NCBI GenBank assembly: GCA_964626205.1 | Contig: CAZVED010000004.1 | Coordinates: forward strand, 2,163 to 66,162 | From: an uncultured Gammaproteobacteria bacterium | Lineage (GTDB): Bacteria > Patescibacteriota > Patescibacteriia > SG8-24 | Direction of reading: 5' to 3' | DNA length: 64,000 nt | Part shown: one piece after another, positions 1 to 64,000 of the stretch | Position numbering within the stretch: the stretch's first letter is position 1 | Layout of the letters: the number at the start of each line of letters is the position of its first letter | Notes under the pieces: generated by a model | Seen by the model: the letters and a program-made list of their open reading frames with translations, nothing else | Told to the model about the DNA's origin: nothing | Database searches by the model: none | Made by a program: the position numbers and the translations under genes

Positions 1-3000
1 TCGTTATGGAAGGCAACGCCAAACGGCGTATTCATTCCAGTCCTTGTTGTAGCGTTCAATGAGGACGTAAAATTCGGCTGACCATAGACGGCGGAGGCGT
101 TCATTCCATCTGTGATACCACCAGAGATGTCGAAAACGGTAACACGGTGATTACCGAATTCCGTGACGAAATATCGTTCGTCAGTCGTGTCTACAGCGAT
201 GCCGGCAGGCGATGCCATTCCACTCTGTGTTGCCGCGCTACCATTGCTCGTAAAGTCCGCCTGGCCGAGGACGTTCACTGCGGCTTCACCGTCAGTGATT
301 CCATCGGAGAGATCATAGATGAGGACACGGTTGTTTCCAGTGTCACCCACAAGCAGAAGCGCGTTGTTCGTATCATAGGAAATACCGTAGGCAGTAGACA
401 TCCCGCCCGCAGTCACTGCTGCGCCATTCGAGATAAAGTCCGCCTGACCGAGGACGTTCACCGCGGCTTCGCCGTCGGTAATAGACGCGACATCAAACAC
501 GAGGACGCGGTTGTTGCCGGCATCTGTGACGAACAGTCGGTCGGTTCCGGCATCGTAAGCGAGGGCAAGTGGCACTGACATTCCTGTTGCAGTGATCGCG
601 TCACCGTTCGAGGTAAAGTCCGCCTGACCGAGCACGTTCACCGCGGCCTCACCGTCGGTAATAGACGCGACATCAAACACGAGGACGCGGTTGTTGCCAA
701 GCTCGGCGACAAAGAGGCGCTGATTCACCGCATCATAAGCTGAGCCGATTGGCATGCTCATCCCTGTTACGGTGGTCGCAGCACCATTCGAGGTAAAGTC
801 TGCCTGACCGAGGACGTTCACCGCGGCTTCGCCGTCAGTAACCCCGTCGGAGACGTCATACACCAGTACGCGATTATTCAGATGATCGGAGACAAACAAT
901 CGACCGCCGATTGCATCGATGGATGTACCGCCAGTGCCGCTGAGTCCTGCAGCCGTGGTCGCGGCGCCATTGCTGGTGAAGTCTGCCTGGCCGAGGACGT
1001 TGTCAGCTTCAATACCGCTTCCAGCACCGGGGCAATCCCCGATTCCTCCGCCACCCTCAAAAATCATCATGCGGTTATTCCCGCGGTCCGGCACATAGAG
1101 ACGGTCATTCCCACCATCATACGCTAACCCGTCAGCGTTTGGGTTCAAGTTGAACGTACTCTGTGTCGTACCGCCCCCGGTTGCGGTGAAGTTCGCTTGG
1201 CCGAGAACATAGGCGGCACTGGCACCGTTGGTAAGGCCGCAACTCAGATTGTAGATAAGGACGCGATCGTGAGCGTTCGCATCCGCCACGAACAGCCGAT
1301 TGTTCGTGGCATCATATTCGAGTCCGGCAGGCGCCCCCATTCCGCTCTGCGTTGCCGCAACGCCTGAACTCGTGAAATCTGATTGACCGAGAACGAAGCT
1401 TGCATTCATTCCGTTCGTGATACCACCAGAGATGTCGTAGACAAGCGTACGGACATTACCTCCATCAGCGACAAAGAGGCGGTCGCTCGTCGAGTCATAC
1501 GTAAGCCCCACAGGACTGTTCATGCCGCTCTGGGTCGTTGCAGAAAGGCTCGAGGTGAAGTCTGCTTGGCCAAGGACGTTGGTCGCTGCGGCACCATTTG
1601 CAAGCGTGGAGACGGCATCAAACACCAAGACGCGGTTCGCGCCGCTATGAGCAGCAAAGAGGCGGTCGTTGTCCGGATCATAGGCAAGCGCAAACGCCTG
1701 GAAAAGCGTTTGTGTAGTGCCCAAGGCATTCGAAGTGAAGTCCGCTTGGCCGAGGACCTTGATTGCCGCTTCGCCATTGGTGATTGACGCGACATCGAAA
1801 GCAAGGATGCGGTTGGAGTTGCTACCACTCGTACCGTTCGCAACATAGAGGATATTGCGAACGCTGTCATATGCAAGTGCCGTCACCCACCCCATGTTCG
1901 ATGCGGTAGTGGGGCTGACGCCGCTGATAGCGAAATCTGGCTTGCCCAGCACGTAGTCCGGCACTCGATCGATGAGGTTATTGCTTATATCGAGGTTGTA
2001 GACGAGGACGCGACCAGCGGCATAATTACCGTCCGCGGTGTCCGCGACGAAAAGTCGATGATTAACGGTATCGATTGCAACGTCTGCCGCGCCACGGAAC
2101 GTAGCGCGTGAAAAGTTCGTAGCGCTCGGTCCGAACGATGGTGTACAGAGGCCAGTGGCAGCATCTTCACTACAAGGGCCGAGGCTATCACTTGCCATCA
2201 TGCCGTTCGCAAGAAGGTGGTCCGTCACTTCGAAAACGGAAACGCGTCGATTCTCGCGTTCAGCGACATAGAGACGGCCCGTGGCGGGATCGAACGTGCT
2301 ATGAAACGGGAATGCCATACCGGTCGCTGTCGTTGCGGCAGCACCCGAGGTAAAGTTCGCCTGTCCGAGTACTGCAATCGCATTCTCGCCGTTCGTGATG
2401 CTCGCAACATCAAAGACCATCACCCGATTTGAGAAAAAGTCAGCGACAAAGAGGCGGTCGGTAATCGGATCGTATCCCATACCGCTCGGACTACTGAACT
2501 TTGATTGTGTGACACCCGATGAGCTGGACGTGAAATCCGTCTGACCAAGCACGTTAATCGCCGCTTCACCATTCGTGATGGAGGCGACATCGTAGACGGT
2601 AACGCGGTTGGAATCCTGGGCGACAAAGAGGCGGTTACCCGTATTATTAACAGCAATCCCGAGGACACCAGACATCCCTGTCTGGGTCGTAGAAGATGTA
2701 TTACTTATGAAATCCGGCTGGCCGAGTACATACGTTGCGTTCATGCCATCCGTAATCGCACCGGAAAGGTCAAAAACAAGGACTCGATTATTGGATACGT
2801 CTCCGACATAGAGCCTGTCGTAGACTGGGTCATAGACAATTGGGTTGTTGCCATTGAATTTGGAGGCGCTAAGCCCAGGGGTGCTGGACGTGAAATCTGC
2901 TTGGCCGAGGACGTTCACCGCAGCCTCTCCATTGGTGATAGCAGCAACATCAAAAACCGTAATACGATGGTTGCCGTACTCCGAAACGAACAGGCGTTGA

Positions 3001-4604
3001 TTATTCGGATCGTAAGCGACATTGGCGGGATTCCTGAGGCCAGTCTGCGTCGTTGCGGCCACGCTCGAAATGAAATCTGCCTGACCGAGGACGGCAGTGG
3101 CGTTCTCACCATCGGTAACACCGTCCGAGACATTATAGACAAGGACGCGGTTATTGAAGTTGTCCGCAACGAACAGTCGATTATTAATCTGGTCGAGCGC
3201 CGAACCTTGCGGCCCCACCATGCCGCCCTGCGTCGTCGCGGAGACGCTGGAGGTGAGGTTCGCCTGGCCGAGGACGTTCGTGGCAGCCATACCGGTAGCA
3301 AGGAGGTCGTCTGTAATAACGAAGGAGACGGTGCGCTGATTACCAAAATCCGCAACATAGACAACGGAACCATCGCTGCTAACAACGACGTTGTGTGGAG
3401 CTGAAAGGCGGTCCTGTGCAGTACCAGAGGTCCCTGAGGTAAAGTTTGCCTGTCCTAGTACAGCAACGGCATTCTCGCCGTTCGTGATGGATGCAACATC
3501 GTAGACCAGAGTACGGTGATTGCTTTGATCCGTTACATACAGACGGTCATATGTCGCATCGTAAGCGACTCCATGGGGAGTATTCATCCCATTCTGCGTC
3601 GTAGCGCTTCCACTCGAGGTGAAGTCTGCTTGTCCTAGTACAGCAACGGCATTCTCACCGTTCGTGATGGAGGCGACATCGAAAACGAGAACGCGGTTGT
3701 TGTCAGAATCCGTCGCAAAGAGGTGCTGGCCGACTTCGTCGTATGCAAGCGCCTTGATGTTGCCAAAGCTCGCAGCGGTCGTACCGCCAATTCCACCAGT
3801 CACGAAATCGTTCTTGCCGAGAACAAAGCTCGCATCCATTCCATCAGTAATGCCGCCAGAGAGATCGAAAACGAGGATACGGTAGTTGTTGATGTCTGCA
3901 ACGAACAACCGTTCATTGACTGAGTCGTAGGCAACGCCACTCGCATTCTGAAATCCTGACTGCGTCGTAGCGCTTCCACTCGAGGTGAAGTCTACTTGAC
4001 CGAGCACGTTCACCGCAGCCTGGCCGTTCGAGAGGATTGAGGTATCGAATACGAGCACACGACTTCGTGAGGCGTCCGTTGCAAAAAGGCGATCATTGAC
4101 CGGATCGTATGCCATTTGGCTGCCCGCACCACAAATATTGCTAGCTGATGCCGTGCCGCATGACGCGAAGGAGTTGAAGTCGGTCTGCCCAAGAATGAAG
4201 TCCGCAAACGCATCGATTGGTCTGTTATCTGCATCAAGGTTGTAGACAAAGATGCGCTCCGATGCGAAGTCGCTTTCTTCACCACGAACGAACAGACGAT
4301 TATGGACAGAATCAAGAGTGGCTGTCCGCGGGTTGATCTTGCGATACGCAGGAGAACCGTAGATGCCATCTTTCGTGTAGAGGGGGGAAAGCGAGTCTGT
4401 GACGTTCAAATCGTACTGACCAAGCAGGTCAACGGCGTTCATTCCGTTCGTGAACTCGGCATGGGCTGGCTGAACGAAAATGACGAACAGTATGGAAACG
4501 GCGGTAAGAAGAGCGGCTAGGGCAACAAAAATACCCCTAAAAAGAGGAGTTGCCTTGGAAGGTATGCCGAAAATTATTTGAGCTTGCGCCTTGAAAAAGT
4601 GCAT
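1..4604 (-). CDS. Partial giant secreted NHL/beta-propeller repeat protein (>1530 aa). The N-terminus sits at 4604 and the 3' end runs off the window.
   Basis: Manual minus-strand translation from the ATG at 4602-4604 gives MHFFKAQAQIIFGIPSKATPLFRGIFVALAALLTAVSILFVIFVQPAHA (signal peptide, AHA cleavage site). It is followed by ~60-aa repeats of the form ..NGExAVxVLGQADFTSxxxxTTQxGxxxPxGVAYDxxxxRLFVADxxNxRVLVFD. 180-bp DNA repeats (e.g. 432-520 and 612-700) stay in frame. The ORF is absent from the track because it has no stop inside the window. Confidence 0.6.
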   Translation of the reverse strand, partial: MHFFKAQAQIIFGIPSKATPLFRGIFVALAALLTAVSILFVIFVQPAHAEFTNGMNAVDLLGQYDLNVTDSLSPLYTKDGIYGSPAYRKINPRTATLDSVHNRLFVRGEESDFASERIFVYNLDADNRPIDAFADFILGQTDFNSFASCGTASASNICGAGSQMAYDPVNDRLFATDASRSRVLVFDTSILSNGQAAVNVLGQVDFTSSGSATTQSGFQNASGVAYDSVNERLFVADINNYRILVFDLSGGITDGMDASFVLGKNDFVTGGIGGTTAASFGNIKALAYDEVGQHLFATDSDNNRVLVFDVASITNGENAVAVLGQADFTSSGSATTQNGMNTPHGVAYDATYDRLYVTDQSNHRTLVYDVASITNGENAVAVLGQANFTSGTSGTAQDRLSAPHNVVVSSDGSVVYVADFGNQRTVSFVITDDLLATGMAATNVLGQANLTSSVSATTQGGMVGPQGSALDQINNRLFVADNFNNRVLVYNVSDGVTDGENATAVLGQADFISSVAATTQTGLRNPANVAYDPNNQRLFVSEYGNHRITVFDVAAITNGEAAVNVLGQADFTSSTPGLSASKFNGNNPIVYDPVYDRLYVGDVSNNRVLVFDLSGAITDGMNATYVLGQPDFISNTSSTTQTGMSGVLGIAVNNTGNRLFVAQDSNRVTVYDVASITNGEAAINVLGQTDFTSSSSGVTQSKFSSPSGMGYDPITDRLFVADFFSNRVMVFDVASITNGENAIAVLGQANFTSGAAATTATGMAFPFHSTFDPATGRLYVAERENRRVSVFEVTDHLLANGMMASDSLGPCSEDAATGLCTPSFGPSATNFSRATFRGAADVAIDTVNHRLFVADTADGNYAAGRVLVYNLDISNNLIDRVPDYVLGKPDFAISGVSPTTASNMGWVTALAYDSVRNILYVANGTSGSNSNRILAFDVASITNGEAAIKVLGQADFTSNALGTTQTLFQAFALAYDPDNDRLFAAHSGANRVLVFDAVSTLANGAAATNVLGQADFTSSLSATTQSGMNSPVGLTYDSTSDRLFVADGGNVRTLVYDISGGITNGMNASFVLGQSDFTSSGVAATQSGMGAPAGLEYDATNNRLFVADANAHDRVLIYNLSCGLTNGASAAYVLGQANFTATGGGTTQSTFNLNPNADGLAYDGGNDRLYVPDRGNNRMMIFEGGGGIGDCPGAGSGIEADNVLGQADFTSNGAATTAAGLSGTGGTSIDAIGGRLFVSDHLNNRVLVYDVSDGVTDGEAAVNVLGQADFTSNGAATTVTGMSMPIGSAYDAVNQRLFVAELGNNRVLVFDVASITDGEAAVNVLGQADFTSNGDAITATGMSVPLALAYDAGTDRLFVTDAGNNRVLVFDVASITDGEAAVNVLGQADFISNGAAVTAGGMSTAYGISYDTNNALLLVGDTGNNRVLIYDLSDGITDGEAAVNVLGQADFTSNGSAATQSGMASPAGIAVDTTDERYFVTEFGNHRVTVFDISGGITDGMNASAVYGQPNFTSSLNATTRTGMNTPFGVAFHN

Positions 4605-4717
4605 ATTTGGCCAAATTTGAGCTTTTATTTTTGTTTCCAATGCTTTCTTTGCTTCTGTCCTCACTGAGCTTATCACAAACTAAGCTTATTTTCAAGCCCT
4701 ATTGGTTTGTACAAAGC

Positions 4718-4748
4718 AAAAAAAACGACCCTTTTGGGTCATTTTTTG
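4718..4748. terminator. Bidirectional rho-independent terminator (gaccc-tttt-gggtc flanked by an A-run and a T-run)
   Basis: The hairpin at 4727-4740 has a poly-A run before it and a poly-T run after it. It lies just downstream of the minus-strand oxidoreductase gene. Confidence 0.5.
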
Positions 4749-4820
4749 TTCAAAACTGTCTTGTGAGTAAAATGTGGATGACTGTCTTTTTAAGCTCAAA
4801 AATCTGAGCTTACCAACATC

Positions 4821-6020
4821 TTATCCACCAGATTCTAAAAACGTTTTTCCTTCGGTGTCCGTCCACAGAATCCGTTTCTCGATAAGCTCAGTGATCCATG
4901 CCCTATCTGTGAAGGGTCCGATGCAAGTTGCGGCGATAGCACGGCCACCTTTGATAAAGATTTGTACAATTTGTCCACAGCCATTATCGCGTACGATACG
5001 CTTATCTGGAGCGATATCTGTCGCTCCAAGGAAGGCTAGCGGGAGTCCAAAGCAAGAAATGGAATATGAGGTAACGCGTGAGAAGGGCGCCGGATTCCCA
5101 GTCATATTCTCCCCTGCTAGCTTGGCTTGGAAGAGCGCGTTCTGCCAGTTACCGACCACGTGATGCTCCCCAACGAGCGGGTCGAAAAACTCTGCCGCGT
5201 CCCCTGCCGCATATACGTCCGGAACGTTCGTCCGAAGCTCGGCATCTGTCACCACACCGCGGCGCGTCTCGATTCCGGAACCTTTCAAGAAGCTAACATT
5301 CGCGTCGATGCCGATGCCGAGTCCGACCGTTTGCGCATGGATCTCCGCGCCGTCGGACGCGCACACAACGGTCGCGTCGCCTTCGTGGCGCACGCTCACG
5401 ACCTCGACATCCGTCCGCACGTCGATCCCATGTTCCCGCAGCACCCCGCTCAGCGCACGCTTGCTCGCAGCATCAAGCACGGAAGAGAAGAATCCGTCCT
5501 TGCGCAACAAGGCGACGACCTCGCACCCGCGCTGCGCATACGACATGATGAGTTCGAGCGCGATGAAGCCTCCGCCAATGACGGCAGACGTTCCTTTCGG
5601 CGCCGCGGCGACCTCGCGCGCATCTTCGATGGTCTGCAGACGTTGTACGGTAATGTTCTCCGCACCGTCGCAGGTGAGACGTTTCGGCGTACCACCAGTC
5701 GCAATGAGGAGCTTGGAATACCCGAAAACATTGGCGTCGCTCGTGGTGACCGTTTTTGTTGCCGTGTCGATATGCGTCACCGAAACACCACGTCGAACAT
5801 CAATGCGTTGTTCTACGAATGCTTCGTCACGCTTGAGCCAGATCTTTTCTTCGCCAACCTTACCGCGAACGACGTGCGGCAAGAGTACGCGCGAATACGT
5901 GAGGTGCGACTCTTCGCCGATGACAAGAATCGATCCGTCAGGATCGTTCTTGCGAATCGTCTCCGCTGCGGTCGCGCCGCAGATACCGAGACCGATGATG
6001 ATGTAGTCGTATCGCTGCAC
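4821..6020 (-). CDS. FAD-dependent pyridine nucleotide-disulfide oxidoreductase (ferredoxin/rubredoxin-NAD(P) reductase-like)
   Basis: YDYIIIGLGICGATAAETI is a Rossmann FAD motif, and a second VIGGGFIALE NAD motif is present. The likely start is GTG at 6018-6020, preceded by GGAGG. The track's longer ORF would overlap the upstream ferredoxin gene by 64 nt. Confidence 0.8.
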   Translation of the reverse strand: MQRYDYIIIGLGICGATAAETIRKNDPDGSILVIGEESHLTYSRVLLPHVVRGKVGEEKIWLKRDEAFVEQRIDVRRGVSVTHIDTATKTVTTSDANVFGYSKLLIATGGTPKRLTCDGAENITVQRLQTIEDAREVAAAPKGTSAVIGGGFIALELIMSYAQRGCEVVALLRKDGFFSSVLDAASKRALSGVLREHGIDVRTDVEVVSVRHEGDATVVCASDGAEIHAQTVGLGIGIDANVSFLKGSGIETRRGVVTDAELRTNVPDVYAAGDAAEFFDPLVGEHHVVGNWQNALFQAKLAGENMTGNPAPFSRVTSYSISCFGLPLAFLGATDIAPDKRIVRDNGCGQIVQIFIKGGRAIAATCIGPFTDRAWITELIEKRILWTDTEGKTFLESGG

Positions 6021-6031
6021 GATTCCTCCGG

Positions 6032-6274
6032 TCACTCGGTGGGGTAGATCTGGTTGCCGTCCTCGTCGTACACGAAGATGGCCTTCGTCGGACACGACTC
6101 CGCGCCCATGAGCACGGTGTCCGGGTCGTCGCCATGCGGATCGATGACGACCGCCTTGTTTTCATCGTCCATGCGGAACGTCTTCATCGCAAGCACGGCG
6201 CAGGTCGCTGCACCGATGCAAAGGTCGCGATCCACGACGACCTTGGAGATTTTGAGGGGTTTTTTGTCGGCCAT
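6032..6274 (-). CDS. Small single-cluster ferredoxin (80 aa)
   Basis: The protein MADKKPLKISKVVVDRDLCIGAATCAVLA...ESCPTKAI carries a CxxxxxC...CP pattern typical of [3Fe-4S]/[4Fe-4S] ferredoxins. It sits 11 nt upstream of the oxidoreductase, so the two are a likely operon. Confidence 0.7.
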   Translation of the reverse strand: MADKKPLKISKVVVDRDLCIGAATCAVLAMKTFRMDDENKAVVIDPHGDDPDTVLMGAESCPTKAIFVYDEDGNQIYPTE

Positions 6275-6348
6275 AGTGCCTCAAGTGTGCGCTTCGGTGG
6301 GAGGCTCGTCAAGATTCCTTCCGTGCTATAGTATCCTCCGATACGCCT

Positions 6349-7230
6349 ATGCGCCGAAACCGCGAATCATCCGCATTTCCCCTCTTCGTCCTCCTTATCG
6401 TCGCCGCAAGCTTCGGTGGAGCGGTTTTCAAGTACCGCGGAGACCTCCATGAAGCGTACTTCCGGTGGCAGGTCGGACCTGTTCCGGAGCCGATGAGCCG
6501 GGCGGAATTCATCGAAATTGCGCTAAAAGATGCGCTGGATGCGCTTCCGGAAGCCGAGCCTGAACAGCTTGAAACGCCGCCTATCGACGAGCCAGATGTC
6601 GAGCCCGTGGACAATGTCGAAGTTATCCCCAAAACTGTGGATAACACGACAGTCTCTGGTCAAATTCCCGCACAAATGAACCTCCGTATCCCTTTCGTAG
6701 TCCAAGCTCCGAACGGCGTTTGGGATGCCATTCATGAGGATGCTTGCGAAGAAGCCTCGCTTATCATGCTCCAGGCGTACCTGACGGATGAAGCGACCGT
6801 GACCGTTGAGGAAGCATTGGAGCGAATTCAGGCCTTGGTTGCCACCCAAATGGAGATCTTTGGCTACTTTGAGAGCACCTCCGCAGCACAGGTCGTTGAA
6901 CTCATGAAGGAACACTACGACTACGATAAGCTCGTCGTAGAACCCCTCGACTCCATCGATAGCCTCAAAACAGCTGTTGCGCGCGGGTACCCGGTCATCG
7001 TCCCTGCGGATGGACGCGTACTCGACAACCCGTTCTTCTCCGGTGATGGACCTGAATACCACATGGTCGTTGTCAAAGGGTATACATCGACACACATCAT
7101 CACGCACGACCCCGGCACCAAACGTGGGGCTGATTTCCTCTACACGTACGCAAATTTCCTTGATGCAGCGCACGACTGGAACGATGGTGACGTTCAAAAC
7201 GGAGAAAAAGTCATGATTGTCGTCCGATAG
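6349..7230 (+). CDS. Membrane-anchored peptidase C39-like (YvpB-like) domain protein
   Basis: There is an N-terminal TM helix (FPLFVLLIVAASFGGAV) and an acidic linker. The C-terminal domain has Cys (DACEEASLIMLQAY), His (HMVVVKGY) and Asp (ITHDPG) in papain-like order. Confidence 0.55.
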   Translation: MRRNRESSAFPLFVLLIVAASFGGAVFKYRGDLHEAYFRWQVGPVPEPMSRAEFIEIALKDALDALPEAEPEQLETPPIDEPDVEPVDNVEVIPKTVDNTTVSGQIPAQMNLRIPFVVQAPNGVWDAIHEDACEEASLIMLQAYLTDEATVTVEEALERIQALVATQMEIFGYFESTSAAQVVELMKEHYDYDKLVVEPLDSIDSLKTAVARGYPVIVPADGRVLDNPFFSGDGPEYHMVVVKGYTSTHIITHDPGTKRGADFLYTYANFLDAAHDWNDGDVQNGEKVMIVVR

Positions 7231-7260
7231 TCGGCTCAGTGTGCTATACTGAGACCGATT

Positions 7261-8682
7261 ATGGAGCAGAAAGGTGCCTTCTTCCTCAAGCGAAACTGGC
7301 AGGTGATCTATGCGATCCTGCTGCTCTTGCTGGTACCGACGACCATCGTCCTCAACACCTTCTTCGTCATCAGCCGTTTCCGCGCGACGGTCGACATCGA
7401 GCTGCAACGGACCGCGCTTCTCATCGGAAAGATGGTGAATGTGACGAGCGTGGATCGCTTCGGCGACCCCGCCGCATTGCAAGAACGCCTCAAGGAGGTC
7501 GCCGCAATCATTCCGGAAGTGCGGTCCATGGACGTGCTCCGCAAGGATGGTGAGGACTTCGTCGTCGTCGCGAGCGTCAACGAGAGCGCCGTCGGTCAAC
7601 CGGCGCGCGGCACGCAGTACATCCTTTCCTGGTACAACGATCAGGCCATCGCCGCGCTCACCAAGTCGCCGCGCTCGGCCGGCGACGCGACGCCGCTGAC
7701 TCCGGCGGAACTACGGAGCGCGGACCGGTACTGGAGCGTCGTCATGCCGCTGCACGGAACGGACGGGGTGACGAAGGAGTATCTCCTCGTCGCGAAGATC
7801 TCGCTCTCGGTCATCGACGCGCTCGTGCGCGATAACCTCTTCTGGTCGTACATCTGGCTCGCGATCACGGTCCTTGCCGTCATCCTCGTGCTGTCGTCGA
7901 ACACGCGCATCTTCCAGTACGCGATCCTGTTCCGGAAGCTGCAGGAGGTCGACAAAATGAAGGATGACTTCATCTCCATGGCGTCGCATGAGCTGCGCGC
8001 GCCGATCACCGCGGTGCGCGGTTATCTTTCGCTCTTCCTCGAAGACGCATTCGGAAAGATGGAAGAAAAGCCGAAGCAGGTGCTGCAGACGACCTTCGCC
8101 ATCTCCACGCACCTCGCGGGACTCGTGGAAGACCTCCTCGACGTGTCGCGCATCGAACAGGGCCGCATGCAGTTGAGCCTCGAGGACGTCGATGCCGGCG
8201 CGATCATCGAGGAGATCGTGACACAGCTCCACTTCGAGGCCGAGCGGAAAGGGCTCGCGTTCTCCTACACGAAGCCGGACGCGCCGCTTCCGAAGATCCG
8301 GGCCGATGTCGCTCGGCTGAAGCAGGTCCTCATCAACCTCTGCTCGAACGCCATCAAGTACACGCCGAAAGGTTCCGTCACCGTGACGACGGAACTCACG
8401 AACGACAAGATGCTCGACATCCGCGTCACCGATACCGGCCTCGGCATGTCGGCGGAGGCGCAAGCGAAGCTCTTCCAGAAGTTCTACCGCGTGAAGACCG
8501 ACGAGACATCCGCGATTCCTGGCACCGGACTCGGCCTCTGGATTACGAAAAAGATCGTCGAGACAATGAGGGGTCGTATTACCGTGGAGTCCATCGAGAA
8601 GGTCGGTACCCAGATGAGCGTCGTGCTTCCCACCGTCTCTTCTCCCGCTACGCCTGAAAATAAGCCTGAAGTTGCATCCTAA
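7261..8682 (+). CDS. Sensor histidine kinase (two TM helices, HisKA + HATPase_c)
   Basis: The H-box is SMASHELRAPITAVRGYLSLF and the G-boxes include GTGLGLWITKKIVETMRGRITVES. No response regulator is adjacent. Confidence 0.85.
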   Translation: MEQKGAFFLKRNWQVIYAILLLLLVPTTIVLNTFFVISRFRATVDIELQRTALLIGKMVNVTSVDRFGDPAALQERLKEVAAIIPEVRSMDVLRKDGEDFVVVASVNESAVGQPARGTQYILSWYNDQAIAALTKSPRSAGDATPLTPAELRSADRYWSVVMPLHGTDGVTKEYLLVAKISLSVIDALVRDNLFWSYIWLAITVLAVILVLSSNTRIFQYAILFRKLQEVDKMKDDFISMASHELRAPITAVRGYLSLFLEDAFGKMEEKPKQVLQTTFAISTHLAGLVEDLLDVSRIEQGRMQLSLEDVDAGAIIEEIVTQLHFEAERKGLAFSYTKPDAPLPKIRADVARLKQVLINLCSNAIKYTPKGSVTVTTELTNDKMLDIRVTDTGLGMSAEAQAKLFQKFYRVKTDETSAIPGTGLGLWITKKIVETMRGRITVESIEKVGTQMSVVLPTVSSPATPENKPEVAS

Positions 8683-8706
8683 CCCCCTCCACACTAGGCT
8701 ACCGCA

Positions 8707-9984
8707 ATGATTACCCAAGCTGTCATCCTCCTTATCCTTCTCGCCTGCTCCGCCTTCTTCAGCGCCTCCGAAACGGCGCTCTTTTCCGTGAACATGCTAC
8801 GCGTCCATACGCTCGCCAGACAGGGAAGCCCTACGGCAAAGCTGGTCGAAAGGCTGCGCGGTGACGCGCGCGGGCTCCTCGGCACTATCCTGCTCGGCAA
8901 CAACGCGGTGAACGTCGGCGCCTCCGCGCTCGCGACCATCCTTGCCATCGAACTCTTCGGCAACGGAGCGCTCGGCATCGCAACCGGTGTGATGACGCTC
9001 CTCGTGCTCATCTTCGGCGAATTCATCCCGAAGTCCTATGCGGCACACGACGCGGAAAAGGCGGCATTCCTTTTTGCCTATCCCGTCTACGCGGTCACTG
9101 TCGTCCTCAAGCCACTCGTCTGGATGCTCGACAAGATCGTCTCGCGACTTGCCCCGCACGCCAACGCGGAAGATAAACCACGCGTCAGCGACGAGGAAAT
9201 CAAGACACTCGCACGCATGGGCGTGAAAGCCGGCACCATCGAGAAAGCGGAGTCCGAGCTCATCGAGCGCGCGCTCTTGTTCAGCGATATCACTGCGGAG
9301 GACGTCATGACGCCAGCGGAGCTCATCGACTACCTCGATGGCGGCAAGACCGTTGCGGAAGTAGTGGAGTACATCGCGGAAGAAGGGTTCTCTCGCTATC
9401 CGGTCTGGGACGGCACGCAAGCGAACATCGTCGGTATCGCGCATATCCGCAGCATCTTCGAGCGCATCACCGACGACCCGACGAATGCACTCCAGTCAGT
9501 GAAAATCCGCGATGTCGCGGAACCTGCGATGTACGTCGCAGCGACGATGCGTATCGACAACCTGCTCCGCGCGTTCCAAAAGCAGCGCACGCACATGGCG
9601 CTCGTCGTGAACGAATACGGCACCGTCATCGGACTCGTCACCATCGAAGACTTGCTTGAAGAGCTCGTCGGTGAGATCGCGGACGAAACGGACGTGGAGA
9701 CGCATGTCATCAAGCGCATCGACAAGAACACCGTCATCATCCACGGCGACGTGCAAGTGACCGACGTGAACCGCTTCCTCAATACGCGCATCGGCGAGCC
9801 ACCGAACAAGACCATCAGCCGCATCATCCTTGAGAAGCTCGGGAGCCTGCCAGAGCAGGGTCAGACGGTGAATATCCTCGACGACCTCGTCGCAGAGGTC
9901 CTTGTCGTGAGCGGACACCACATCGAACGGATCCGTCTCACCAAAGGAACCAAAGAACTCCCGAAGGGAACGGCGAGCGTATGA
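8707..9984 (+). CDS. CNNM/DUF21-CBS pair-CorC_HlyC family transporter-associated protein (TlyC/CorC-like)
   Basis: The N-terminus is a DUF21 membrane domain (SASETALFS), followed by CBS domains and a C-terminal CorC_HlyC-like region (TVNILDDLVAEVLVVSGHHIERIRL). Confidence 0.85.
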   Translation: MITQAVILLILLACSAFFSASETALFSVNMLRVHTLARQGSPTAKLVERLRGDARGLLGTILLGNNAVNVGASALATILAIELFGNGALGIATGVMTLLVLIFGEFIPKSYAAHDAEKAAFLFAYPVYAVTVVLKPLVWMLDKIVSRLAPHANAEDKPRVSDEEIKTLARMGVKAGTIEKAESELIERALLFSDITAEDVMTPAELIDYLDGGKTVAEVVEYIAEEGFSRYPVWDGTQANIVGIAHIRSIFERITDDPTNALQSVKIRDVAEPAMYVAATMRIDNLLRAFQKQRTHMALVVNEYGTVIGLVTIEDLLEELVGEIADETDVETHVIKRIDKNTVIIHGDVQVTDVNRFLNTRIGEPPNKTISRIILEKLGSLPEQGQTVNILDDLVAEVLVVSGHHIERIRLTKGTKELPKGTASV

Positions 9985-10916
9985 CGGAGCTCCGCGGAAT
10001 CGCGGCATGGCTGAACTCCCCGCCGCTCTCCACAGAAGACCTTCGTGATCGCGTGATACTCATCCATTTCTGGACTTCCACCTGTCCTGAGAGTATTCAA
10101 GCGGTCCCGCACCTCCTTCGTTGGCATGAGCGATACGGCGACAACGGACTCATCGTCGTCGGCGTCCATTCACCGGAATTCCCGTTCGAACACGAGCTTG
10201 CTGCCGTAAAGAAACAGGTTGCGCGACTCGGTATCACCTACCCCGTGGCACTGGATAACGACCATGCGACATGGGACGCCTACGGTAATCAGGCATGGCC
10301 GTCATCGTATCTCATGGACACGCAAGGACGTGTCCGTCATCGCCAAACCGGCGCACGCGGCTTCGCGGAAACGGAAGCAATCATCCGCATGCTCCTGCAG
10401 GAAACCGGCGCCGCTATCGACAGCGCACCGCTGCCGAAGACGCGTGAAACGGGCGACCACGACGACGTGACGCCGTCGATGATCCTCGGATATGACCGCA
10501 TGGAACGCCTCGGCTCCCCGGAAACGCTGCGCATGGACCGTGACCAGCGCTACACGGTTCCTCTGGAGCCGACACGAGGAATGTTGTATCTCGATGGCAC
10601 CTGGGAAATCCGTAAGGATCGTGCGGTCCCGAAAAGCTATGGCGCGGGCATCGTCTGCCGCGTTCATGCCGCGCGCATGGGAATGGTCTTGGACGGCACC
10701 GTTGCACCATCGCGCGCGCAGATCATGGTTGATGGAAAAGACATGAAGACCGCCATCAAAGGAAGTGACGTTGGGCGGCGTGGCGAAACGGCCGTCGTAC
10801 ACATCGATGAAGCGAGACTCTACGACGTCATCGACGGAACGCGGGCTCGGGAGATGCTCCTCGACATCCGGTTCCTCGAACCCGGCACGGAGGTCTACGC
10901 CGTCACGTTCGGCTGA
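9981..10916 (+). CDS. Thioredoxin-fold (TlpA/ResA/DipZ-like) protein with a CxxS motif and a C-terminal extension
   Basis: The motif ILIHFWTSTCPES...GLIVVGVHSPEF is redoxin-like. The start overlaps the upstream gene's stop by 4 nt. Confidence 0.55.
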   Translation: MTELRGIAAWLNSPPLSTEDLRDRVILIHFWTSTCPESIQAVPHLLRWHERYGDNGLIVVGVHSPEFPFEHELAAVKKQVARLGITYPVALDNDHATWDAYGNQAWPSSYLMDTQGRVRHRQTGARGFAETEAIIRMLLQETGAAIDSAPLPKTRETGDHDDVTPSMILGYDRMERLGSPETLRMDRDQRYTVPLEPTRGMLYLDGTWEIRKDRAVPKSYGAGIVCRVHAARMGMVLDGTVAPSRAQIMVDGKDMKTAIKGSDVGRRGETAVVHIDEARLYDVIDGTRAREMLLDIRFLEPGTEVYAVTFG

Positions 10917-10920
10917 GACG

Positions 10921-10950
10921 GAAAAGGACGGCAATGGCCGTCCTTTTATC
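10921..10950. terminator. Bidirectional terminator between convergent genes
   Basis: The hairpin is aaggacggc-aatg-gccgtcctt, followed by ttat. Confidence 0.6.
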
Positions 10951-11977
10951 GTTGCGGAGCATAGAGCTCTTTGCCTGCCTCCCATAGCTCGGGGCGTCCT
11001 TGTTCTCGCATCCAGTACCACCATTCGATACCCCAGAGATACGCTTCGGAGAATCCGATGCGCCGTACGAACGAAACGTTCTCGGCGAGCTTCTCCGCGT
11101 TCATGAGCTGTGTCTGTCGGTCGAGGGAAAGCTCACGGATGGGGCCAGGAGACCATGGTTCCGCCTGCAACTCGCTCACGATGATGCGGTCAACGAGCGG
11201 AAGGATGGCTCGGGCTCGCTGCGTATAGTATTTCGGACTCACCGGCCAATAGAAGTATCCGACGTACCGCGTCCAGACTTCGCGATACGTGCTGATGCCG
11301 AGAACATCCGCGAGTCCGGCGGTCTGCAGCCACGAGGACAGCTCTCCGGACTCCGTGACCATAATCGGTCTGTCATCGACAGAACGGACGACCGCGATTT
11401 CCTGCTGAAGGAATTTCCGATCGGGCGGCGGACACTCTCCGAATTCGAACAACGGCTCGTTCTCCACCTGCCACATGACGACGGTCGGATCGTCCTTGTA
11501 GCGCATCACGACGGCACGCAGCATCTCGAGGATCTCCGAACGGACCTCCTCTTCATCGAGGCGCTTCGTCCATTCCGGCACATGACACTCCGGCCATCGC
11601 GGTACCTTGCGCCCGATTGCCAGCACTACGTCCGCATCACGTTTCGCAGCCTCCGCGACCTGCCAATCGACGACGGAGTAGTCGAACCGGTCACGGACGC
11701 GTTCGAGGTCGGTCCAGTACACCGGAATACGCAGGCGTTTCACGCCGAGCTCGTCGAGCGTCGCGATGTACGTTTCCTGCCAATCAAGACCGAGGCTTTC
11801 TGCGTACGGCTTGGAGAACGTCGCACCGAAGAGCACGTCCTGTTCGTCCAGGCCAAGATCGCGCTTGATGACGTCAACGAAAAAAAGTCCGAGGACCATT
11901 ACCACGATAAGAAACCCGGAAAACCCGGCTTCCTGCCAAAACCGTGTTGAGGCGCTCTTCTGACGCTTGCTGCTCAT
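10946..11977 (-). CDS. Membrane-anchored TIM-barrel glycoside hydrolase (GH5-like clan GH-A; NEP catalytic motif)
   Basis: The active-site signature is VMWQVENEP, and an N-terminal TM helix (FSGFLIVVMVLGLFF) follows ATG 11977. The track start at 11992 is GTG. Confidence 0.55.
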   Translation of the reverse strand: MSSKRQKSASTRFWQEAGFSGFLIVVMVLGLFFVDVIKRDLGLDEQDVLFGATFSKPYAESLGLDWQETYIATLDELGVKRLRIPVYWTDLERVRDRFDYSVVDWQVAEAAKRDADVVLAIGRKVPRWPECHVPEWTKRLDEEEVRSEILEMLRAVVMRYKDDPTVVMWQVENEPLFEFGECPPPDRKFLQQEIAVVRSVDDRPIMVTESGELSSWLQTAGLADVLGISTYREVWTRYVGYFYWPVSPKYYTQRARAILPLVDRIIVSELQAEPWSPGPIRELSLDRQTQLMNAEKLAENVSFVRRIGFSEAYLWGIEWWYWMREQGRPELWEAGKELYAPQR

Positions 11978-12076
11978 GCTTGCAGTATACACCCGCAGAG
12001 GGGGCGTCCGGAAATTGACCGTGTCAGCATTACGATGCTATGAAACATCTGTACGTTCATTGGAAAGGAGGCCGGC

Positions 12077-12880
12077 ATGGCCTTCGGAAAACACGCGCTC
12101 CTTCTCATCGCATCCTATCTCTTCGCGCTCACGGTCCTCTTCGGACCAGCAGTGGCGGACATTCTCGGCACAGAAGCCCGTCTCGGTGAGCTTCCGGTGA
12201 AACCGAAGCTCTCGAAGCAGGAACGTGTTGCCTACGTGCGGAGCATAATCCTAGGAACCGTCACTGTCCGCGTACATCCGTACGACGGGGTACGCGGCAT
12301 GCTCCAAGGAAACGGGACCGGCGCCATCATTTCCGACGAAGGCCATATCCTCACCGCCGCGCATGTCGTGCGAGGAAGCGAGTTCGTCTACGTGACGTTC
12401 CACAGCCTCGACGGGATGGCGACCGGATTCCACGGTCTCCGTCAGGAGCCGGCCGACGTGCTTGCGGTCTCTCCCGAACGGGACATGGCCATCATCAAGC
12501 TTCGCCACCCGGCGCGAGTACGTCTCACGACGTTCGCTGTCGCGGCTGACGGGTTCCCGCCTCCGCAAGCGCGGTTCTGGTTCGTCGGAACCTCGTCTGT
12601 CGTGCAGTCAGGCGTTATCGTCGCAACGGACCAGACCGTCCCACTCGGTGACGTGAACGCTCCGAACGCTCCGCCGACCGTCGTCCGTAACGCGACCGTC
12701 GCGAGGACCACGGCGACACAAGGTGATTCCGGCGGTCCGGTATGCGATGCGAACGGTACCGTCGTTGGCATCCTCATCGGTAGCGACAATGCCGGCATCG
12801 GCGTCATCTCGCCGCTCCGATACGGATTTACCCAGCTCCTCGCGCAAGCAAAAGAAAAGGAGCGCACGCTCCCCAGATGA
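12077..12880 (+). CDS. Secreted trypsin-like (S1) serine protease
   Basis: The catalytic signatures are TAAHVV (His) and GDSGGPV (Ser). There is an N-terminal signal/TM segment and an AAGGAGG RBS. Confidence 0.8.
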   Translation: MAFGKHALLLIASYLFALTVLFGPAVADILGTEARLGELPVKPKLSKQERVAYVRSIILGTVTVRVHPYDGVRGMLQGNGTGAIISDEGHILTAAHVVRGSEFVYVTFHSLDGMATGFHGLRQEPADVLAVSPERDMAIIKLRHPARVRLTTFAVAADGFPPPQARFWFVGTSSVVQSGVIVATDQTVPLGDVNAPNAPPTVVRNATVARTTATQGDSGGPVCDANGTVVGILIGSDNAGIGVISPLRYGFTQLLAQAKEKERTLPR

Positions 12881-12885
12881 TGACG

Positions 12886-12921
12886 AAACCCCGCTCTCCG
12901 ACGAGAGCGGGGTCTTTTTTA
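12886..12921. terminator. Bidirectional terminator (aaccccgctctc-cgac-gagagcggggtc + T-run)
   Basis: A perfect 12-bp stem sits between convergent genes. Confidence 0.65.
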
Positions 12922-12938
12922 TGTACGGTCGTGTGGCA

Positions 12939-13601
12939 TTACAGACGACCGACAAGCGCGGCAAGGATGGCGCCCTGCACCTCCTCAATCCCCTTTGCGC
13001 CGTCGACTTCGCGCAGCAAGCCGCGAGAACCGTACATGGCGAGCAACGGGAACGTTTCAGCATGATAGATAGCGAGGCGGCGGCGGATTGCGTCTGGAGT
13101 ATCATCGGCGCGCTGCACGACCTCCGCACCGCAGGCGTCGCATGTACCATCGGTGGTCGTCGTCGGCATGGACTCCACATGGTAGATGCGCTCGCAGGCG
13201 GTGTTTGCGCAGACGCGGCGGCCGGAAATGCGCCGAACGGCGTCGTCGTCGGAAATGTTCAGGTAGACGACGTCCGTGATACCGCTCCCAAGTGAGGCCA
13301 TGATGCCATCGAGCGCTTCGGCCTGTTCAGCGGTACGTGGATACCCGTCCAGAATGACGCCCTGTGCGGCGTCGGGCCGCGAGAGGCGATCTACCATAAC
13401 CTGTCCCGCGACGTCACTCGGAACGATCTCCCCGCGTTCCATGTAAGCAGCCGCGCGCTTGCCGAGTTCGCTGCCGCTTGCAACCTCCGCGCGGAACATC
13501 GTCCCGAGCGAAAGGTGTGGAATGCTGAGCTTTTGCGCAAGCCGTTCGGACTGCGTTCCTTTGCCCGAACCTTGGGGACCGACCATGAGAATGACGTGCA
13601 T
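12939..13601 (-). CDS. adk: Adenylate kinase with a zinc-binding lid
   Basis: The sequence MHVILMVGPQGSGKGTQ is a P-loop, and the lid has CANTAC...CDAC. The track ORF extends 86 aa further upstream through a terminator and is not trusted. Confidence 0.9.
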   Translation of the reverse strand: MHVILMVGPQGSGKGTQSERLAQKLSIPHLSLGTMFRAEVASGSELGKRAAAYMERGEIVPSDVAGQVMVDRLSRPDAAQGVILDGYPRTAEQAEALDGIMASLGSGITDVVYLNISDDDAVRRISGRRVCANTACERIYHVESMPTTTTDGTCDACGAEVVQRADDTPDAIRRRLAIYHAETFPLLAMYGSRGLLREVDGAKGIEEVQGAILAALVGRL

Positions 13602-13690
13602 ACGGTGTGGTGAACGGGCGCGAAACCGCCCTAGACCGAGGGAGTATAGAAAAAACCCCGCTTCTTGAAAAGGGGGGTGGGGTACCGACA

Positions 13691-14209
13691 TTATTTCTTG
13701 GTGAAAGCGGCTCGACCGAGGGCGCGACCCCACAGGAGGAACGGCAGTTGCGCGAGAAGGAACGCGAGCGCGAGTGCGTTCATGCCGGGAAACTCGTAGG
13801 TTGGGACGGTCGTATCGACGACCTCGCCAATGCCGACCAAGTCGAGGTACCCGTTCCACATGAACCAGTTACCGGACTTGTCCGGATAGAGACCGCGATG
13901 CCAGTCCAGCAGGTCGAAATACGTCAGGACCTCCATGGTCCAGAATCCTGCAACGAACAGGACGAGTAGCGCATTCAACACTTTCGTCCGCCGATGAACT
14001 GCTTCCAATGAAAGCAAATGTCCGCGACAATGTGCGAACGCGACGAGTGCGGCGATGAGCCCGACAGCGAAGAATGTCGCCGGGTCCACCACGAACGTGC
14101 AGAGCGGCAGCGTTGCTCGCGCCTCTCTCGGGAGCGCGTAGCGCGCCTGCATCAGATGCGCGACGAAAACGCAGGCGAATAGCAGGAATGCGGCGTGAAG
14201 AGCGACCAT
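13691..14209 (-). CDS. Hypothetical polytopic membrane protein
   Basis: Its start is AGGAAGGAGG-N7-ATG. It has about 5 hydrophobic helices. Confidence 0.5.
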   Translation of the reverse strand: MVALHAAFLLFACVFVAHLMQARYALPREARATLPLCTFVVDPATFFAVGLIAALVAFAHCRGHLLSLEAVHRRTKVLNALLVLFVAGFWTMEVLTYFDLLDWHRGLYPDKSGNWFMWNGYLDLVGIGEVVDTTVPTYEFPGMNALALAFLLAQLPFLLWGRALGRAAFTKK

Positions 14210-14364
14210 GGGCGAATCCTCCTTCCTAAAGAACGGACGCCGGAAGTTCACCACACCCGCGGAAGAGGCGCAATATCGTTCGGCCAGAACTCGGAACGAT
14301 AGCATTGACGCACGAGGAAAACTGCGCTAAGAAGCACCTGCAGGTTTCCGACGAAAGAGGTGCT

Positions 14365-15120
14365 ATGGCGAAGCTCATTGGACATATTGGCGCCCCCCAT
14401 GGGCCGTACCGTTTCTCCGACGTACGTTGCGCCCGCAAAGGGTTTCTCAGCATCTTCACCTACCGCGTCAACAGCGTGTCACACCCCCTTGAAATGATGG
14501 AGCGTGGTCACGCGGTCGTCGTGCTTCCGGTGGATTTCTCAAAGGGGACGGTCATCCTCATCCGACAGCCACGTTTCAACCTCGGCTTCCTCGCATCTCT
14601 GGATGCGCGTGCCATGCAGGAACGGGCACTCGGGGTTTCGGGAGGTGTGCGCGGGGTGTTACGTCGCGCCGGTGCTTTCATCGCCGCTGCTCTCGCGCTC
14701 CACGAACGGAAACCGCGGGCGGTGCCGGTGCACGCAGACGTGCCGCCCGAAGCTGTCCTCACCTACGAGATGCCGGCCGGCGTCATCGACCCTGGCGAGA
14801 CAGCGCTCAATGCCGCAATCCGTGAACTTCGTGAAGAGACCGGCATTTCTGTCGATATGAAACGCGTATCGATGGTCGCGAAGTACCATCCGTCCATCGG
14901 CGGATCGACCGAGCAGCTGACCGCGTACATCGCGGACATCAGCGGATGCATCCCCGACCTCACGAACGCCGGCGAAGGCGACGAATCGATCGATGTCATG
15001 GAATTCACCGTTCGCGAAGCGTTCGCCATGCTCGCCGGTGGCGCGCTCCGATCCGCGAGCGCGAACATCCTTCTGCGCGAGCTGCGCATCCGGATACTGG
15101 AACGCGGATTCGCTCCTTGA
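14365..15120 (+). CDS. NUDIX hydrolase
   Basis: The Nudix box is GVIDPGETALNAAIRELREETG. RBS AAGAGG precedes ATG 14365. Confidence 0.8.
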   Translation: MAKLIGHIGAPHGPYRFSDVRCARKGFLSIFTYRVNSVSHPLEMMERGHAVVVLPVDFSKGTVILIRQPRFNLGFLASLDARAMQERALGVSGGVRGVLRRAGAFIAAALALHERKPRAVPVHADVPPEAVLTYEMPAGVIDPGETALNAAIRELREETGISVDMKRVSMVAKYHPSIGGSTEQLTAYIADISGCIPDLTNAGEGDESIDVMEFTVREAFAMLAGGALRSASANILLRELRIRILERGFAP

Positions 15121-15234
15121 ATCATTCTTCGTCCACCAACGCACATGCGGCCGCGGTGGACGCTTTCCTCCCGCTGCTGAGCACGTGCTCGGCGTCGGGA
15201 ACGGAAGCCCCGTTCATTGCAAAGGAGTACCATC

Positions 15235-16002
15235 GTGCCGAAACGACCCATCGTCGCCTCGGATATCGACGGGACACTGTTCCGACGGTTGACCATCGAG
15301 CTCCTTACGAAAGGACTCATCGATGCCGGCGTCTTTCCGAAGCGGCTCCGCAAGCCGTTCATGGAGCTGAGCTACGTCCAGCGCGATCGCGAGATCGGTT
15401 ATCCGGAATACAGCGCCCGTCTCCTCGAGATCTATCTCGGAGGCATCAAGGGCGCAAGCGTCCAGGACGTTGACCGTGTTGCGCGGAAGATCGCGAATGA
15501 ACGCGTGCGCTACGTCTACGCGTTCACCAAGCGCTTCCTCGAAGCCCACGCCGATACGCACCAGCGTGTCGCGATTACTGGAGCGAACGACCACATCATG
15601 AAGTACTTCGCGCCCGCGTGGGAATTCGACGCCTGCTACCCAACGGTGCTCGAAGTCGTGCATGGACGGTATACCGGCCATGAGGTCTCGCTTCCCGTTG
15701 CAGACAAAGCGCGCGCGCTCCTGGACCACGTCGCGCTCGGTGGGACGACTCTCGAAGGGTCTGCCGGTATCGGCGACACTTCGTCGGACATCCCGATGCT
15801 GGAGCTCGTTACGCACCCGATCGCCTTCAACCCGGACTTCGCGCTCCTCAGCACCGCTCTTGCCAACCACTGGCTCGTCGTCCACGAAAAGAAGGACACC
15901 ATCTCCGTGCGTCTCGGGCACACGGAGCATGACTTCCATCGTGGTGACGTGGATGCCGCCGTACAGCTCGCCATCAGCCTGCGTAATCGCACGCGACGCT
16001 GA
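15235..16002 (+). CDS. HAD-superfamily hydrolase (SerB-like HAD-IB phosphatase)
   Basis: Motif I is ASDIDGTLF and the motif IV region is GIGDTSSDIPML. The start is probably GTG, preceded by AAGGAG. Confidence 0.75.
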   Translation: MPKRPIVASDIDGTLFRRLTIELLTKGLIDAGVFPKRLRKPFMELSYVQRDREIGYPEYSARLLEIYLGGIKGASVQDVDRVARKIANERVRYVYAFTKRFLEAHADTHQRVAITGANDHIMKYFAPAWEFDACYPTVLEVVHGRYTGHEVSLPVADKARALLDHVALGGTTLEGSAGIGDTSSDIPMLELVTHPIAFNPDFALLSTALANHWLVVHEKKDTISVRLGHTEHDFHRGDVDAAVQLAISLRNRTRR

Positions 16003-16004
16003 AA

Positions 16005-16041
16005 AAAGAACAGGACCTCCCACGTGGGAGGTCCTTTTTTG
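16005..16041. terminator. Bidirectional terminator (aggacctcccac/gtgggaggtcct + T-run)
   Basis: A perfect palindrome sits between convergent genes. Confidence 0.65.
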
Positions 16042-16046
16042 TCTGC

Positions 16047-17111
16047 TTACTCTTCCTTGATGATACCGATCTCCTTGAGCCGCAGCGTGAGGTATTCCCC
16101 CGCGCTGCAGAGCACCTGGTTCGTCGGATGCAGCAAGCGGTGCTCCAGCCCCATCTTCTCGAGCTGCTGTTGCACCGACGGCTTGATCGACATGCTCGAA
16201 CGCATGCATTCGTGGAAGGTTTCCTTGGTGACGAGCGGCACCTCCGGCCTCGGATGCCCGAAGCACGGGATGTTGATACGCTCCGAGTCCGGGTCGTCGG
16301 TGTTCACGACGCGGTGCGTCATGGACGGGAAATCGCCGAACGACGCCATCTGCTCCATGTCGCCTGTCTGCATGATGATCGCGTCCGGCGGCGCTTCGAC
16401 GGCGACCCACCGCCCGTCGCGCATGAGCAGCTCGAGGCCGTCCACGGACCAGAGCATGGTCGTGAAGTTGATGTCCTCGTGCGGCGTGGCGCGCATCGCG
16501 ATGTTCGCGGTACCGCGGATCTCCTCTTCTGTCGGCATGGCGTCGAGCCACCCATTCGCATGCGCGTACTCCGCGAGGCGGCACAACTGCGCGACGTTGG
16601 GGTAGTGCAGGGCGCGCAGCAGCGTGTCGCCGCCGACCATCGCCTGCTCCATGGACACCGGGAGTTTCACGCCGGAGTAGCGCGTGAACGCCGCGGCGGA
16701 GCGGTACTGGAGCACGTCCATGGCCGCAAACAGCGCGCGCATGGTCGGCTCGAACTCCGGAACCTCTGCCGGAAACGGCGTCGGGTTGCGGTGGCCGAGA
16801 CGGTAGATGTGCCAGAAGTGCTTCAGGTCCCACCCGCCCTTGTGCTCCTTCGCCTTCTCTTCGCCGTAGCCGAAGTAGCCGGTGGTGAAGCGCGTATCGT
16901 CGCGCAGCGTGTGATGGTACCGATGCAGCGATTCGGGCGGCAGGTTGCCGACCTTACGCGTCGCTTCGAACGCCGCGCGCACGAGCGTCGGGTCGATGCC
17001 GTGGTTCACCGCGGCCACGAAGCCGTACTGCCGCTTCTTCTCGATGTAGTCGCGGTCCGCGTTCGGAGCCGTAAGGTCCACGATGGGAAGCGCGAGGGTG
17101 GAGCCGGTCAT
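16047..17111 (-). CDS. Isopenicillin-N-synthase-family 2OG/Fe(II)-dependent dioxygenase
   Basis: A DIOX_N-like N-terminus (LPIVDL...GFVAAVNHGI) is followed by an HxD motif (TPHEDINF) and a distal His (MTHRVVN). GGAGG-N6-ATG sits at 17111. Confidence 0.75.
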   Translation of the reverse strand: MTGSTLALPIVDLTAPNADRDYIEKKRQYGFVAAVNHGIDPTLVRAAFEATRKVGNLPPESLHRYHHTLRDDTRFTTGYFGYGEEKAKEHKGGWDLKHFWHIYRLGHRNPTPFPAEVPEFEPTMRALFAAMDVLQYRSAAAFTRYSGVKLPVSMEQAMVGGDTLLRALHYPNVAQLCRLAEYAHANGWLDAMPTEEEIRGTANIAMRATPHEDINFTTMLWSVDGLELLMRDGRWVAVEAPPDAIIMQTGDMEQMASFGDFPSMTHRVVNTDDPDSERINIPCFGHPRPEVPLVTKETFHECMRSSMSIKPSVQQQLEKMGLEHRLLHPTNQVLCSAGEYLTLRLKEIGIIKEE

Positions 17112-17258
17112 AAAGAACCTCCTGCGCACATGACGTACGCACCGCTACTCTAGACCATGATGCCGCCTCGTTCAAGTACTGTCCCACCATTGACAAAAGG
17201 GCAATTTTCGCTTAGCATGGCCACGTCACGTACTTGTTCCCTGACAGGAGAAGTTCCC

Positions 17259-17942
17259 ATGTCTGTTCCATCCCACGACATCTCCGACCGCGAGCTCGCG
17301 GCGAAAATCGACCTCACGCTGCTCAAGCCAGAGGCGTCGCCGATCCAGATTGCGGAATTGTGCACCGAGGCACGGAAACGCGGCTTCGCTGCCGTCTGCG
17401 TGAACCCGGTCAACGTGGCGTTCGCCGCGCTGCTACTCAAAGACACGCCAGTGCTCCCCATCACCGTCGTCGGCTTTCCGCTCGGCACGCATCTCAAGGA
17501 GCTGAAGGCGGTCGAAGCAGGGCTGGCCATCCGCGACGGCGCGAAGGAAATCGACATGGTCGCCCGCATCGACGCGCTCAAGTGGAACGATGATGATGCC
17601 GTCCGTGCGGACATCGCCGCAGTTGCCGACATCTGCCGCCAGTTCTCCGTCCCGCTGAAGGTCATCCTCGAAACGGCCACACTCACGGAGGAGGAGATTC
17701 TCCGCGGATGCGTGCTCGCGGAGCAGGCCGGGGCGCAATTCGTGAAAACGTCCACCGGCTTCCACCCTTCCGGCGGAGCGACGATCCGTGCAGTGCAGCT
17801 CATGCACCACGCGGTCGGAGGACGCCTCGGCATCAAGGCTTCCGGCGGCATCAAAGACTGTGCCGCCGCGCTCGCCATGCTCGCTGCTGGCGCCACGCGC
17901 ATCGGCGCGTCGAGCGGCGAAAGCATCATGAAGAAAGACTAG
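17259..17942 (+). CDS. deoC: Deoxyribose-phosphate aldolase
   Basis: The sequences IDLTLLKPEA, VCVNP, VVGFPLG and KxSTGF (VKTSTGFHPSGGAT) carry the Schiff-base Lys. Confidence 0.85.
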   Translation: MSVPSHDISDRELAAKIDLTLLKPEASPIQIAELCTEARKRGFAAVCVNPVNVAFAALLLKDTPVLPITVVGFPLGTHLKELKAVEAGLAIRDGAKEIDMVARIDALKWNDDDAVRADIAAVADICRQFSVPLKVILETATLTEEEILRGCVLAEQAGAQFVKTSTGFHPSGGATIRAVQLMHHAVGGRLGIKASGGIKDCAAALAMLAAGATRIGASSGESIMKKD

Positions 17943-17952
17943 TCTCCAACGA

Positions 17953-17977
17953 ACCCGGCGCAACGCCGGGTTTTTTC
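17953..17977 (+). terminator. Rho-independent terminator (cccggcg-caa-cgccggg-tttttt)
   Basis: A hairpin plus U-run follows deoC. Confidence 0.65.
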
Positions 17978-18032
17978 ATTTCCCGTATGTGCTACGATAC
18001 CGTCGATATCATTCATCGTAGCCCACCATCAC

Positions 18033-18590
18033 ATGATCGCTTCATCCAAACTTGCGACCCTCGCGCTCGCGCTCATCCTCGTCGGCGCAGGCTGTGCATC
18101 GAAACCCGCCACGCAGGATGCCCAAGAGCCGTCCGCCGCGCCGACCGAAACGTCCTCCGGCGACACGATGGATGGCGGCTCCGCGCAAGAGGCCAACGTT
18201 CGCGCCATCGACACCGCAGTCGAGACCGACGACACCTGGCGCACCTACGTGAATCAAGCGCTCGGCTTCGAGTTCATGTGGCCGACGGCAGGGCGCTATG
18301 CGCCGCTGTGGGAGGTGCAGTTCGTCACCAACGAACGGCTGGTGGATGGCTGTTTTGCAAGCGACCTCATGGAGCATCGCAAAGTCTCGGTCCGCGACGT
18401 CGTCTTCTGCCACTCAACCGACGAAGCGAGCGACGGTGTCCTGACCGACTACTACGTCACGACCATCGAAAACACCAACGCCATGATCGTATTCACGAAG
18501 AGTGCCGCTGGCATGGGTCCAGACTTCTCCCGCGAGGAGTACCGTGCACATCTCAATGAGATCGTCTCGACATTCCGCTCGACGAAGTAA
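18033..18590 (+). CDS. Hypothetical secreted protein, possibly a lipoprotein
   Basis: The signal peptide ends LALALILVGAGCAS, which is lipobox-like with a Cys. Confidence 0.45.
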   Translation: MIASSKLATLALALILVGAGCASKPATQDAQEPSAAPTETSSGDTMDGGSAQEANVRAIDTAVETDDTWRTYVNQALGFEFMWPTAGRYAPLWEVQFVTNERLVDGCFASDLMEHRKVSVRDVVFCHSTDEASDGVLTDYYVTTIENTNAMIVFTKSAAGMGPDFSREEYRAHLNEIVSTFRSTK

Positions 18591-18606
18591 CGCGTCGAGA
18601 AACGGG

Positions 18607-18641
18607 ATAAAAAACACCACCCTTTGACGGGTGGTGTTTTT
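18607..18641. terminator. Terminator (acaccaccc-tttgac-gggtggtgt + T-run)
   Basis: The hairpin is flanked by an A-run and a T-run. Confidence 0.6.
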
Positions 18642-18642
18642 G

Positions 18643-18718
18643 TGGGGTGGCCAGAGGGAATCGAACCCTCATCAGCAGGACCACAACCTGCTGTGCTAAC
18701 CGTTGCACCATGGCCACC
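18643..18718 (-). tRNA. tRNA-His (anticodon GTG) with G-1 and encoded CCA
   Basis: The cloverleaf was folded by hand. It has an 8-bp acceptor with G-1:C73, anticodon loop TTGTGGT, and T-arm GAGGG-TTCGATT-CCCTC. Confidence 0.85.
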
Positions 18719-18734
18719 ATGGAGTTTTGAGAAG

Positions 18735-18811
18735 TGGTGTCCCCGGGACGATTCGAACGTCCGACCTGCTGCTTAGAAGGCAGCTGCTCTATCCAACTGA
18801 GCTACGGGGAC
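18735..18811 (-). tRNA. tRNA-Arg (anticodon TCT) with encoded CCA
   Basis: The acceptor is GTCCCCG/CGGGGAC, the anticodon loop is CTTCTAA, and the T-arm is GGACG-TTCGAAT-CGTCC. Confidence 0.85.
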
Positions 18812-18899
18812 ATGTTGTGCCTGCCGCGCTCCATCCGAGGGTCTTTTACCACGGACGGAGATTAGCATGGCTTTGGTAAGCCGTCAACCGTCAAAAGGG

Positions 18900-19865
18900 T
18901 CACTTCTTCTTCCCTTTCCGGTCATGAAACGACGTGAAGACTTCCTTCAACCGTTCATCCGTGATGTGCGTATAGATCTGGGTCGTCGTGATGGAGGAGT
19001 GGCCGAGCATCGTCTGCACGCTTCGGATATCTGCGCCGTTCCGCAGCAGGTCCGTCGCGAACGTGTGCCGCATCGTGTGCGGGGTAATGGCCTTCGTGAT
19101 CCCCGCAACCTTCGCGCACTGTTTCACGATGCGCTGCACGCTTCTCGGCGTGAGCCCTACGGCTTCCTCGCGTCCGGACGCCGCGCGGTCGTGCCCGACG
19201 AAGAGGAACGGTTCCATGTCGCGGCGCTTGGCAAGATATTTCTCCAGCCAATACCGCGCTGAGTCCGACATGAAGACGACTCTCGGCTTGTCGCCCTTAC
19301 CGCGCACGGTAAGCTCCTCGCGTTTGAGATTCACCATGTCGCGGCGCAGCGATGCGAGCTCGGAAACACGCATACCGCTCGAGAACAGCAGTTCCAGAAT
19401 CGCCTTGTCGCGCAACTGCACGAGCGTCATCTCCTTCTCGCCGACCTTTCTGCCATCCTTGCGTGTCATCGGCGTTTCAAGGATGCGCTGCAGTTCATGG
19501 TCTTCCAAAAACTCCACATGGCGTTCTGGCATGCGTGCAAGCTCGATCTTCTCGGGCGCCAATGCATCGATGTCACGCTTGGAAAGGTATTTCAAAAATG
19601 ACCGCAATGAGATGAGGTGATAGTTCTGCGTGTTCTTCTTCATTCCCTTGCCATTCTTGTCCTTGTATCGGTTCAGCCACACGCGGTACGCGCGCACCAT
19701 ATCGAGCGTCACCGCCTTCGGCTCCACACCTTCCGCCCACGTAAAAAACCGCTCTAGGTAGAACTTGTAGTTGCGTACCGTCCGCTCGGAACGGTTTCGC
19801 TCGACTTCAAGGTAGACCATGAAGTCATCGATGAGTTTCTGCGCAGCGGGATTCGCTGTTGCCAT
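18900..19865 (-). CDS. Tyrosine site-specific recombinase, XerC/XerD-like
   Basis: An N-terminal SAM-like domain (FMVYLEVERNRSERTVRNYKFYLERF) is followed by a C-terminal catalytic domain with R...HTMRHTFATDLL...GHSSITTTQIYTH. Confidence 0.8.
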   Translation of the reverse strand: MATANPAAQKLIDDFMVYLEVERNRSERTVRNYKFYLERFFTWAEGVEPKAVTLDMVRAYRVWLNRYKDKNGKGMKKNTQNYHLISLRSFLKYLSKRDIDALAPEKIELARMPERHVEFLEDHELQRILETPMTRKDGRKVGEKEMTLVQLRDKAILELLFSSGMRVSELASLRRDMVNLKREELTVRGKGDKPRVVFMSDSARYWLEKYLAKRRDMEPFLFVGHDRAASGREEAVGLTPRSVQRIVKQCAKVAGITKAITPHTMRHTFATDLLRNGADIRSVQTMLGHSSITTTQIYTHITDERLKEVFTSFHDRKGKKK

Positions 19866-20077
19866 AGGTCTTCATATTATACGACACTTTTCAGTCGATG
19901 TCGACCGTCAGGGAAACCACCCTTGCCAAGTCTCTGGCCCGTTGCTACCCTACCCCAGTAAATCACTACGGCTCCCCGGCGACTTAAGCTCAATAAGGCT
20001 AGGGATACCGCTCATCGAGGCCGCTGAAAATAAGCTTGATTAGGCTCATTTCCAGCGCTCTCGCGAACTACCCATTT

Positions 20078-20353
20078 ATGCTCGATCGAGCAGCAAAAGA
20101 GAAGATTATCGCGAAATTCAAGATGCACGATAAGGACACCGGCTCGCCGCAGGTCCAAATCGCCATCCTGACCGCAGAGATCAAGGACCTTTCGGACCAC
20201 CTCCTCATGCACAAGAAGGACTTCTCCTCCCGGAAAGGTCTCCTCCGCAAGGTCTCCGAACGCCGCCGCCTCCTCAAGTATCTCGTCCGCGAGAGCAAGA
20301 AGGAGCACGACGACCTCGTCGAGAAGTTGAAGCTCAAGGTCACCAAGAAATAG
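20078..20353 (+). CDS. rpsO: 30S ribosomal protein S15
   Basis: The sequence is ...DTGSPQVQIAILTAEIKDLSDHLLMHKKDFSSRKGLLRKVSERRRLLKYL. Confidence 0.9.
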   Translation: MLDRAAKEKIIAKFKMHDKDTGSPQVQIAILTAEIKDLSDHLLMHKKDFSSRKGLLRKVSERRRLLKYLVRESKKEHDDLVEKLKLKVTKK

Positions 20354-20356
20354 GAC

Positions 20357-20385
20357 TGAAGCGCCGGTTTTTCCGGCGCTTTTGT
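20357..20385 (+). terminator. rpsO terminator/attenuator hairpin (agcgccgg-ttttt-ccggcgct + T)
   Basis: A hairpin plus U-tract lies immediately after rpsO. Confidence 0.6.
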
Positions 20386-20417
20386 CACTCCCGACGAGGG
20401 AGTATACTCAAGACACT

Positions 20418-21002
20418 ATGATCAAGCACAAGAGTCAGCGCGTCGGTGTCTTCATCGACGTGCAGAACATGTACTACTCGGCGAAGAAGCTCTATAACAT
20501 GAAGGTCAATTTCGGGGAGATCCTGAAGGAGGCCGTCGCAGATCGACAGCTCATCCGCGCGATTGCCTACGTCGTGAAGGCGACAGGCGAAGAAGGCGCG
20601 TTCTTCGAAGCCCTGCACGACCGCGGTCTCGAGACGCGCGAGCGTCCGGTGCAGGTGTTCCAAGACGGCGCAAAGAAGGCCGACTGGGACGTTGGCATGA
20701 CGGTCGACGCGATCCGTATCGGGGAACTCCTCGACGTAATCGTGCTCGTTTCCGGCGATGGTGACTTCGTGGAGCTGGTGGAATACCTCAAGCACCACGG
20801 ACGCCAAGTCGAAGTCCTCGCCTTCCGCGAAACGTCGTCCTCGAAGCTCGTGGAGGCGGTCGATAGCTTCACCGACCTGTCCCATGACCAAGAGCGGTAC
20901 CTCATCGTCGATCGTCGCGCCCCACATGGGCCGCGAAAGTCAGCAAAGAGCGGCTCCGATGACGCAGGGAAAAAAGGAACGCGCGGACGGATCATCACCT
21001 AA
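20418..21002 (+). CDS. NYN (LabA-like) domain protein
   Basis: The NYN signatures are VGVFIDVQN...VLVSGDGDF. The track ORF starts at TTG 20382. Confidence 0.7.
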   Translation: MIKHKSQRVGVFIDVQNMYYSAKKLYNMKVNFGEILKEAVADRQLIRAIAYVVKATGEEGAFFEALHDRGLETRERPVQVFQDGAKKADWDVGMTVDAIRIGELLDVIVLVSGDGDFVELVEYLKHHGRQVEVLAFRETSSSKLVEAVDSFTDLSHDQERYLIVDRRAPHGPRKSAKSGSDDAGKKGTRGRIIT

Positions 21003-21124
21003 GCACCGACAAAAAATCTTAACCAGCCGAGCGCGCGCTGGCCTGAAGACACCGAGACCTGGAGCCTCGCGGCACCGACGGTCTTACGCCTTCAGACGAG
21101 TTCACCGCGCCGGCCACAACTACT

Positions 21125-23356
21125 ATGGACGTGAAGTCCTTCGAAACCCAATGGGGCGGCAAGACCCTCACCGTCGAGACGGGAAAGCTTGCACTTCCCG
21201 CCGGCGGTGCCTGTACCGTCCGCTACGGCGACACCGTCGTCCTCGCGACCTGCACCAAATCCCCGAACCCTCGTGAAGGCGTCTCGTTCTTCCCGCTATC
21301 CGTCGACTACGAAGAGCGCCTCTACGCCTCCGGAAAGATCAAGGGCTCTCGTTTCATCAAGCGCGAAGGCCGCCCCGGCGACGAGGCCGTCATGACGGGC
21401 CGCATGATTGACCGCGCATTGCGACCGCTCTTCCCGGATGGCATCGTACATGAGGTACAAGTCATCGTCACCGTGCTCTCCGCGGATCTCGAAAACAATT
21501 CCGATATCGTTGGCATGGTCGCTGCGTTCATCGCGGTCTCTATCTCCGATATCCCCTGGAACGGCCCCATCGGCGGCATCCGCGTCGGTCGTGTGGATGG
21601 CGAATGGGTCATCAACCCGACGTTCGAGGCAATGAAGAAGTCCGACATGGATGTGGTCGTCGCGGGCACTCCGGACAAGGTCGTCATGCTCGAGGCAAAC
21701 GGGAACGAGATTCCCGAAGACGACATGGACGCCGCCATCCAATTCGGACAGAAGCACCTCAAGGAGATCATCGATCTTGCGAACCAGGTTGTCACCACGG
21801 TCGGTAAGAAAAAGTGCAGCATCGCCGAGCTCTCCGACTCTGCAGACGACGAAGAGACGAAGAAAGAGCGGGCAGAGCTCGTTGAGAAAGCGCGTACGTT
21901 CCTCGCCGATCGCATCGAGAAGGCTTTCTTCGGCGCGCCGAAAGAGACCAAATCCGAACGACGCGATGCGAAAGCCCGCCTGAAGCACGAACTTGATGAA
22001 ATGCTCAAAGAGCAGCAGGTCGGGAAGGACAAGCGCAAGATCGCGACGGACTGCGTCGAAGAGCTCGTTGAAGAAGCCGTCTCCAAGGCCATCCTCGAGC
22101 GCGGCCAACGTGTCGACGGACGCTCGCTCACGCAGATCCGCGAGCTCGGTGCCGAAGTCGGCCTGCTTCCACGCACGCACGGCTCCGGGTTCTTCCGCCG
22201 CGGTGAGACGCACGTGCTCTCCACTGTGACGCTCGGCTCCCCGAGTGCCGCACAGATCATCGATGGCATGGAAGAGGAGTACAAGAAGCGCTACATGCAC
22301 CACTACTACTTCCCACACTACTCCGTGGGCGAAACAGGGCGCATGGGCGGCACCGGGCGCCGCGAGATTGGTCACGGAGGCCTCGCTGAGCGCGCGCTCA
22401 TGCCGGTGCTTCCGGACAAAGAGACGTTCCCTTATACCATCCGCGTCGTCTCTGAAGTCGTCTCCTCCAACGGTTCCAGCTCCCAGGCATCCGCTTGCGG
22501 CTCTACGCTCGCGCTCATGGACGCAGGTGTCCCGCTGAAGCGCCCGGTGGCGGGTATCGCCATGGGCATCGCGACGGACGAAGCGACCGGCGCCTACAAG
22601 ATCCTCACGGATCTCCAGGACCTCGAAGACGGCGAGGGGGGCATGGACTTCAAGATTGCCGGCACCGAGAAAGGCATCACGACCATTCAGCTCGACACCA
22701 AGACCAAGGGTCTCTCGCACGCCATCGTCACCGAAACGCTCGCCCAGGCACGTCCGGCACGCATGCAGGTTCTCGGCGAGATGGCCAAGGCCATCGCCGC
22801 GCCGCGTGCAGAACTTTCTCAGTACGCCCCACGCCTCGTGAGCTTCTCGATTCCGATCGACAAGATCCGTGAAGTCATCGGTCCGGGCGGCAAGGTCATC
22901 AACGAGATCATCGACGCGACCGGCGTCACGATCGACATCGAACAAGATGGCATCGTCACTGTCTGCTCCACTTCTGGCCCAGCCATGGACGAAGCGGTCA
23001 CGCGCATCAAGCGCATCGTGAAGGGTGTCGAAGCCGGCGAGCTCTTCAAGGAGGCGAAGATTGTTCGCATCATGGACTTCGGCGCATTCGCCGCACTCAC
23101 CGCGACGCAGGACGGTCTCATTCACATCTCCGAACTCGCGCCGTGGCGTGTCGCCCGTGTAACGGACGTCGTCAACGTCGGCGACATCGTTCCAGTGAAG
23201 GTGGTTGCCATCGACGACATGGGTCGCGTGAACCTCTCACTCAAACGCGCGAAGGAAGAGCTCGGCATTCCGCAGGAAAAACCGGAAGGCTACGACGAGA
23301 ACAGCGGGGGCGATGACCGCCGAGGTCCGCCGAGCCGAGGTCCGCGCAAGTTCTAA
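21125..23356 (+). CDS. pnp: Polynucleotide phosphorylase (two RNase PH domains, KH, S1)
   Basis: The protein is 743 aa, with a typical PNPase N-terminus MDVKSFETQWGGKTLTVETGKLA... and C-terminal KH and S1 regions. Confidence 0.95.
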   Translation: MDVKSFETQWGGKTLTVETGKLALPAGGACTVRYGDTVVLATCTKSPNPREGVSFFPLSVDYEERLYASGKIKGSRFIKREGRPGDEAVMTGRMIDRALRPLFPDGIVHEVQVIVTVLSADLENNSDIVGMVAAFIAVSISDIPWNGPIGGIRVGRVDGEWVINPTFEAMKKSDMDVVVAGTPDKVVMLEANGNEIPEDDMDAAIQFGQKHLKEIIDLANQVVTTVGKKKCSIAELSDSADDEETKKERAELVEKARTFLADRIEKAFFGAPKETKSERRDAKARLKHELDEMLKEQQVGKDKRKIATDCVEELVEEAVSKAILERGQRVDGRSLTQIRELGAEVGLLPRTHGSGFFRRGETHVLSTVTLGSPSAAQIIDGMEEEYKKRYMHHYYFPHYSVGETGRMGGTGRREIGHGGLAERALMPVLPDKETFPYTIRVVSEVVSSNGSSSQASACGSTLALMDAGVPLKRPVAGIAMGIATDEATGAYKILTDLQDLEDGEGGMDFKIAGTEKGITTIQLDTKTKGLSHAIVTETLAQARPARMQVLGEMAKAIAAPRAELSQYAPRLVSFSIPIDKIREVIGPGGKVINEIIDATGVTIDIEQDGIVTVCSTSGPAMDEAVTRIKRIVKGVEAGELFKEAKIVRIMDFGAFAALTATQDGLIHISELAPWRVARVTDVVNVGDIVPVKVVAIDDMGRVNLSLKRAKEELGIPQEKPEGYDENSGGDDRRGPPSRGPRKF

Positions 23357-24788
23357 GCAGCATCGTGTGCGGTCGGTCCGAGTCATCACGACGCATCGCA
23401 CGACACAAGAGGGTGATGGACGCGCGTCGTCCGTCACCCTCTTCGTGCTAGGTATCGCCGCAATCGTCGCGGGAAGTTTCTTGTATGCCTACCGCGTCTC
23501 CCGCCCACTCGACACGATTGCCTCCTACGTTCCTGCTGAAGCCACTGCATACGTGCATTTACGTACGACGCAGCAGCATACGCTCGCGTACGGCTACACA
23601 CTCTTCGACATTCCCGCAGGCCTCACACCAAACGAAGCTGCCGCATTCCTCCTCGAAGACGCTGATGGTGGTGGTCGCTGGACGACCGTTCTTGCATGGA
23701 ACGACACTGCCTCCATCACTGCTGCGGAGCGCGACATCATCACAACGACCGATGTTGCATGGCTTAATGACGCGACGCTGGTTGTCCGGCACGACGATGG
23801 CAAGATGGTGTCGACGATGCTCGCCGCCAAAGCATCCGGAAACTCAATCAATGCCGGCGCTGTCGCGAACGGACTCCGACAAATGCGCTCCGTCGCACCG
23901 CTGCAGGGGTATGTTGCGGACGCGCGATTGTCAGACGACGCTACAGCTCCGACAGCGACCGTTTTCGGAACGACCTTCGATGACGACGGTGGCTCCTTGA
24001 CGCTCCTCCTGCCACTCGCCACAATCCCGAACGAATTACCACTTCTTGGGTTCGGCCTCGCAACCGCCGCGCGCAGTACGACCTCCTTGTCCGCGCGAGC
24101 CGCCGTTGTTTCCGACGCATCCGTCATCCATCGCCGCCTGAGCGGTGCTGCCGCCCCACCCTTCTTCGTGAACGACGATTTCATTGCCGCCGCCCGTGAC
24201 TACGGTGTGCCAGCCGACACCTCCATCGATGTCGCCTTTAGGGCACTTCTCGAGGGCCTTCACCCCCCTTTCACGTTCTCTGCCACCATAGACGGCACCG
24301 CACTGCTTCACCTGCCATCTACGGATCCCGAAGCCTTAGCGGACGACATCGACCATTTCCTCGGCGCGCTCTTCCCGGCAAAACATCCGCTCACCCTTCC
24401 GGACGGCACGACAACCAACGAGTTCCGTAGGGATACGACCCTGCCCGCGGTCATGACAGTAAACGACTCCTCCCCATGGCCGATGCGCGTTTCAGCGACT
24501 CACGTCTCTGGACTACAGCTCTTCATCTCCCCGGATGACAACCATGGCAGCCTCCTGGCAAGCTCTGTCGAGGGTCTTTCTCCATCAATGTCCCCCACCG
24601 TCACTTCGGACTTGAGCAACAGGTGTCGGCACCTTTCAAGCTTCGCCAAAGAATACCTCCTCACCGACAGCCTTCCAATACCCCTGAAAGAGGGCGGGCT
24701 GCTCTATTCCGATCCCCTGGGGCGACTTGGTTTGGGACAGGTGGTTTTGCTATATCTCGATGACGGCGTGTCCGTTGTCTGCGGATGA
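23313..24788 (+). CDS. Hypothetical membrane-anchored extracytoplasmic protein; the true start is uncertain (possibly GTG ~23364)
   Basis: A single TM helix (VTLFVLGIAAIVAGSFLYAY) is followed by a ~440-aa Ala/Thr/Asp-rich domain. The listed ORF start overlaps the pnp 3' end by 44 nt. Confidence 0.4.
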   Translation: MTAEVRRAEVRASSKQHRVRSVRVITTHRTTQEGDGRASSVTLFVLGIAAIVAGSFLYAYRVSRPLDTIASYVPAEATAYVHLRTTQQHTLAYGYTLFDIPAGLTPNEAAAFLLEDADGGGRWTTVLAWNDTASITAAERDIITTTDVAWLNDATLVVRHDDGKMVSTMLAAKASGNSINAGAVANGLRQMRSVAPLQGYVADARLSDDATAPTATVFGTTFDDDGGSLTLLLPLATIPNELPLLGFGLATAARSTTSLSARAAVVSDASVIHRRLSGAAAPPFFVNDDFIAAARDYGVPADTSIDVAFRALLEGLHPPFTFSATIDGTALLHLPSTDPEALADDIDHFLGALFPAKHPLTLPDGTTTNEFRRDTTLPAVMTVNDSSPWPMRVSATHVSGLQLFISPDDNHGSLLASSVEGLSPSMSPTVTSDLSNRCRHLSSFAKEYLLTDSLPIPLKEGGLLYSDPLGRLGLGQVVLLYLDDGVSVVCG

Positions 24789-25347
24789 TGTAGGTATCTT
24801 GTGGATAAATAAGCCTGCTCTGGGTAAAAATGAACAACTTCCGTGCTCAGTAAAAAAGTACGCCATCAACAGGCGTATTTTTTTGCTTCAACAAAGCGAT
24901 TTTATCGCTTGAGTACGCTTATTGACCATCAGCCTTATTCGTGGTATAGTTCCTTTGTCGTTCATTACAACGCTTCGAGAAGGAGAGCTGAGCCGGACCT
25001 CTGTCAGGCCCATTTCCCCTTCTCTACTACTCCTGCACTCCTCATCGAAATCAAAAACAAAATTCGAAAAAGGTGCCGGTATCCCTCATTATAAGGCTTC
25101 GGCCTTCGAGGGTTGCTACCAGGGAATGGTAAAGAAGTATCGTTCATTTACGCTGAAGTATCCGATCGATGCGGACGTGATGCTTGTCCTCTTACGAGGC
25201 CAAACACCACGTCCGACATAGACGCATACTCTAGCGCCTTCTAAGGTGCAGGTGATGCCAATAGTCTTCTATAAGGGCGTTCCTGCACCTTTTCAATTTC
25301 CAAAAATCCGCTGCTGCCGCCGCCCACCTCATCTCTGGCAGCTTACC

Positions 25348-25374
25348 GAAAGACCCCAAAAGGGGTCTTTTTTA
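25348..25374 (+). terminator. Rho-independent terminator (agacccc-aaaa-ggggtct-tttttt) inside a gene-free region
   Basis: The stem-loop is perfect and has a U-run. It lies ~70 nt upstream of the dksA-like start. Confidence 0.6.
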
Positions 25375-25439
25375 GGCCCCTGTTTGCGTTCCTTAGATGG
25401 AAACTATAGACTTCCTTTGCTGACGCTTGGTGCAGCGTA

Positions 25440-25820
25440 ATGACCCCTATGAACAAGGCATTCATCAAGGAAATGCAGGAGACGCTGGAGGCGGAAAAGA
25501 CCCGCTTAGAGGCCGAGCTCTCTGAGTTCTCGACCAAGAACCCGGCGAATTCCAGCGACTACACCGCGGACTTCCCGAACATGGGCGACAAAGAAGACGA
25601 GAACGCCGAAGAGGTCGCTACCTACAGCACGAACCTGACTCTCGAGCGCACGCTCGAAGCCTCTCTTCGCGATACGGAGAAGGCACTCAAACGTATCGCT
25701 GGGGGCACCTACGGTATCTGCAAATACTGCCAGAAAGAGATCGACGAGAAGCGCCTTCGCGCGCGGCCGTCATCCAGCTCCTGCGTCGAATGCAAGAAAT
25801 CATTCACTCAAGAGATGTAG
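25440..25820 (+). CDS. DksA/TraR-family C4 zinc-finger protein
   Basis: An N-terminal coiled-coil is followed by a C-terminal CKYCQKEIDEKRL...CVECKK motif (CxxC-N17-CxxC). Confidence 0.75.
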   Translation: MTPMNKAFIKEMQETLEAEKTRLEAELSEFSTKNPANSSDYTADFPNMGDKEDENAEEVATYSTNLTLERTLEASLRDTEKALKRIAGGTYGICKYCQKEIDEKRLRARPSSSSCVECKKSFTQEM

Positions 25821-26236
25821 CTCGCGCGCGGTCCATCCTCTGGGCCGCGTTTGCGATTCTGGCCGCAGACCGCGTCGCTAAGATGCTGGTTGCACTCGAC
25901 GTGTCCGCTCAAATCCTTCCGGGGGTCGATTTCCGCCTGTTTCGGAATGACGGTATCGCCTTCAGCATTCCCGTGCCGGATATCGTCTTCTGGCCGCTCG
26001 CCGTCGCGGCATTCCTCGCGCTCATCCGTCTCTGGAATACCTTGCGAGAGCGACAGGACGAGATCGGTTCTGCCTTCGTCACGATGATCCTGCTCGGTGC
26101 GCTCTCCAACATCGCCGACAAGCTGCTCACCGGAGCCATCACCGACTATCTCATTTTCGCCGGACGGTCGGCAGTAAACCTCGCGGACGCCATGATCATC
26201 GGCGGCGCGCTCGCGCTCCTCTTACGCAAGACATAA
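25790..26236 (+). CDS. lspA: Lipoprotein signal peptidase (signal peptidase II)
   Basis: The sequences AAFAILAADRVAK, FRNDGIAFS and NIADKLL...AVNLADAMI match LspA (Asn/Asp catalytic motifs). The gene overlaps the dksA-like gene by 31 nt. Confidence 0.8.
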   Translation: MQEIIHSRDVARARSILWAAFAILAADRVAKMLVALDVSAQILPGVDFRLFRNDGIAFSIPVPDIVFWPLAVAAFLALIRLWNTLRERQDEIGSAFVTMILLGALSNIADKLLTGAITDYLIFAGRSAVNLADAMIIGGALALLLRKT

Positions 26237-26268
26237 AAAAAGCCCGCCCTCATCCGGGCGGGTTTTGC
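26235..26268. terminator. Bidirectional terminator (gcccgccc-tcatcc-gggcggg + ttttg, A-run before)
   Basis: The hairpin sits between lspA (+) and the convergent minus-strand small-gene cluster. Confidence 0.6.
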
Positions 26269-26291
26269 GTTCGAGACGCATGGCTTCGTCG

Positions 26292-26684
26292 TCACTTCGA
26301 CAGGTTCGCGATGGCACCACGAGTCGCGGCGACCTCCTTTGCAACGGAGGCGGCATCCGCTTCCAGGTCCGCCTTGAGTCGCTCGAGGAGCGGCAACAGA
26401 TCCACCCTGAGCACCGTGACCTGCTTCGCGATCTTCTCCGCGACGATCGAGGCGATGCGGAGCTTTGCCGGAAGCAACGACTTCGCGGCCTCCAACGACT
26501 CCTGCACCCACTTCGATTGTTTCGGCGTGAGCGGGACCTTGGCGACAGCCGTTCCGTCTGCGAACGCCTCGATAGCGCAGGACACGACGACAAGCTTGTG
26601 GCGAATCGACGCCTGGCGCTCCTCGAGCCTGCTCGCGACCATGGTCAACTCCGCAATCTTGCGCTGCGTTTCCGTTGTGGGCAT
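26292..26684 (-). CDS. Hypothetical soluble coiled-coil protein (~130 aa)
   Basis: AGGAGG-N7-ATG sits at 26684. The protein is MPTTETQRKIAELTMVASRLEERQASIRHKL... Confidence 0.45.
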   Translation of the reverse strand: MPTTETQRKIAELTMVASRLEERQASIRHKLVVVSCAIEAFADGTAVAKVPLTPKQSKWVQESLEAAKSLLPAKLRIASIVAEKIAKQVTVLRVDLLPLLERLKADLEADAASVAKEVAATRGAIANLSK

Positions 26685-26785
26685 TACACCCTCCTTCTGG
26701 CCGCTAAGAAGGCCGTGTCGGTAGCTTACCTTTCTGCACAAAAAAGAAAACCCCGGTACATGATCGAGGTTTATGGCACGCCGCA

Positions 26786-27088
26786 TTACCGCATCTCCTC
26801 ACGTTCGTCGACGATCTTCGTGCGCCACGCGAACAACGCCAACGGGAGACCAAGAACAAGAAGGACTGTGAGGCCTGGCAAGCCGAGAGATGCGAAGAGC
26901 ACCATCGCCGCGACGATCGCGGCGACACCCGCACCACCAACGATGCGCACGAACATGCCGAGTGCCACGTTCATCCCGATGCAGGTAAGAACGAAACCAT
27001 CGTGAACTTGAAGGAAACCCGCAAGGACCACGAAAGCGACAACACCGAACCCAAGAAGAAAGAGCAGGAAGTCCTTGTAACGCAACAT
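26786..27088 (-). CDS. Small membrane protein (~100 aa, 3 predicted TM)
   Basis: AAGGAGG-N5-ATG sits at 27088. The protein is MLRYKDFLLFLLGFGVVAFVVLAGF... Confidence 0.45.
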   Translation of the reverse strand: MLRYKDFLLFLLGFGVVAFVVLAGFLQVHDGFVLTCIGMNVALGMFVRIVGGAGVAAIVAAMVLFASLGLPGLTVLLVLGLPLALFAWRTKIVDEREEMR

Positions 27089-27152
27089 GACCACCTCCTT
27101 GCAGGACAGGTGAACGTAGCACAGAAACCCCGTGGCGTCAATCATTAACCAA

Positions 27153-27183
27153 CGAAAAAACCGTACCGGCAAGGCGGTACGGT
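27153..27183 (-). terminator. Terminator for the downstream small gene (ccgtaccg-gcaag-gcggtacgg; T-run on minus strand)
   Basis: The hairpin is followed by an A6 run on the plus strand. Confidence 0.5.
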
Positions 27184-27192
27184 TTCCGAAAG

Positions 27193-27450
27193 TCATCGCG
27201 GCGGCTCTTGCGTGGCTCGACAACCCGGGCACCCGTCCTCACCGAACGGAAGGCCGTGCAGCGCGCAATGCTGCGGCCCGAGCTCTCTGCGGTTTGCCGC
27301 CATGCGCATCGAAACGAGCACGGTCAGGCTGACGAGAGCGATGAAGAGCGAGATGACAGACTCCAGCAATCGGACCTCTTCCCGTATTCCGATAAGAAGT
27401 CCTACAACGATAGCAACGGAAAGTGCGGCTTCGATGAGCGCTTGTCGCAT
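27193..27450 (-). CDS. Small membrane protein (85 aa, 2 TM)
   Basis: GGAGG-N5-ATG sits at 27450. The protein is MRQALIEAALSVAIVVGLLIGIREEVRLLESVISLFIALVSLTVLV. Confidence 0.45.
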   Translation of the reverse strand: MRQALIEAALSVAIVVGLLIGIREEVRLLESVISLFIALVSLTVLVSMRMAANRRELGPQHCALHGLPFGEDGCPGCRATQEPPR

Positions 27451-27465
27451 GATGACCTCCGTGCG

Positions 27466-27636
27466 CTAGTGTCCCTGCAGCAAATGCTGGTACAGGTACT
27501 GCTCGTAGCCGGACCTCATGTTTCCGAGCATCATCATGCCGATGTCGTGCATGCTGGTGACGAGCAGGAACCCCACGGCACCGACCGCCAGCAGCGCTGC
27601 CGCTACCAGACAAACGGACCCGATGGCGGACAACAT
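27466..27636 (-). CDS. Small membrane protein (~56 aa, 1 TM); an alternative TTG start ~27660 would give ~64 aa
   Basis: The protein is MLSAIGSVCLVAAALLAVGAVGFLLVTSMHD... AAGGAGG lies 5 nt upstream of an in-frame TTG. Confidence 0.35.
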   Translation of the reverse strand: MLSAIGSVCLVAAALLAVGAVGFLLVTSMHDIGMMMLGNMRSGYEQYLYQHLLQGH

Positions 27637-27741
27637 TTCGTTCTTCGGACGTTCGTTTTCCAAACGATCCTCCTTGGTGGTTGTCCCGCGATGTTCCGAG
27701 GGACGTTCCAGTATGCACCCTGACGCCTCGTCCGTCAATAC

Positions 27742-27771
27742 GAAAAAACCGCACCCAGAAAAGGGTGCGGT
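27742..27771 (-). terminator. Terminator (ccgcaccc-agaaaa-gggtgcgg with A6 on plus = U-run on minus)
   Basis: It lies downstream of the 48-aa gene. Confidence 0.55.
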
Positions 27772-27777
27772 CGACTG

Positions 27778-27924
27778 CTACTGCGGACGCCGAAGGCGGC
27801 GAATGGCGCTAGCGTAGATGACGAGTCCGAGAAGTCCGAGAAGGACAACTTTCTTGACGATGGCGACAGCGACGAGCGTACCGGCGACGGCAATACCGCC
27901 GAATACGAACAGCTTCATGCGCAT
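27778..27924 (-). CDS. Small membrane protein (48 aa) not in the ORF track
   Basis: AAGGAGG-N5-ATG. The protein is MRMKLFVFGGIAVAGTLVAVAIVKKVVLLGLLGLVIYASAIRRLRRPQ. Confidence 0.4.
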   Translation of the reverse strand: MRMKLFVFGGIAVAGTLVAVAIVKKVVLLGLLGLVIYASAIRRLRRPQ

Positions 27925-27936
27925 GAGAACCTCCTT

Positions 27937-28206
27937 TCAACGATGTCTGGCGTGGTGCGCCGCACCACTGGTTCGTGGTGGTGCGGAATACCCGCCGTAT
28001 CGACCCTGCTCCTCACCCTCGCTCCAAACCGCCGATCCGAGGACGGCGAGGCAGGTGCCGAGGACGATCACGATTCCGGAAACGACGGTGGTACCCGTGT
28101 TGTTGTACGACTGCTGAGTGACGAACCAGCAGCCAGCGACGATCAAGACGAGGCCGCCGAGGAAAAGCACCGCACCGACCAAGCAAAAGAACAGTTCAGC
28201 GATCAC
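27937..28206 (-). CDS. Small membrane protein (~89 aa, 2 TM) with a GTG start
   Basis: AAGGAGG-N5-GTG sits at 28204-28206. The protein is VIAELFFCLVGAVLFLGGLVLIVAGCWFVTQQ...IVIVLGTCLAVLGSAVW. Confidence 0.4.
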   Translation of the reverse strand: MIAELFFCLVGAVLFLGGLVLIVAGCWFVTQQSYNNTGTTVVSGIVIVLGTCLAVLGSAVWSEGEEQGRYGGYSAPPRTSGAAHHARHR

Positions 28207-28359
28207 AACATCCTCCTTTTTTGCGCCCACTTTCAAGCAGTGCGCAGGTCGCGAACATAGCACGAAGCTACCCGAGCGTCAAGCCTACGCGACAGGCGCT
28301 TGCGCCTTCCGAGCTTCGCTGCTAGATAGGCCGCGTCACCTTTAGCCCCAACACCTCCT

Positions 28360-29874
28360 ATGCCCGCAAAGACCTATTCCTCTGCACTTGTCGGACTCGA
28401 TGCTGTACCCGTCGAGATTGAGGCCGACATTGCACCGGGACTCCCATCGTTCACTGTCGTCGGTCTTCCTGATACGACCGTGAAAGAATCCCGCGAACGC
28501 ATCCGCGCCGCATTCCGAAATTGCGGCCTCCCTTTTCCGCGCACGCGTCTCACGGTAAACCTCGCGCCAGCGCACATCCGGAAGGAAGGGCCTGCCTATG
28601 ACCTTCCCATCGCCGTGGCCATCCTCGCCGCACAAGACGCGCTTCCTGCGACAGCACTCACGACACCGCACGTCTTCCTCGGCGAGTTGGCTCTGAATGG
28701 CACACTCCGCCCGATTACCGGTGCGCTTCCTGCGGCATTAGGAGCGGCAGAGCACGGTATCCGTACGCTCTGTCTGCCCGCAGCAAATGCGGAAGAGGCA
28801 TCGCTTGCTCCAAGCGTCGACATCATTCCCATCATCGATCTTCCCCAACTCGTTCGACATTTCCAAGGAACGGAACCTGTTCCCGTATTCGCTAGGACGA
28901 CGACGTCTGTGGCAGCACCCGAAGCTGTCGCTGCTGACTTCGCGTCCGTCAAAGGGCAGTCTGCAGCGAAACGCGCGCTGGAGATCGCCGCTGCCGGTAA
29001 CCACAACATCCTTCTCTCCGGACCTCCCGGTGCCGGCAAGACCATGCTCTCCCGTGCGCTCCCGGGGATCCTACCTCCCATGACGACCGAGGAAACGCTC
29101 GAAGTGACAAAGATTCATTCCGTAACCGGCCTCACCTCCGGGGGCCGCATCGTCACCACGCGACCGTTCCGAACACCGCACCACTCCGCGTCAGGAGCAG
29201 CGCTCATCGGCGGCGGGTCGTGGCCGAAGCCTGGCGAGGTGAGCCTCGCTCATCGCGGAGTGCTCTTCCTCGACGAATTTCCTGAGTTCGCCCGCACCAC
29301 GCTCGAGTGCTTGCGCCAGCCGCTGGAGGACGGCATCGTTACCATCTCCCGCGCGAACGGCACGTTGCGCTTCCCGGCGGAATTCATGCTCGTTGCCGCG
29401 ATGAACCCGTGTCCTTGCGGCATGTCATCGGTGGATGGCTCCTCCTGCTCCTGTACGGCAGCGCAGGTCGCGGCATACGACAAGCGCGTCTCCGGGCCAC
29501 TACTCGACCGCATCGACCTGCATGTGCACGTTCCAAAAACGACGGTCGGCGATCTTTTCGATGCAACAAACGCCGAGCCCTCGTCCGCCGTACGCGCACG
29601 CGTCGAAGCATGTCGACGCGTGCAACAGAAAAGGTTCGCCGGTACGCGAATCCGTACCAATGCGGACATGGGGCATCGCGACGTGCAGAAACACTGCCGT
29701 ATCGACGTCGTCTCACGAGACATGCTCCGTGCGGCAGCGGAAAAAATGGGGCTCTCGGCACGCGCCTGCACGCGTGTCCTCAAGCTAGCGCGCACCATCG
29801 CCGATCTTGCCACCGAACCAGACATCAGCGCCTCACATCTTGCGGAAGCGCTACAGTTCCGGGAACGGCGCTAA
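28360..29874 (+). CDS. comM: YifB/ComM family Mg-chelatase-like AAA+ ATPase
   Basis: It has an N-terminal Lon-like domain, Walker A (GPPGAGKTMLSRALPGILP), Walker B (VLFLDEFPEF) and a C-terminal Mg-chelatase subunit ChlI-like region. Confidence 0.9.
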   Translation: MPAKTYSSALVGLDAVPVEIEADIAPGLPSFTVVGLPDTTVKESRERIRAAFRNCGLPFPRTRLTVNLAPAHIRKEGPAYDLPIAVAILAAQDALPATALTTPHVFLGELALNGTLRPITGALPAALGAAEHGIRTLCLPAANAEEASLAPSVDIIPIIDLPQLVRHFQGTEPVPVFARTTTSVAAPEAVAADFASVKGQSAAKRALEIAAAGNHNILLSGPPGAGKTMLSRALPGILPPMTTEETLEVTKIHSVTGLTSGGRIVTTRPFRTPHHSASGAALIGGGSWPKPGEVSLAHRGVLFLDEFPEFARTTLECLRQPLEDGIVTISRANGTLRFPAEFMLVAAMNPCPCGMSSVDGSSCSCTAAQVAAYDKRVSGPLLDRIDLHVHVPKTTVGDLFDATNAEPSSAVRARVEACRRVQQKRFAGTRIRTNADMGHRDVQKHCRIDVVSRDMLRAAAEKMGLSARACTRVLKLARTIADLATEPDISASHLAEALQFRERR

Positions 29875-29949
29875 ACCTGCAGGCGATCAGTCTTGACAAA
29901 ACACACTTAGGCGATTAGTGTGTCCGAACCCGTTCATTTGGAGGCTACC

Positions 29950-30378
29950 ATGCTGCACGATGCATTATCAGGACGCAACGATGAGGTACCCGAGGCGGAA
30001 AACGTCCGTGGGTGGGCGGCATTCCACGCGAGAAACGAGCTCGATGGTTCTCGCATCCTGATCCACACCTACGACCGCATCACCTCAGCGACCATTACCA
30101 AGGCGACGACGTTCCGCGATGATGGAGCGGGGGGATGCCTCCTGCAAAACGTCCGGCGCGCGACGAAGCTGAAGGGTCACGACGTTCGCAAGCCGTTCGA
30201 GAAGGCGCGCGACCAAACGTTCCGTCTCGACCCGCGCGCCTGCAAGATCGAAGAGCTCGGCGACGGCACCTACTACTTCGAGACCACGAACTCCGGCGCG
30301 GAACGCATCTACGGATTCATCTTCCCGCGCGCACGCTACCTTCTTTCCTTCCTCTTGAGGGCGCCCGTCGAGGCCTGA
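29950..30378 (+). CDS. Hypothetical protein (~142 aa)
   Basis: GGAGG-N5-ATG sits at 29950. Upstream is a TTGACA-N17-TAGTGT promoter-like element overlapping the inverted repeat ACACACT-N9-AGTGTGT. Confidence 0.45.
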   Translation: MLHDALSGRNDEVPEAENVRGWAAFHARNELDGSRILIHTYDRITSATITKATTFRDDGAGGCLLQNVRRATKLKGHDVRKPFEKARDQTFRLDPRACKIEELGDGTYYFETTNSGAERIYGFIFPRARYLLSFLLRAPVEA

Positions 30379-30379
30379 C

Positions 30380-30426
30380 AAAAAAAACGAATCCCGCCCT
30401 TCGCATGGGGCGGGATTTCTTTTTCC
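30380..30426. terminator. Bidirectional terminator (aatcccgccc-ttcgcat-ggggcgggatt, A8 before / T-run after)
   Basis: A strong hairpin sits between convergent genes. Confidence 0.65.
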
Positions 30427-30436
30427 GGCAATACCA

Positions 30437-31852
30437 TTACCGGACGTAGCTGAATGGGTTGACGCGGTTGTAGATGCCGCCTTTCATGACCTCGAAGTGA
30501 AGGTGTGGGCCTGTCGATCGACCAGTCGACCCCATGAGAGCAATCACGTCTCCGCGAGCGACCGTGTCGCCAACGCTGACAAGGTTGCGCGTGGAGTGCG
30601 CGTAGCGCGTGTATAGGCTGTTACCGTGATCGAGAATGATCATGTTGCCGTAACCGCCGGAATTCCATCCGGAGAAGACCACTGTTCCGTCCGTCGCGGC
30701 GTAGATTGGCGTGCGCATCGGACCGGCGATGTCGACGCCGGTGTGTCGTGGACCATAGTACTGCGTGATGCGACGGACGCCAGCCGGCCACACCATCTCA
30801 TTCTCACCGACCTCTTCGGTGGATGGCGGCGGAATCGGTGTAGGTGTCGCTGGGGCAGCGGGTGTGGGTGGACGCGTCGGTGTCGTAGCGACGTACCTCG
30901 GGGGCGGCGGTGCGGGCGGTTTCGCACCAGGAAGGACGAGTGTCTCCCCGATACGCAGGCCGGCGGATTCGACAATGCCGTTCGCATCCATAATCGTCGT
31001 CGCCGGAATGGCGTATGTCGAAGCGATGCGTGCGACCGTATCTCCGCTCTTCACCTTGTAGGAAACGCCGTCGTCAGGAAGGATGCGTAACGTCTGACCG
31101 GGGCGGATAACGGACCATGAGTTGAGGTTGTTCTCCCACAGGATGGTCGTCGTGTTGAGACCGAAACGTCGTGCGATCGTCCCGATGGAATCCCCCTGCT
31201 CTACCACGTACTCGACAATTTGCGTCCGTGTAGGGCCAGTGCTCGATGACGCGCCTTCGCCCGTCGGAATCGGACGTACCGCGTTCACGATATGCGACGC
31301 CGCACTGTCGTCATACATCCCGTCATCGGTGCCGAAATACCCTCCGGTTTCATCGTCTGCCGGGTAATAGTCGCGCATGCTGAGCGCGTGAGTCCCAAGA
31401 TATGACACATCCCGCCGCTCGCCGGCGACCGCCTCCCATGCAGCGCCCTGAATCACGACGTCCTCTTCACCGTACAACAACGTCGTTTCGGCAAGGATGC
31501 CGCCGTCGACGGCTATCTCCGGCGTTGCAGCGAATTCGTTCGCATAGATGTTGTTGCCGCTGACCAACAGCGCGACACACAGCACCGTAACCGATGCCGC
31601 GTGTCGTCCGATAAGCACGTGACGGAACGCCCCTCGTGCCGGCTCATAAAAAGAAAGCGCCACCTTACGAACGCGCCGGTACGCCGAATACGTGACGGTC
31701 AGAAGCGGAAACACTAACGCGTGCCACACCACTTTCGCTGGAACGCTGATGACCGAAAAAACAAGAAAGGTGGCCACTTTCTTGAGTCCGACGAGCCCCT
31801 TCATGACCCACAACAACAGTCTGATGGCCCATTTTTTGACGACTTTCGGCAT
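30437..31852 (-). CDS. M23 family metallopeptidase with two LysM domains and an N-terminal membrane anchor
   Basis: The C-terminal M23 motifs are YGNMIILDHGNSLYTRYAHS...GSTGRSTGPHLHFEV. The LysM domains are YVVEQGDSIGTIARRFG and YKVKSGDTVARIASTY. The start is uncertain (ATG 31852 or TTG 31918). Confidence 0.85.
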   Translation of the reverse strand: MPKVVKKWAIRLLLWVMKGLVGLKKVATFLVFSVISVPAKVVWHALVFPLLTVTYSAYRRVRKVALSFYEPARGAFRHVLIGRHAASVTVLCVALLVSGNNIYANEFAATPEIAVDGGILAETTLLYGEEDVVIQGAAWEAVAGERRDVSYLGTHALSMRDYYPADDETGGYFGTDDGMYDDSAASHIVNAVRPIPTGEGASSSTGPTRTQIVEYVVEQGDSIGTIARRFGLNTTTILWENNLNSWSVIRPGQTLRILPDDGVSYKVKSGDTVARIASTYAIPATTIMDANGIVESAGLRIGETLVLPGAKPPAPPPPRYVATTPTRPPTPAAPATPTPIPPPSTEEVGENEMVWPAGVRRITQYYGPRHTGVDIAGPMRTPIYAATDGTVVFSGWNSGGYGNMIILDHGNSLYTRYAHSTRNLVSVGDTVARGDVIALMGSTGRSTGPHLHFEVMKGGIYNRVNPFSYVR

Positions 31853-32026
31853 GGTGGTCGCGGCACTGTTAGTGCCGGATAAGAGTTCTACCGTACCACC
31901 GACCCGCGATAGCGTCAACGCCCTTTCGCTGTGTTGAGCCTAAAAAAGCATTTTTTAGCTCCTCTTGCCGCTTGCCCGCAGCGCCCGCTCGTGATAGGAA
32001 AACCCTGTCCTTGTCTGGAGGTTTCT

Positions 32027-32851
32027 ATGCCCGAGAATCGACACTCGTTCTTTGCTCGTATCGACTTCATGTCGCCCACCGAGCTCGCGCTCATCTGCGA
32101 CGCCTACGACCTCGCGAAAGCAACGCACAAGAACCAGTTCCGCAAGGAAATCGGTCCTGATGGCACTCCGAAGCGATACTTCGAACATGTCCGCGAAGCC
32201 GCCATCATTGCAATCGACGAGCTTGGCATCACGGACCCCTCCGTCATCGCGCTCATTCTGATGCACGACGTCCTCGAGGATGCCGAACCCGCAGCCGATG
32301 TAACGCCGGAAAAAATCGAACGTCGTTTCGACCCGCTCATGACGCGACGCTTGCTCCTCCTCAGCAAGAAGCGCGTTCCGAAAAACGCCCTGATGCTGGA
32401 AAAGGAGGGGTTGCGGGCAGAGTACGTGTATCGCCTGCACCATTTCGCCGACCTGACCGTCCTTTTGGCAAAAGGCCTCGACCGGCTGCACAACCTGCGC
32501 ACGCTCTGCTGCAACGGAACGACGACTGACTTCATCCAGAAGCAGTGTCGCGAGACACGCTCAGACTACGTCCCGTTGTTCGCCAAAATGGAAGAGGTTG
32601 CGCGCGGAACAGTCTTCCATGCTGCAGCACTGCAACTGCGCATCCTCATCCATGAAGAGCTTGTTCGTTGCGAGATGCGGCTCGCTCGGAAAAGGCGTGG
32701 GCCCATCCTTGGCACACCGGCTCCCATCGAAGATGACAACGCCTTCAGTGGCGATCATGGTGTGGTCGTCGAAAAACCCTCCGAAGGCCCCTCCGTGTCC
32801 GACGGAGGCGCTGTCTGCGCTGATCATGCCGCTCGCCTCGACCGCGGCTGA
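32027..32851 (+). CDS. HD-domain hydrolase, RelA/SpoT-type (p)ppGpp hydrolase-like
   Basis: The sequence ...YFEHVREAAIIAIDELGITDPSVIALILMHDVLEDAEP matches the SpoT HD motif. GGAGG-N6-ATG sits at 32027. Confidence 0.6.
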   Translation: MPENRHSFFARIDFMSPTELALICDAYDLAKATHKNQFRKEIGPDGTPKRYFEHVREAAIIAIDELGITDPSVIALILMHDVLEDAEPAADVTPEKIERRFDPLMTRRLLLLSKKRVPKNALMLEKEGLRAEYVYRLHHFADLTVLLAKGLDRLHNLRTLCCNGTTTDFIQKQCRETRSDYVPLFAKMEEVARGTVFHAAALQLRILIHEELVRCEMRLARKRRGPILGTPAPIEDDNAFSGDHGVVVEKPSEGPSVSDGGAVCADHAARLDRG

Positions 32852-32854
32852 CTC

Positions 32855-32887
32855 GCAACCGCCCTAAAAGGGCGGTTTTCTTTTTCC
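32855..32887 (+). terminator. Terminator (aaccgccc-taaaa-gggcggtt + T-run)
   Basis: A hairpin plus U-run follows the HD gene. Confidence 0.65.
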
Positions 32888-32980
32888 TGCTTATTTTGGG
32901 GCTATTCCGTTGACATTATCCCCTTAGCTCGCCTATGATTCCTCCGTTATTCATTCATTTCGCTCCGGCCCCATTGGCCG

Positions 32981-35002
32981 TTGACGCTAACAAACGTTAT
33001 GGAAAAAGCCTTACTTTATTCGATTTTGGCAGGCCTCCTCGCCGTCGCCTACGGCTGGGTCCTGATCCGCTGGGTGCTCGCAAAGCCTCAAGGAAACGAG
33101 ACGATGGTCGGTATCGCGAAGGCGATTCAGGAAGGCGCTAACGCCTACCTTCGCCGCCAGACCAAGTCCGCGTCCGTTGTCGCGGCAGTCCTCTTTATCC
33201 TGCTCTGGCTCAGCCTCGGTGCTACCACCGCCGTCGCCTTCCTCGTCGGAGCAGTACTCTCCGGCCTCGCAGGCTTCATCGGCATGCGCGTTTCCGTGCA
33301 AGCGAACGTCCGTACGACTGAAGCCGCGAAGACCGGTCTTCGCGAAGCGTTCGATGTCGCCTTCCGTGGCGGCGCTGTCACCGGCATGCTCGTTGTCGGT
33401 CTCGGCCTTCTCGGTGTCGCCGGCTACTATGCGCTCACGCACGACGTGAACGCGCTCATCGGCCTCGGCTTCGGTGGCTCGCTTATCTCCGTTTTCGCAC
33501 GTCTCGGCGGCGGCATCTACACCAAAGCAGCTGACGTCGGTGCCGACCTCGTGGGCAAAGTAGAGGCAGGCATCCCTGAAGACGACCCGCGCAACCCGGC
33601 CGTCATCGCCGACAACGTTGGTGACAACGTCGGTGACTGCGCCGGTATGGCTGCTGACCTCTTCGAGACGTACGCCGTCACCGCCATCGCGGCGATGCTG
33701 CTTGGCTCGCTCGTCTTCGGCACGGAAACCGCCATCCTGTATCCGCTCGTACTCGGCGCCATCTCCATTGTGGCATCCATCGCCGGCACGTTCGTCGTAA
33801 AGATTGGCGAAAACAAGAACATCATGGCCGCCCTGTATAAGGGCCTTGCTGGCGCATCCGTTGTCGCCGCCGCGCTCTTCTGGCCGGTCACGCAATCGAT
33901 GATGGGTGAGAACGGCCTGTACTCTGCCGGTCGCATCTATCTCGCAGCTCTTGTCGGCCTTGCAGTCACAGGCCTCATCTTCGTCATCACGGAGTTCTAC
34001 ACTGGCACGGAATACTCCCCTGTTCGTCACATTGCCAAAGCTTCTGAATCTGGTCACGGCACCAACATCATCGCCGGCCTTGGGGTCTCGATGCGCTCGA
34101 CCGCAGCACCCGTCCTCGTCATCGTCGCGGGCATCCTCTCCTCGTTCGCGCTCGCTGGCGAGTACGGTGTCGCCATCGCATCCATGGCAATGCTCTCGCT
34201 CACTGGCATCATCGTTGCGATCGACGCCTATGGCCCAATTACAGACAACGCTGGCGGCATCGCGGAGATGTCCGGCCTTCCGGAATCCGTTCGCGCTGTC
34301 ACTGACCCGCTCGATGCAGTCGGTAACACCACGAAGGCCGTGACAAAGGGCTATGCTATCGGCTCTGCCGGTCTCGCCGCTGTCGTCCTCTTCTCCGCCT
34401 ACACGCATGAACTCAAGAACGCGGGCCTGGATCTCGCCTTCTCACTCTCTGAACCGAAGGTGCTCGTTGGTCTCTTCCTCGGCGGCCTCATTACCTACCT
34501 CTTTGGCGCAATGGCCATGGAGGCTGTCGGTCGCACGGCCCAGCAGGTCGTGGAGGAAGTTCGCCGCCAGTTCAAGGCAATCCCTGGCATCATGGAAGGC
34601 ACGGCTAAGCCGGAATACGGCCGCTGCGTCGACATCGTGACAGCAGCAGCAATCAAAGAAATGGTCGTTCCAGCCCTCCTCCCGATCGCCGCTCCGGTTA
34701 TCGTCGGTGTCGTCTTCAAGGAGATGCTCGGACCCGAAGCACTCGGCGGCATGCTCGTCGGCGCCATCGTCTCCGGCATCTTCGTCGCCATCTCCATGAC
34801 CACCGGTGGTGCAGCGTGGGACAACGCGAAGAAGTACATCGAGCTCGGCAACCACGGCGGCAAGGGCTCCTTCGCTCACCAAGCTGCGGTTACTGGCGAC
34901 ACGGTCGGTGATCCGTACAAGGACACCGCTGGTCCGGCAATCAACCCGATGATCAAGATCCTCAACATCGTCGCGCTCCTCATTGTGGGGCTGATGGTCT
35001 AA
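32981..35002 (+). CDS. hppA: Membrane-bound proton/sodium-translocating pyrophosphatase
   Basis: This is a 673-aa polytopic protein with typical H+-PPase motifs ([20 protein letters not shown]; [19 protein letters not shown]). Confidence 0.9.
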
Positions 35003-35011
35003 GGAACTGGA

Positions 35012-35041
35012 AGGCGGCTCCCTCAAGGGGGCCGTTTTTTA
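35012..35041 (+). terminator. hppA terminator (ggctccc-tcaa-gggggcc + T6)
   Basis: The stem (with one GU pair) is followed by a U-run. Confidence 0.55.
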
Positions 35042-35092
35042 TATTACAAAACCGCTATTCGATGCTACGGTATATATACAAAGGGGGTGCCT

Positions 35093-35242
35093 ATGACCAC
35101 CGCTCCTTCGGTCCTTGTCGGCGGACTTATCTACTACGTTCTTCACATCATGTTCGGCGTCGGATTCCTTCCCACGTTCATTGTCGGAATGCTCTTTATG
35201 GCAGCCTCCGGCTACATCGCACGACGACGCTTCGATGATTGA
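35093..35242 (+). CDS. Small hydrophobic protein (49 aa, 2 predicted TM) not in the ORF track
   Basis: AAGGGGGTG-N4-ATG. The protein is MTTAPSVLVGGLIYYVLHIMFGVGFLPTFIVGMLFMAASGYIARRRFDD. Confidence 0.4.
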   Translation: MTTAPSVLVGGLIYYVLHIMFGVGFLPTFIVGMLFMAASGYIARRRFDD

Positions 35243-35309
35243 CAAATGCGTCTTTTTATGCTATGGTAAGCAGTCAATGATGGTTCGTTTTTGCTGAAAG
35301 GAGGGCAAC

Positions 35310-35393
35310 ATGCCCAGCTTCGAACAACTCCTGATTTTCGGCGGCGGAGCCGGTTGGCTCGTGGTAATCGTCGCCGTCTGCTACGCACTCTAA
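35310..35393 (+). CDS. Tiny hydrophobic peptide (27 aa) not in the ORF track
   Basis: AAAGGAGGG-N4-ATG. The protein is MPSFEQLLIFGGGAGWLVVIVAVCYAL. It is followed by a hairpin at 35404-35436. Confidence 0.3.
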   Translation: MPSFEQLLIFGGGAGWLVVIVAVCYAL

Positions 35394-35403
35394 CACCCTC
35401 GCC

Positions 35404-35436
35404 TGACCGCCTCTCTTCTTAGAGGGGCGGTCTTTC
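35404..35436 (+). terminator. Terminator-like hairpin (gaccgcctct...agaggggcggtc + tttcatt)
   Basis: This imperfect stem-loop sits upstream of tig. Confidence 0.4.
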
Positions 35437-35498
35437 ATTGTTGACAACCTGTGGATTCCTGCCTATACTCTCAAGTCATACCCTTAAAACGTCCGCTT

Positions 35499-36785
35499 AT
35501 GGAGATGAAATCGAAGCAGCTTCCCAAGAATGGGTTGGAACTGACCTTCACGCTCACATTGGAAGACATCCGCGCCGACCTCGAGCGCAGCGCAAACGAG
35601 CTCACGGAGAAGCGTCCACTGGAGGGCTACCGCCCCGGCAAGGCTCCGTACGACATCGTCAAGAACCGTTTCGGAGAAATGGCGATCTACGAGAACGCGC
35701 TTCCGACGATTATTCGTCGCACCTATGCGCGCGCCATCATCGACGGAAAGCTTCGTCCGTTTGGCGAACCGGACATCAAGGTCACCAAAATGGCTCCAGG
35801 TAACAACCTTGAGTTCACGGCGACCATTGTCCTTGTTCCGAACATCTTGAAGCTCGCCGACTACATGGCGATCAAAGTGAGGCGCAACACGGTGACAGTC
35901 GACGAGAAAGAAGTCGATAAGACCGTCAACCAGCTCGCCAAGATGCAGATTAAGGACGCCAAAGTCGAACGCGCGTTGACCGACAAGGACAAGGCTGTCG
36001 TTGATATGTTCATGAGCATCGACAACGTCCCACTCGAAGGCGGACAGGCACTGGACCACAGCGTCTACCTTAACGAGGAGTACTTCATCCCCGGCCTCAA
36101 GGAGAAGATCGTCGGTGCCAACGCCGGCGAAGAACGGGTGTTCTCACTTCCGTTCCCAAAGGATCACTTCAAGAAAGAACTTGCCGGCAAGACTGTCGAC
36201 TTCAAGGTAAAGGTCAAGGAGGTCTACGAACTCATCCACCCAACGATTGACGAAACATTCGCCAAGTCGCTCGGTCAAGAATCCGTCGAAAAACTCCGCG
36301 AGCTCATCAAGCAAAACCTCACATCCGAGGCAGACGAAAAGGAAGACCAGCGCGCAGACAACGAGTTCCTCGAAAAGCTCGTTGAGAAAACAACGTTTGA
36401 GGATGTCTCCGACACCATTGTGAACCAAGAGATCGAGCGGATGATGCACGAGCTGGAACACAACGTCGAAGCCCAGGGTGGGAAGTTCGAGGACTACCTC
36501 ACAAGCATCAAGAAGACCGAGGGTGACCTGAAGCTCGAGATGGTCCCACAGGCGCTGAAGCGCATCAAGATTGCGCTCATCATCCGCGATATCGGCGAGC
36601 GCGAAAAGGTCGAGGCTGAAGACGCCGAGGTGATCGCTGAGCAGACAAAGCTCCTCAACAAGTATCCGGATAACGCCGAGGCGCAGGAACAGATTCGCTC
36701 CGAAGATTACGCTGACTACCTCCGCACGACCATCAAAAACCGTAAGGTCGTGGAATTGCTCCGCAAGGTCGGTGTGGAGCGCTAA
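35499..36785 (+). CDS. tig: Trigger factor
   Basis: The protein has an N-terminal ribosome-binding domain, a PPIase domain and a C-terminal domain. It reads MEMKSKQLPKNGLELTFTLTLEDIRADL... Confidence 0.9.
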   Translation: MEMKSKQLPKNGLELTFTLTLEDIRADLERSANELTEKRPLEGYRPGKAPYDIVKNRFGEMAIYENALPTIIRRTYARAIIDGKLRPFGEPDIKVTKMAPGNNLEFTATIVLVPNILKLADYMAIKVRRNTVTVDEKEVDKTVNQLAKMQIKDAKVERALTDKDKAVVDMFMSIDNVPLEGGQALDHSVYLNEEYFIPGLKEKIVGANAGEERVFSLPFPKDHFKKELAGKTVDFKVKVKEVYELIHPTIDETFAKSLGQESVEKLRELIKQNLTSEADEKEDQRADNEFLEKLVEKTTFEDVSDTIVNQEIERMMHELEHNVEAQGGKFEDYLTSIKKTEGDLKLEMVPQALKRIKIALIIRDIGEREKVEAEDAEVIAEQTKLLNKYPDNAEAQEQIRSEDYADYLRTTIKNRKVVELLRKVGVER

Positions 36786-36797
36786 ACGTAAGACTCC

Positions 36798-37028
36798 ATG
36801 ACTGAACGGCGCATTACCGTGAAAGCCCGTCCGAGGTCCCGAGAGCGCTCTATAAAGGAGCTTGGGCCGGACACGTATGAAATCCGTACCACGGAACCGC
36901 CGGATAAGGGGAAGGCGAATGAGGATATTGTGGACATCCTTGCCGAACACCTCGATGTCCCGAAATCTTCCATTGAATTGCTTCGTGGGGCGACAGCATC
37001 AATGAAAACATTCAAAATAACCGCTTAA
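36798..37028 (+). CDS. DUF167 (YggU-like) small protein
   Basis: The sequence ITVKARPRSRERSI...TEPPDKGKANEDIVDILAEHLDVPKSSIELLRGATASMKTFKI matches the DUF167 pattern. Confidence 0.65.
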   Translation: MTERRITVKARPRSRERSIKELGPDTYEIRTTEPPDKGKANEDIVDILAEHLDVPKSSIELLRGATASMKTFKITA

Positions 37029-37050
37029 CAAAGCGGTTATTTTGTTTTTG
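37014..37050. terminator. Bidirectional terminator (aataaccgctt-aaca-aagcggttatt + T-run) overlapping the DUF167 stop codon
   Basis: A perfect 11-bp stem sits between DUF167 (+) and yidD (-). Confidence 0.6.
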
Positions 37051-37294
37051 GAACTTCGTCAATTCCTCCCTTGTTCCACGGGTTGCAGCGTACGATTCTC
37101 CACGCAGCAAGGTTCAAACCTTTAATTATCCCGAACCTATCCACAGCGATAAGCCCATACTCTGAGCATGTTGGGTGAAACTTGCAGTATCCGTACGGAA
37201 ACAGTTTTTTGAGCGGCCCGTGGTCCGGCGATAGTGTCTTTTGGTACGCCCGAATCGCTGCTAAAACGGTCTTTTTTGCGGATTCAGCAATCAT
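37037..37294 (-). CDS. yidD: Membrane protein insertion efficiency factor YidD
   Basis: The sequence YQKTLSPDHGPLKKLFPYGYCKFHPTCSEYGLIAVDRFGIIKG is conserved in YidD. Confidence 0.85.
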   Translation of the reverse strand: MIAESAKKTVLAAIRAYQKTLSPDHGPLKKLFPYGYCKFHPTCSEYGLIAVDRFGIIKGLNLAAWRIVRCNPWNKGGIDEVPKTK

Positions 37295-37635
37295 GTCCGT
37301 AAAAGATTCGCCTTCTTCAAAAGGTTGTCCAGGCTCTGACGAAGATCCGCGGGGGGTAGCGTCAACGTCTGTGCCTTCGTCATGATGACGATATCAAGAC
37401 CGGGAGCCAGGTCCCCCACCCGTTTCCGAACCGCCTCACGAAGACGACGCTTCAGAAGATTGCGAACGACTGCTTTTTTGGAAACCTTCGTGCTCACAAC
37501 GAAAGCAACCCTGCTCTCCGGGAGGTTGTTGCGGACGGCACGGACGCTTAACGCGTTGCCGTGTGTCGTCTTTCCTTTCTTGAAAATCCTTCCGAAATCG
37601 CGCTCGGAAGTGAGGCGGTTGCGTTTTTGCAACAT
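37291..37635 (-). CDS. rnpA: RNase P protein component
   Basis: The protein is MLQKRNRLTSERDFGRIFKKGKTTHGNALSV...RNLLKRRLREAVRK. It overlaps the yidD start by 4 nt. Confidence 0.85.
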   Translation of the reverse strand: MLQKRNRLTSERDFGRIFKKGKTTHGNALSVRAVRNNLPESRVAFVVSTKVSKKAVVRNLLKRRLREAVRKRVGDLAPGLDIVIMTKAQTLTLPPADLRQSLDNLLKKANLLRT

Positions 37636-37682
37636 ATGGAAAGTCCGTACCCGGCTTGCGTTCCCGTGGTACGGACGTCGGA

Positions 37683-37844
37683 TTACTTCTTGGAGCGGAC
37701 CTTCGACTTGACGCTGAGCTTTTTGCGTCCTTTGGCGCGACGGCGCTGAAGGACCTGGCGACCCTTTGCCGTGCTCATGCGCTTGCGAAACCCGTGGGTC
37801 TTTGCACGCTTCTTTTTCTTCGGTTGATACGTTCGTTTTGGCAT
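37683..37844 (-). CDS. rpmH: 50S ribosomal protein L34
   Basis: The protein is [45 protein letters not shown]. The track start is 7 codons upstream. Confidence 0.9.
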
Positions 37845-38185
37845 AGTCAATGATTCAGGACTCAATTAGGGCTATATTGCCACATCTTGTCGGTCTGCGC
37901 AAGCCCTAAAGCACCGCATTTTTAGCCTTATTTTACGCCATGCTGTCCTTTTTCGACCCTCTCTTGCTTGTGTATCTCTTTTTTGATAGGTCATGCAAAA
38001 ATTTTTACAGGAGCTTCGATCTGTCAAAAAAATACTGTCAGCGGTGCGGTGTCGGCGTCCTTGCAAGAAATGAAAAAGATATACACAATTGGTACACACG
38101 ATATCACCATATCCATCCTTTCCACAGGGGGTGGTATCACGTAGAATTCGAAAAGCTTTCACATTTCAAACCAGCAGCGACCACT

Positions 38186-39586
38186 ATGAACACGCATGAA
38201 CTTTGGCAGGCGGTACTCGGCGAATTGGAGCTTTCGTTGAGCAAGGCAAATTTCACCACCTGGTTCAAAAACACGTTCATCGCGTCAATTGAAAATGATT
38301 CTGTGGTCATTAGTGTCCCGAACACCTTCACAAAGGCCTGGCTTGAGAAAAAATATAACGCTCCCATCATCGATTCCTTGCGATCAGTAAGCAAGCTTCC
38401 GATTCGCGAGGTTGTTTACAAGGTAGAGATCCGACCTCAGGTCAAAGCAGCTCCTGGTCAGGAGTCTTTTAAGGACGTTCCTTCGTATGGGCAAATGGCC
38501 CCTGCGGCGGCTACGGCAACGGCTGTAAAAACGCTAAGTGTAGATAAAAAAGCGACCTCTGATCTTCAAATGAACGAGCGGTATTCTTTCGAAACGTTCA
38601 TCGTCGGCAAAGGAAGCGAGCTCGCACATGCCGCATCTGTCGCTGTTGCGGAAAACCTTGGAACGAAATACAACCCGCTCTTCATTTACGGCGGGGTCGG
38701 TCTCGGAAAGACACATCTTTTGCAAGCAATCGGAAACGAGACGCTCCGCAGGAAGCCCTCTGCAAGGATTCGTTACGTCACCTGTGAGAAGTTCACGAAC
38801 GATTTCATCAACGCCGTAAAGAGCGGTCGTGGAAAGGAGTTCAAGGACTCCTACCGCAATGTTGATCTCCTCATGATCGACGATGTGCAGTTCCTTACAG
38901 GTAAGGATGGTACGCAGGAGGAATTCTTCCATACCTTCAACGCTCTCCACGAGATGAACAAGCAGGTTGTCCTGACCTCTGATCGCCCGCCGAAACAGAT
39001 TCCGGCCCTGGAGCAGCGCCTCGTTTCCCGTTTCGAGTGGGGAATGACCGCAGATGTCTCGAGCCCAGATTTTGAGACCCGCATCGCCATTCTTGAGTCC
39101 AAGTGCAAAGAGCGCTCCTACGACCTCGAGGAGTCGGTTCTTCGCTATGTTGCCACGGTCGTCCAGTCCAATGTACGTGAACTGGAAGGTGCCCTGAACA
39201 AGATCATCGCCTACCACCAGTTCAAGAACACACAGCCGACTTTGGAAGGGGTAAAACAACTTCTTTCAAGCTTTGGTCCGTCTCAGGCAAAGAAGAATAT
39301 CACCGCGAAGCACCTTATTTCGACGGTTTCGCAGTATTTCGATGTCACCGAGGAAGAAATGCTCGGAAAATGCCGAGAAAAGCGCCTTGCTTTCCCTCGT
39401 CAGATCATCATGTACCTCATGCGCGAAGAAATGCGCTCTTCGTATCCGACCATCGGGCAGGAGATTGGGGGTCGCGATCACACGACGGCCATGCATGCCT
39501 ACGATAAGATCTCCAAGGAGCTCGAGGTAAGTCCGAAGCTTCGTCAGGATTGTGACCTCATCAAACAACGCTTGTACAACGCCTGA
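38186..39586 (+). CDS. dnaA: Chromosomal replication initiator DnaA
   Basis: It has an AAA+ Walker A (GGVGLGKTHLLQAIGNE) and the C-terminal DNA-binding helix region. The track ORF adds a spurious 82-aa leader through the origin spacer. Confidence 0.95.
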   Translation: MNTHELWQAVLGELELSLSKANFTTWFKNTFIASIENDSVVISVPNTFTKAWLEKKYNAPIIDSLRSVSKLPIREVVYKVEIRPQVKAAPGQESFKDVPSYGQMAPAAATATAVKTLSVDKKATSDLQMNERYSFETFIVGKGSELAHAASVAVAENLGTKYNPLFIYGGVGLGKTHLLQAIGNETLRRKPSARIRYVTCEKFTNDFINAVKSGRGKEFKDSYRNVDLLMIDDVQFLTGKDGTQEEFFHTFNALHEMNKQVVLTSDRPPKQIPALEQRLVSRFEWGMTADVSSPDFETRIAILESKCKERSYDLEESVLRYVATVVQSNVRELEGALNKIIAYHQFKNTQPTLEGVKQLLSSFGPSQAKKNITAKHLISTVSQYFDVTEEEMLGKCREKRLAFPRQIIMYLMREEMRSSYPTIGQEIGGRDHTTAMHAYDKISKELEVSPKLRQDCDLIKQRLYNA

Positions 39587-39589
39587 GGA

Positions 39590-39855
39590 ATACTCGTGGA
39601 TAAGCAGTCGATAACAGGTCTATAAAGACCGGAAAACTTCGATACTTTCCCACAGTATCTCCACCGAAGAAATTCTCTCGTTCGGTTCCATCCCTAGGTT
39701 ATCCATCCGTCCCCACACGTTCCTCACAGGTCGTCCCATCGTTTTCTCAGCGCAACGCAGGTATTTTTGACGACTTATCCCTGTTATCCCCGCTATTACT
39801 GTTATTACCAAGAAGTTTTCACTTAAAAAATCAATTCAATAACAGGACTAAGAAA
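39590..39855. other. Candidate oriC: DnaA-box cluster plus an AT-rich unwinding element in the dnaA-dnaN spacer
   Basis: The boxes are CGTGGATAAG (39595-39604, 8/9 to TTATCCACA), TTTCCCACAG, GGTTATCCATCC, CTTATCCCTG and TGTTATCCCCG. An AT-rich tract TTTCACTTAAAAAATCAATTCAATAACAGG lies before dnaN. More box-like sites lie in the rpmH-dnaA spacer (38105-38125). Confidence 0.6.
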
Positions 39856-40998
39856 ATGAAATTCTCCTGCACACAAGAGAACCTCCATCAGGGACTTTCC
39901 GTCGTGAGTCATATCGCGAGCAGGAACGTAAACCTTCCGATTCTTGGAAACGTTCTCATCAAATGTGATGGTACTGTCTTGAAGCTGTTGTCCACGAATT
40001 TGGAAATCGCCATCAGCTGCACGGTTCGGGGAAAGATCGAAGAGGTTGGAGAGTTTACTGTCCCGTCGAAACTCTTCTCAGATTACGTCAGTCTGCTTTC
40101 TAAGGACCGGATCGACATAGAACAGTCCGGAAGCGTTGTGGAGGTCTCCTGCGGGTCTTACAAGACGAAATTGAACGGCGTTCATGCCAGTGAGTTCCCT
40201 CTCATCCCAGCTGTCGATAAACAACAGGAATTCATCGTTAAGGTAAGTGATCTTCGTCGCGCTATCAGTCAGGTTCTTTTTGCGGTCGCTCCGAATGAGT
40301 CCCGCCCAGAGATCAGTGGTGTCCTGTTTGCTTTTGAGCAATCAAAAAACAACCTTTCTTTGACGTTGGCGGCCACAGATAGCTACCGTCTGGCGGAAAA
40401 AACAGTTCCTGCAAAAGGGGTAATCAAGGACCAGGCGGTTTCTGTCATCGTTCCGGCACGAACTGTAGCGGAAATCATCCGCATTCTTACGGTCTTTAAG
40501 GATGATTCGGAGTCACCGGAAGACGTCAATATTTCTTTGAGTGACAACCAGATCTTGTTCTCCTATGGGTCAGTCGAGCTTATTTCAAGAACGATTGAGG
40601 GTAAGTATCCGGATTATCGACAACTTATCCCCGACACCTATCAGACAGAGGTTCGGCTTTCCAAAGACGAGCTTCAACGGGCCATTAAGGCAACAAGTCT
40701 GTTTTCCAGGACAGGGCTTAACGATATTACCGTTGCCTTCAAGCCCGATAGCGAGATCCATGTCCGGGCGACGAACTCACAAACCGGGGAACATTCGGTA
40801 GACCTAGAAGGAGCGATTATCGGTAAGGAAAACGTCATCACAGTGAACTACAAATACCTTTTGGATGGGGTCAATAATATCGATACAGATCTCGTTGCCA
40901 TGAAGATGATCGATGGTATGAGTCCGTGTCTCATCCAGTCAGGGTCGGATGAGACAAAACCAGACTATCTCTACATCGTCATGCCGATTCGTCAGTAA
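39856..40998 (+). CDS. dnaN: DNA polymerase III beta sliding clamp
   Basis: The protein is 380 aa with a three-domain clamp and begins MKFSCTQENLHQGLSVVSHIASRNVNLPILGNVLI. Confidence 0.95.
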   Translation: MKFSCTQENLHQGLSVVSHIASRNVNLPILGNVLIKCDGTVLKLLSTNLEIAISCTVRGKIEEVGEFTVPSKLFSDYVSLLSKDRIDIEQSGSVVEVSCGSYKTKLNGVHASEFPLIPAVDKQQEFIVKVSDLRRAISQVLFAVAPNESRPEISGVLFAFEQSKNNLSLTLAATDSYRLAEKTVPAKGVIKDQAVSVIVPARTVAEIIRILTVFKDDSESPEDVNISLSDNQILFSYGSVELISRTIEGKYPDYRQLIPDTYQTEVRLSKDELQRAIKATSLFSRTGLNDITVAFKPDSEIHVRATNSQTGEHSVDLEGAIIGKENVITVNYKYLLDGVNNIDTDLVAMKMIDGMSPCLIQSGSDETKPDYLYIVMPIRQ

Positions 40999-41007
40999 AT
41001 ACAGAAA

Positions 41008-41041
41008 CAGAAAAGAAGCCGTGACAACGGCTTCTTTTCTG
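41008..41041. terminator. Bidirectional terminator (agaagccg-tgacaa-cggcttct + T-run)
   Basis: It sits between the convergent dnaN and PBP1A genes. Confidence 0.6.
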
Positions 41042-43921
41042 TTAGCGCAGAACTTGGACCGAGATCTCCTCTTCTTTAATGTCTCCGTTTCGAAGTTCGG
41101 CACGAACGATGATAGTGTGGTTCCCGACCGTGTCCGGCAGCGTCCGCCATTCCAACGACATTCTCGGCAGACTCGGAGATTCAATCGTTCCGATAGCGTA
41201 CTCTTTTTCTTGGAAACCTTCCTCGCGAGCGAATACGCGAATTCTTCGGATGCTTGCGATATCATCAATACGGAATCGGACTGTCAACGGGAATCCGGAA
41301 ACATAGATAGACGAGTACGGAACAGGCGTTTCCCACTCGACACCAAGCGGACCTGCTTCGGCATTCAAGTTGATAGTGACGCTGGTTGAGGCGCGGTTTC
41401 CTACGTCGTCGAGCACGGTTGCGGTGAACGTATGGAAGCCACGAGGGAACCGGTTCGGTATCGATACAGGTGATGTGAGTGGCCACGCGCGTTCAGCAAA
41501 CTGCTCACCATCCAAAGAGAAGCGTACTTTTGCGATACCGCGGCGAGCTGTCGCATTCAATTGGACCGAAAGAGCACGATCCATGATAACTTGTGCATCC
41601 CTTGGTGAAACGAATGAGATGGACGGGATATTTTCCGGAACGTGGATATCATCGTATTCAGTCGGTGGGACGTCGGTCGATATCTCCAAGCCCTGCTTGG
41701 CGACCCAGTCAGCGACAGCACGCTCCCATCGTGCGAATTGCGGATCATTTTCTGGGTGCTCTGGAACCGGTCCGCGCGGATCCGAAGGGTCGACGAAGAA
41801 GAGGATGCTGTGCGGCACTCCGAACCCGCGTTCCTCAACGTATTCCTCAGGCGTATATTCGGTCGCGAGTTTTCCGGAGACGGTATCGATACGAACCTTC
41901 ATTTGAGCGTTCCTCTCACCATCCAAGATCGGTTTTCCGGTCACGACAGGAAGCGCCGAAGGGAACGTTTCCACCGGAGAACCTTCCAAGGCTTTGCGCA
42001 TGAAGACGTTCCAAATAGGCGCTGCAACGATGGACCCGTCCGCACCAGCTTTCATGAACGCTCCAGACGCGTTACCCACCCAGACACCGGAGACAAGCGA
42101 CGGTGTATACCCGACCGCCCACGCGTCCTTGTTGGAGTTCGTGGTACCGGTTTTTGCGCCGACAGGACGGGCTCCGAGGGTGAGATAGTTGCTTTCACCG
42201 AAGACCCATGCGCGCGCGGTGTTGTCCGTGAGGATATCGTTGATTTGTCGAGCGATTTCCTTGTCGACGGCCTGTTTTCCAGAAACCGATTTTTCGGCCT
42301 CAAACAACACTTTTCCGGAGATGTCTTCCACTTTTAGGATGGCTCGCGGATCGCGATATACCCCATCTTGTGCAAGAACACTGAACGCATTGATGTGTTC
42401 CAGTGGGACGACTTCCGCTCCGCCGAGAACGAGCGAGAGACCGAAACGTGACGTATCTGAGAGCGTGGTGTAACCAAAACGGGAAGAGAAATCCGAGAAA
42501 TATTTTAACCCGGCAATGTATAAGGCTTTTACAGCCGGGATATTGAGCGACCCCGCAAGCGCCTGCCGGATGGTCACTGGACCGTTCTCGTTCAGACTGT
42601 AGTTACGTGGGCGATACGGATTCGGCCCATCACTGAAATCCGTTTCGACATCATAGAGGACGGTGTCTGGCGCGAGTCCTTTCTCGAAAGCTGCCGCATA
42701 GACGATCGGTTTGATGGAAGAGCCAGGCTGCAAGCGTCCAACCATGGCGTTGTAGTTTCCATTGATGGATTCGTCAAAATAATCGGCGGAACCGACCATT
42801 GTAAGGATGTCGCCGTTCTTTGCATCGATAGCGACGAGGCCGGCAGTATTTCCACCCCACCGTGTGATGACAGGAAGATGTTCTTTGATGGCTTCTTCTG
42901 CGATACGCTGTTTCTCGAGATCGATACTGGTGATGACCTTGAGCCCACCGCGATCAAGGACGTCTTCACCATATTCTTTAGCGAGCTGTTCGCGAACATA
43001 GAATACGAAATGCGGAGCTATGATTCTTGCTTTTTGCGGTTGGATGCGCGCGAGAAGATCGTCTTGCTTCGCCTCTTCCGCCTCCTCGGGAGAGATAGAC
43101 TCGGTCGCGACCATCTGGTCGATAATCCAATGCGTCCGCTCGATGAGTTTGTCGGTGTTGTTACCGTACGGCGAATAATATGTCGTCGCGTTCGAGACGG
43201 CCGTAATCATTGCCGCTTCGGAAATAGTGAGATCTCGTGCATCTTTTCCGAAGAAGGATTCCGCAGCGGACTGAATGCCATAAATGACCGGTCCGTACGG
43301 AATCTCGTTGAGGTACATCTTGAGAATCTCCTGCTTGCTAAAACGCCGCTCGATCTCATAAGAGAAGACGAGCTCTTTCGCTTTACGTGTGTAGGTCTTT
43401 TCCGGGGTGAGAACGGCGTTCTTCACGAACTGTTGCGTGATAGTAGAACCACCTTCTGTGCGCTCGCCTGCACGGAAATTTTTATAGAACGCACGAAGGT
43501 ACCCCGTGATGCTGAACCCCTTGTGCTCGTAGAAATGTTTATCTTCGGCGGAAATCGTCGCGGAGATGACGTGTGGAGAAACATCTTCAAGTTCGACAAC
43601 GGTGCGTTTTTGCGCCCCATGAACCTCGTAAAGGATGGTTTCACCTGTACGATCATAGATACGAGTCGTTTGTGCGACCGAGCGGGTACCGATGGCGTCC
43701 GGGTCAGGGAGTTCGTTTGCGAGCCAAGCATACATTCCTACAGCAGAAACAGACCCAGCAAGGAGAAGGGCGATACCGGCCCAAAAAGCATAGGAAAGAT
43801 ACGTTTTTACTTTTTTCGGACCGCGCCCACCAAATCGTCGATTGGCGAAGAACGACGAAAAAAAGCCGGAACGACCACTTTTTCTGATGTTTTGCTGAAC
43901 GACAATGCGCCGTGAAGACAT
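41042..43921 (-). CDS. Class A penicillin-binding protein (PBP1A-type transglycosylase/transpeptidase) with a ~250-aa C-terminal beta-rich extension
   Basis: The GT51 motifs are EDKHFYEHKGF and RFSKQEILKMYLNEIPYG. The TP motifs are SSIKP, SLN and KTGT. There is an N-terminal TM helix. Confidence 0.9.
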   Translation of the reverse strand: MSSRRIVVQQNIRKSGRSGFFSSFFANRRFGGRGPKKVKTYLSYAFWAGIALLLAGSVSAVGMYAWLANELPDPDAIGTRSVAQTTRIYDRTGETILYEVHGAQKRTVVELEDVSPHVISATISAEDKHFYEHKGFSITGYLRAFYKNFRAGERTEGGSTITQQFVKNAVLTPEKTYTRKAKELVFSYEIERRFSKQEILKMYLNEIPYGPVIYGIQSAAESFFGKDARDLTISEAAMITAVSNATTYYSPYGNNTDKLIERTHWIIDQMVATESISPEEAEEAKQDDLLARIQPQKARIIAPHFVFYVREQLAKEYGEDVLDRGGLKVITSIDLEKQRIAEEAIKEHLPVITRWGGNTAGLVAIDAKNGDILTMVGSADYFDESINGNYNAMVGRLQPGSSIKPIVYAAAFEKGLAPDTVLYDVETDFSDGPNPYRPRNYSLNENGPVTIRQALAGSLNIPAVKALYIAGLKYFSDFSSRFGYTTLSDTSRFGLSLVLGGAEVVPLEHINAFSVLAQDGVYRDPRAILKVEDISGKVLFEAEKSVSGKQAVDKEIARQINDILTDNTARAWVFGESNYLTLGARPVGAKTGTTNSNKDAWAVGYTPSLVSGVWVGNASGAFMKAGADGSIVAAPIWNVFMRKALEGSPVETFPSALPVVTGKPILDGERNAQMKVRIDTVSGKLATEYTPEEYVEERGFGVPHSILFFVDPSDPRGPVPEHPENDPQFARWERAVADWVAKQGLEISTDVPPTEYDDIHVPENIPSISFVSPRDAQVIMDRALSVQLNATARRGIAKVRFSLDGEQFAERAWPLTSPVSIPNRFPRGFHTFTATVLDDVGNRASTSVTINLNAEAGPLGVEWETPVPYSSIYVSGFPLTVRFRIDDIASIRRIRVFAREEGFQEKEYAIGTIESPSLPRMSLEWRTLPDTVGNHTIIVRAELRNGDIKEEEISVQVLR

Positions 43922-43969
43922 GTTTTTTCGCTTAACTGAGCGGAACCGTACCGTACTCAGCAGTTTTCG

Positions 43970-44854
43970 TCAATCTTTTCGAGATATGGTCGTCAGAAGA
44001 GCTGCCCCAACGACATTCGCTGTATCACCAAGAACGGCCTTTTTGATGGGTGTTTTTGCAAGTTGAGGATACACGAGGTGGGAACGGACTCGTTTACTAA
44101 GACCAGACCACAACGCCTTCATACGGCTGACCCCGCCACCAATAATGACAACCTCCGGATTCAGGACATGGATAATATTAGCAATACCGACCGCCAAAGC
44201 GTTGCGCATGATTGAAATGGTCTCAATTGCCGCCTGATCGCCTTTGAGAGCCGCCCGTTCAACAGAAAGAGCATCAAGACGCACACCGGTCCTTTCGGCA
44301 TACATACGGGCCATAGCGGTTCCAGAGGCAAGATCTTCGAAATCGCGCGCATTGTCACCGATGATCATGTGACCGACCTCGCCTGCAGCGTTGTTTTTTC
44401 CGCGGTAGAGCCTCCCATCTATGACGATTCCACCGCCAATTCCTGTCCCAAGCGTCAAACCAACGACCAGAGAGTGTCCTTTGCCGGCGCCGAAGCGTGA
44501 TTCACCTAACGTGAAACAATGAACGTCGTTATCAACCATGACAGGAACAGAAAAACGTCGTTTAAGCTCCTTGGCGACAGAGATGTTTCGGAACGATCGA
44601 GGGAAGTTCGGCCCTTGAAGGTAGATTCCTTTTTTTGCATCGACAATACCCGCAAGGCCGACGCCTATTGCCCTAACATCGTTATGCCACACGCCGCAAA
44701 TCGCAGCCTCAATGTTTTTGAGGATGACAGACCTGCCTTTAGACGCTTCGGTCGGAACCTTGAAGCGTTTAAGGACCCTTCCTTGTGGGGTGACCAATCC
44801 GGCATGGATTTTTGTTCCGCCGACATCCAACCCGACGATAAGGTATTTTGGCAT
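43970..44854 (-). CDS. ROK family sugar kinase (glucokinase-like)
   Basis: The protein begins MPKYLIVGLDVGGTKIHAGLV... and has ROK motifs including the CxCGxxGCxE-like region (CFTLGESRFGAGKGH). The upstream 94 codons of the track ORF cover the tRNA-Cys region. Confidence 0.8.
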   Translation of the reverse strand: MPKYLIVGLDVGGTKIHAGLVTPQGRVLKRFKVPTEASKGRSVILKNIEAAICGVWHNDVRAIGVGLAGIVDAKKGIYLQGPNFPRSFRNISVAKELKRRFSVPVMVDNDVHCFTLGESRFGAGKGHSLVVGLTLGTGIGGGIVIDGRLYRGKNNAAGEVGHMIIGDNARDFEDLASGTAMARMYAERTGVRLDALSVERAALKGDQAAIETISIMRNALAVGIANIIHVLNPEVVIIGGGVSRMKALWSGLSKRVRSHLVYPQLAKTPIKKAVLGDTANVVGAALLTTISRKD

Positions 44855-44960
44855 AGTCTGTAAGCTTGATTTCTGCTTAAGTATAGCAAAAAGTTGGGGT
44901 GATGGATAGGGTTGCGTTTCGGTGCTCGAAATGGTAAAAAGAGACGGTATCAAGAAGCCC

Positions 44961-45036
44961 TGGCCCGATAGCCAAGCAGTAAGGCAGGGGTCTGCAAAAC
45001 CCTTATGCGCGGGTGCAATTCCCGCTCGGGCCTCCA
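44961..45036 (+). tRNA. Candidate tRNA-Cys (anticodon GCA) with non-canonical D- and T-loops
   Basis: The acceptor is GGCCCGA/TCGGGCC, with U73 discriminator and encoded CCA. The anticodon arm is GGGGT-CTGCAAA-ACCCT. The T-arm is GCGGG-TGCAATT-CCCGC, which has G instead of U55. The D-loop lacks G19. Confidence 0.5.
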
Positions 45037-45101
45037 AAGTGCCCCGCTCATCCGGGCGGGGCATTGTGCATAGCGAATTTACCAACCTGAGCCGAACGGC
45101 G

Positions 45102-47834
45102 ATGGCTGCATCAAAAAAAACAACCCTGCTCATCATTGACGGTCACGCGGTACTACACCGTGCGTGGCATGCGCTTCCTCCGCTTGCGACGAAGGATGGA
45201 AGGATTGTTTCCGGGGCGTACGGGTTCATCACGACACTGCTCAAGGCGATCAGGGAATTCCAGCCGACGCATGTCGCTGTGACGTTCGATGTCGATGGAG
45301 GCACATTTCGGCACGAGGAGTACAAAGAGTACAAAGGAAAGCGCCAAGAACAACCGGAGGAGCTGTATCAACAAGTTCCGGTCATCGAGGAGATTCTCGG
45401 AGTGATGCATATTCCTGTTTTTACGAAAAAAGGTTTTGAGGCGGATGATGTCATCGGCACCATTACGCGTCTTGCAAAGGAGCAGAACAAGGACGTGACG
45501 AGCATCATTGCGACTGGCGACATGGATACGTTGCAGCTCGTCGACGATCGCACGAAGGTGTTCACCATGCGCAAAGGTTTTTCGGACACAGTGGTGTACG
45601 ACGAGCGTGCAGTCATGGAGCGCTTCGGTCTGCAGCCACGCCAACTCATCGAGTACAAGGCGTTGCGCGGCGATCCGTCCGATAACATCCCCGGTGTTCG
45701 CGGTGTTGGCGAAAAGACCGCGTCGCAACTCATTCGCGACTTCGGATCCGTCGCGGCGCTCTATGAAGCGATTGATAAGGGGGAAAAGAAGGCTGAAACA
45801 CTGACAAAAGGCATTCTTCAGAAGCTTACAGACGACCGAAAGAATGCCGAATTGGCGCACAGGTTGGTGACTATTCATCGGGATGTCCCCATTTCGTTTT
45901 CTCTCGAACAGTGCGTGTATGAGCCAGTGGCACGCGAAGTGCTCGAACCATTGTTTACCGACCTTCAATTTACAAGGTTGCTACAGCAAATTCCGGAAAA
46001 GAAGCCGGTCACAACGACGGGTGGTGCGGCCCCGCAAGAGGCGACCGCATCGTTGTTTGGTGCGGGAGAAGCAACGACACCTGTTGTATCGCCATTGCTA
46101 ACAATCGAGGATCTCGAGCGGGACTTGCGGAAAGTATTCAGTGCGAAAGAAGTCGCGTTCCGCTCATTGACGCGCCAGGATGATCCGCTTTTGCCAGACA
46201 TCATCGCATTCGCGTTTTCATCTCACGAAACGACAGTTCTTCTTGATACCAATGGTCTCGAACAACTTCGCGGAATCGTCGCGGAATCGTTATCCGGACA
46301 TGGTGGAACGCTTGTCGTCCATGATTTGAAGCGCGAACTCAATGTGCTGCGTTCCGCGGGTATCGTCCCAGGTGGGCATCCATTCGACCTGATGATTGCC
46401 TCATATTTGTTGCACTCCGGTGATCGTCGCTCATCGCTCGATGCCATGCTTGCGTTTCACCGCAATGTCGCGGCGCCGGGAAAGATGACGACCGACGAGG
46501 AGCGCACCGCACGTCTTCGCACGGAAGTTGGGTATTTCGTTTCGCTTGCAGCAGAGCTTGGCAAAGAGCTTGAAACGCACCGCTTGAAGGAGCTTAATGA
46601 GGAAATGGAGCTTCCGCTCGCCCCTGTATTGGCGCGTATGGAGCGCGTGGGAATCGCCATCGACCCGAAACACTTCGCAGCCCTATCGAAGAAGCTTGCC
46701 AAGCGTATCGACAGCCTAACCTCCGATATTACTGCGGCCGCAGGTACTGAGTTCAACATCAACTCACCTGCACAGCTCCGCGATGTATTGTTCAACCGCC
46801 TCAAAATCATGCCGCGGGGCCTTAAAAAGACCGAGAAGAGCGGGACGATTTCGACGGCTGCTGGAGAACTGGAAAAGCTCAAAGAAGACCACCCTATCAT
46901 CCGGCTCATTCTTGAGTATCGCGAACTCGCCAAACTGCAGTCGACGTACGTCGATGCCATCCCGCCGCTAGCGCACGCTGTGACGAAGCGCATTCATGCA
47001 AGCTTCAACCAGACGGTCGCGGCGACAGGCCGGCTTTCTTCGTCTGATCCGAACATGCAAAACATTCCTTCGACGGACACCGAGCATGGTAAGCAGGTCC
47101 GCAACGGCTTTGTCGCATCAAAAGGCTACACTCTTCTTGCTGCAGACTATTCCCAAGTCGAGCTTCGCATCGCCGCACATATCGCCAAAGAAAAGAAAAT
47201 GATTGATGCGTTCCGTAAAGGGGAAGACATTCATTGGCGCACTGCGGTCGAGATGTTTGGTGAAGAACAGGCAAAAGAAAAGCGTCGCATCGCGAAGGTC
47301 ATCAACTTCGGGATCCTCTATGGCATGGGCGCAAGCAGCCTCGCTATTGCCGCAGATATCCCGTTCGCTGACGCGCGCGATTACATCGAGCGGTATTTTG
47401 CCAACTATCAGGGCATCGCGACCTATATGGCAGAAATGGCAGAACGTATCGCGAAGGTTGGTCATGTGGAGACGCTTTTCGGACGCAAGCGATTCTTCCC
47501 GAATTTCGATGTGATGAATCGACGCGAGCAGGCGGAGGCCGAGCGCCAGGCGATCAACATGCCCATTCAAGGAACGAACGCGGACATGATCAAGACGGCC
47601 ATGATTCGCATCGACCAGCATATCACCAAGACGTATGGTGCAGGCGATGATGTACCAGTCCGCATGCTCCTTCAGGTTCACGACGAGCTCGTGTTCGAGG
47701 TGAAGCCGGAGGTCCTTGAAACGTTTGCCGACGTCCTCGTCCCGCTCATGGCAGACACCATCGACCTCTCGGTTCCCATTGTCGTGAATCTGTCGAAAGG
47801 TGCGCGTTGGGGTGAGCTCGAGAAGATTGCGTAG
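45102..47834 (+). CDS. polA: DNA polymerase I
   Basis: The 5'-3' exonuclease N-terminus is LLIIDGHAVLHRAWHA, and pol motifs A, B and C are present (DYSQVELRIAAH, RRIAKVINFGILYGM, VHDELVFE). Confidence 0.95.
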   Translation: MAASKKTTLLIIDGHAVLHRAWHALPPLATKDGRIVSGAYGFITTLLKAIREFQPTHVAVTFDVDGGTFRHEEYKEYKGKRQEQPEELYQQVPVIEEILGVMHIPVFTKKGFEADDVIGTITRLAKEQNKDVTSIIATGDMDTLQLVDDRTKVFTMRKGFSDTVVYDERAVMERFGLQPRQLIEYKALRGDPSDNIPGVRGVGEKTASQLIRDFGSVAALYEAIDKGEKKAETLTKGILQKLTDDRKNAELAHRLVTIHRDVPISFSLEQCVYEPVAREVLEPLFTDLQFTRLLQQIPEKKPVTTTGGAAPQEATASLFGAGEATTPVVSPLLTIEDLERDLRKVFSAKEVAFRSLTRQDDPLLPDIIAFAFSSHETTVLLDTNGLEQLRGIVAESLSGHGGTLVVHDLKRELNVLRSAGIVPGGHPFDLMIASYLLHSGDRRSSLDAMLAFHRNVAAPGKMTTDEERTARLRTEVGYFVSLAAELGKELETHRLKELNEEMELPLAPVLARMERVGIAIDPKHFAALSKKLAKRIDSLTSDITAAAGTEFNINSPAQLRDVLFNRLKIMPRGLKKTEKSGTISTAAGELEKLKEDHPIIRLILEYRELAKLQSTYVDAIPPLAHAVTKRIHASFNQTVAATGRLSSSDPNMQNIPSTDTEHGKQVRNGFVASKGYTLLAADYSQVELRIAAHIAKEKKMIDAFRKGEDIHWRTAVEMFGEEQAKEKRRIAKVINFGILYGMGASSLAIAADIPFADARDYIERYFANYQGIATYMAEMAERIAKVGHVETLFGRKRFFPNFDVMNRREQAEAERQAINMPIQGTNADMIKTAMIRIDQHITKTYGAGDDVPVRMLLQVHDELVFEVKPEVLETFADVLVPLMADTIDLSVPIVVNLSKGARWGELEKIA

Positions 47835-47836
47835 GT

Positions 47837-48805
47837 ATGTACTTCCTTCTTTACGGCGAGGACACGTATCGGTCGCGCAAGACGCTTGTCCGCATGGAAG
47901 CGAAGTTCCGCGCGGACCGCGATGCGACCGGTATGAACGCCGCACGCATTGCGGCGAAAGGTACGACAGTAGACGACGTTGCTGCGGTGGTTTTTGCGAC
48001 ACCGTTTCTTGCGGAAAAGAAGCTTGTTGTGTTGGATGGGTTCCTGAAAGCATCGAAAGACCTCCAAGAAGCCGTTGTCGGATTCCTGGAGAGGAAGCCG
48101 GACTCCACGACGATTATCTTCTATGAGGAGGGCTCCGCCGAGGATTTCAAAAAATCCGCACTTTTCTCCGTCCTGAAGGATGTTGAGTACACCACGGAAC
48201 ACGCGGCCCTGTCCCCTGTCCAAGCACAAAAGCTCGTTACGGAAACCTGTCGGGAGCTGGGCCTCTCCATTTCCTCGCGGGCAGCGCAAGACTTTGTTGC
48301 GGCGGTCGGAAAACTTTCGTGGCAGCGCGAGACCGAACTAGAGAAGCTGTGCGCATATGCCGCTGCGACCGGAGCGAAGGAAATTGATGGGCAAATGATA
48401 CGAGACTTGGTCCCTACGGCACAAGAAGAGGACATGTTCGCCTTTATTGACGCCTGTCTTGCGGGGAAGGCAAAAGACTCCATCGTGTTGCTTGAGGCGA
48501 TGCTCGCGTCGGGAGCGTCGGAGATTCAGGTCGTGGCGATGCTGTCGAAACACTTTCGAAACCTTGTCGCCATCCGGGACTGCATGGATCGCGGCATCAT
48601 GGACAAGCATCTTGTCGCCAAAGAGGTCGGTATGCACCAGTTCCCTGCAGGAAAGGCCATCCAAGCATGCCGAAGGTTCTCCTCCGAGGAGGTGCGCGCG
48701 CTCCATGCGCAGGTCCTTGATGTGGACCGCGCTCTCAAGACGACGTCTGGCAAGAGCAAGATTCTATTGGAAACCTTCGTCGTCCGACTTGCCACAACGG
48801 CCTAG
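47837..48805 (+). CDS. holA: DNA polymerase III delta subunit
   Basis: The protein begins MYFLLYGEDTYRSRKTLV...ATPFLAEKKLVVL and has a delta-like fold signature. It starts 3 nt after the polA stop. Confidence 0.75.
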   Translation: MYFLLYGEDTYRSRKTLVRMEAKFRADRDATGMNAARIAAKGTTVDDVAAVVFATPFLAEKKLVVLDGFLKASKDLQEAVVGFLERKPDSTTIIFYEEGSAEDFKKSALFSVLKDVEYTTEHAALSPVQAQKLVTETCRELGLSISSRAAQDFVAAVGKLSWQRETELEKLCAYAAATGAKEIDGQMIRDLVPTAQEEDMFAFIDACLAGKAKDSIVLLEAMLASGASEIQVVAMLSKHFRNLVAIRDCMDRGIMDKHLVAKEVGMHQFPAGKAIQACRRFSSEEVRALHAQVLDVDRALKTTSGKSKILLETFVVRLATTA

Positions 48806-48817
48806 GGATCTTTTTGA

Positions 48818-48852
48818 AGAAAAACCCCACCCTTTGCGGGGTGGGGTTTTTC
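48818..48852. terminator. Bidirectional terminator (aaccccaccc-tttgc-ggggtggggtt + T-run)
   Basis: It sits between holA (+) and rpsT (-). Confidence 0.65.
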
Positions 48853-48857
48853 GTCCG

Positions 48858-49127
48858 TTACTTCGCCGCGACCTTGCGGGTCGCTTTGACGAGACGGGAC
48901 TTGATGCGCGCACCGGTGTTCTTCTTGACGATGCCATGCTGCATCGCCTTGTCGACCGCTTTCACGATCTGGGAGAGCAAGGCTTCCGCTTCTTTCGCGT
49001 CCTTCGCCTCCATAGCCTTGCGGCTCATGCGGCGGAGATAGGCCAAGCTTTCCTTCACCTGCCGGTTCCGTTCCGTCTTCTTGACGGTCTGCCGGAGCGC
49101 TTTCATTGCTGAACGTTTGATCGGCAT
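48858..49127 (-). CDS. rpsT: 30S ribosomal protein S20
   Basis: The protein begins MPIKRSAMKALRQTVKKTERNRQVKESLAYLRRM. Confidence 0.9.
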   Translation of the reverse strand: MPIKRSAMKALRQTVKKTERNRQVKESLAYLRRMSRKAMEAKDAKEAEALLSQIVKAVDKAMQHGIVKKNTGARIKSRLVKATRKVAAK

Positions 49128-49185
49128 AGTTCCTAGTTAATGAGGATAGGAGGATGGTAGCCTCCCCTGCCTAAAACGTCAAGCC

Positions 49186-50139
49186 TCACTCCAGCAGCTT
49201 CACCTGGTCGATTTTCCCAGTGAGCTTGGCGTAGCCGGATTGCGCCGTATCCATGGCACTTTTGGCGTTGGTGATGTGCCGAGAAACGACACTGAGGTTC
49301 TCATTGAACCGGACGGACTCCTGCTGCACACCCTTGAGAATGTCCCAAATTTTTTGCGCCTGCTCCTGGAGCTTGTTGCGCTCCATGCCCATCATGATGA
49401 CGCGGAGGAAGTTGAAGAAGCCGTGCGGAGAAATGATGAGAACCCCCTTCGTTTTGGCGTAGTCGAGGAGGCCGGACTCATCGTCGGTAAGGATATGATA
49501 GTAGACGTTTTCGGACGGCACATACATGACACCGAAGTTCACGGTCCCCTCGTCCGGACGGAGGTACTTCTTGGCGATGTCGTCCACGTGTTTTTTGACC
49601 GCCTTCATGAACTCGCGCTGCGCGACCTTGCGGGATTCCTCCGTTTCCGCGCGGGTGAATTGTTTGAAGTTCTCGAGCGGGAACTTGGAGTCAATGGGAA
49701 TGAGCCCTGACTGCGTTCGAATGACTGCATCGACGGTCTCCCCTGCCGAGAACTTATACTGCAGCTGGTAGTGCTCATCCGAGAAGACCTGCGCCAGCAT
49801 ATCTGCAAGAATCTGTTCACCGATGTTGCCGCGGAGCTTCGGGTGCATAAGATCGCTGAACTCCTCGAACCCCTTGAACCGCTCCTGGACCGTTCCAAGC
49901 TCTTTCTGCACCGCCATGATGACCTGGGCCGCCTTGTCGAGCCGTTGATTCATGGATTCCGTGCTTTTGTCGATGCGTTCGTTCATGCCCTGAAGGTTCT
50001 GATTCAGCATGACGAGGCCCTTGTCGTTGGAGTGCGCGTCTTTCCATTCGGAGATCTTACGGGAAACGGTAAATGCGACCGCGATAAGTGCGAGGACGGT
50101 AAGGATGAGGATGCCGAGCAACAATGTTTCGATGGTCAT
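49186..50139 (-). CDS. rmuC: DNA recombination protein RmuC
   Basis: There is an N-terminal TM helix, a coiled-coil and a C-terminal RmuC nuclease-like region (GVLIISPHGFFNFLRVIMMG). Confidence 0.8.
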   Translation of the reverse strand: MTIETLLLGILILTVLALIAVAFTVSRKISEWKDAHSNDKGLVMLNQNLQGMNERIDKSTESMNQRLDKAAQVIMAVQKELGTVQERFKGFEEFSDLMHPKLRGNIGEQILADMLAQVFSDEHYQLQYKFSAGETVDAVIRTQSGLIPIDSKFPLENFKQFTRAETEESRKVAQREFMKAVKKHVDDIAKKYLRPDEGTVNFGVMYVPSENVYYHILTDDESGLLDYAKTKGVLIISPHGFFNFLRVIMMGMERNKLQEQAQKIWDILKGVQQESVRFNENLSVVSRHITNAKSAMDTAQSGYAKLTGKIDQVKLLE

Positions 50140-50182
50140 ATGCCGGAAGTATACGCGAACGTACGTTCAGGAAAAAGGAGAA

Positions 50183-50209
50183 ACAAAAACGCCGACCTTG
50201 CGATCGGCG
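50183..50209 (-). terminator. Terminator after the tRNA-Arg/Ala pair (cgccga-N8-tcggcg; U-run on minus strand)
   Basis: On the plus strand the A5 run at 50184-50189 precedes the hairpin. Confidence 0.45.
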
Positions 50210-50215
50210 ACTTTG

Positions 50216-50291
50216 TGGTGGACCCGAAGAGACTCGAACTCTTCACCTCTGCAATGCGAATGCAGCGCTCTACCAGATGAGCTACGGGCCC
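50216..50291 (-). tRNA. tRNA-Ala (anticodon CGC) with G3:U70 and encoded CCA
   Basis: Folded by hand: acceptor GGGCCCG/CGGGTCC, anticodon loop TTCGCAT, T-arm AAGAG-TTCGAGT-CTCTT. Confidence 0.85.
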
Positions 50292-50345
50292 ACAGGCTTC
50301 CAATGACCGTCTGAGGATAGCGTGATTTTGGGAAAGTGTAAACCG

Positions 50346-50421
50346 TGGTGCCCCCAGAGGGACTTGAACCCCCATCTTGTCCTTAGGAGAGACCTGCTCT
50401 ATCCAGTTGAGCTATAGGGGC
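50346..50421 (-). tRNA. tRNA-Arg (anticodon CCT) with encoded CCA
   Basis: The acceptor is GCCCCTA/TGGGGGC, the anticodon loop is CTCCTAA, and the T-arm is GGGGG-TTCAAGT-CCCTC. Confidence 0.8.
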
Positions 50422-50439
50422 TTACTTCCTCATCTGAGC

Positions 50440-51400
50440 GAGGTGGAGCATAGCACGGTATCCCCCATTTGGAAAGACGTGATAAAGGTATTTATGTGTC
50501 GTACAATTTTATATTATTTATATTGTTGTGTAGCAAATAGACTTGATACAACGTTTTAAAATTTATGCATGAAAAAATAAAGAGACGGCCAAGACGAAAA
50601 GCAATTCGGAAGCGTAGAATTTCGAGTGCCATTAAATGTTTCACATGGAACAACAGACGTAAGTTCTTTATACAAGTTTCACGTGAAACACATTTTCAAT
50701 TTTTGGAAATGATCAGGCTGTTTCATGTGAAACATTTTTACAACCGACAAAGCACGGTTTCAGTGTTTCATGTGAAACACCAATACAGACTCCTGACAAC
50801 GCAGATTGATCAGTGTGCGAACTGAAGAAAAACGAGAAGACCTTAGTGAAAATGCTGCCGCTACAAAGGAGCGTTGGAAAATATGTTCAGTAGGCATAAC
50901 AGTCTTGTGTATTAAAGCAAAAACGAGGCAATGACCTCTGGTTTTCAAGGCAGGTATTTTTATTGCAGTGTTGAATAGTCATATGTTTGAAAAAATGACC
51001 GGATGTTTCACGTGAAACATCAAAAGATTTGCTTGGTTAGTTGGCTAGGTGACAAAAGAAACAAAGAAATAAAAATTTTACGACACAAAATGAACGTTTT
51101 TTGATGCAAAAACAGATCAGTTTGTTTGGTGTGGACAAAGATGCCAGTCCAAGCTCAAAAATAAGTCTTTCTGTGGACAGTTTAGGGGATAAGCTACCCA
51201 ATTTGTGAATAGTTTTTTTGTACAACTTATGATTTGTTGAAAAAGTTCTTAACATGCCCATTTTTACTCTATATTTAGCCAAAAAACAGCACATTGGATG
51301 ATTGACTTTGAGCTTATTTTCTGCTAAAATAGATATGTACTAGAGAAATTGCGGCGAAAAGCCGTGTACAAAATCTAAAAATACCAAGACAAGGTACCCA
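50440..51400. promoter_or_regulatory. ~960-bp AT-rich non-coding island with a 16-bp palindrome array, upstream of the surface-protein gene cluster
   Basis: GC drops sharply relative to the ~60% background. TGTTTCATGTGAAACA occurs at 50719-50734 and 50765-50780. GTTTCACGTGAAAC occurs at 50676-50689 and 51005-51020. A degenerate copy TGTTTCACATGGAACA lies at ~50637-50652. Only short spurious ORFs are present. Confidence 0.55.
51302..51330 (+). promoter_or_regulatory. Sigma70-like promoter TTGACT-N17-TAAAAT for the first surface-protein gene
   Basis: It is a near-consensus -35 and -10 with 17-bp spacing, ~65 nt upstream of ATG 51400. Confidence 0.5.
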
Positions 51401-52197
51401 TGCACCTACCGAGTCGCGGAAAACATATTGTGGCAATCATGCTGTTTTCGTTCAGCATGATTGTTGTTTTTTCCGGTGCGGTTAAGGCGGAACGGATGAG
51501 TTCCAGCAACTATGTGATTCAAGCAGATGCCATGGGAATCGCTGGTGGTTCCAGCACCTCAACGAATTACTGGGTTATAGACACCCTCGGTGAGGTGGCA
51601 ACTGGGGAAAACCTCCAGAGCACGAACTACCGAGGCTGTGCAGGATTCGAGTGTTTCCAGGAAGAGCCGTACATCTCCTTCGTGGTTCGTCAGGGTACCT
51701 CCGCACCGGGGTCATCGGGGGCCGGTGTGAACCTTGGGGTGCTCTCGCCATCAACGGTCAAGACGTCGGATGGGGCAACGGTGAACTCAATTTTCCTGAC
51801 AGTCGAGAGCAACGCTGCCCACGGGGTCATTGCAAGCGTTCGAAGCCAGAACGCCGGCTTGCAGCGCACCTCAAATGCTCTTGCGAACATTCCATCATCG
51901 ACGGTGGCCCTTGTTCCGGGGGTCGAAGGGTACGGAGTCTGCGTTTTTTCTGCCGCAGAGGACGGCTTGAGCCCCACGGTCTTTGTGGAGAATGCCCCAT
52001 ATGACGGGACCTGCACCACAACGACGGGCCACGATGTTGGGATCGTTGACGAGACGCCACGAGCGATTCTTTCCTCCGCCGGGCAGCTCAAGGGAGGGGA
52101 ATCGGAGATTCTCGTCAAGGCAAGCGCGGGTATTTGGACCGAGGCAGGGGACGACTATGTCGATACGCTCACATTCATTTTGTCGGCGACATACTAG
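51400..52197 (+). CDS. Secreted protein, paralog A (WxL-like C-terminal motif DYVDTLTFILSATY)
   Basis: A signal peptide (MLFSFSMIVVFSGAVKA) is followed by Ser/Thr/Gly-rich beta-type sequence. The C-terminal motif is shared with the next paralog. Confidence 0.5.
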   Translation: MHLPSRGKHIVAIMLFSFSMIVVFSGAVKAERMSSSNYVIQADAMGIAGGSSTSTNYWVIDTLGEVATGENLQSTNYRGCAGFECFQEEPYISFVVRQGTSAPGSSGAGVNLGVLSPSTVKTSDGATVNSIFLTVESNAAHGVIASVRSQNAGLQRTSNALANIPSSTVALVPGVEGYGVCVFSAAEDGLSPTVFVENAPYDGTCTTTTGHDVGIVDETPRAILSSAGQLKGGESEILVKASAGIWTEAGDDYVDTLTFILSATY

Positions 52198-52843
52198 CCT
52201 CCACACCCTGCTTCCGGATGTCGTCCGGGAGTGCGGTGCGGAGGGTAGCGTTAAGCCACTCACGCAAAAATGTCTATGCGTCAGCGAACAAAAACAAAAC
52301 TGTTTTCGTTGCTGGTGAAGATGACAACGGTCGCGATGGTCGCAGGCATGGTCACGAGGATCATGCCGATCGGCCGCTAAACGACCGCTTCGGACAGTGT
52401 CGCGCGTTTTGCCCTCCAACGTCCGGAATTGCCGTCAAAAATCAACGGCAAAAACGGAATCCGCCCCTGGTGCAACAGGGAGGGCTGGATGAGGGCAGTA
52501 CTCGCGATGGTGATCCGAAGACGTCGTTCGGTGTCGGTTCCGCATCCTGTCGTCGTGAGAACGATGACCGCAGGAATGCGGAGGTGACTCCGTGTATATC
52601 GAACAGCCCAAGGTCGACTGATGTCGCGTGTCCGGGCGACTCAGTATCACGTCAGCGTATTCTTCTGCCGCGTCTCGCCTGTCCAAAGGGCGGAAACGGC
52701 ATGGCGTTGACGACGGATATTTATTCTTTACTGCTGCTTCCAAGCACGCTCGCGCATTTGCCAATAACGTCATCCTCAACTCGAGAAGGGATGACGTGAC
52801 GGTGCGCAGGCCTTAGCAAGGAAGCGAGCCTACAAGTACGACA

Positions 52844-53965
52844 ATGAAAAACAAAATATTCTCGTTCGTTGCAAAGCTGACCTCTGTGGCGATGATCCTG
52901 TCATCCCTGCTGCAGGTCGCTCCGGTCCGTGCGGCGACCGTGACCTCGCTCAGCGATGTTATGACGCGCCTCGCGGCATCCGTTGCCTCTAATCACGAAA
53001 TCAAGTTCGTGATACCCGGAGGTATCGCCGCAGGAGAAACTGTTACGTTGACCTTTGGATCCGGATTCGACATCTCCTCAATCGTCGAGGACGATGTGGA
53101 TTTCGCGGTCGGCAATTCTAACAATTGCTCCACCGCAACATTCACGGAAGAAGCTACTGCGGCGGTGGCTGACGCTGCCGACTGGGGTGTCGCCGTTTCC
53201 AGCCAGGTGCTGACCATCACGAGCGGTACTGACACGCTTGTCGCGGACCGTTGTGTCCGCATCCGCGTCGGAACCAATGCTGTCAGCTCCGGCACAGGCG
53301 CCAATCAGGCGGTCAACCCGACGGCTGGCGCAAACACGATTGTGGTCGGCGGCACCATGGGTGATGTCGGCACGATCGCTCTCTCCATCGTCGACTCGGA
53401 TCAGGTCACGGTTACCGCGACCGTCGATCCGTCGCTGACGTTCGATCTCGACACCGCGACCTCGGATACGAACTCTGCGAGCCCGTATTCCGTGGCGCTC
53501 GGCACCCTTACGCCGGGTACACCGAAGTCGTCCGACCAGTCAGCCATCAACAGCATCTACGTCGACCTGACAACGAACGCCACCTCCGGCGCGGTTGTCA
53601 CGGTCCGTAATGCCAATGGTGCAGATGGTCTCGTGAGTACATCCGTACCCACAGACACCATCGACAGTGCGGACGGTACGATGTCCAGCGCGACAGCCAA
53701 CTACGGCATCTGCATTGAGTCGGTCACACAGACGGCCGGTGCGACGCTGACGGAGGTCGCCCCGTATGACGGCACCTGCGTCGCTGGTGCTACGGACAAC
53801 GTCGTCGGTGGCCTGCTCGCCACCGCGACGAACATCCTGACCGCCGCGAGTCCGATTAACGTCGGTCGCGCGGAGATCCTCGTGAACGCCAACGCAACGG
53901 CGCTCACGGTGGCTCACAACGACTATACCGACACCCTGACCTTCATCGCGACGGGTACGTTCTAA
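52844..53965 (+). CDS. Secreted protein, paralog B (C-terminal AEILVNANATALTVAHNDYTDTLTFIATGTF)
   Basis: It has a signal peptide (LTSVAMILSSLLQVAPVRA). Its C-terminal 30 aa align with paralog A (SEILVKASAGIWTEAGDDYVDTLTFILSATY). Confidence 0.5.
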   Translation: MKNKIFSFVAKLTSVAMILSSLLQVAPVRAATVTSLSDVMTRLAASVASNHEIKFVIPGGIAAGETVTLTFGSGFDISSIVEDDVDFAVGNSNNCSTATFTEEATAAVADAADWGVAVSSQVLTITSGTDTLVADRCVRIRVGTNAVSSGTGANQAVNPTAGANTIVVGGTMGDVGTIALSIVDSDQVTVTATVDPSLTFDLDTATSDTNSASPYSVALGTLTPGTPKSSDQSAINSIYVDLTTNATSGAVVTVRNANGADGLVSTSVPTDTIDSADGTMSSATANYGICIESVTQTAGATLTEVAPYDGTCVAGATDNVVGGLLATATNILTAASPINVGRAEILVNANATALTVAHNDYTDTLTFIATGTF

Positions 53966-54051
53966 GTGGTCGTTGCTTGCTTGGTCCCCCTCGACTTCGA
54001 GGGGGGTCATCCTGCGGCGATTACGGACAATCATCACTAACCTCAACTCCT

Positions 54052-55068
54052 ATGCGAAAATCCAGACATTTGCTCGGAACGGTCACGCTCACGCTTGCGC
54101 TCGCGGCGGCACTTCTGCCGGTTTCCGCGAGCGCGCTCACCATCTCTCCGCCATCGTTCGATTACAACCTGAACCCCGGAGACACGGTCCTCGATGTCGT
54201 GAAGGTCTATAACGAGAATGAAACGACAGAGATCGTGTATCCCGTCCTCGTTGATTTCGTTGCTGACGAAGGCGAGGCTGGCGCTCCACGTTTCGTTCCT
54301 GCAGGGACCGATGCTGCGGGAGCCGGTATTTCCGACTGGATTTCCATGGACATGTCCGGGCTCGTCGTTGCTCCAGACGAGCGCATCAACTTCCCGTTTT
54401 CCATCAACGTCCCGGCAGACGCGTCGCCGGGTGGTCACTACGGCGCCATCCTGCTTTCTACGGAACCGCCATCCGATGTCCCGGGAGGCGTCGGTGTCGC
54501 GTCGCAGATCGCCGCGCTCATTCTCGTGAACGTTTCCGGAGACGTTCGAGAAGTCGGCGCTATCGCGGAATTCGGATTCGTGGATCCGCAGGTCTGGTAC
54601 GACCACCTGCCTATCGACTTTTTCCTCCGTTTCGAGAACTCGGGCAACACGCACCTGCGCCCATCCGGCAACCTATTTGTCGAGGACTGGACCGGTCGCC
54701 AGGTCGCATCCATCAAAGTGAACGAAAGCTTCAACGGTGTTTTACCGATGAGCATCCGTCGATTCCAGTTCGGTTGGCAGAAGCGCGGTTTCGACACGTC
54801 AGACTCCGGGCTCGAACGCGAATGGAAGAATTTCGCGATCGGTAAACACACGGCGACCCTCGTCTTGAACTACGGCAGAGCGACCGGACAGGTCGTGAGT
54901 GAGCAGCGCGTGTTCTATGTCTGGCCGTGGAGGCTCATGATCGTGAGCGGCATCGTCCTGCTTATCCTCGCGGTGCTGTGGGTCATTCGTCGAAAGATGT
55001 TCGCGAAGGGCGTTATTGCGCGGTATGAGGAGGCCAAGCGTAAAGAAGCAGCCTTGAGGAAGGGATAG
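54052..55068 (+). CDS. Cell-surface protein with an N-terminal signal peptide and a C-terminal TM anchor plus basic tail (DUF916/CscA-like architecture)
   Basis: The protein begins MRKSRHLLGTVTLTLALAAALLPVSASA. It then has ~280 aa of beta-rich domain, and ends ...WPWRLMIVSGIVLLILAVLWVIRRKMFAKGVIARYEEAKRKEAALRKG. Confidence 0.5.
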   Translation: MRKSRHLLGTVTLTLALAAALLPVSASALTISPPSFDYNLNPGDTVLDVVKVYNENETTEIVYPVLVDFVADEGEAGAPRFVPAGTDAAGAGISDWISMDMSGLVVAPDERINFPFSINVPADASPGGHYGAILLSTEPPSDVPGGVGVASQIAALILVNVSGDVREVGAIAEFGFVDPQVWYDHLPIDFFLRFENSGNTHLRPSGNLFVEDWTGRQVASIKVNESFNGVLPMSIRRFQFGWQKRGFDTSDSGLEREWKNFAIGKHTATLVLNYGRATGQVVSEQRVFYVWPWRLMIVSGIVLLILAVLWVIRRKMFAKGVIARYEEAKRKEAALRKG

Positions 55069-55116
55069 GAGGAAAAGTAGAGAGCTATTGACCCGTATAT
55101 ATATAGAAGCACGAAA

Positions 55117-58100
55117 ATGAACCAGGAGACGCGACAAACGACCTTGCTGCAGCGACTGAGCCTGACTCTCGGGTTCGGGCTGCTTGTCGTTGTCGCGTCA
55201 TCCACGCTCGTCTTCTTCGCTTCTGCGACCGCGGTATCCGAACGCTCGGATACGCTCTCCAACCAGACGTCGGGTCAGGCATCTTCCCACACCATCCGCT
55301 TCACGCTGTCGGGTGGCAATGCGTTTGCCGCCGCCGAACAGATCGTCGTTGATTTCGGCGAGGATGATGCCAGGTTTGCCGTGGCTGGCATGACCTTTGC
55401 CGCAGCCGACATCGAGGTTGATGACGGGACATCGCGCACAACATACTCCGTGACGAACGGTCCGGCTTCATGTGTGGGTTCTTTGGGGGCGAACGACATT
55501 GCCGTCGGCATCGACGATGCGACAGGTGTCATTACCATGGAAGCGTGCCCATCCTTCGTTGCAAGCGCGGCCGGCGCTCTTGTGACGATCCGTATCGGCG
55601 CGGTCGCTGGCGGTACGGACAGGATTACGAACCCGACCGCCGGAAGCCACCTTATCGATATCGTCGATGCGGCAGGAGACTGCCAGACCTTCGGTGACGT
55701 CTGCGCCATCGGCATCGCCATCCTTGATGCGGGGATGGTCACCATCAGCGCGGTCGTCCCTCCGGTGTGCGGCGACGGCAAGGTAGAAGGCGACGAAATG
55801 TGCGATGACGGAAACCTTGTCGGTGGCGACGGGTGTTCAAGCACGTGTCGTAATGAGAATGATGGCGGAACCTCCGTCGACATCGCGCCACCGGTTATTT
55901 CCAACGTACGCGTGGAAGATGTCACGACGACTTCGGTGACGGTCGCGTGGGATGCCAATGAACCTGCATCCGGACGTGTTGAGTACGGTGCAGATCAGAC
56001 GTATGGAAGCGTCGCCGGTCAGTCGGCATTCCTGTACGCGCACACCATCGGTCTCTCCGGCCTCCAGCCGAACACGACGTATCACTTCCGTGTCTGTTCG
56101 ACGGATCCGACGCAGAACGAAGCGTGCTCCGGCGACGCCACGTTCATGACCGCATCCGTGCAGGACGCGCTCCCGCCAGTCATCACGAACATCCAGGTGA
56201 CGAGCGTCACCGCGACCAGCGCGACAATCGTCTGGACCACGGACGAAGCCGCGACGTCCTTCGTAGACTACGACACCGACGGCGCTCCGTATGCTTCCGT
56301 CGCGACGACCGCCGGTCTTGCGACCGCGCACTCCGTCGCGCTGTCCGGCCTCCAGCCGAACACGACGCATCACTTCCGCGTACGTTCCGGTGACGCATCT
56401 TCAAACGAGGCGTTTAGTACGGACCTTACCTTCATGACCGCATCCGTGCAGGACACGCTCCCGCCAGTCATCACGAACATCCAGGTGACGAATGTCACTG
56501 CGACCAGTGCGACGATCGTCTGGACCACGGACGAAGCCGCGACGTCCTTCGTAGACTACGATACCGACGGCGCTCCGTACGCTGCCGTCGCGCCAACGTC
56601 GGGTCTTGCGACCGCGCACTCCGTTACGCTGTCCGGCCTCCAACCGAATACGACGTACCATTTCCGCGTGCGTTCTGTGGATGCATATGGAAACGAGTCG
56701 TTCGGTACGAATATGACGCTTGCGACATGGGACGCGCTCCCGCCAGTCATCACGAACATCCAGGTGACGAGCGTCACCGCGACCAGCGCGACAATCGTCT
56801 GGACCACGGACGAAGCCGCGACGTCCTTCGTAGACTACGACACCGACGGCGCTCCGTATGCTTCCGTCGCGACGACCGCCGGTCTTGCGACCGCGCACTC
56901 CGTCGCGCTGTCCGGCCTCCAGCCGAACACGATGCATCACTTCCGCGTGCGTTCTGTAGACGGGGGTGCGAACGAGGCGGTTTCGGAGAACGCGACATTC
57001 AGGACCTTGGTACCAGCAGCACCGGTTGTGAGCGATGTTCAGGTGACGGATGTGACGGACTCATCCGCCCGCATCACGTGGGTCACGGATACGACATCGA
57101 CCACTGTCGTGGAGTATGGACTTTCGACAACATATGGCGCTGTCGTCTCGAACCCGACGTTGTCCACGAACCATCTTGCGCTCATCACCGGGCTTACGAA
57201 CGGCACGATGTATCACTTCCGCGTATCATCGACCGATGCCTATGACCAAACGACGATTGTCGATGGAGGGACATTCACGACCACCGCAGACGTGACCGCA
57301 CCTCCGAATGTTACTGGTTTCATCGCCGAGCCAGGAGATGCTTTGGTGCTGCTTTCATGGACGAACCCGGCGGCCGCGGACTTCGCTGGCGTCCGCATCC
57401 TCCGAAAGACGACGGGATTCTCTTCCGGTCCGACGGACGGTGACATGGTGTACTCCGGCGTTGCGCAATCGTTCGCGGACATGGGTGTGTCGAACGACAT
57501 CGTGTACTACTACACCATCTTCGCTTTCGACGAGGTGCCGAACTTCTCGACTGGCGCGGTCGTGTCTGCGACCCCGGTCGGACCAGAGGACATGACGCCG
57601 CCGGGACCGGTGACCGGTTTCATGGCCATCGCTGGAGACGCCAGCGTGGAACTTTCGTGGACGAACCCGATGGACGCCGATCTTCGCGGTGTTCGTATCG
57701 TCCGCAAAGAAGACGGGTGCCCTGTCGACGAGACCGACGGCACGACCGTGTACGCTGGCCTCGCGACGTCGCGCATGGACATCGGGCTCATGAACGATAC
57801 GACGTATTGCTATGCGGCATACGCATACGATGCTGTTCCGAACTTCTCGTTCGGTACGACTGCGACCGCGACGCCTGTCGCAATAGAGGATGTGACGCCG
57901 CCTGGGCCGACCACTGACTTCGTCGCCACCGCCGGAGACGCCATCGTTCTCCTTACATGGACGAACCCGACGGATACGGATTGGCGAGGGACGCGCATCG
58001 TTCGCAAGGTCGGTTCCGACCCGACGTCGCCGACAGACGGCACTGTCTTGTATGAGGCTGCCGCGAGCTTCTTCTGGGATGACATCAATCTGACGAATGG

Positions 58101-60396
58101 CGTGACGTATCACTACGCGGCATACGCATACGACGAAGCCGGAAATTTCTCGGCAGGCGCGTTCGCCAACGCGACACCGCTTGAGGGGCTTCCACTTCCG
58201 GTTCTCGCCTGCTCCGACTCCGATGGTGGCCTCTCGTTCGAGGTCGCAGGAACGGTGACGACGCCATCCGGAGCGTTCATCGACGCATGCGTGGACGAGA
58301 CGATGCTTCGCGAATACTTCTGTGCCGGAACATCCGTACAGGAACAAGCGTACGTTTGCGATGCTGGCGCACGTTGCTTGGCAGGACGCTGCGTCCCTGA
58401 GGACTACGTGCCCATGCCGGATACATGCGGTAACAGTTTCTGTGATGGTGTCGAGACGAACCTTTCATGTCCGTCGGATTGTCCGGTGGCAGCAGGTATT
58501 CCGTTGCAGCATCTTGGGGCGACAAACGTGCCTCCCGAAGAGCGTTTGCAACTGGATTTGGTGCGGTTCTATGCGACCGAACGACAGATTGAGCTCGTCT
58601 TCGACGAGAATAACCGTATCGCCATCTATCCGGCGACGACCGTCCGTGTGTATCTGCCGGACGCAGCGATCCGGAAGCCGATTCGCGAGGCATATGCGAC
58701 CATCGAAAGTTCTTCGTATGCGATGCGTGAGACGCGGAGCTATGAGACGAGCATCGTCATGCCGAAGGAGACCGCAGACCACCCGCTCACGTTCAGCGTG
58801 CTGTATCAGGACGGCACACACGAGATCACGGAGTACTCGTTCGTCGTCAATCCGTTCAGCGTCATCTATGAGGTGGTCGGTGGCAAGCCGGTTCCGGTCG
58901 CGGATGCTCGTGTGGCCGTCTTCCGACAGGACGAGCGTGGCAGGTTCGGCCTGTGGGATGCCGATCGCTTCGGGCAACAGAATCCGATCGTCACGAACGT
59001 TTCCGGCTCGTACGGCTTCATTGCCGAACCCGGCACGTACCGCCTGCAGGTGGAAGCTCCCGGATTCCGTCCGTTCCAGACGCTGCCGTTCCGCGTCCGC
59101 GAGAACCTTGTCGGTCGTGATGTCGAGATGGTCCGGTTGCCACCGCCATTCATCGAGAATCCCGTGGAGAACATCGTCAACCGTGCGGCATTCTTGCTCG
59201 ATGCGACACGGCAAGAAGTGATGGAGTTCATCGATAACGAGTTCGTCGAGGAGGGGACGGTAACCGTGGCACCGGTCGCCCTCGCTGTCGCCGCGACGAA
59301 TGCCGCGGCCGTGGTGCCTCACCTGCCATTCCTGTACTCGCTCCTTGCGCACCCGTTCCGCATCATCGCAATGCGGCGCAGGAAGAAGTGGGGGGTCGTT
59401 TTCGACGCCATCACGCAGATGCCGGTGGACCTCGCGATTGTCCGTTTGCTGGACGCGGAGACTGGACGCATCATGCGTACCGCCGTGACGGATCAGCAAG
59501 GTCGGTACGCATTCATCGTGAAGCCAGGGTCGTATCGCTTGACGGCGACCAAAGTCGGCATGACGTTCCCATCCGTCTTCCTGAAGGAAAAGAAAGAATC
59601 TGCGCGTTTCATCGACCTGTACCACGGAGAGCCTGTGGCTGTCAGCGCGGAAGACGTCATCACTGCGAATATCCCGCTTGATCCGATTGGTAGCGCAAAG
59701 ACGCCGACGCGCATCGTATGGGAGGGCGTTGGCCGGAGGTTCCAGCACGGCATCGGCATTCTCGCCATTGTCACGATGGTCGGCGTCATGGTCATCGCGC
59801 CGAGCATGTTCACGGCGGCGCTCTTGGCCGGGAATGTGATCTTCTATGCGGTCTTCCGGCGTGTCACATCGGTACGGCACCCGAAGAGCTGGGGTATCGT
59901 CTACGACGAGGAAACGGGCAAGCCCCTTACGAACGTCGTCGCCCGCGTGTTCGACACGGCATACGACAAGCTGCTGGAGACACAAGTGACAGACATCAAA
60001 GGTCGGTACGCGTTCCTTGTCGGCAATAACGTGTATTACGTGACGTTCGAGAAGCCAGGATATCGGAAACGGCAGAGTGACAAGGTTGACCTGCTCGCCG
60101 GCGACAAGGCGAAGGATCAGGTCGTCGCGGTCGATGTTACGCTCTCGCAGGCGAAGGGCGATGGCGAGACGAAAAAGCCGGAGGCTCCACCACCCCTTCT
60201 CGTGCCACCGCCTACGGCGACGCCTCCTCCGATGTCACCGCTCGCCCCGCATGCGCGGGAGATCGACGAAGAGCAGCTCGCGGAATCGGCGGTCGGGTCC
60301 GTCGCTCAGATGCTCGAGCATGAGGAGCCTGATGATGGGCAGAAAAAGGAATGGATAGAGCGACATCGACCGGAGGATGAAGAAGGTAAACAGTGA
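55117..60396 (+). CDS. Giant (1759 aa) membrane-anchored multidomain surface protein with FN3-like repeats (4 + 4), a Cys-rich module, three CarboxypepD_reg-like domains interleaved with TM segments, and a Pro-rich tail
   Basis: The N-terminal TM/signal is GFGLLVVVASSTLVFFASA. Repeats of type PPVITNIQVTSVTATSATIVWTTDEAATSFVDYDTDGAPYASV...LSGLQPNTTHHFRVRS (purple-acid-phosphatase-N-like FN3) occur 4 times. A second FN3-like type with SWTNP...GVRIxRK occurs 4 times. Further on are GRYAFIVKPGSYRL and GSYGFIAEPGTYRL motifs, a TM stretch ILAIVTMVGVMVIAPSMFTAALLAGNVIFYAVF, and a C-terminal PPPLLVPPPTATPPPMSP. Confidence 0.75.
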   Translation: MNQETRQTTLLQRLSLTLGFGLLVVVASSTLVFFASATAVSERSDTLSNQTSGQASSHTIRFTLSGGNAFAAAEQIVVDFGEDDARFAVAGMTFAAADIEVDDGTSRTTYSVTNGPASCVGSLGANDIAVGIDDATGVITMEACPSFVASAAGALVTIRIGAVAGGTDRITNPTAGSHLIDIVDAAGDCQTFGDVCAIGIAILDAGMVTISAVVPPVCGDGKVEGDEMCDDGNLVGGDGCSSTCRNENDGGTSVDIAPPVISNVRVEDVTTTSVTVAWDANEPASGRVEYGADQTYGSVAGQSAFLYAHTIGLSGLQPNTTYHFRVCSTDPTQNEACSGDATFMTASVQDALPPVITNIQVTSVTATSATIVWTTDEAATSFVDYDTDGAPYASVATTAGLATAHSVALSGLQPNTTHHFRVRSGDASSNEAFSTDLTFMTASVQDTLPPVITNIQVTNVTATSATIVWTTDEAATSFVDYDTDGAPYAAVAPTSGLATAHSVTLSGLQPNTTYHFRVRSVDAYGNESFGTNMTLATWDALPPVITNIQVTSVTATSATIVWTTDEAATSFVDYDTDGAPYASVATTAGLATAHSVALSGLQPNTMHHFRVRSVDGGANEAVSENATFRTLVPAAPVVSDVQVTDVTDSSARITWVTDTTSTTVVEYGLSTTYGAVVSNPTLSTNHLALITGLTNGTMYHFRVSSTDAYDQTTIVDGGTFTTTADVTAPPNVTGFIAEPGDALVLLSWTNPAAADFAGVRILRKTTGFSSGPTDGDMVYSGVAQSFADMGVSNDIVYYYTIFAFDEVPNFSTGAVVSATPVGPEDMTPPGPVTGFMAIAGDASVELSWTNPMDADLRGVRIVRKEDGCPVDETDGTTVYAGLATSRMDIGLMNDTTYCYAAYAYDAVPNFSFGTTATATPVAIEDVTPPGPTTDFVATAGDAIVLLTWTNPTDTDWRGTRIVRKVGSDPTSPTDGTVLYEAAASFFWDDINLTNGVTYHYAAYAYDEAGNFSAGAFANATPLEGLPLPVLACSDSDGGLSFEVAGTVTTPSGAFIDACVDETMLREYFCAGTSVQEQAYVCDAGARCLAGRCVPEDYVPMPDTCGNSFCDGVETNLSCPSDCPVAAGIPLQHLGATNVPPEERLQLDLVRFYATERQIELVFDENNRIAIYPATTVRVYLPDAAIRKPIREAYATIESSSYAMRETRSYETSIVMPKETADHPLTFSVLYQDGTHEITEYSFVVNPFSVIYEVVGGKPVPVADARVAVFRQDERGRFGLWDADRFGQQNPIVTNVSGSYGFIAEPGTYRLQVEAPGFRPFQTLPFRVRENLVGRDVEMVRLPPPFIENPVENIVNRAAFLLDATRQEVMEFIDNEFVEEGTVTVAPVALAVAATNAAAVVPHLPFLYSLLAHPFRIIAMRRRKKWGVVFDAITQMPVDLAIVRLLDAETGRIMRTAVTDQQGRYAFIVKPGSYRLTATKVGMTFPSVFLKEKKESARFIDLYHGEPVAVSAEDVITANIPLDPIGSAKTPTRIVWEGVGRRFQHGIGILAIVTMVGVMVIAPSMFTAALLAGNVIFYAVFRRVTSVRHPKSWGIVYDEETGKPLTNVVARVFDTAYDKLLETQVTDIKGRYAFLVGNNVYYVTFEKPGYRKRQSDKVDLLAGDKAKDQVVAVDVTLSQAKGDGETKKPEAPPPLLVPPPTATPPPMSPLAPHAREIDEEQLAESAVGSVAQMLEHEEPDDGQKKEWIERHRPEDEEGKQ
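56139..56990 (+). repeat. In-frame tandem DNA repeat inside the giant gene: three units of ~279-288 bp, with ~195-bp stretches perfectly identical between units 1 and 3, plus a diverged unit 0 at ~55850-56138
   Basis: GCTCCCGCCAGTCATCACGAACATCCAGGTGACG recurs at 56169, 56457 and 56736. The antisense track ORFs 55837..56373 and 56401..56940 share identical peptides, which confirms the DNA identity. Confidence 0.75.
57290..58190 (+). repeat. Second in-frame tandem repeat (3-4 units of 300 bp, diverged) encoding SWTNP-type FN3-like domains
   Basis: TGGACGAACCCG recurs at 57358, 57658 and 57958. Confidence 0.5.
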
Positions 60397-60491
60397 CCGG
60401 CCCGGGAGCTTTCTCTGCTGAAAGCTCCCGCCCGGTCCCTGGTTACGAGGACTGCGAAACAGCAGCCGCGTACAAGGGACTGAAATACAAA

Positions 60492-63400
60492 ATGTCAGGT
60501 TTGCAGTACAACAAGGTTCTTCCGCTTTTGCGGCGAATGTTCACGCTTGGCGTGCATGCTTTGGGCATGCTCGCTGTGCTTTTGGTGGCATCCGTCGCTT
60601 TGGCATCGGGTCCGGACCAGAACCGCATTCTCAACTACCAGATCCGCCTCACGGATGCCAATGGCATCGCGGTTCCGGACGGAACGACCGACATCAAGCT
60701 CACTTTCTACACTGCCGCATCCGGAGGGACGCAGCTCTACACGGCCTGTTCCGCCGACGGTTCACCGACCGGTACGCCGACAGCAGTCGAGGCGACGTTC
60801 ACTTCAGGCGTCGCGACGGTGCTTATTGGCGATACGGGCATCACGTGCGCTTCCGGATCCGCCGTGGCGATTCCGGCGACATTGTTCACCAACACCGCGA
60901 TGTATCTCGGCGTCACCGTCGAGGCGGATGCGGAAATGACCCCACGCAAGCGCATTGTCGCGGCCGGATACGCATTGAATGCCGACCGTCTCGATGACCT
61001 TGAGACATCGGCAGTCGGTGGCTCTGGTGCATTCGTGCCGATCACGGACGGCAGCGGCAACCTGACGTTGACCGAGGACCTTGCAGTGGACGGCACCACG
61101 TTCCTTGTCGACAGCGCGAACAACCGCATCGGTATCGGCACGATCACACCGGATGCCGTGCTCGATATCGAGGGTGCGGAAGACACAGAACGCATTCGCC
61201 TCACGGACGCGACGAACGTCGATTCCGTCGGCATTTATACCGGCTCCGGTACGCCGAACGGCTCGCTCACTGCGCAGGCCGGCTCCATCTTCCTCGATCA
61301 GACCGGTGGCGTGTACGTAAACACGAACGATGGTACCGCATGGTCGTTGTTGTCCGCAGGCGGCAGCATGGCTATCGGTGGCACGATTACGAGCGGCACG
61401 GTCGGCTCGCTGCTGTTCGTCGGTTCCGGTCCGTCACTCGCACAAGATAACGCGAACGTGTTCTGGGATGATGCGAGTAACCGACTCGGCATCGGCACCA
61501 ACGCGCCGTTGCGTACGCTCGACGTCGCGGGCTCGCAGCGCCTCCGTGGTACTGGCAGCACAGTGCTTACCGGCACTATCGATCCCGCTGCATCCACGAC
61601 AGTGACTGGCGTAGGTACTGCGTTTACCACGGAGATCGCGCTTGGCGACCGTATCGTCGTCGGTGGCGAAACTCGCACTGTGGTCGCGATCGCTTCCGAC
61701 ACGTCGCTCACGGTCGATCAGGCATTCTCGGACAATGCGAACGATACGTCGCCGGATGTGCTGTCCGCGATTGCGACGTTCCTGAAGAGCGACGGAACTC
61801 TGGGTCCGTCCGTGAACGACATCGGTGAACTCGTCATCGGACACCTTACCTCCGACCCGCTCGGTGGAAAGGCGCACATGTACTACAACACCACGACGAA
61901 CAAGTTCCGTTGTTACGAGAACACCACGTGGAAAGACTGCGTCGTCGATACGAGTGGTGACATTACGGGTACCGGTTCCAATGGTGCGGTGACTTTCTGG
62001 AGCGGATCATTGACGCTCTCCGCAGACTCCGCAAACTTCTTCTGGGATGACACGAACAACCGACTCGGCATCGGCGACGCGACACCCGCAGCGAGCCTCA
62101 CCGTCGGTTCCGGCGATTTGTTCCAGGTGGCCGGTGCTTCGGGCAACATCACGACGGCCGGTACGCTCACGGTGAACGGCACTGGCGCCTCGCTCATCGG
62201 CGGCAACCTCACGGTGAACGGTAACACCACGCTCGGTAACGCGGTGGGAGACACCGTAGCGTTCACGGGACGCCTGAACTCGCCGACGCATGGTGCCAGC
62301 AAGGGGTTGCTGCTGCCGACAAACGCTGGTGCGCCGAGTCCGGTGACCGGCACGACTGAGGGTGATATCGTGTGGGATACTACGAACGACCTTCTCTACG
62401 TGTACGACGGCTCCGCCTTCACGAGCTTCTCTGCAGGCGGTGTGAGCATTGGTGGTGATGTCTCTGGCGGTACGGTTGGCTCGGTACTCTTCGTGGGCAC
62501 GAGCGGACTGCTCACGCAGGACAACGCATCGTTCTTCTGGGATGACACCAACAATCGCCTCGGCATTGGCGACGCGACGCCGGCCGCCACGCTCACTGTC
62601 GGTTCCGGCGACCTGTTCCAGGTGGCGGGGGCTTCGGGCAACATTACGACCGCCGGCACACTTACGGTGAACGGCACCGGTGCTTCGCTCATCGGCGGCA
62701 ACCTCACGGTGAACGGCACGACCGCGCTCGGAAATGCCTCCGGAGACACCGTCACTGTCGCAGGCCGCTTGGTGACCTCGAACCATGCCGCAAATCAAGG
62801 CTTCAAGATTCCGACTTACGGTGCAGGGGCGCCTGGTGCCGTGACTGGCACGGTTGAAGGAGACATCGTATGGGATACGACCAACGACGTGCTCTATATT
62901 TATGACGGTGCCGATTTCACGAGCTTCTCTGCAGGCGGCGGCGTGAGCATTGGTGGCGCGGTGGCGAGCGGTACGGTCGGATCCATCCTGTTCGTCGGCG
63001 CAGGCGGCAATCTCGACCAGGACAACCCCGCATTGTACTGGGACTACACGAACGACCGCCTCGGTCTGGGTGACGCGACTCCGAGCTATACGCTTGATAT
63101 TAACGGCACATTCCGCGCCACCGGCGCCGCGCTCTTCGATGGCACGGTCGCGCTCGGCAATGCGGCAGGGGACACGGTCACTGTCGCGGGCCGTCTCGAC
63201 CTTGGAGCACACGCAGCGAATATCGGTTTGAACATTCCGACGAGCGCGGGCGTGCCGAGCGGCGTCACTGGAACCGCCGAGGGCGACATCGTCTGGGATG
63301 CGACGAACAACACGCTGTATCTGTATGACGGTGCATCCTTCGCGCAGATCAACGGTGCAATCGGTATTGGCAACACGGTCTCGAGCGGTACGAGCGGCTC

Positions 63401-64000
63401 CATTCTGTACGTGAACGGGTCCGGCCAGCTTGCGCAGGAGAATGCGAATCTGTTCTGGGACGACACCAACAACCGACTCGGCCTCAATGATACGACCCCG
63501 AGCTACACGCTCGACATCAACGGCACGTTCCGCACCACAGGCGCTGCGCTCTTCGATGGCACGGTCGCGCTCGGCAACGCGGCGGGGGACACGGTCACTG
63601 TCGCCGGCCGCCTCGATCTCGGCGTGCATGCTGCGAACATCGGTTTGAACATTCCGACGAACGCGGGCGTGCCGAGCGGCGTCACCGGAACCGCGGAAGG
63701 TGACATCGTCTGGGATTCAACCAACGACTCCTTGTACATCTACGATGGTGCGGCGTTCACGGCGTTCACTGCCGGCGGTGATATCGCCATTGGTGGCGAC
63801 ATCTCGGGTGGCACGGTCGGTTCCATACTCTTCGTGGACACGAGCGGAAATCTCGGTCAGGACAATGCCAGCTTCTTCTGGGACGACACCAACAACCGCC
63901 TCGGCATTCTTGACGCCACGCCGGACGCAACGCTCGATGTCGCCGGTTCCACGCACCTCGGTAGCTCTACGTCGCATCGCGTGACCATCACCGGCGAGTT
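60492..64000 (+). CDS. Partial tail-fibre-like repeat protein (>1169 aa; N-terminal TM anchor; 3' end outside the window)
   Basis: Manual translation from ATG 60492 gives MSGLQYNKVLPLLRRMFTLGVHALGMLAVLLVASVALASG... It then shows recurring FFWDDTNNRLGIGDATPAATLTVGSGDLFQVAGASGNITTAGTLTVNGTGASLIGGNLTVNG...GDIVWDTTNDxLYxYDG units, with DNA periodicity of ~0.43-0.5 kb from 62040. The antisense 540-aa track ORF 62007..63629 is an artefact. Confidence 0.6.
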   Translation, partial: MSGLQYNKVLPLLRRMFTLGVHALGMLAVLLVASVALASGPDQNRILNYQIRLTDANGIAVPDGTTDIKLTFYTAASGGTQLYTACSADGSPTGTPTAVEATFTSGVATVLIGDTGITCASGSAVAIPATLFTNTAMYLGVTVEADAEMTPRKRIVAAGYALNADRLDDLETSAVGGSGAFVPITDGSGNLTLTEDLAVDGTTFLVDSANNRIGIGTITPDAVLDIEGAEDTERIRLTDATNVDSVGIYTGSGTPNGSLTAQAGSIFLDQTGGVYVNTNDGTAWSLLSAGGSMAIGGTITSGTVGSLLFVGSGPSLAQDNANVFWDDASNRLGIGTNAPLRTLDVAGSQRLRGTGSTVLTGTIDPAASTTVTGVGTAFTTEIALGDRIVVGGETRTVVAIASDTSLTVDQAFSDNANDTSPDVLSAIATFLKSDGTLGPSVNDIGELVIGHLTSDPLGGKAHMYYNTTTNKFRCYENTTWKDCVVDTSGDITGTGSNGAVTFWSGSLTLSADSANFFWDDTNNRLGIGDATPAASLTVGSGDLFQVAGASGNITTAGTLTVNGTGASLIGGNLTVNGNTTLGNAVGDTVAFTGRLNSPTHGASKGLLLPTNAGAPSPVTGTTEGDIVWDTTNDLLYVYDGSAFTSFSAGGVSIGGDVSGGTVGSVLFVGTSGLLTQDNASFFWDDTNNRLGIGDATPAATLTVGSGDLFQVAGASGNITTAGTLTVNGTGASLIGGNLTVNGTTALGNASGDTVTVAGRLVTSNHAANQGFKIPTYGAGAPGAVTGTVEGDIVWDTTNDVLYIYDGADFTSFSAGGGVSIGGAVASGTVGSILFVGAGGNLDQDNPALYWDYTNDRLGLGDATPSYTLDINGTFRATGAALFDGTVALGNAAGDTVTVAGRLDLGAHAANIGLNIPTSAGVPSGVTGTAEGDIVWDATNNTLYLYDGASFAQINGAIGIGNTVSSGTSGSILYVNGSGQLAQENANLFWDDTNNRLGLNDTTPSYTLDINGTFRTTGAALFDGTVALGNAAGDTVTVAGRLDLGVHAANIGLNIPTNAGVPSGVTGTAEGDIVWDSTNDSLYIYDGAAFTAFTAGGDIAIGGDISGGTVGSILFVDTSGNLGQDNASFFWDDTNNRLGILDATPDATLDVAGSTHLGSSTSHRVTITGE

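What the first reader, a model, noticed from the sequence alone, without database searches (positions are those of the whole stretch)
55850..58190. Near-identical in-frame tandem repeats inside the 1759-aa surface protein
Three consecutive ~280-290-bp units encoding FN3-like domains share ~195-bp stretches of perfect nucleotide identity, and are followed by a second 300-bp repeat family. Such identity implies recent expansion or ongoing gene conversion. It also predicts slipped-strand or recombinational copy-number variation that would change the length of the exposed stalk. This is a classic contingency-locus feature. It also makes the region collapse-prone in short-read assemblies.
Basis: seen in the sequence. 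Interest (0 to 1): 0.55.

Follow-up and report, generated by a model that had tools for sequence, protein, structure and literature searches.

The report
Gene conversion between FN3 domain repeats
Three neighbouring fibronectin-type-III domains of a giant surface protein from an uncultured Patescibacterium have had the first two-thirds of their coding sequence copied onto one another by gene conversion; the same thing has happened independently in related species, and it is a known kind of repeat evolution, not shown to be a length-switching locus.

Summary
The repeats are real, but the description is only partly right. The 1759-aa gene (55117..60396, +) carries five FN3 domains and then three older 300-bp FN3-like units. 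Only domains 2 and 4 share a perfect tract: 203 bp, 56163-56365 = 56730-56932. Domain 3, between them, is about 91% identical over that stretch, with exact runs of at most 47 bp. In all three, identity falls to 61-68% in the last ~85 bp (strand F, FG loop, strand G).

A recent whole-unit duplication would not leave this mosaic. Fifteen of 18 homologues also have five FN3 domains, and 15 of 18 have three FN3-like units. Three syntenic orthologues from other assemblies have their own exact tracts (183, 128+74 and 98 nt) between domains 2 and 3, in the same part of the domain. Two sister orthologues show 38 "concerted" versus 2 "orthologous" sites in the head, and 1 versus 7 in the tail.

The best explanation is recurrent, partial-domain intragenic gene conversion within a conserved stalk. 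"Recent expansion" and "classic contingency locus" are not supported. Copy-number variation is mechanistically possible, as an in-frame change of ±567 bp, but no close relatives or reads were available to test it. It is a new member of a known kind and of modest interest.

The parts
55117..60396 (+). Gene for the 1759-aa surface protein. Order of modules: signal peptide, N-terminal module, Cys-rich DUF4215 repeat, 5 FN3 domains, 3 FN3-like units, Cys-rich region, C-terminal anchor of CarboxypepD_reg domains and transmembrane segments, Pro-rich/acidic tail.
   Evidence: ORF; translation; Pfam. It is a singleton 90% cluster on a 101,677-bp NCBI contig. Full-length homologues at 44-49% identity are mostly labelled Patescibacteria or Uhrbacteria.
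55117..55227 (+). Signal peptide. Hydrophobic core at aa 16-34, with a probable signal-peptidase-I site ASA|TA.
   Evidence: Kyte-Doolittle scan and the sequence itself. The cleavage site is inferred.
55228..55761 (+). N-terminal module (aa 38-215), homologous to the N-terminal half of the neighbouring 373-aa protein. It is the likely distal 'head' of the molecule.
   Evidence: BLASTP 30% identity over 193 aa, E=2e-10. No Pfam match. Its role is inferred.
55888..56163 (+). FN3 domain 1. It is diverged: 56-57% nucleotide head identity to domains 2-4. Its tail carries the two position-1 cysteines.
56173..56451 (+). Its head is identical to that of domain 4. Its tail 'RVRSGDASSNEAF' matches the position-2 consensus of the orthologues.
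56461..56736 (+). Head 91% identical at the nucleotide level to domains 2 and 4. Tail 62-65% by the hmmalign-based table, or 68% to domain 2 in the codon alignment. This unit is 279 bp rather than 288 bp.
56740..57018 (+). Head identical to domain 2. It has its own tail, and its linker 'LVPAAPVV' matches the position-4/5 junction of the orthologues ('PAxPVISN').
57019..57297 (+). FN3 domain 5, diverged. It is orthologous to the last FN3 of the homologues.
56163..56365 (+). Copy A of the 203-bp perfect tract (the conversion tract). It covers the linker, strands A-E and the E-F loop of domain 2.
   Evidence: Exact-match scan; secondary structure of the model.
56730..56932 (+). Copy B of the 203-bp perfect tract, covering the same part of domain 4. 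Near-identity continues for about 25 nt beyond it with 2 mismatches, then drops to about 60%.
57301..58200 (+). Second repeat family: three 300-bp FN3-like units (57301-57600, 57601-57900, 57901-58200). Identity is 71-72% at the nucleotide level and 31-55% at the protein level. The family is ancient and stable, with exactly three copies in 15 of 18 homologues.
   Evidence: weak DUF4959 hit
58834..60100 (+). C-terminal anchor module. CarboxypepD_reg domains alternate with hydrophobic segments (aa 1382-1400 and 1546-1564), which are followed by basic clusters (RRRKKWG, RRVTSVRHPKSWG). This is the most conserved part of the family.
   Evidence: Pfam CarboxypepD_reg E=1.8e-19, 3 stretches; hydropathy; invariant columns.
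51400..55068 (+). Upstream genes conserved in synteny with the giant gene: a 265-aa protein (51400..52197), a 36-aa membrane peptide (52270..52380), a 373-aa protein (52844..53965), and a 363-aa protein with a signal peptide and a C-terminal TM segment plus a weak WxLIP_PGBD-like match (53977..55068).
   Evidence: Synteny in L001, L002 and L003; paralogy; weak Pfam hit E=0.13; small ORF.

Best explanation
The near-identity comes from intragenic gene conversion, that is non-reciprocal homologous recombination between misaligned repeat units. It acts on an old and otherwise stable array of five FN3 domains in the extracellular stalk of a membrane-anchored surface protein of a Patescibacterium (probably Uhrbacteria-like).

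Each conversion copies the linker plus beta-strands A-E, about 200 bp, from one domain onto another. It stops before or within strand F. Each recipient therefore keeps its own F strand, FG loop, G strand and linker.

In this genome an older event (or events) homogenised domains 2, 3 and 4, which are now about 91% identical in that stretch. A very recent event then made the heads of domains 2 and 4 identical (203/203 nt), skipping domain 3.

What is shown: the mosaic pattern, its recurrence in other lineages, and the conserved domain count.

What is inferred:
- that the mechanism is RecA-type strand invasion between sister copies, resolved without crossover;
- that crossover products (in-frame changes of ±279, 288 or 567 bp) arise but are mostly removed by selection;
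- that the tract boundary is held in place by selection on position-specific tails, by sequence divergence blocking heteroduplex extension, or by both.
For: 1. Mosaic units. Domain 2 versus domain 4 has 0 mismatches in 203 nt, then 32 in the last 83 nt. Domain 2 versus domain 3 has 18 in 203, then 24 in about 74. P is about 3e-19 for a uniform spread of mismatches.

2. Identity includes every synonymous site in the tract, so purifying selection alone cannot explain it.

3. Domain number is conserved. There are 5 FN3 domains in 15 of 18 homologues and 3 FN3-like units in 15 of 18. Orthologues with no exact repeat longer than 24 nt also have five domains.

4. Tails keep positional orthology across proteins, and heads much less so. 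Mean tail identity for the same position is 64/62/57/48/61%, against about 45% off the diagonal. For heads the figures are 46-53% against 40-49%.

5. Independent recurrence. Syntenic orthologues L001, L002 and L003 come from different assemblies and sources and are 45-48% identical to this protein. They carry exact tracts of 183, 128+74 and 98 nt between domains 2 and 3, all within the head.

6. Textbook concerted evolution. Between sister orthologues P0004 and P0005 the head has 38 sites where both domains share a lineage-specific base, against 2 'orthologous' sites. The tail has 1 against 7. Fisher p = 3.7e-6.

7. Contrast case. The one expanded orthologue, with 9 FN3 domains (L008/P0002), shows equal head and tail similarity between its extra units (82/82 and 81/85%), as expected for whole-unit duplication.
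Against: - No reads were available, so the perfect identity itself cannot be verified. A short-read assembler could have homogenised two copies that are only 95-99% identical.
- Positional orthology of the tails of domains 3 and 4 of this protein is weak in the identity matrix. For domain 4 it rests mainly on the linker motif.
- The head/tail boundary used for the family analysis was defined from this window's tract.
- P0004 and P0005 are sisters, so the number of fully independent lineages showing long tracts is three or four, not more.
- The recombination machinery was not examined.
Confidence: 0.8

Rival explanations
1. Periscope-type or contingency-type length variation. The identical tracts exist because they are used: frequent recombination between them adds or removes FN3 domains in frame, so that cells in the population display stalks of different length.
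For: - The 203-bp perfect direct repeats lie 567 bp apart, and all periods are multiples of 3 (279, 288, 567). Crossovers would therefore give intact proteins with 3 or 7 FN3 domains.
- The family contains members with 4, 5 and 9 FN3 domains.
- The architecture fits a stalk carrying a distal N-terminal module.
- High DNA identity between domain repeats is the hallmark of Periscope Proteins (PMC8201768).
Against: - Only three units are similar, and only over two-thirds of their length.
- Domain number is five in 15 of 18 homologues across deep divergence, including those that carry conversion tracts.
- No close strain or read data exist to show variation.
- No short-period repeats are present.

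This rival concerns function and is compatible with conversion as the mechanism.
Confidence: 0.15
2. Recent tandem duplication (array expansion). Units 2-4 arose by recent unequal crossing-over from one unit and have not yet diverged.
For: - The units are tandem and in register, with high head identity.
- Expansion by whole units does occur in the family, as in the 9-FN3 orthologue L008.
Against: - The tails of the three units are only 61-68% identical at the nucleotide level and 50-58% at the protein level. That is as diverged as ancient paralogous domains in orthologues.
- The five-domain count and the position-specific tail and linker motifs are shared with orthologues that lack any homogenisation.
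- Unit lengths differ (288, 279, 288 bp).
Confidence: 0.05
3. Assembly artefact. The metagenome assembler collapsed or mis-threaded similar repeats, creating identity that does not exist in the genome, or hiding extra copies.
For: - The sequence is a metagenome-type contig with no second copy in any collection.
- The tract (203 bp) exceeds usual k-mers and 150-nt reads.
- In a de Bruijn graph, the segment running from the tail of domain 2 through domain 3 back to the tract forms a loop. That loop could be traversed more than once without the assembler noticing.
- Several orthologue contigs end at the FN3 array, for example L009 at query residue 252 and L019 at residue 236.
Against: - The same pattern appears in four assemblies from different projects and pipelines, each with lineage-specific sequence.
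- Domain 3 is an intermediate at 91%, not collapsed.
- The reading frame is intact through the array.
- Collapse needs copies that are already about 95% or more alike, which would itself require concerted evolution.
Confidence: 0.07
4. Targeted diversification by a diversity-generating retroelement, with one unit acting as template repeat and another as variable repeat.
For: Patescibacteria are known to be rich in such elements (own knowledge). The units are about 200-bp near-identical repeats in a surface protein.
Against: - Domains 2 and 4 are identical, with no variable positions.
- Differences from domain 3 are spread over all base types (C>T 12, G>A 6, T>C 5, A>G 4 and others) and are not adenine-specific.
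- Both copies are coding FN3 domains, not a C-terminal lectin-type variable region.
- No reverse transcriptase was seen among the roughly 40 window ORFs scanned against Pfam.
Confidence: 0.01

Closest known systems
Periscope Proteins (Rib, SasG/Aap, Sgo_0707, Esp, CdrA; Whelan et al. 2021, PMC8201768)
   Same: It is a bacterial surface protein with a tandem array of folded beta-sandwich domains between a distal N-terminal module and a C-terminal anchor. Neighbouring domains have unusually high DNA and protein identity (83-85% at the protein level here). That breaks the usual rule of under 50% identity between adjacent domains quoted in that paper.
   Different: - Only 3 of 8 stalk domains are similar, and only over about 70% of each unit.
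- Domain number is conserved (five) across the family rather than varying between relatives.
- The anchor is a set of the protein's own transmembrane segments, not LPXTG.
- Strain-level length variation, the defining property, could not be tested.
Concerted evolution of intragenic repeats by gene conversion (e.g. spidroin repeat homogenisation, PMC3933166; WD-repeat genes of Podospora, PMC2873952; abstracts only)
   Same: Repeat units inside one gene are more alike within a genome than to their orthologous counterparts in related genomes. Identity extends to synonymous sites and shows mosaic tract boundaries.
   Different: The tract is a sub-domain segment (strands A-E) with a recurrent 3' boundary. 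Only 2-3 of 5 units are involved, and unit number stays fixed. The organism is an uncultured Patescibacterium.
Fibrillar adhesins / stalk-domain surface proteins (PMC8286594, PMC9210967; abstracts only)
   Same: It is a long multidomain extracellular protein whose FN3-type domains form a stalk that projects another module.
   Different: No adhesive domain has been identified. The N-terminal module has no Pfam match. The C-terminal multi-TM/CarboxypepD_reg anchor is not a feature I know from described fibrillar adhesins (own knowledge; not checked in those papers).
Contingency loci (simple-sequence-repeat phase variation; own knowledge, Moxon et al. 1994)
   Same: Repetitive DNA in a surface-protein gene that could in principle generate heritable, reversible variants.
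   Different: The repeat units are 279-288 bp, changes would be in frame (size variation, not on/off switching), and no short-period tract is present.
WxL-type cell-surface gene clusters of Firmicutes (WxL protein plus WxL-interacting DUF916/DUF3324 protein; own knowledge)
   Same: The gene sits in a conserved cluster of secreted proteins. One of them has a signal peptide, a weak WxLIP_PGBD-like region and a C-terminal TM anchor.
   Different: The Pfam match is far below threshold (12.7 bits against a cut-off of 27.3). No WxL domain was detected. The resemblance is only a lead.

Membership tests
Fibronectin type III domain (Pfam PF00041 / PF16656-type) | Significant match to the family profile for each unit | tested here: met
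   fn3 E=2.7e-37 (127 bits, cut-off 25) with 5 stretches; Pur_ac_phosph_N E=4.7e-46 with 5 stretches.
Fibronectin type III domain (Pfam PF00041 / PF16656-type) | Seven-strand beta-sandwich fold superposable on solved FN3 domains | tested here: met
   Model pLDDT 90.1, with strands at residues 8-14, 20-39, 46-62, 69-77, 83-85 and 89-92. Foldseek against the PDB gives probability 1.00 and TM 0.82-0.84 to NCAM2 FN3 (2xyc, 2doc) and irisin (4lsd).
Concerted evolution by gene conversion | Paralogous units share lineage-specific substitutions, so they are more alike within a genome than orthologous units are between genomes | tested here: met
   P0004 versus P0005, domains 2 and 3: in the head, 38 concerted against 2 orthologous sites. 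Within-genome identity is 96-98%, against 76-79% between genomes.
Concerted evolution by gene conversion | Mosaic structure with abrupt tract boundaries, with identity extending to synonymous sites | tested here: met
   0 of 203 mismatches, then 32 of 83. P is about 3e-19.
Concerted evolution by gene conversion | Unit number unchanged by the event (non-reciprocal transfer, not duplication) | tested here: met
   Five FN3 domains here and in 14 further homologues (15 of 18 in all), with or without tracts.
Periscope Proteins | Tandem array of highly similar folded domains with high DNA identity across whole units | tested here: inconclusive
   Three of five FN3 units are 85-92% identical overall. 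However, identity is confined to the first ~205 bp of each unit, and the tails are 61-68% identical.
Periscope Proteins | Number of repeats varies between closely related strains | not testable with these tools
   The protein is a singleton cluster. No encoding contig is on record. No close relative was found in genome or metagenome collections. At the deeper family level the count is conserved, five in 15 of 18, which argues against free variation.
Periscope Proteins | Surface-anchored, with an N-terminal functional domain projected by the repeat region | tested here: inconclusive
   The order of signal peptide, N-terminal module, repeats and C-terminal TM segments fits. The function of the N-terminal module and the topology are inferred.
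Contingency locus (simple-sequence-repeat phase variation) | Hypermutable short-unit repeat tract whose length changes switch expression or reading frame | tested here: not met
   TRF finds only periods of 279/288 bp in the gene. All periods are multiples of 3.
Diversity-generating retroelement target | Template/variable repeat pair differing at adenines of the template, with a nearby reverse transcriptase | tested here: not met
   The mismatch spectrum is not adenine-specific. No reverse transcriptase was found among the ORFs scanned.

The most novel reading that the evidence does not exclude
The partial-domain conversion may be more than a by-product. It recurs in several Patescibacteria lineages and always spares strand F, the FG loop and strand G. 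The family may therefore be under selection to keep the A-E faces of the middle FN3 domains identical, for example for multivalent binding of a repeated ligand on a host cell. The retained distinct tails would preserve register or limit inter-domain misfolding. Alternatively, the identical tracts may serve as a periscope-like length switch (±189 aa) in an episymbiotic bacterium. Either would be the first such system described in the candidate phyla radiation.
Probability: 0.12. Interest if true: 0.55.

Novelty: new member of a known kind. Interest (0 to 1): 0.3.

Why it matters
- **For annotation and assembly.** The FN3 array of this conserved Patescibacteria surface-protein family contains tracts longer than short reads. 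Domain counts in short-read MAGs may therefore be minimal estimates, and contigs may break there.
- **For evolution.** It is a clean, replicated example of sub-domain gene conversion in a bacterial multidomain protein. Heads evolve in concert while tails evolve by descent. This matters when building domain phylogenies or inferring 'recent duplications' from repeat identity.
- **For biology.** It points to a conserved five-gene surface cluster whose giant member has adjacent domains of 83-85% identity. That feature is otherwise associated with variable-length Periscope Proteins. The family is a reasonable candidate for testing whether ultra-small episymbionts modulate surface-protein length.

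None of this overturns current understanding.

Tried and rejected
- **Strain-level variation.** An exact look-up of the protein showed a singleton cluster, and no encoding contig is on record. A degenerate DNA pattern for the conserved head peptide (WTTDEAATSFVDYDTDG) found 0 hits in genome contigs and 0 in metagenome contigs. A protein-seeded metagenome scan returned only unrelated hits to the Cys-rich repeat. Copy-number variation within the species could therefore not be tested.
- **DGR hypothesis.** Rejected on the mismatch spectrum.
- **Purifying selection as the cause of identity.** Rejected because synonymous sites are identical.
- **Whole-unit duplication.** Rejected on the divergent tails and the conserved domain count.
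- **Positional orthology of every tail in this protein.** Clear for domains 1, 2 and 5, supported only by the linker for domain 4, and ambiguous for domain 3. I do not claim more than that.
- **Relaxed Pfam scans of the neighbouring genes.** They gave only sub-threshold hits (WxLIP_PGBD E=0.13), so the WxL-cluster analogy remains a lead.
- **Literature searches.** I found no description of this Patescibacteria family, and no bacterial FN3 case of partial-domain conversion. That is absence from the held library only.
Full report
**1. The observation**

Tandem Repeats Finder reports one array at 56037-57026 with period 288/279, about 3.2 copies and 79-83% matches. The repeat finder gives three in-register 277-nt copies at 56163, 56451 and 56730, at 85% and 92% identity to the first. 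It also gives a second family of three units spaced exactly 300 bp from about 57313, at 71-72% identity. Everything lies in frame in one ORF, 55117..60396 (+), 1759 aa.

An exact-match scan shows that the long perfect tract joins only the first and third units: 203 bp, 56163-56365 = 56730-56932, spacing 567 bp. The middle unit shares exact runs of at most 47 and 36 bp with either neighbour. The 203-nt repeat is the longest exact direct repeat in the whole 64-kb window; the next longest is 47 nt.

It is wrong that all three units share perfect stretches of about 195 bp.

**2. What the units are**

- Pfam finds five FN3-type domains: fn3 E=2.7e-37 and Pur_ac_phosph_N E=4.7e-46, each with five stretches.
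- A unit-specific HMM places them at aa 258-349, 353-445, 449-540, 542-634 and 635-727.
- An AlphaFold model of domain 2 has pLDDT 90 and superposes on solved FN3 domains with TM about 0.8.
Domains 1 and 5 are diverged, with 47-57% nucleotide head identity to the others.
- The 300-bp family is a second FN3-like type (weak DUF4959 hit), with 31-55% protein identity between units.

The full protein has these modules, in order:

- a signal peptide with an ASA|TA site;
- an N-terminal module with no Pfam match;
- a DUF4215 Cys-rich repeat;
- the 5 + 3 domain array, followed by a Cys-rich region;
- a C-terminal module in which CarboxypepD_reg domains alternate with hydrophobic segments followed by basic clusters;
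- a Pro-rich acidic tail.

That architecture fits a membrane-anchored protein whose FN3 array is an extracellular stalk. This reading is inferred.

**3. Mosaic structure**

A codon-aware comparison and sliding windows give the following.

| Pair | Head (tract of ~203 nt) | Tail (last ~75-85 nt) |
|---|---|---|
| Domain 2 vs 4 | 0 mismatches in 203 (2 mismatches in the codon just before the tract) | 32 mismatches in 83 (61% identity) |
| Domain 2 vs 3 | 18 mismatches in 203 (91% identity) | 24 in about 74 (68% identity) |
| Domain 3 vs 4 | similar to 2 vs 3 | similar to 2 vs 3 |

If the 34 mismatches between domains 2 and 4 were spread uniformly, leaving a 203-site block free of them would have P about 3e-19.

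On the model, the tract covers the linker, strands A-E and the E-F loop. The divergent part is strand F, the FG loop and strand G. Identity includes every synonymous position, so selection on the protein cannot be the cause. The differences from domain 3 involve all base types and are not adenine-specific, which excludes a diversity-generating retroelement.

**4. Comparison with relatives**

The protein is a singleton at 90% clustering, on a 101,677-bp NCBI contig. Full-length homologues at 44-49% identity exist, labelled Patescibacteria where named. A genome scan returns the family from Uhrbacteria, Magasanikbacteria, Falkowbacteria and unnamed Patescibacteria MAGs.

Three orthologues were fetched with their flanks: L001 (P0004), L002 (P0005) and L003 (P0010). 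They share the same gene order:

- RmuC on the opposite strand (not seen in L002, whose contig ends before it);
- a protein of about 265 aa;
- a membrane peptide of about 35 aa (not called in L001);
- a protein of about 335-405 aa;
- a protein of about 335 aa with a signal peptide and TM segment;
- the giant gene.

They are therefore true orthologues.

Domain counts are conserved. There are five FN3 domains in 15 of 18 homologues, four in two and nine in one. There are three FN3-like units in 15 of 18. Orthologues with no internal exact repeat longer than 24 nt also have five FN3 domains. Five is thus the ancestral, stable number, and the window's array is not a recent expansion.

**5. Heads evolve in concert, tails by descent**

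Across 15 five-domain proteins, tails (HMM columns 64-89) are most similar between the same positions of different proteins: 64, 62, 57, 48 and 61% on the diagonal, against about 45% off it. Heads show little positional signal, 46-53% against 40-49%.

Within proteins, head identity between domains 2 and 3 is raised in several lineages: 92% here, 97% in P0004, 98% in P0005, 81% in P0010 and 76% in P0003. Tails stay at 42-77%.

At the DNA level:

- L001 has a 183-nt exact tract between domains 2 and 3.
- L002 has 128 + 74 nt.
- L003 has 98 nt.
- All lie within the head.
- Twelve other orthologues have at most 10-50 nt.

The sister pair P0004/P0005 gives the classical test. In the head, 38 sites carry a base shared by domains 2 and 3 of one genome but different in the other genome, against 2 sites with the orthologous pattern. 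In the tail the counts are 1 and 7. Fisher p = 3.7e-6. Conversion has therefore continued after these lineages split.

The nine-domain orthologue (L008) is a useful contrast. Its extra units are equally similar in head and tail (82/82 and 81/85%), as whole-unit duplication predicts.

**6. Mechanism**

The best-supported account is non-reciprocal homologous recombination between misaligned FN3 units, recurring in this family and limited to the first two-thirds of the unit. In this genome an older homogenisation of domains 2-4 was followed by a very recent transfer between domains 2 and 4.

Three steps are inferred:

- a RecA-type pathway acting between sister chromosomes;
- removal of crossover products by selection;
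- the reason for the shared 3' boundary, which could be position-specific function of the F-G segment and linker, a divergence barrier to heteroduplex extension, or both.

The position-specific markers that survive are:

- the two cysteines in the tail of domain 1;
- 'RVRSGDAxxNEAF' in domain 2;
- the 'PAxPV' linker after domain 4.

Positional orthology of the domain 3 tail in this protein is not clear.

**7.

The 203-bp direct repeats are a plausible substrate for in-frame deletion or duplication of 567 bp (189 aa, two domains). Adjacent domains are 83-85% identical. Such identity is unusual and is associated with variable-length Periscope Proteins (PMC8201768).

Against this, the conserved count of five argues that length changes are usually not retained. 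Only three units are involved. No strain or read data could be found. 'Contingency locus' in the usual sense of simple-sequence phase variation does not apply.

The warning about assembly is fair and cuts both ways. The tract exceeds short-read length, and the segment between the two copies forms a graph loop that could hide extra copies. Perfect identity could also be a consensus of copies that are 95% or more alike. Four independent assemblies with lineage-specific tracts make a pure artefact unlikely.

**8. Verdict**

This is a real feature, correctly spotted but imprecisely described. It is best explained as recurrent partial-domain gene conversion within a conserved stalk. It is a new example of a known process in a poorly studied phylum. 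Interest is modest (0.3). It would be higher if population data showed length variants or if the conserved tract boundary proved to be selected.

Noticed in passing
window 3-4679 (-), running off the left end; TRF array 424-841: A second giant repetitive gene: an open frame of more than 1559 aa made of roughly 60-aa repeats resembling NHL or beta-propeller blades ('NRVLVFDVASITDGEAAVNVLGQADFTSNG...'). TRF gives period 180, 2.3 copies and 83% matches. Exact repeats reach 47 nt (472/652). The ORF listing does not report it because it runs off the window.
   Followed up: partly
window 52270-52380 (+): A conserved 36-aa ORF for a membrane peptide (MSMRQRTKTKLFSLLVKMTTVAMVAGMVTRIMPIGR). It sits between the 265-aa and 373-aa genes and matches the called 33-aa genes at the same position in L002 and L003. 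The mechanically listed ORF 52134..52799 (221 aa, TTG start) that overlaps it is probably not a gene.
   Followed up: partly
window 51400-55068 (+); L001, L002, L003: The genes upstream of the giant gene form a conserved, modular surface-protein cluster. The 373-aa protein has an N-terminal half homologous to the giant protein's N-terminal module (E=2e-10). Its C-terminal half is homologous to the 265-aa protein (E=2e-26), and both end in 'DY.DTLTFI..(A/G)T(Y/F)'. The 363-aa protein has a signal peptide, a sub-threshold WxLIP_PGBD-like region and a C-terminal TM segment. RmuC lies immediately upstream on the opposite strand in the window and in L001 and L003.
   Followed up: partly
loci L024-L083: The C-terminal anchor module (CarboxypepD_reg domains alternating with TM segments, motifs 'RRRKKWG' and 'NKLLETQVTD.RGRYAFLVG.NVYYVT') occurs in many Uhrbacteria, Magasanikbacteria and Falkowbacteria proteins. 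These carry 0-9 copies of this FN3 type and otherwise different ectodomains. Some genomes have two or three such genes in tandem (L072, L076, L082).
   Followed up: no
loci L009, L019, L012, L020: Several contigs carrying orthologues begin or end inside or at the edge of the FN3 array, with matches starting at query residues 252, 236, 692 and 379. This is consistent with short-read assemblies breaking at these repeats.
   Followed up: no
window 37940-40998 (+): dnaA and dnaN lie side by side, so the window probably includes or adjoins the chromosomal replication origin. The giant gene lies about 15 kb downstream on the same strand.
   Followed up: no
window 62007-63629 (-): A 540-aa ORF without Pfam matches that contains internal direct repeats: 32-nt exact matches at 62190/62685 and 63129/63546, and a 24-nt match at 63245/63662.
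   Followed up: no
L001 11771-17655, L002 10485-15014: In two orthologous loci the giant FN3 gene is followed by another very large gene. In L001 it has a 2949-aa product with a Peptidase_S74 domain (intramolecular chaperone type). The window has no counterpart at that position.
   Followed up: no
L008 10001-16717 (P0002): One orthologue has nine FN3 domains. The extra units are similar over both head and tail (about 82/82% and 81/85%), so whole-unit duplication has also occurred in this family. The record is labelled 'Candidatus Binatia', and for P0002 'Eisenbacteria'. This probably reflects mis-binning, given the Patescibacteria-type gene.
   Followed up: partly
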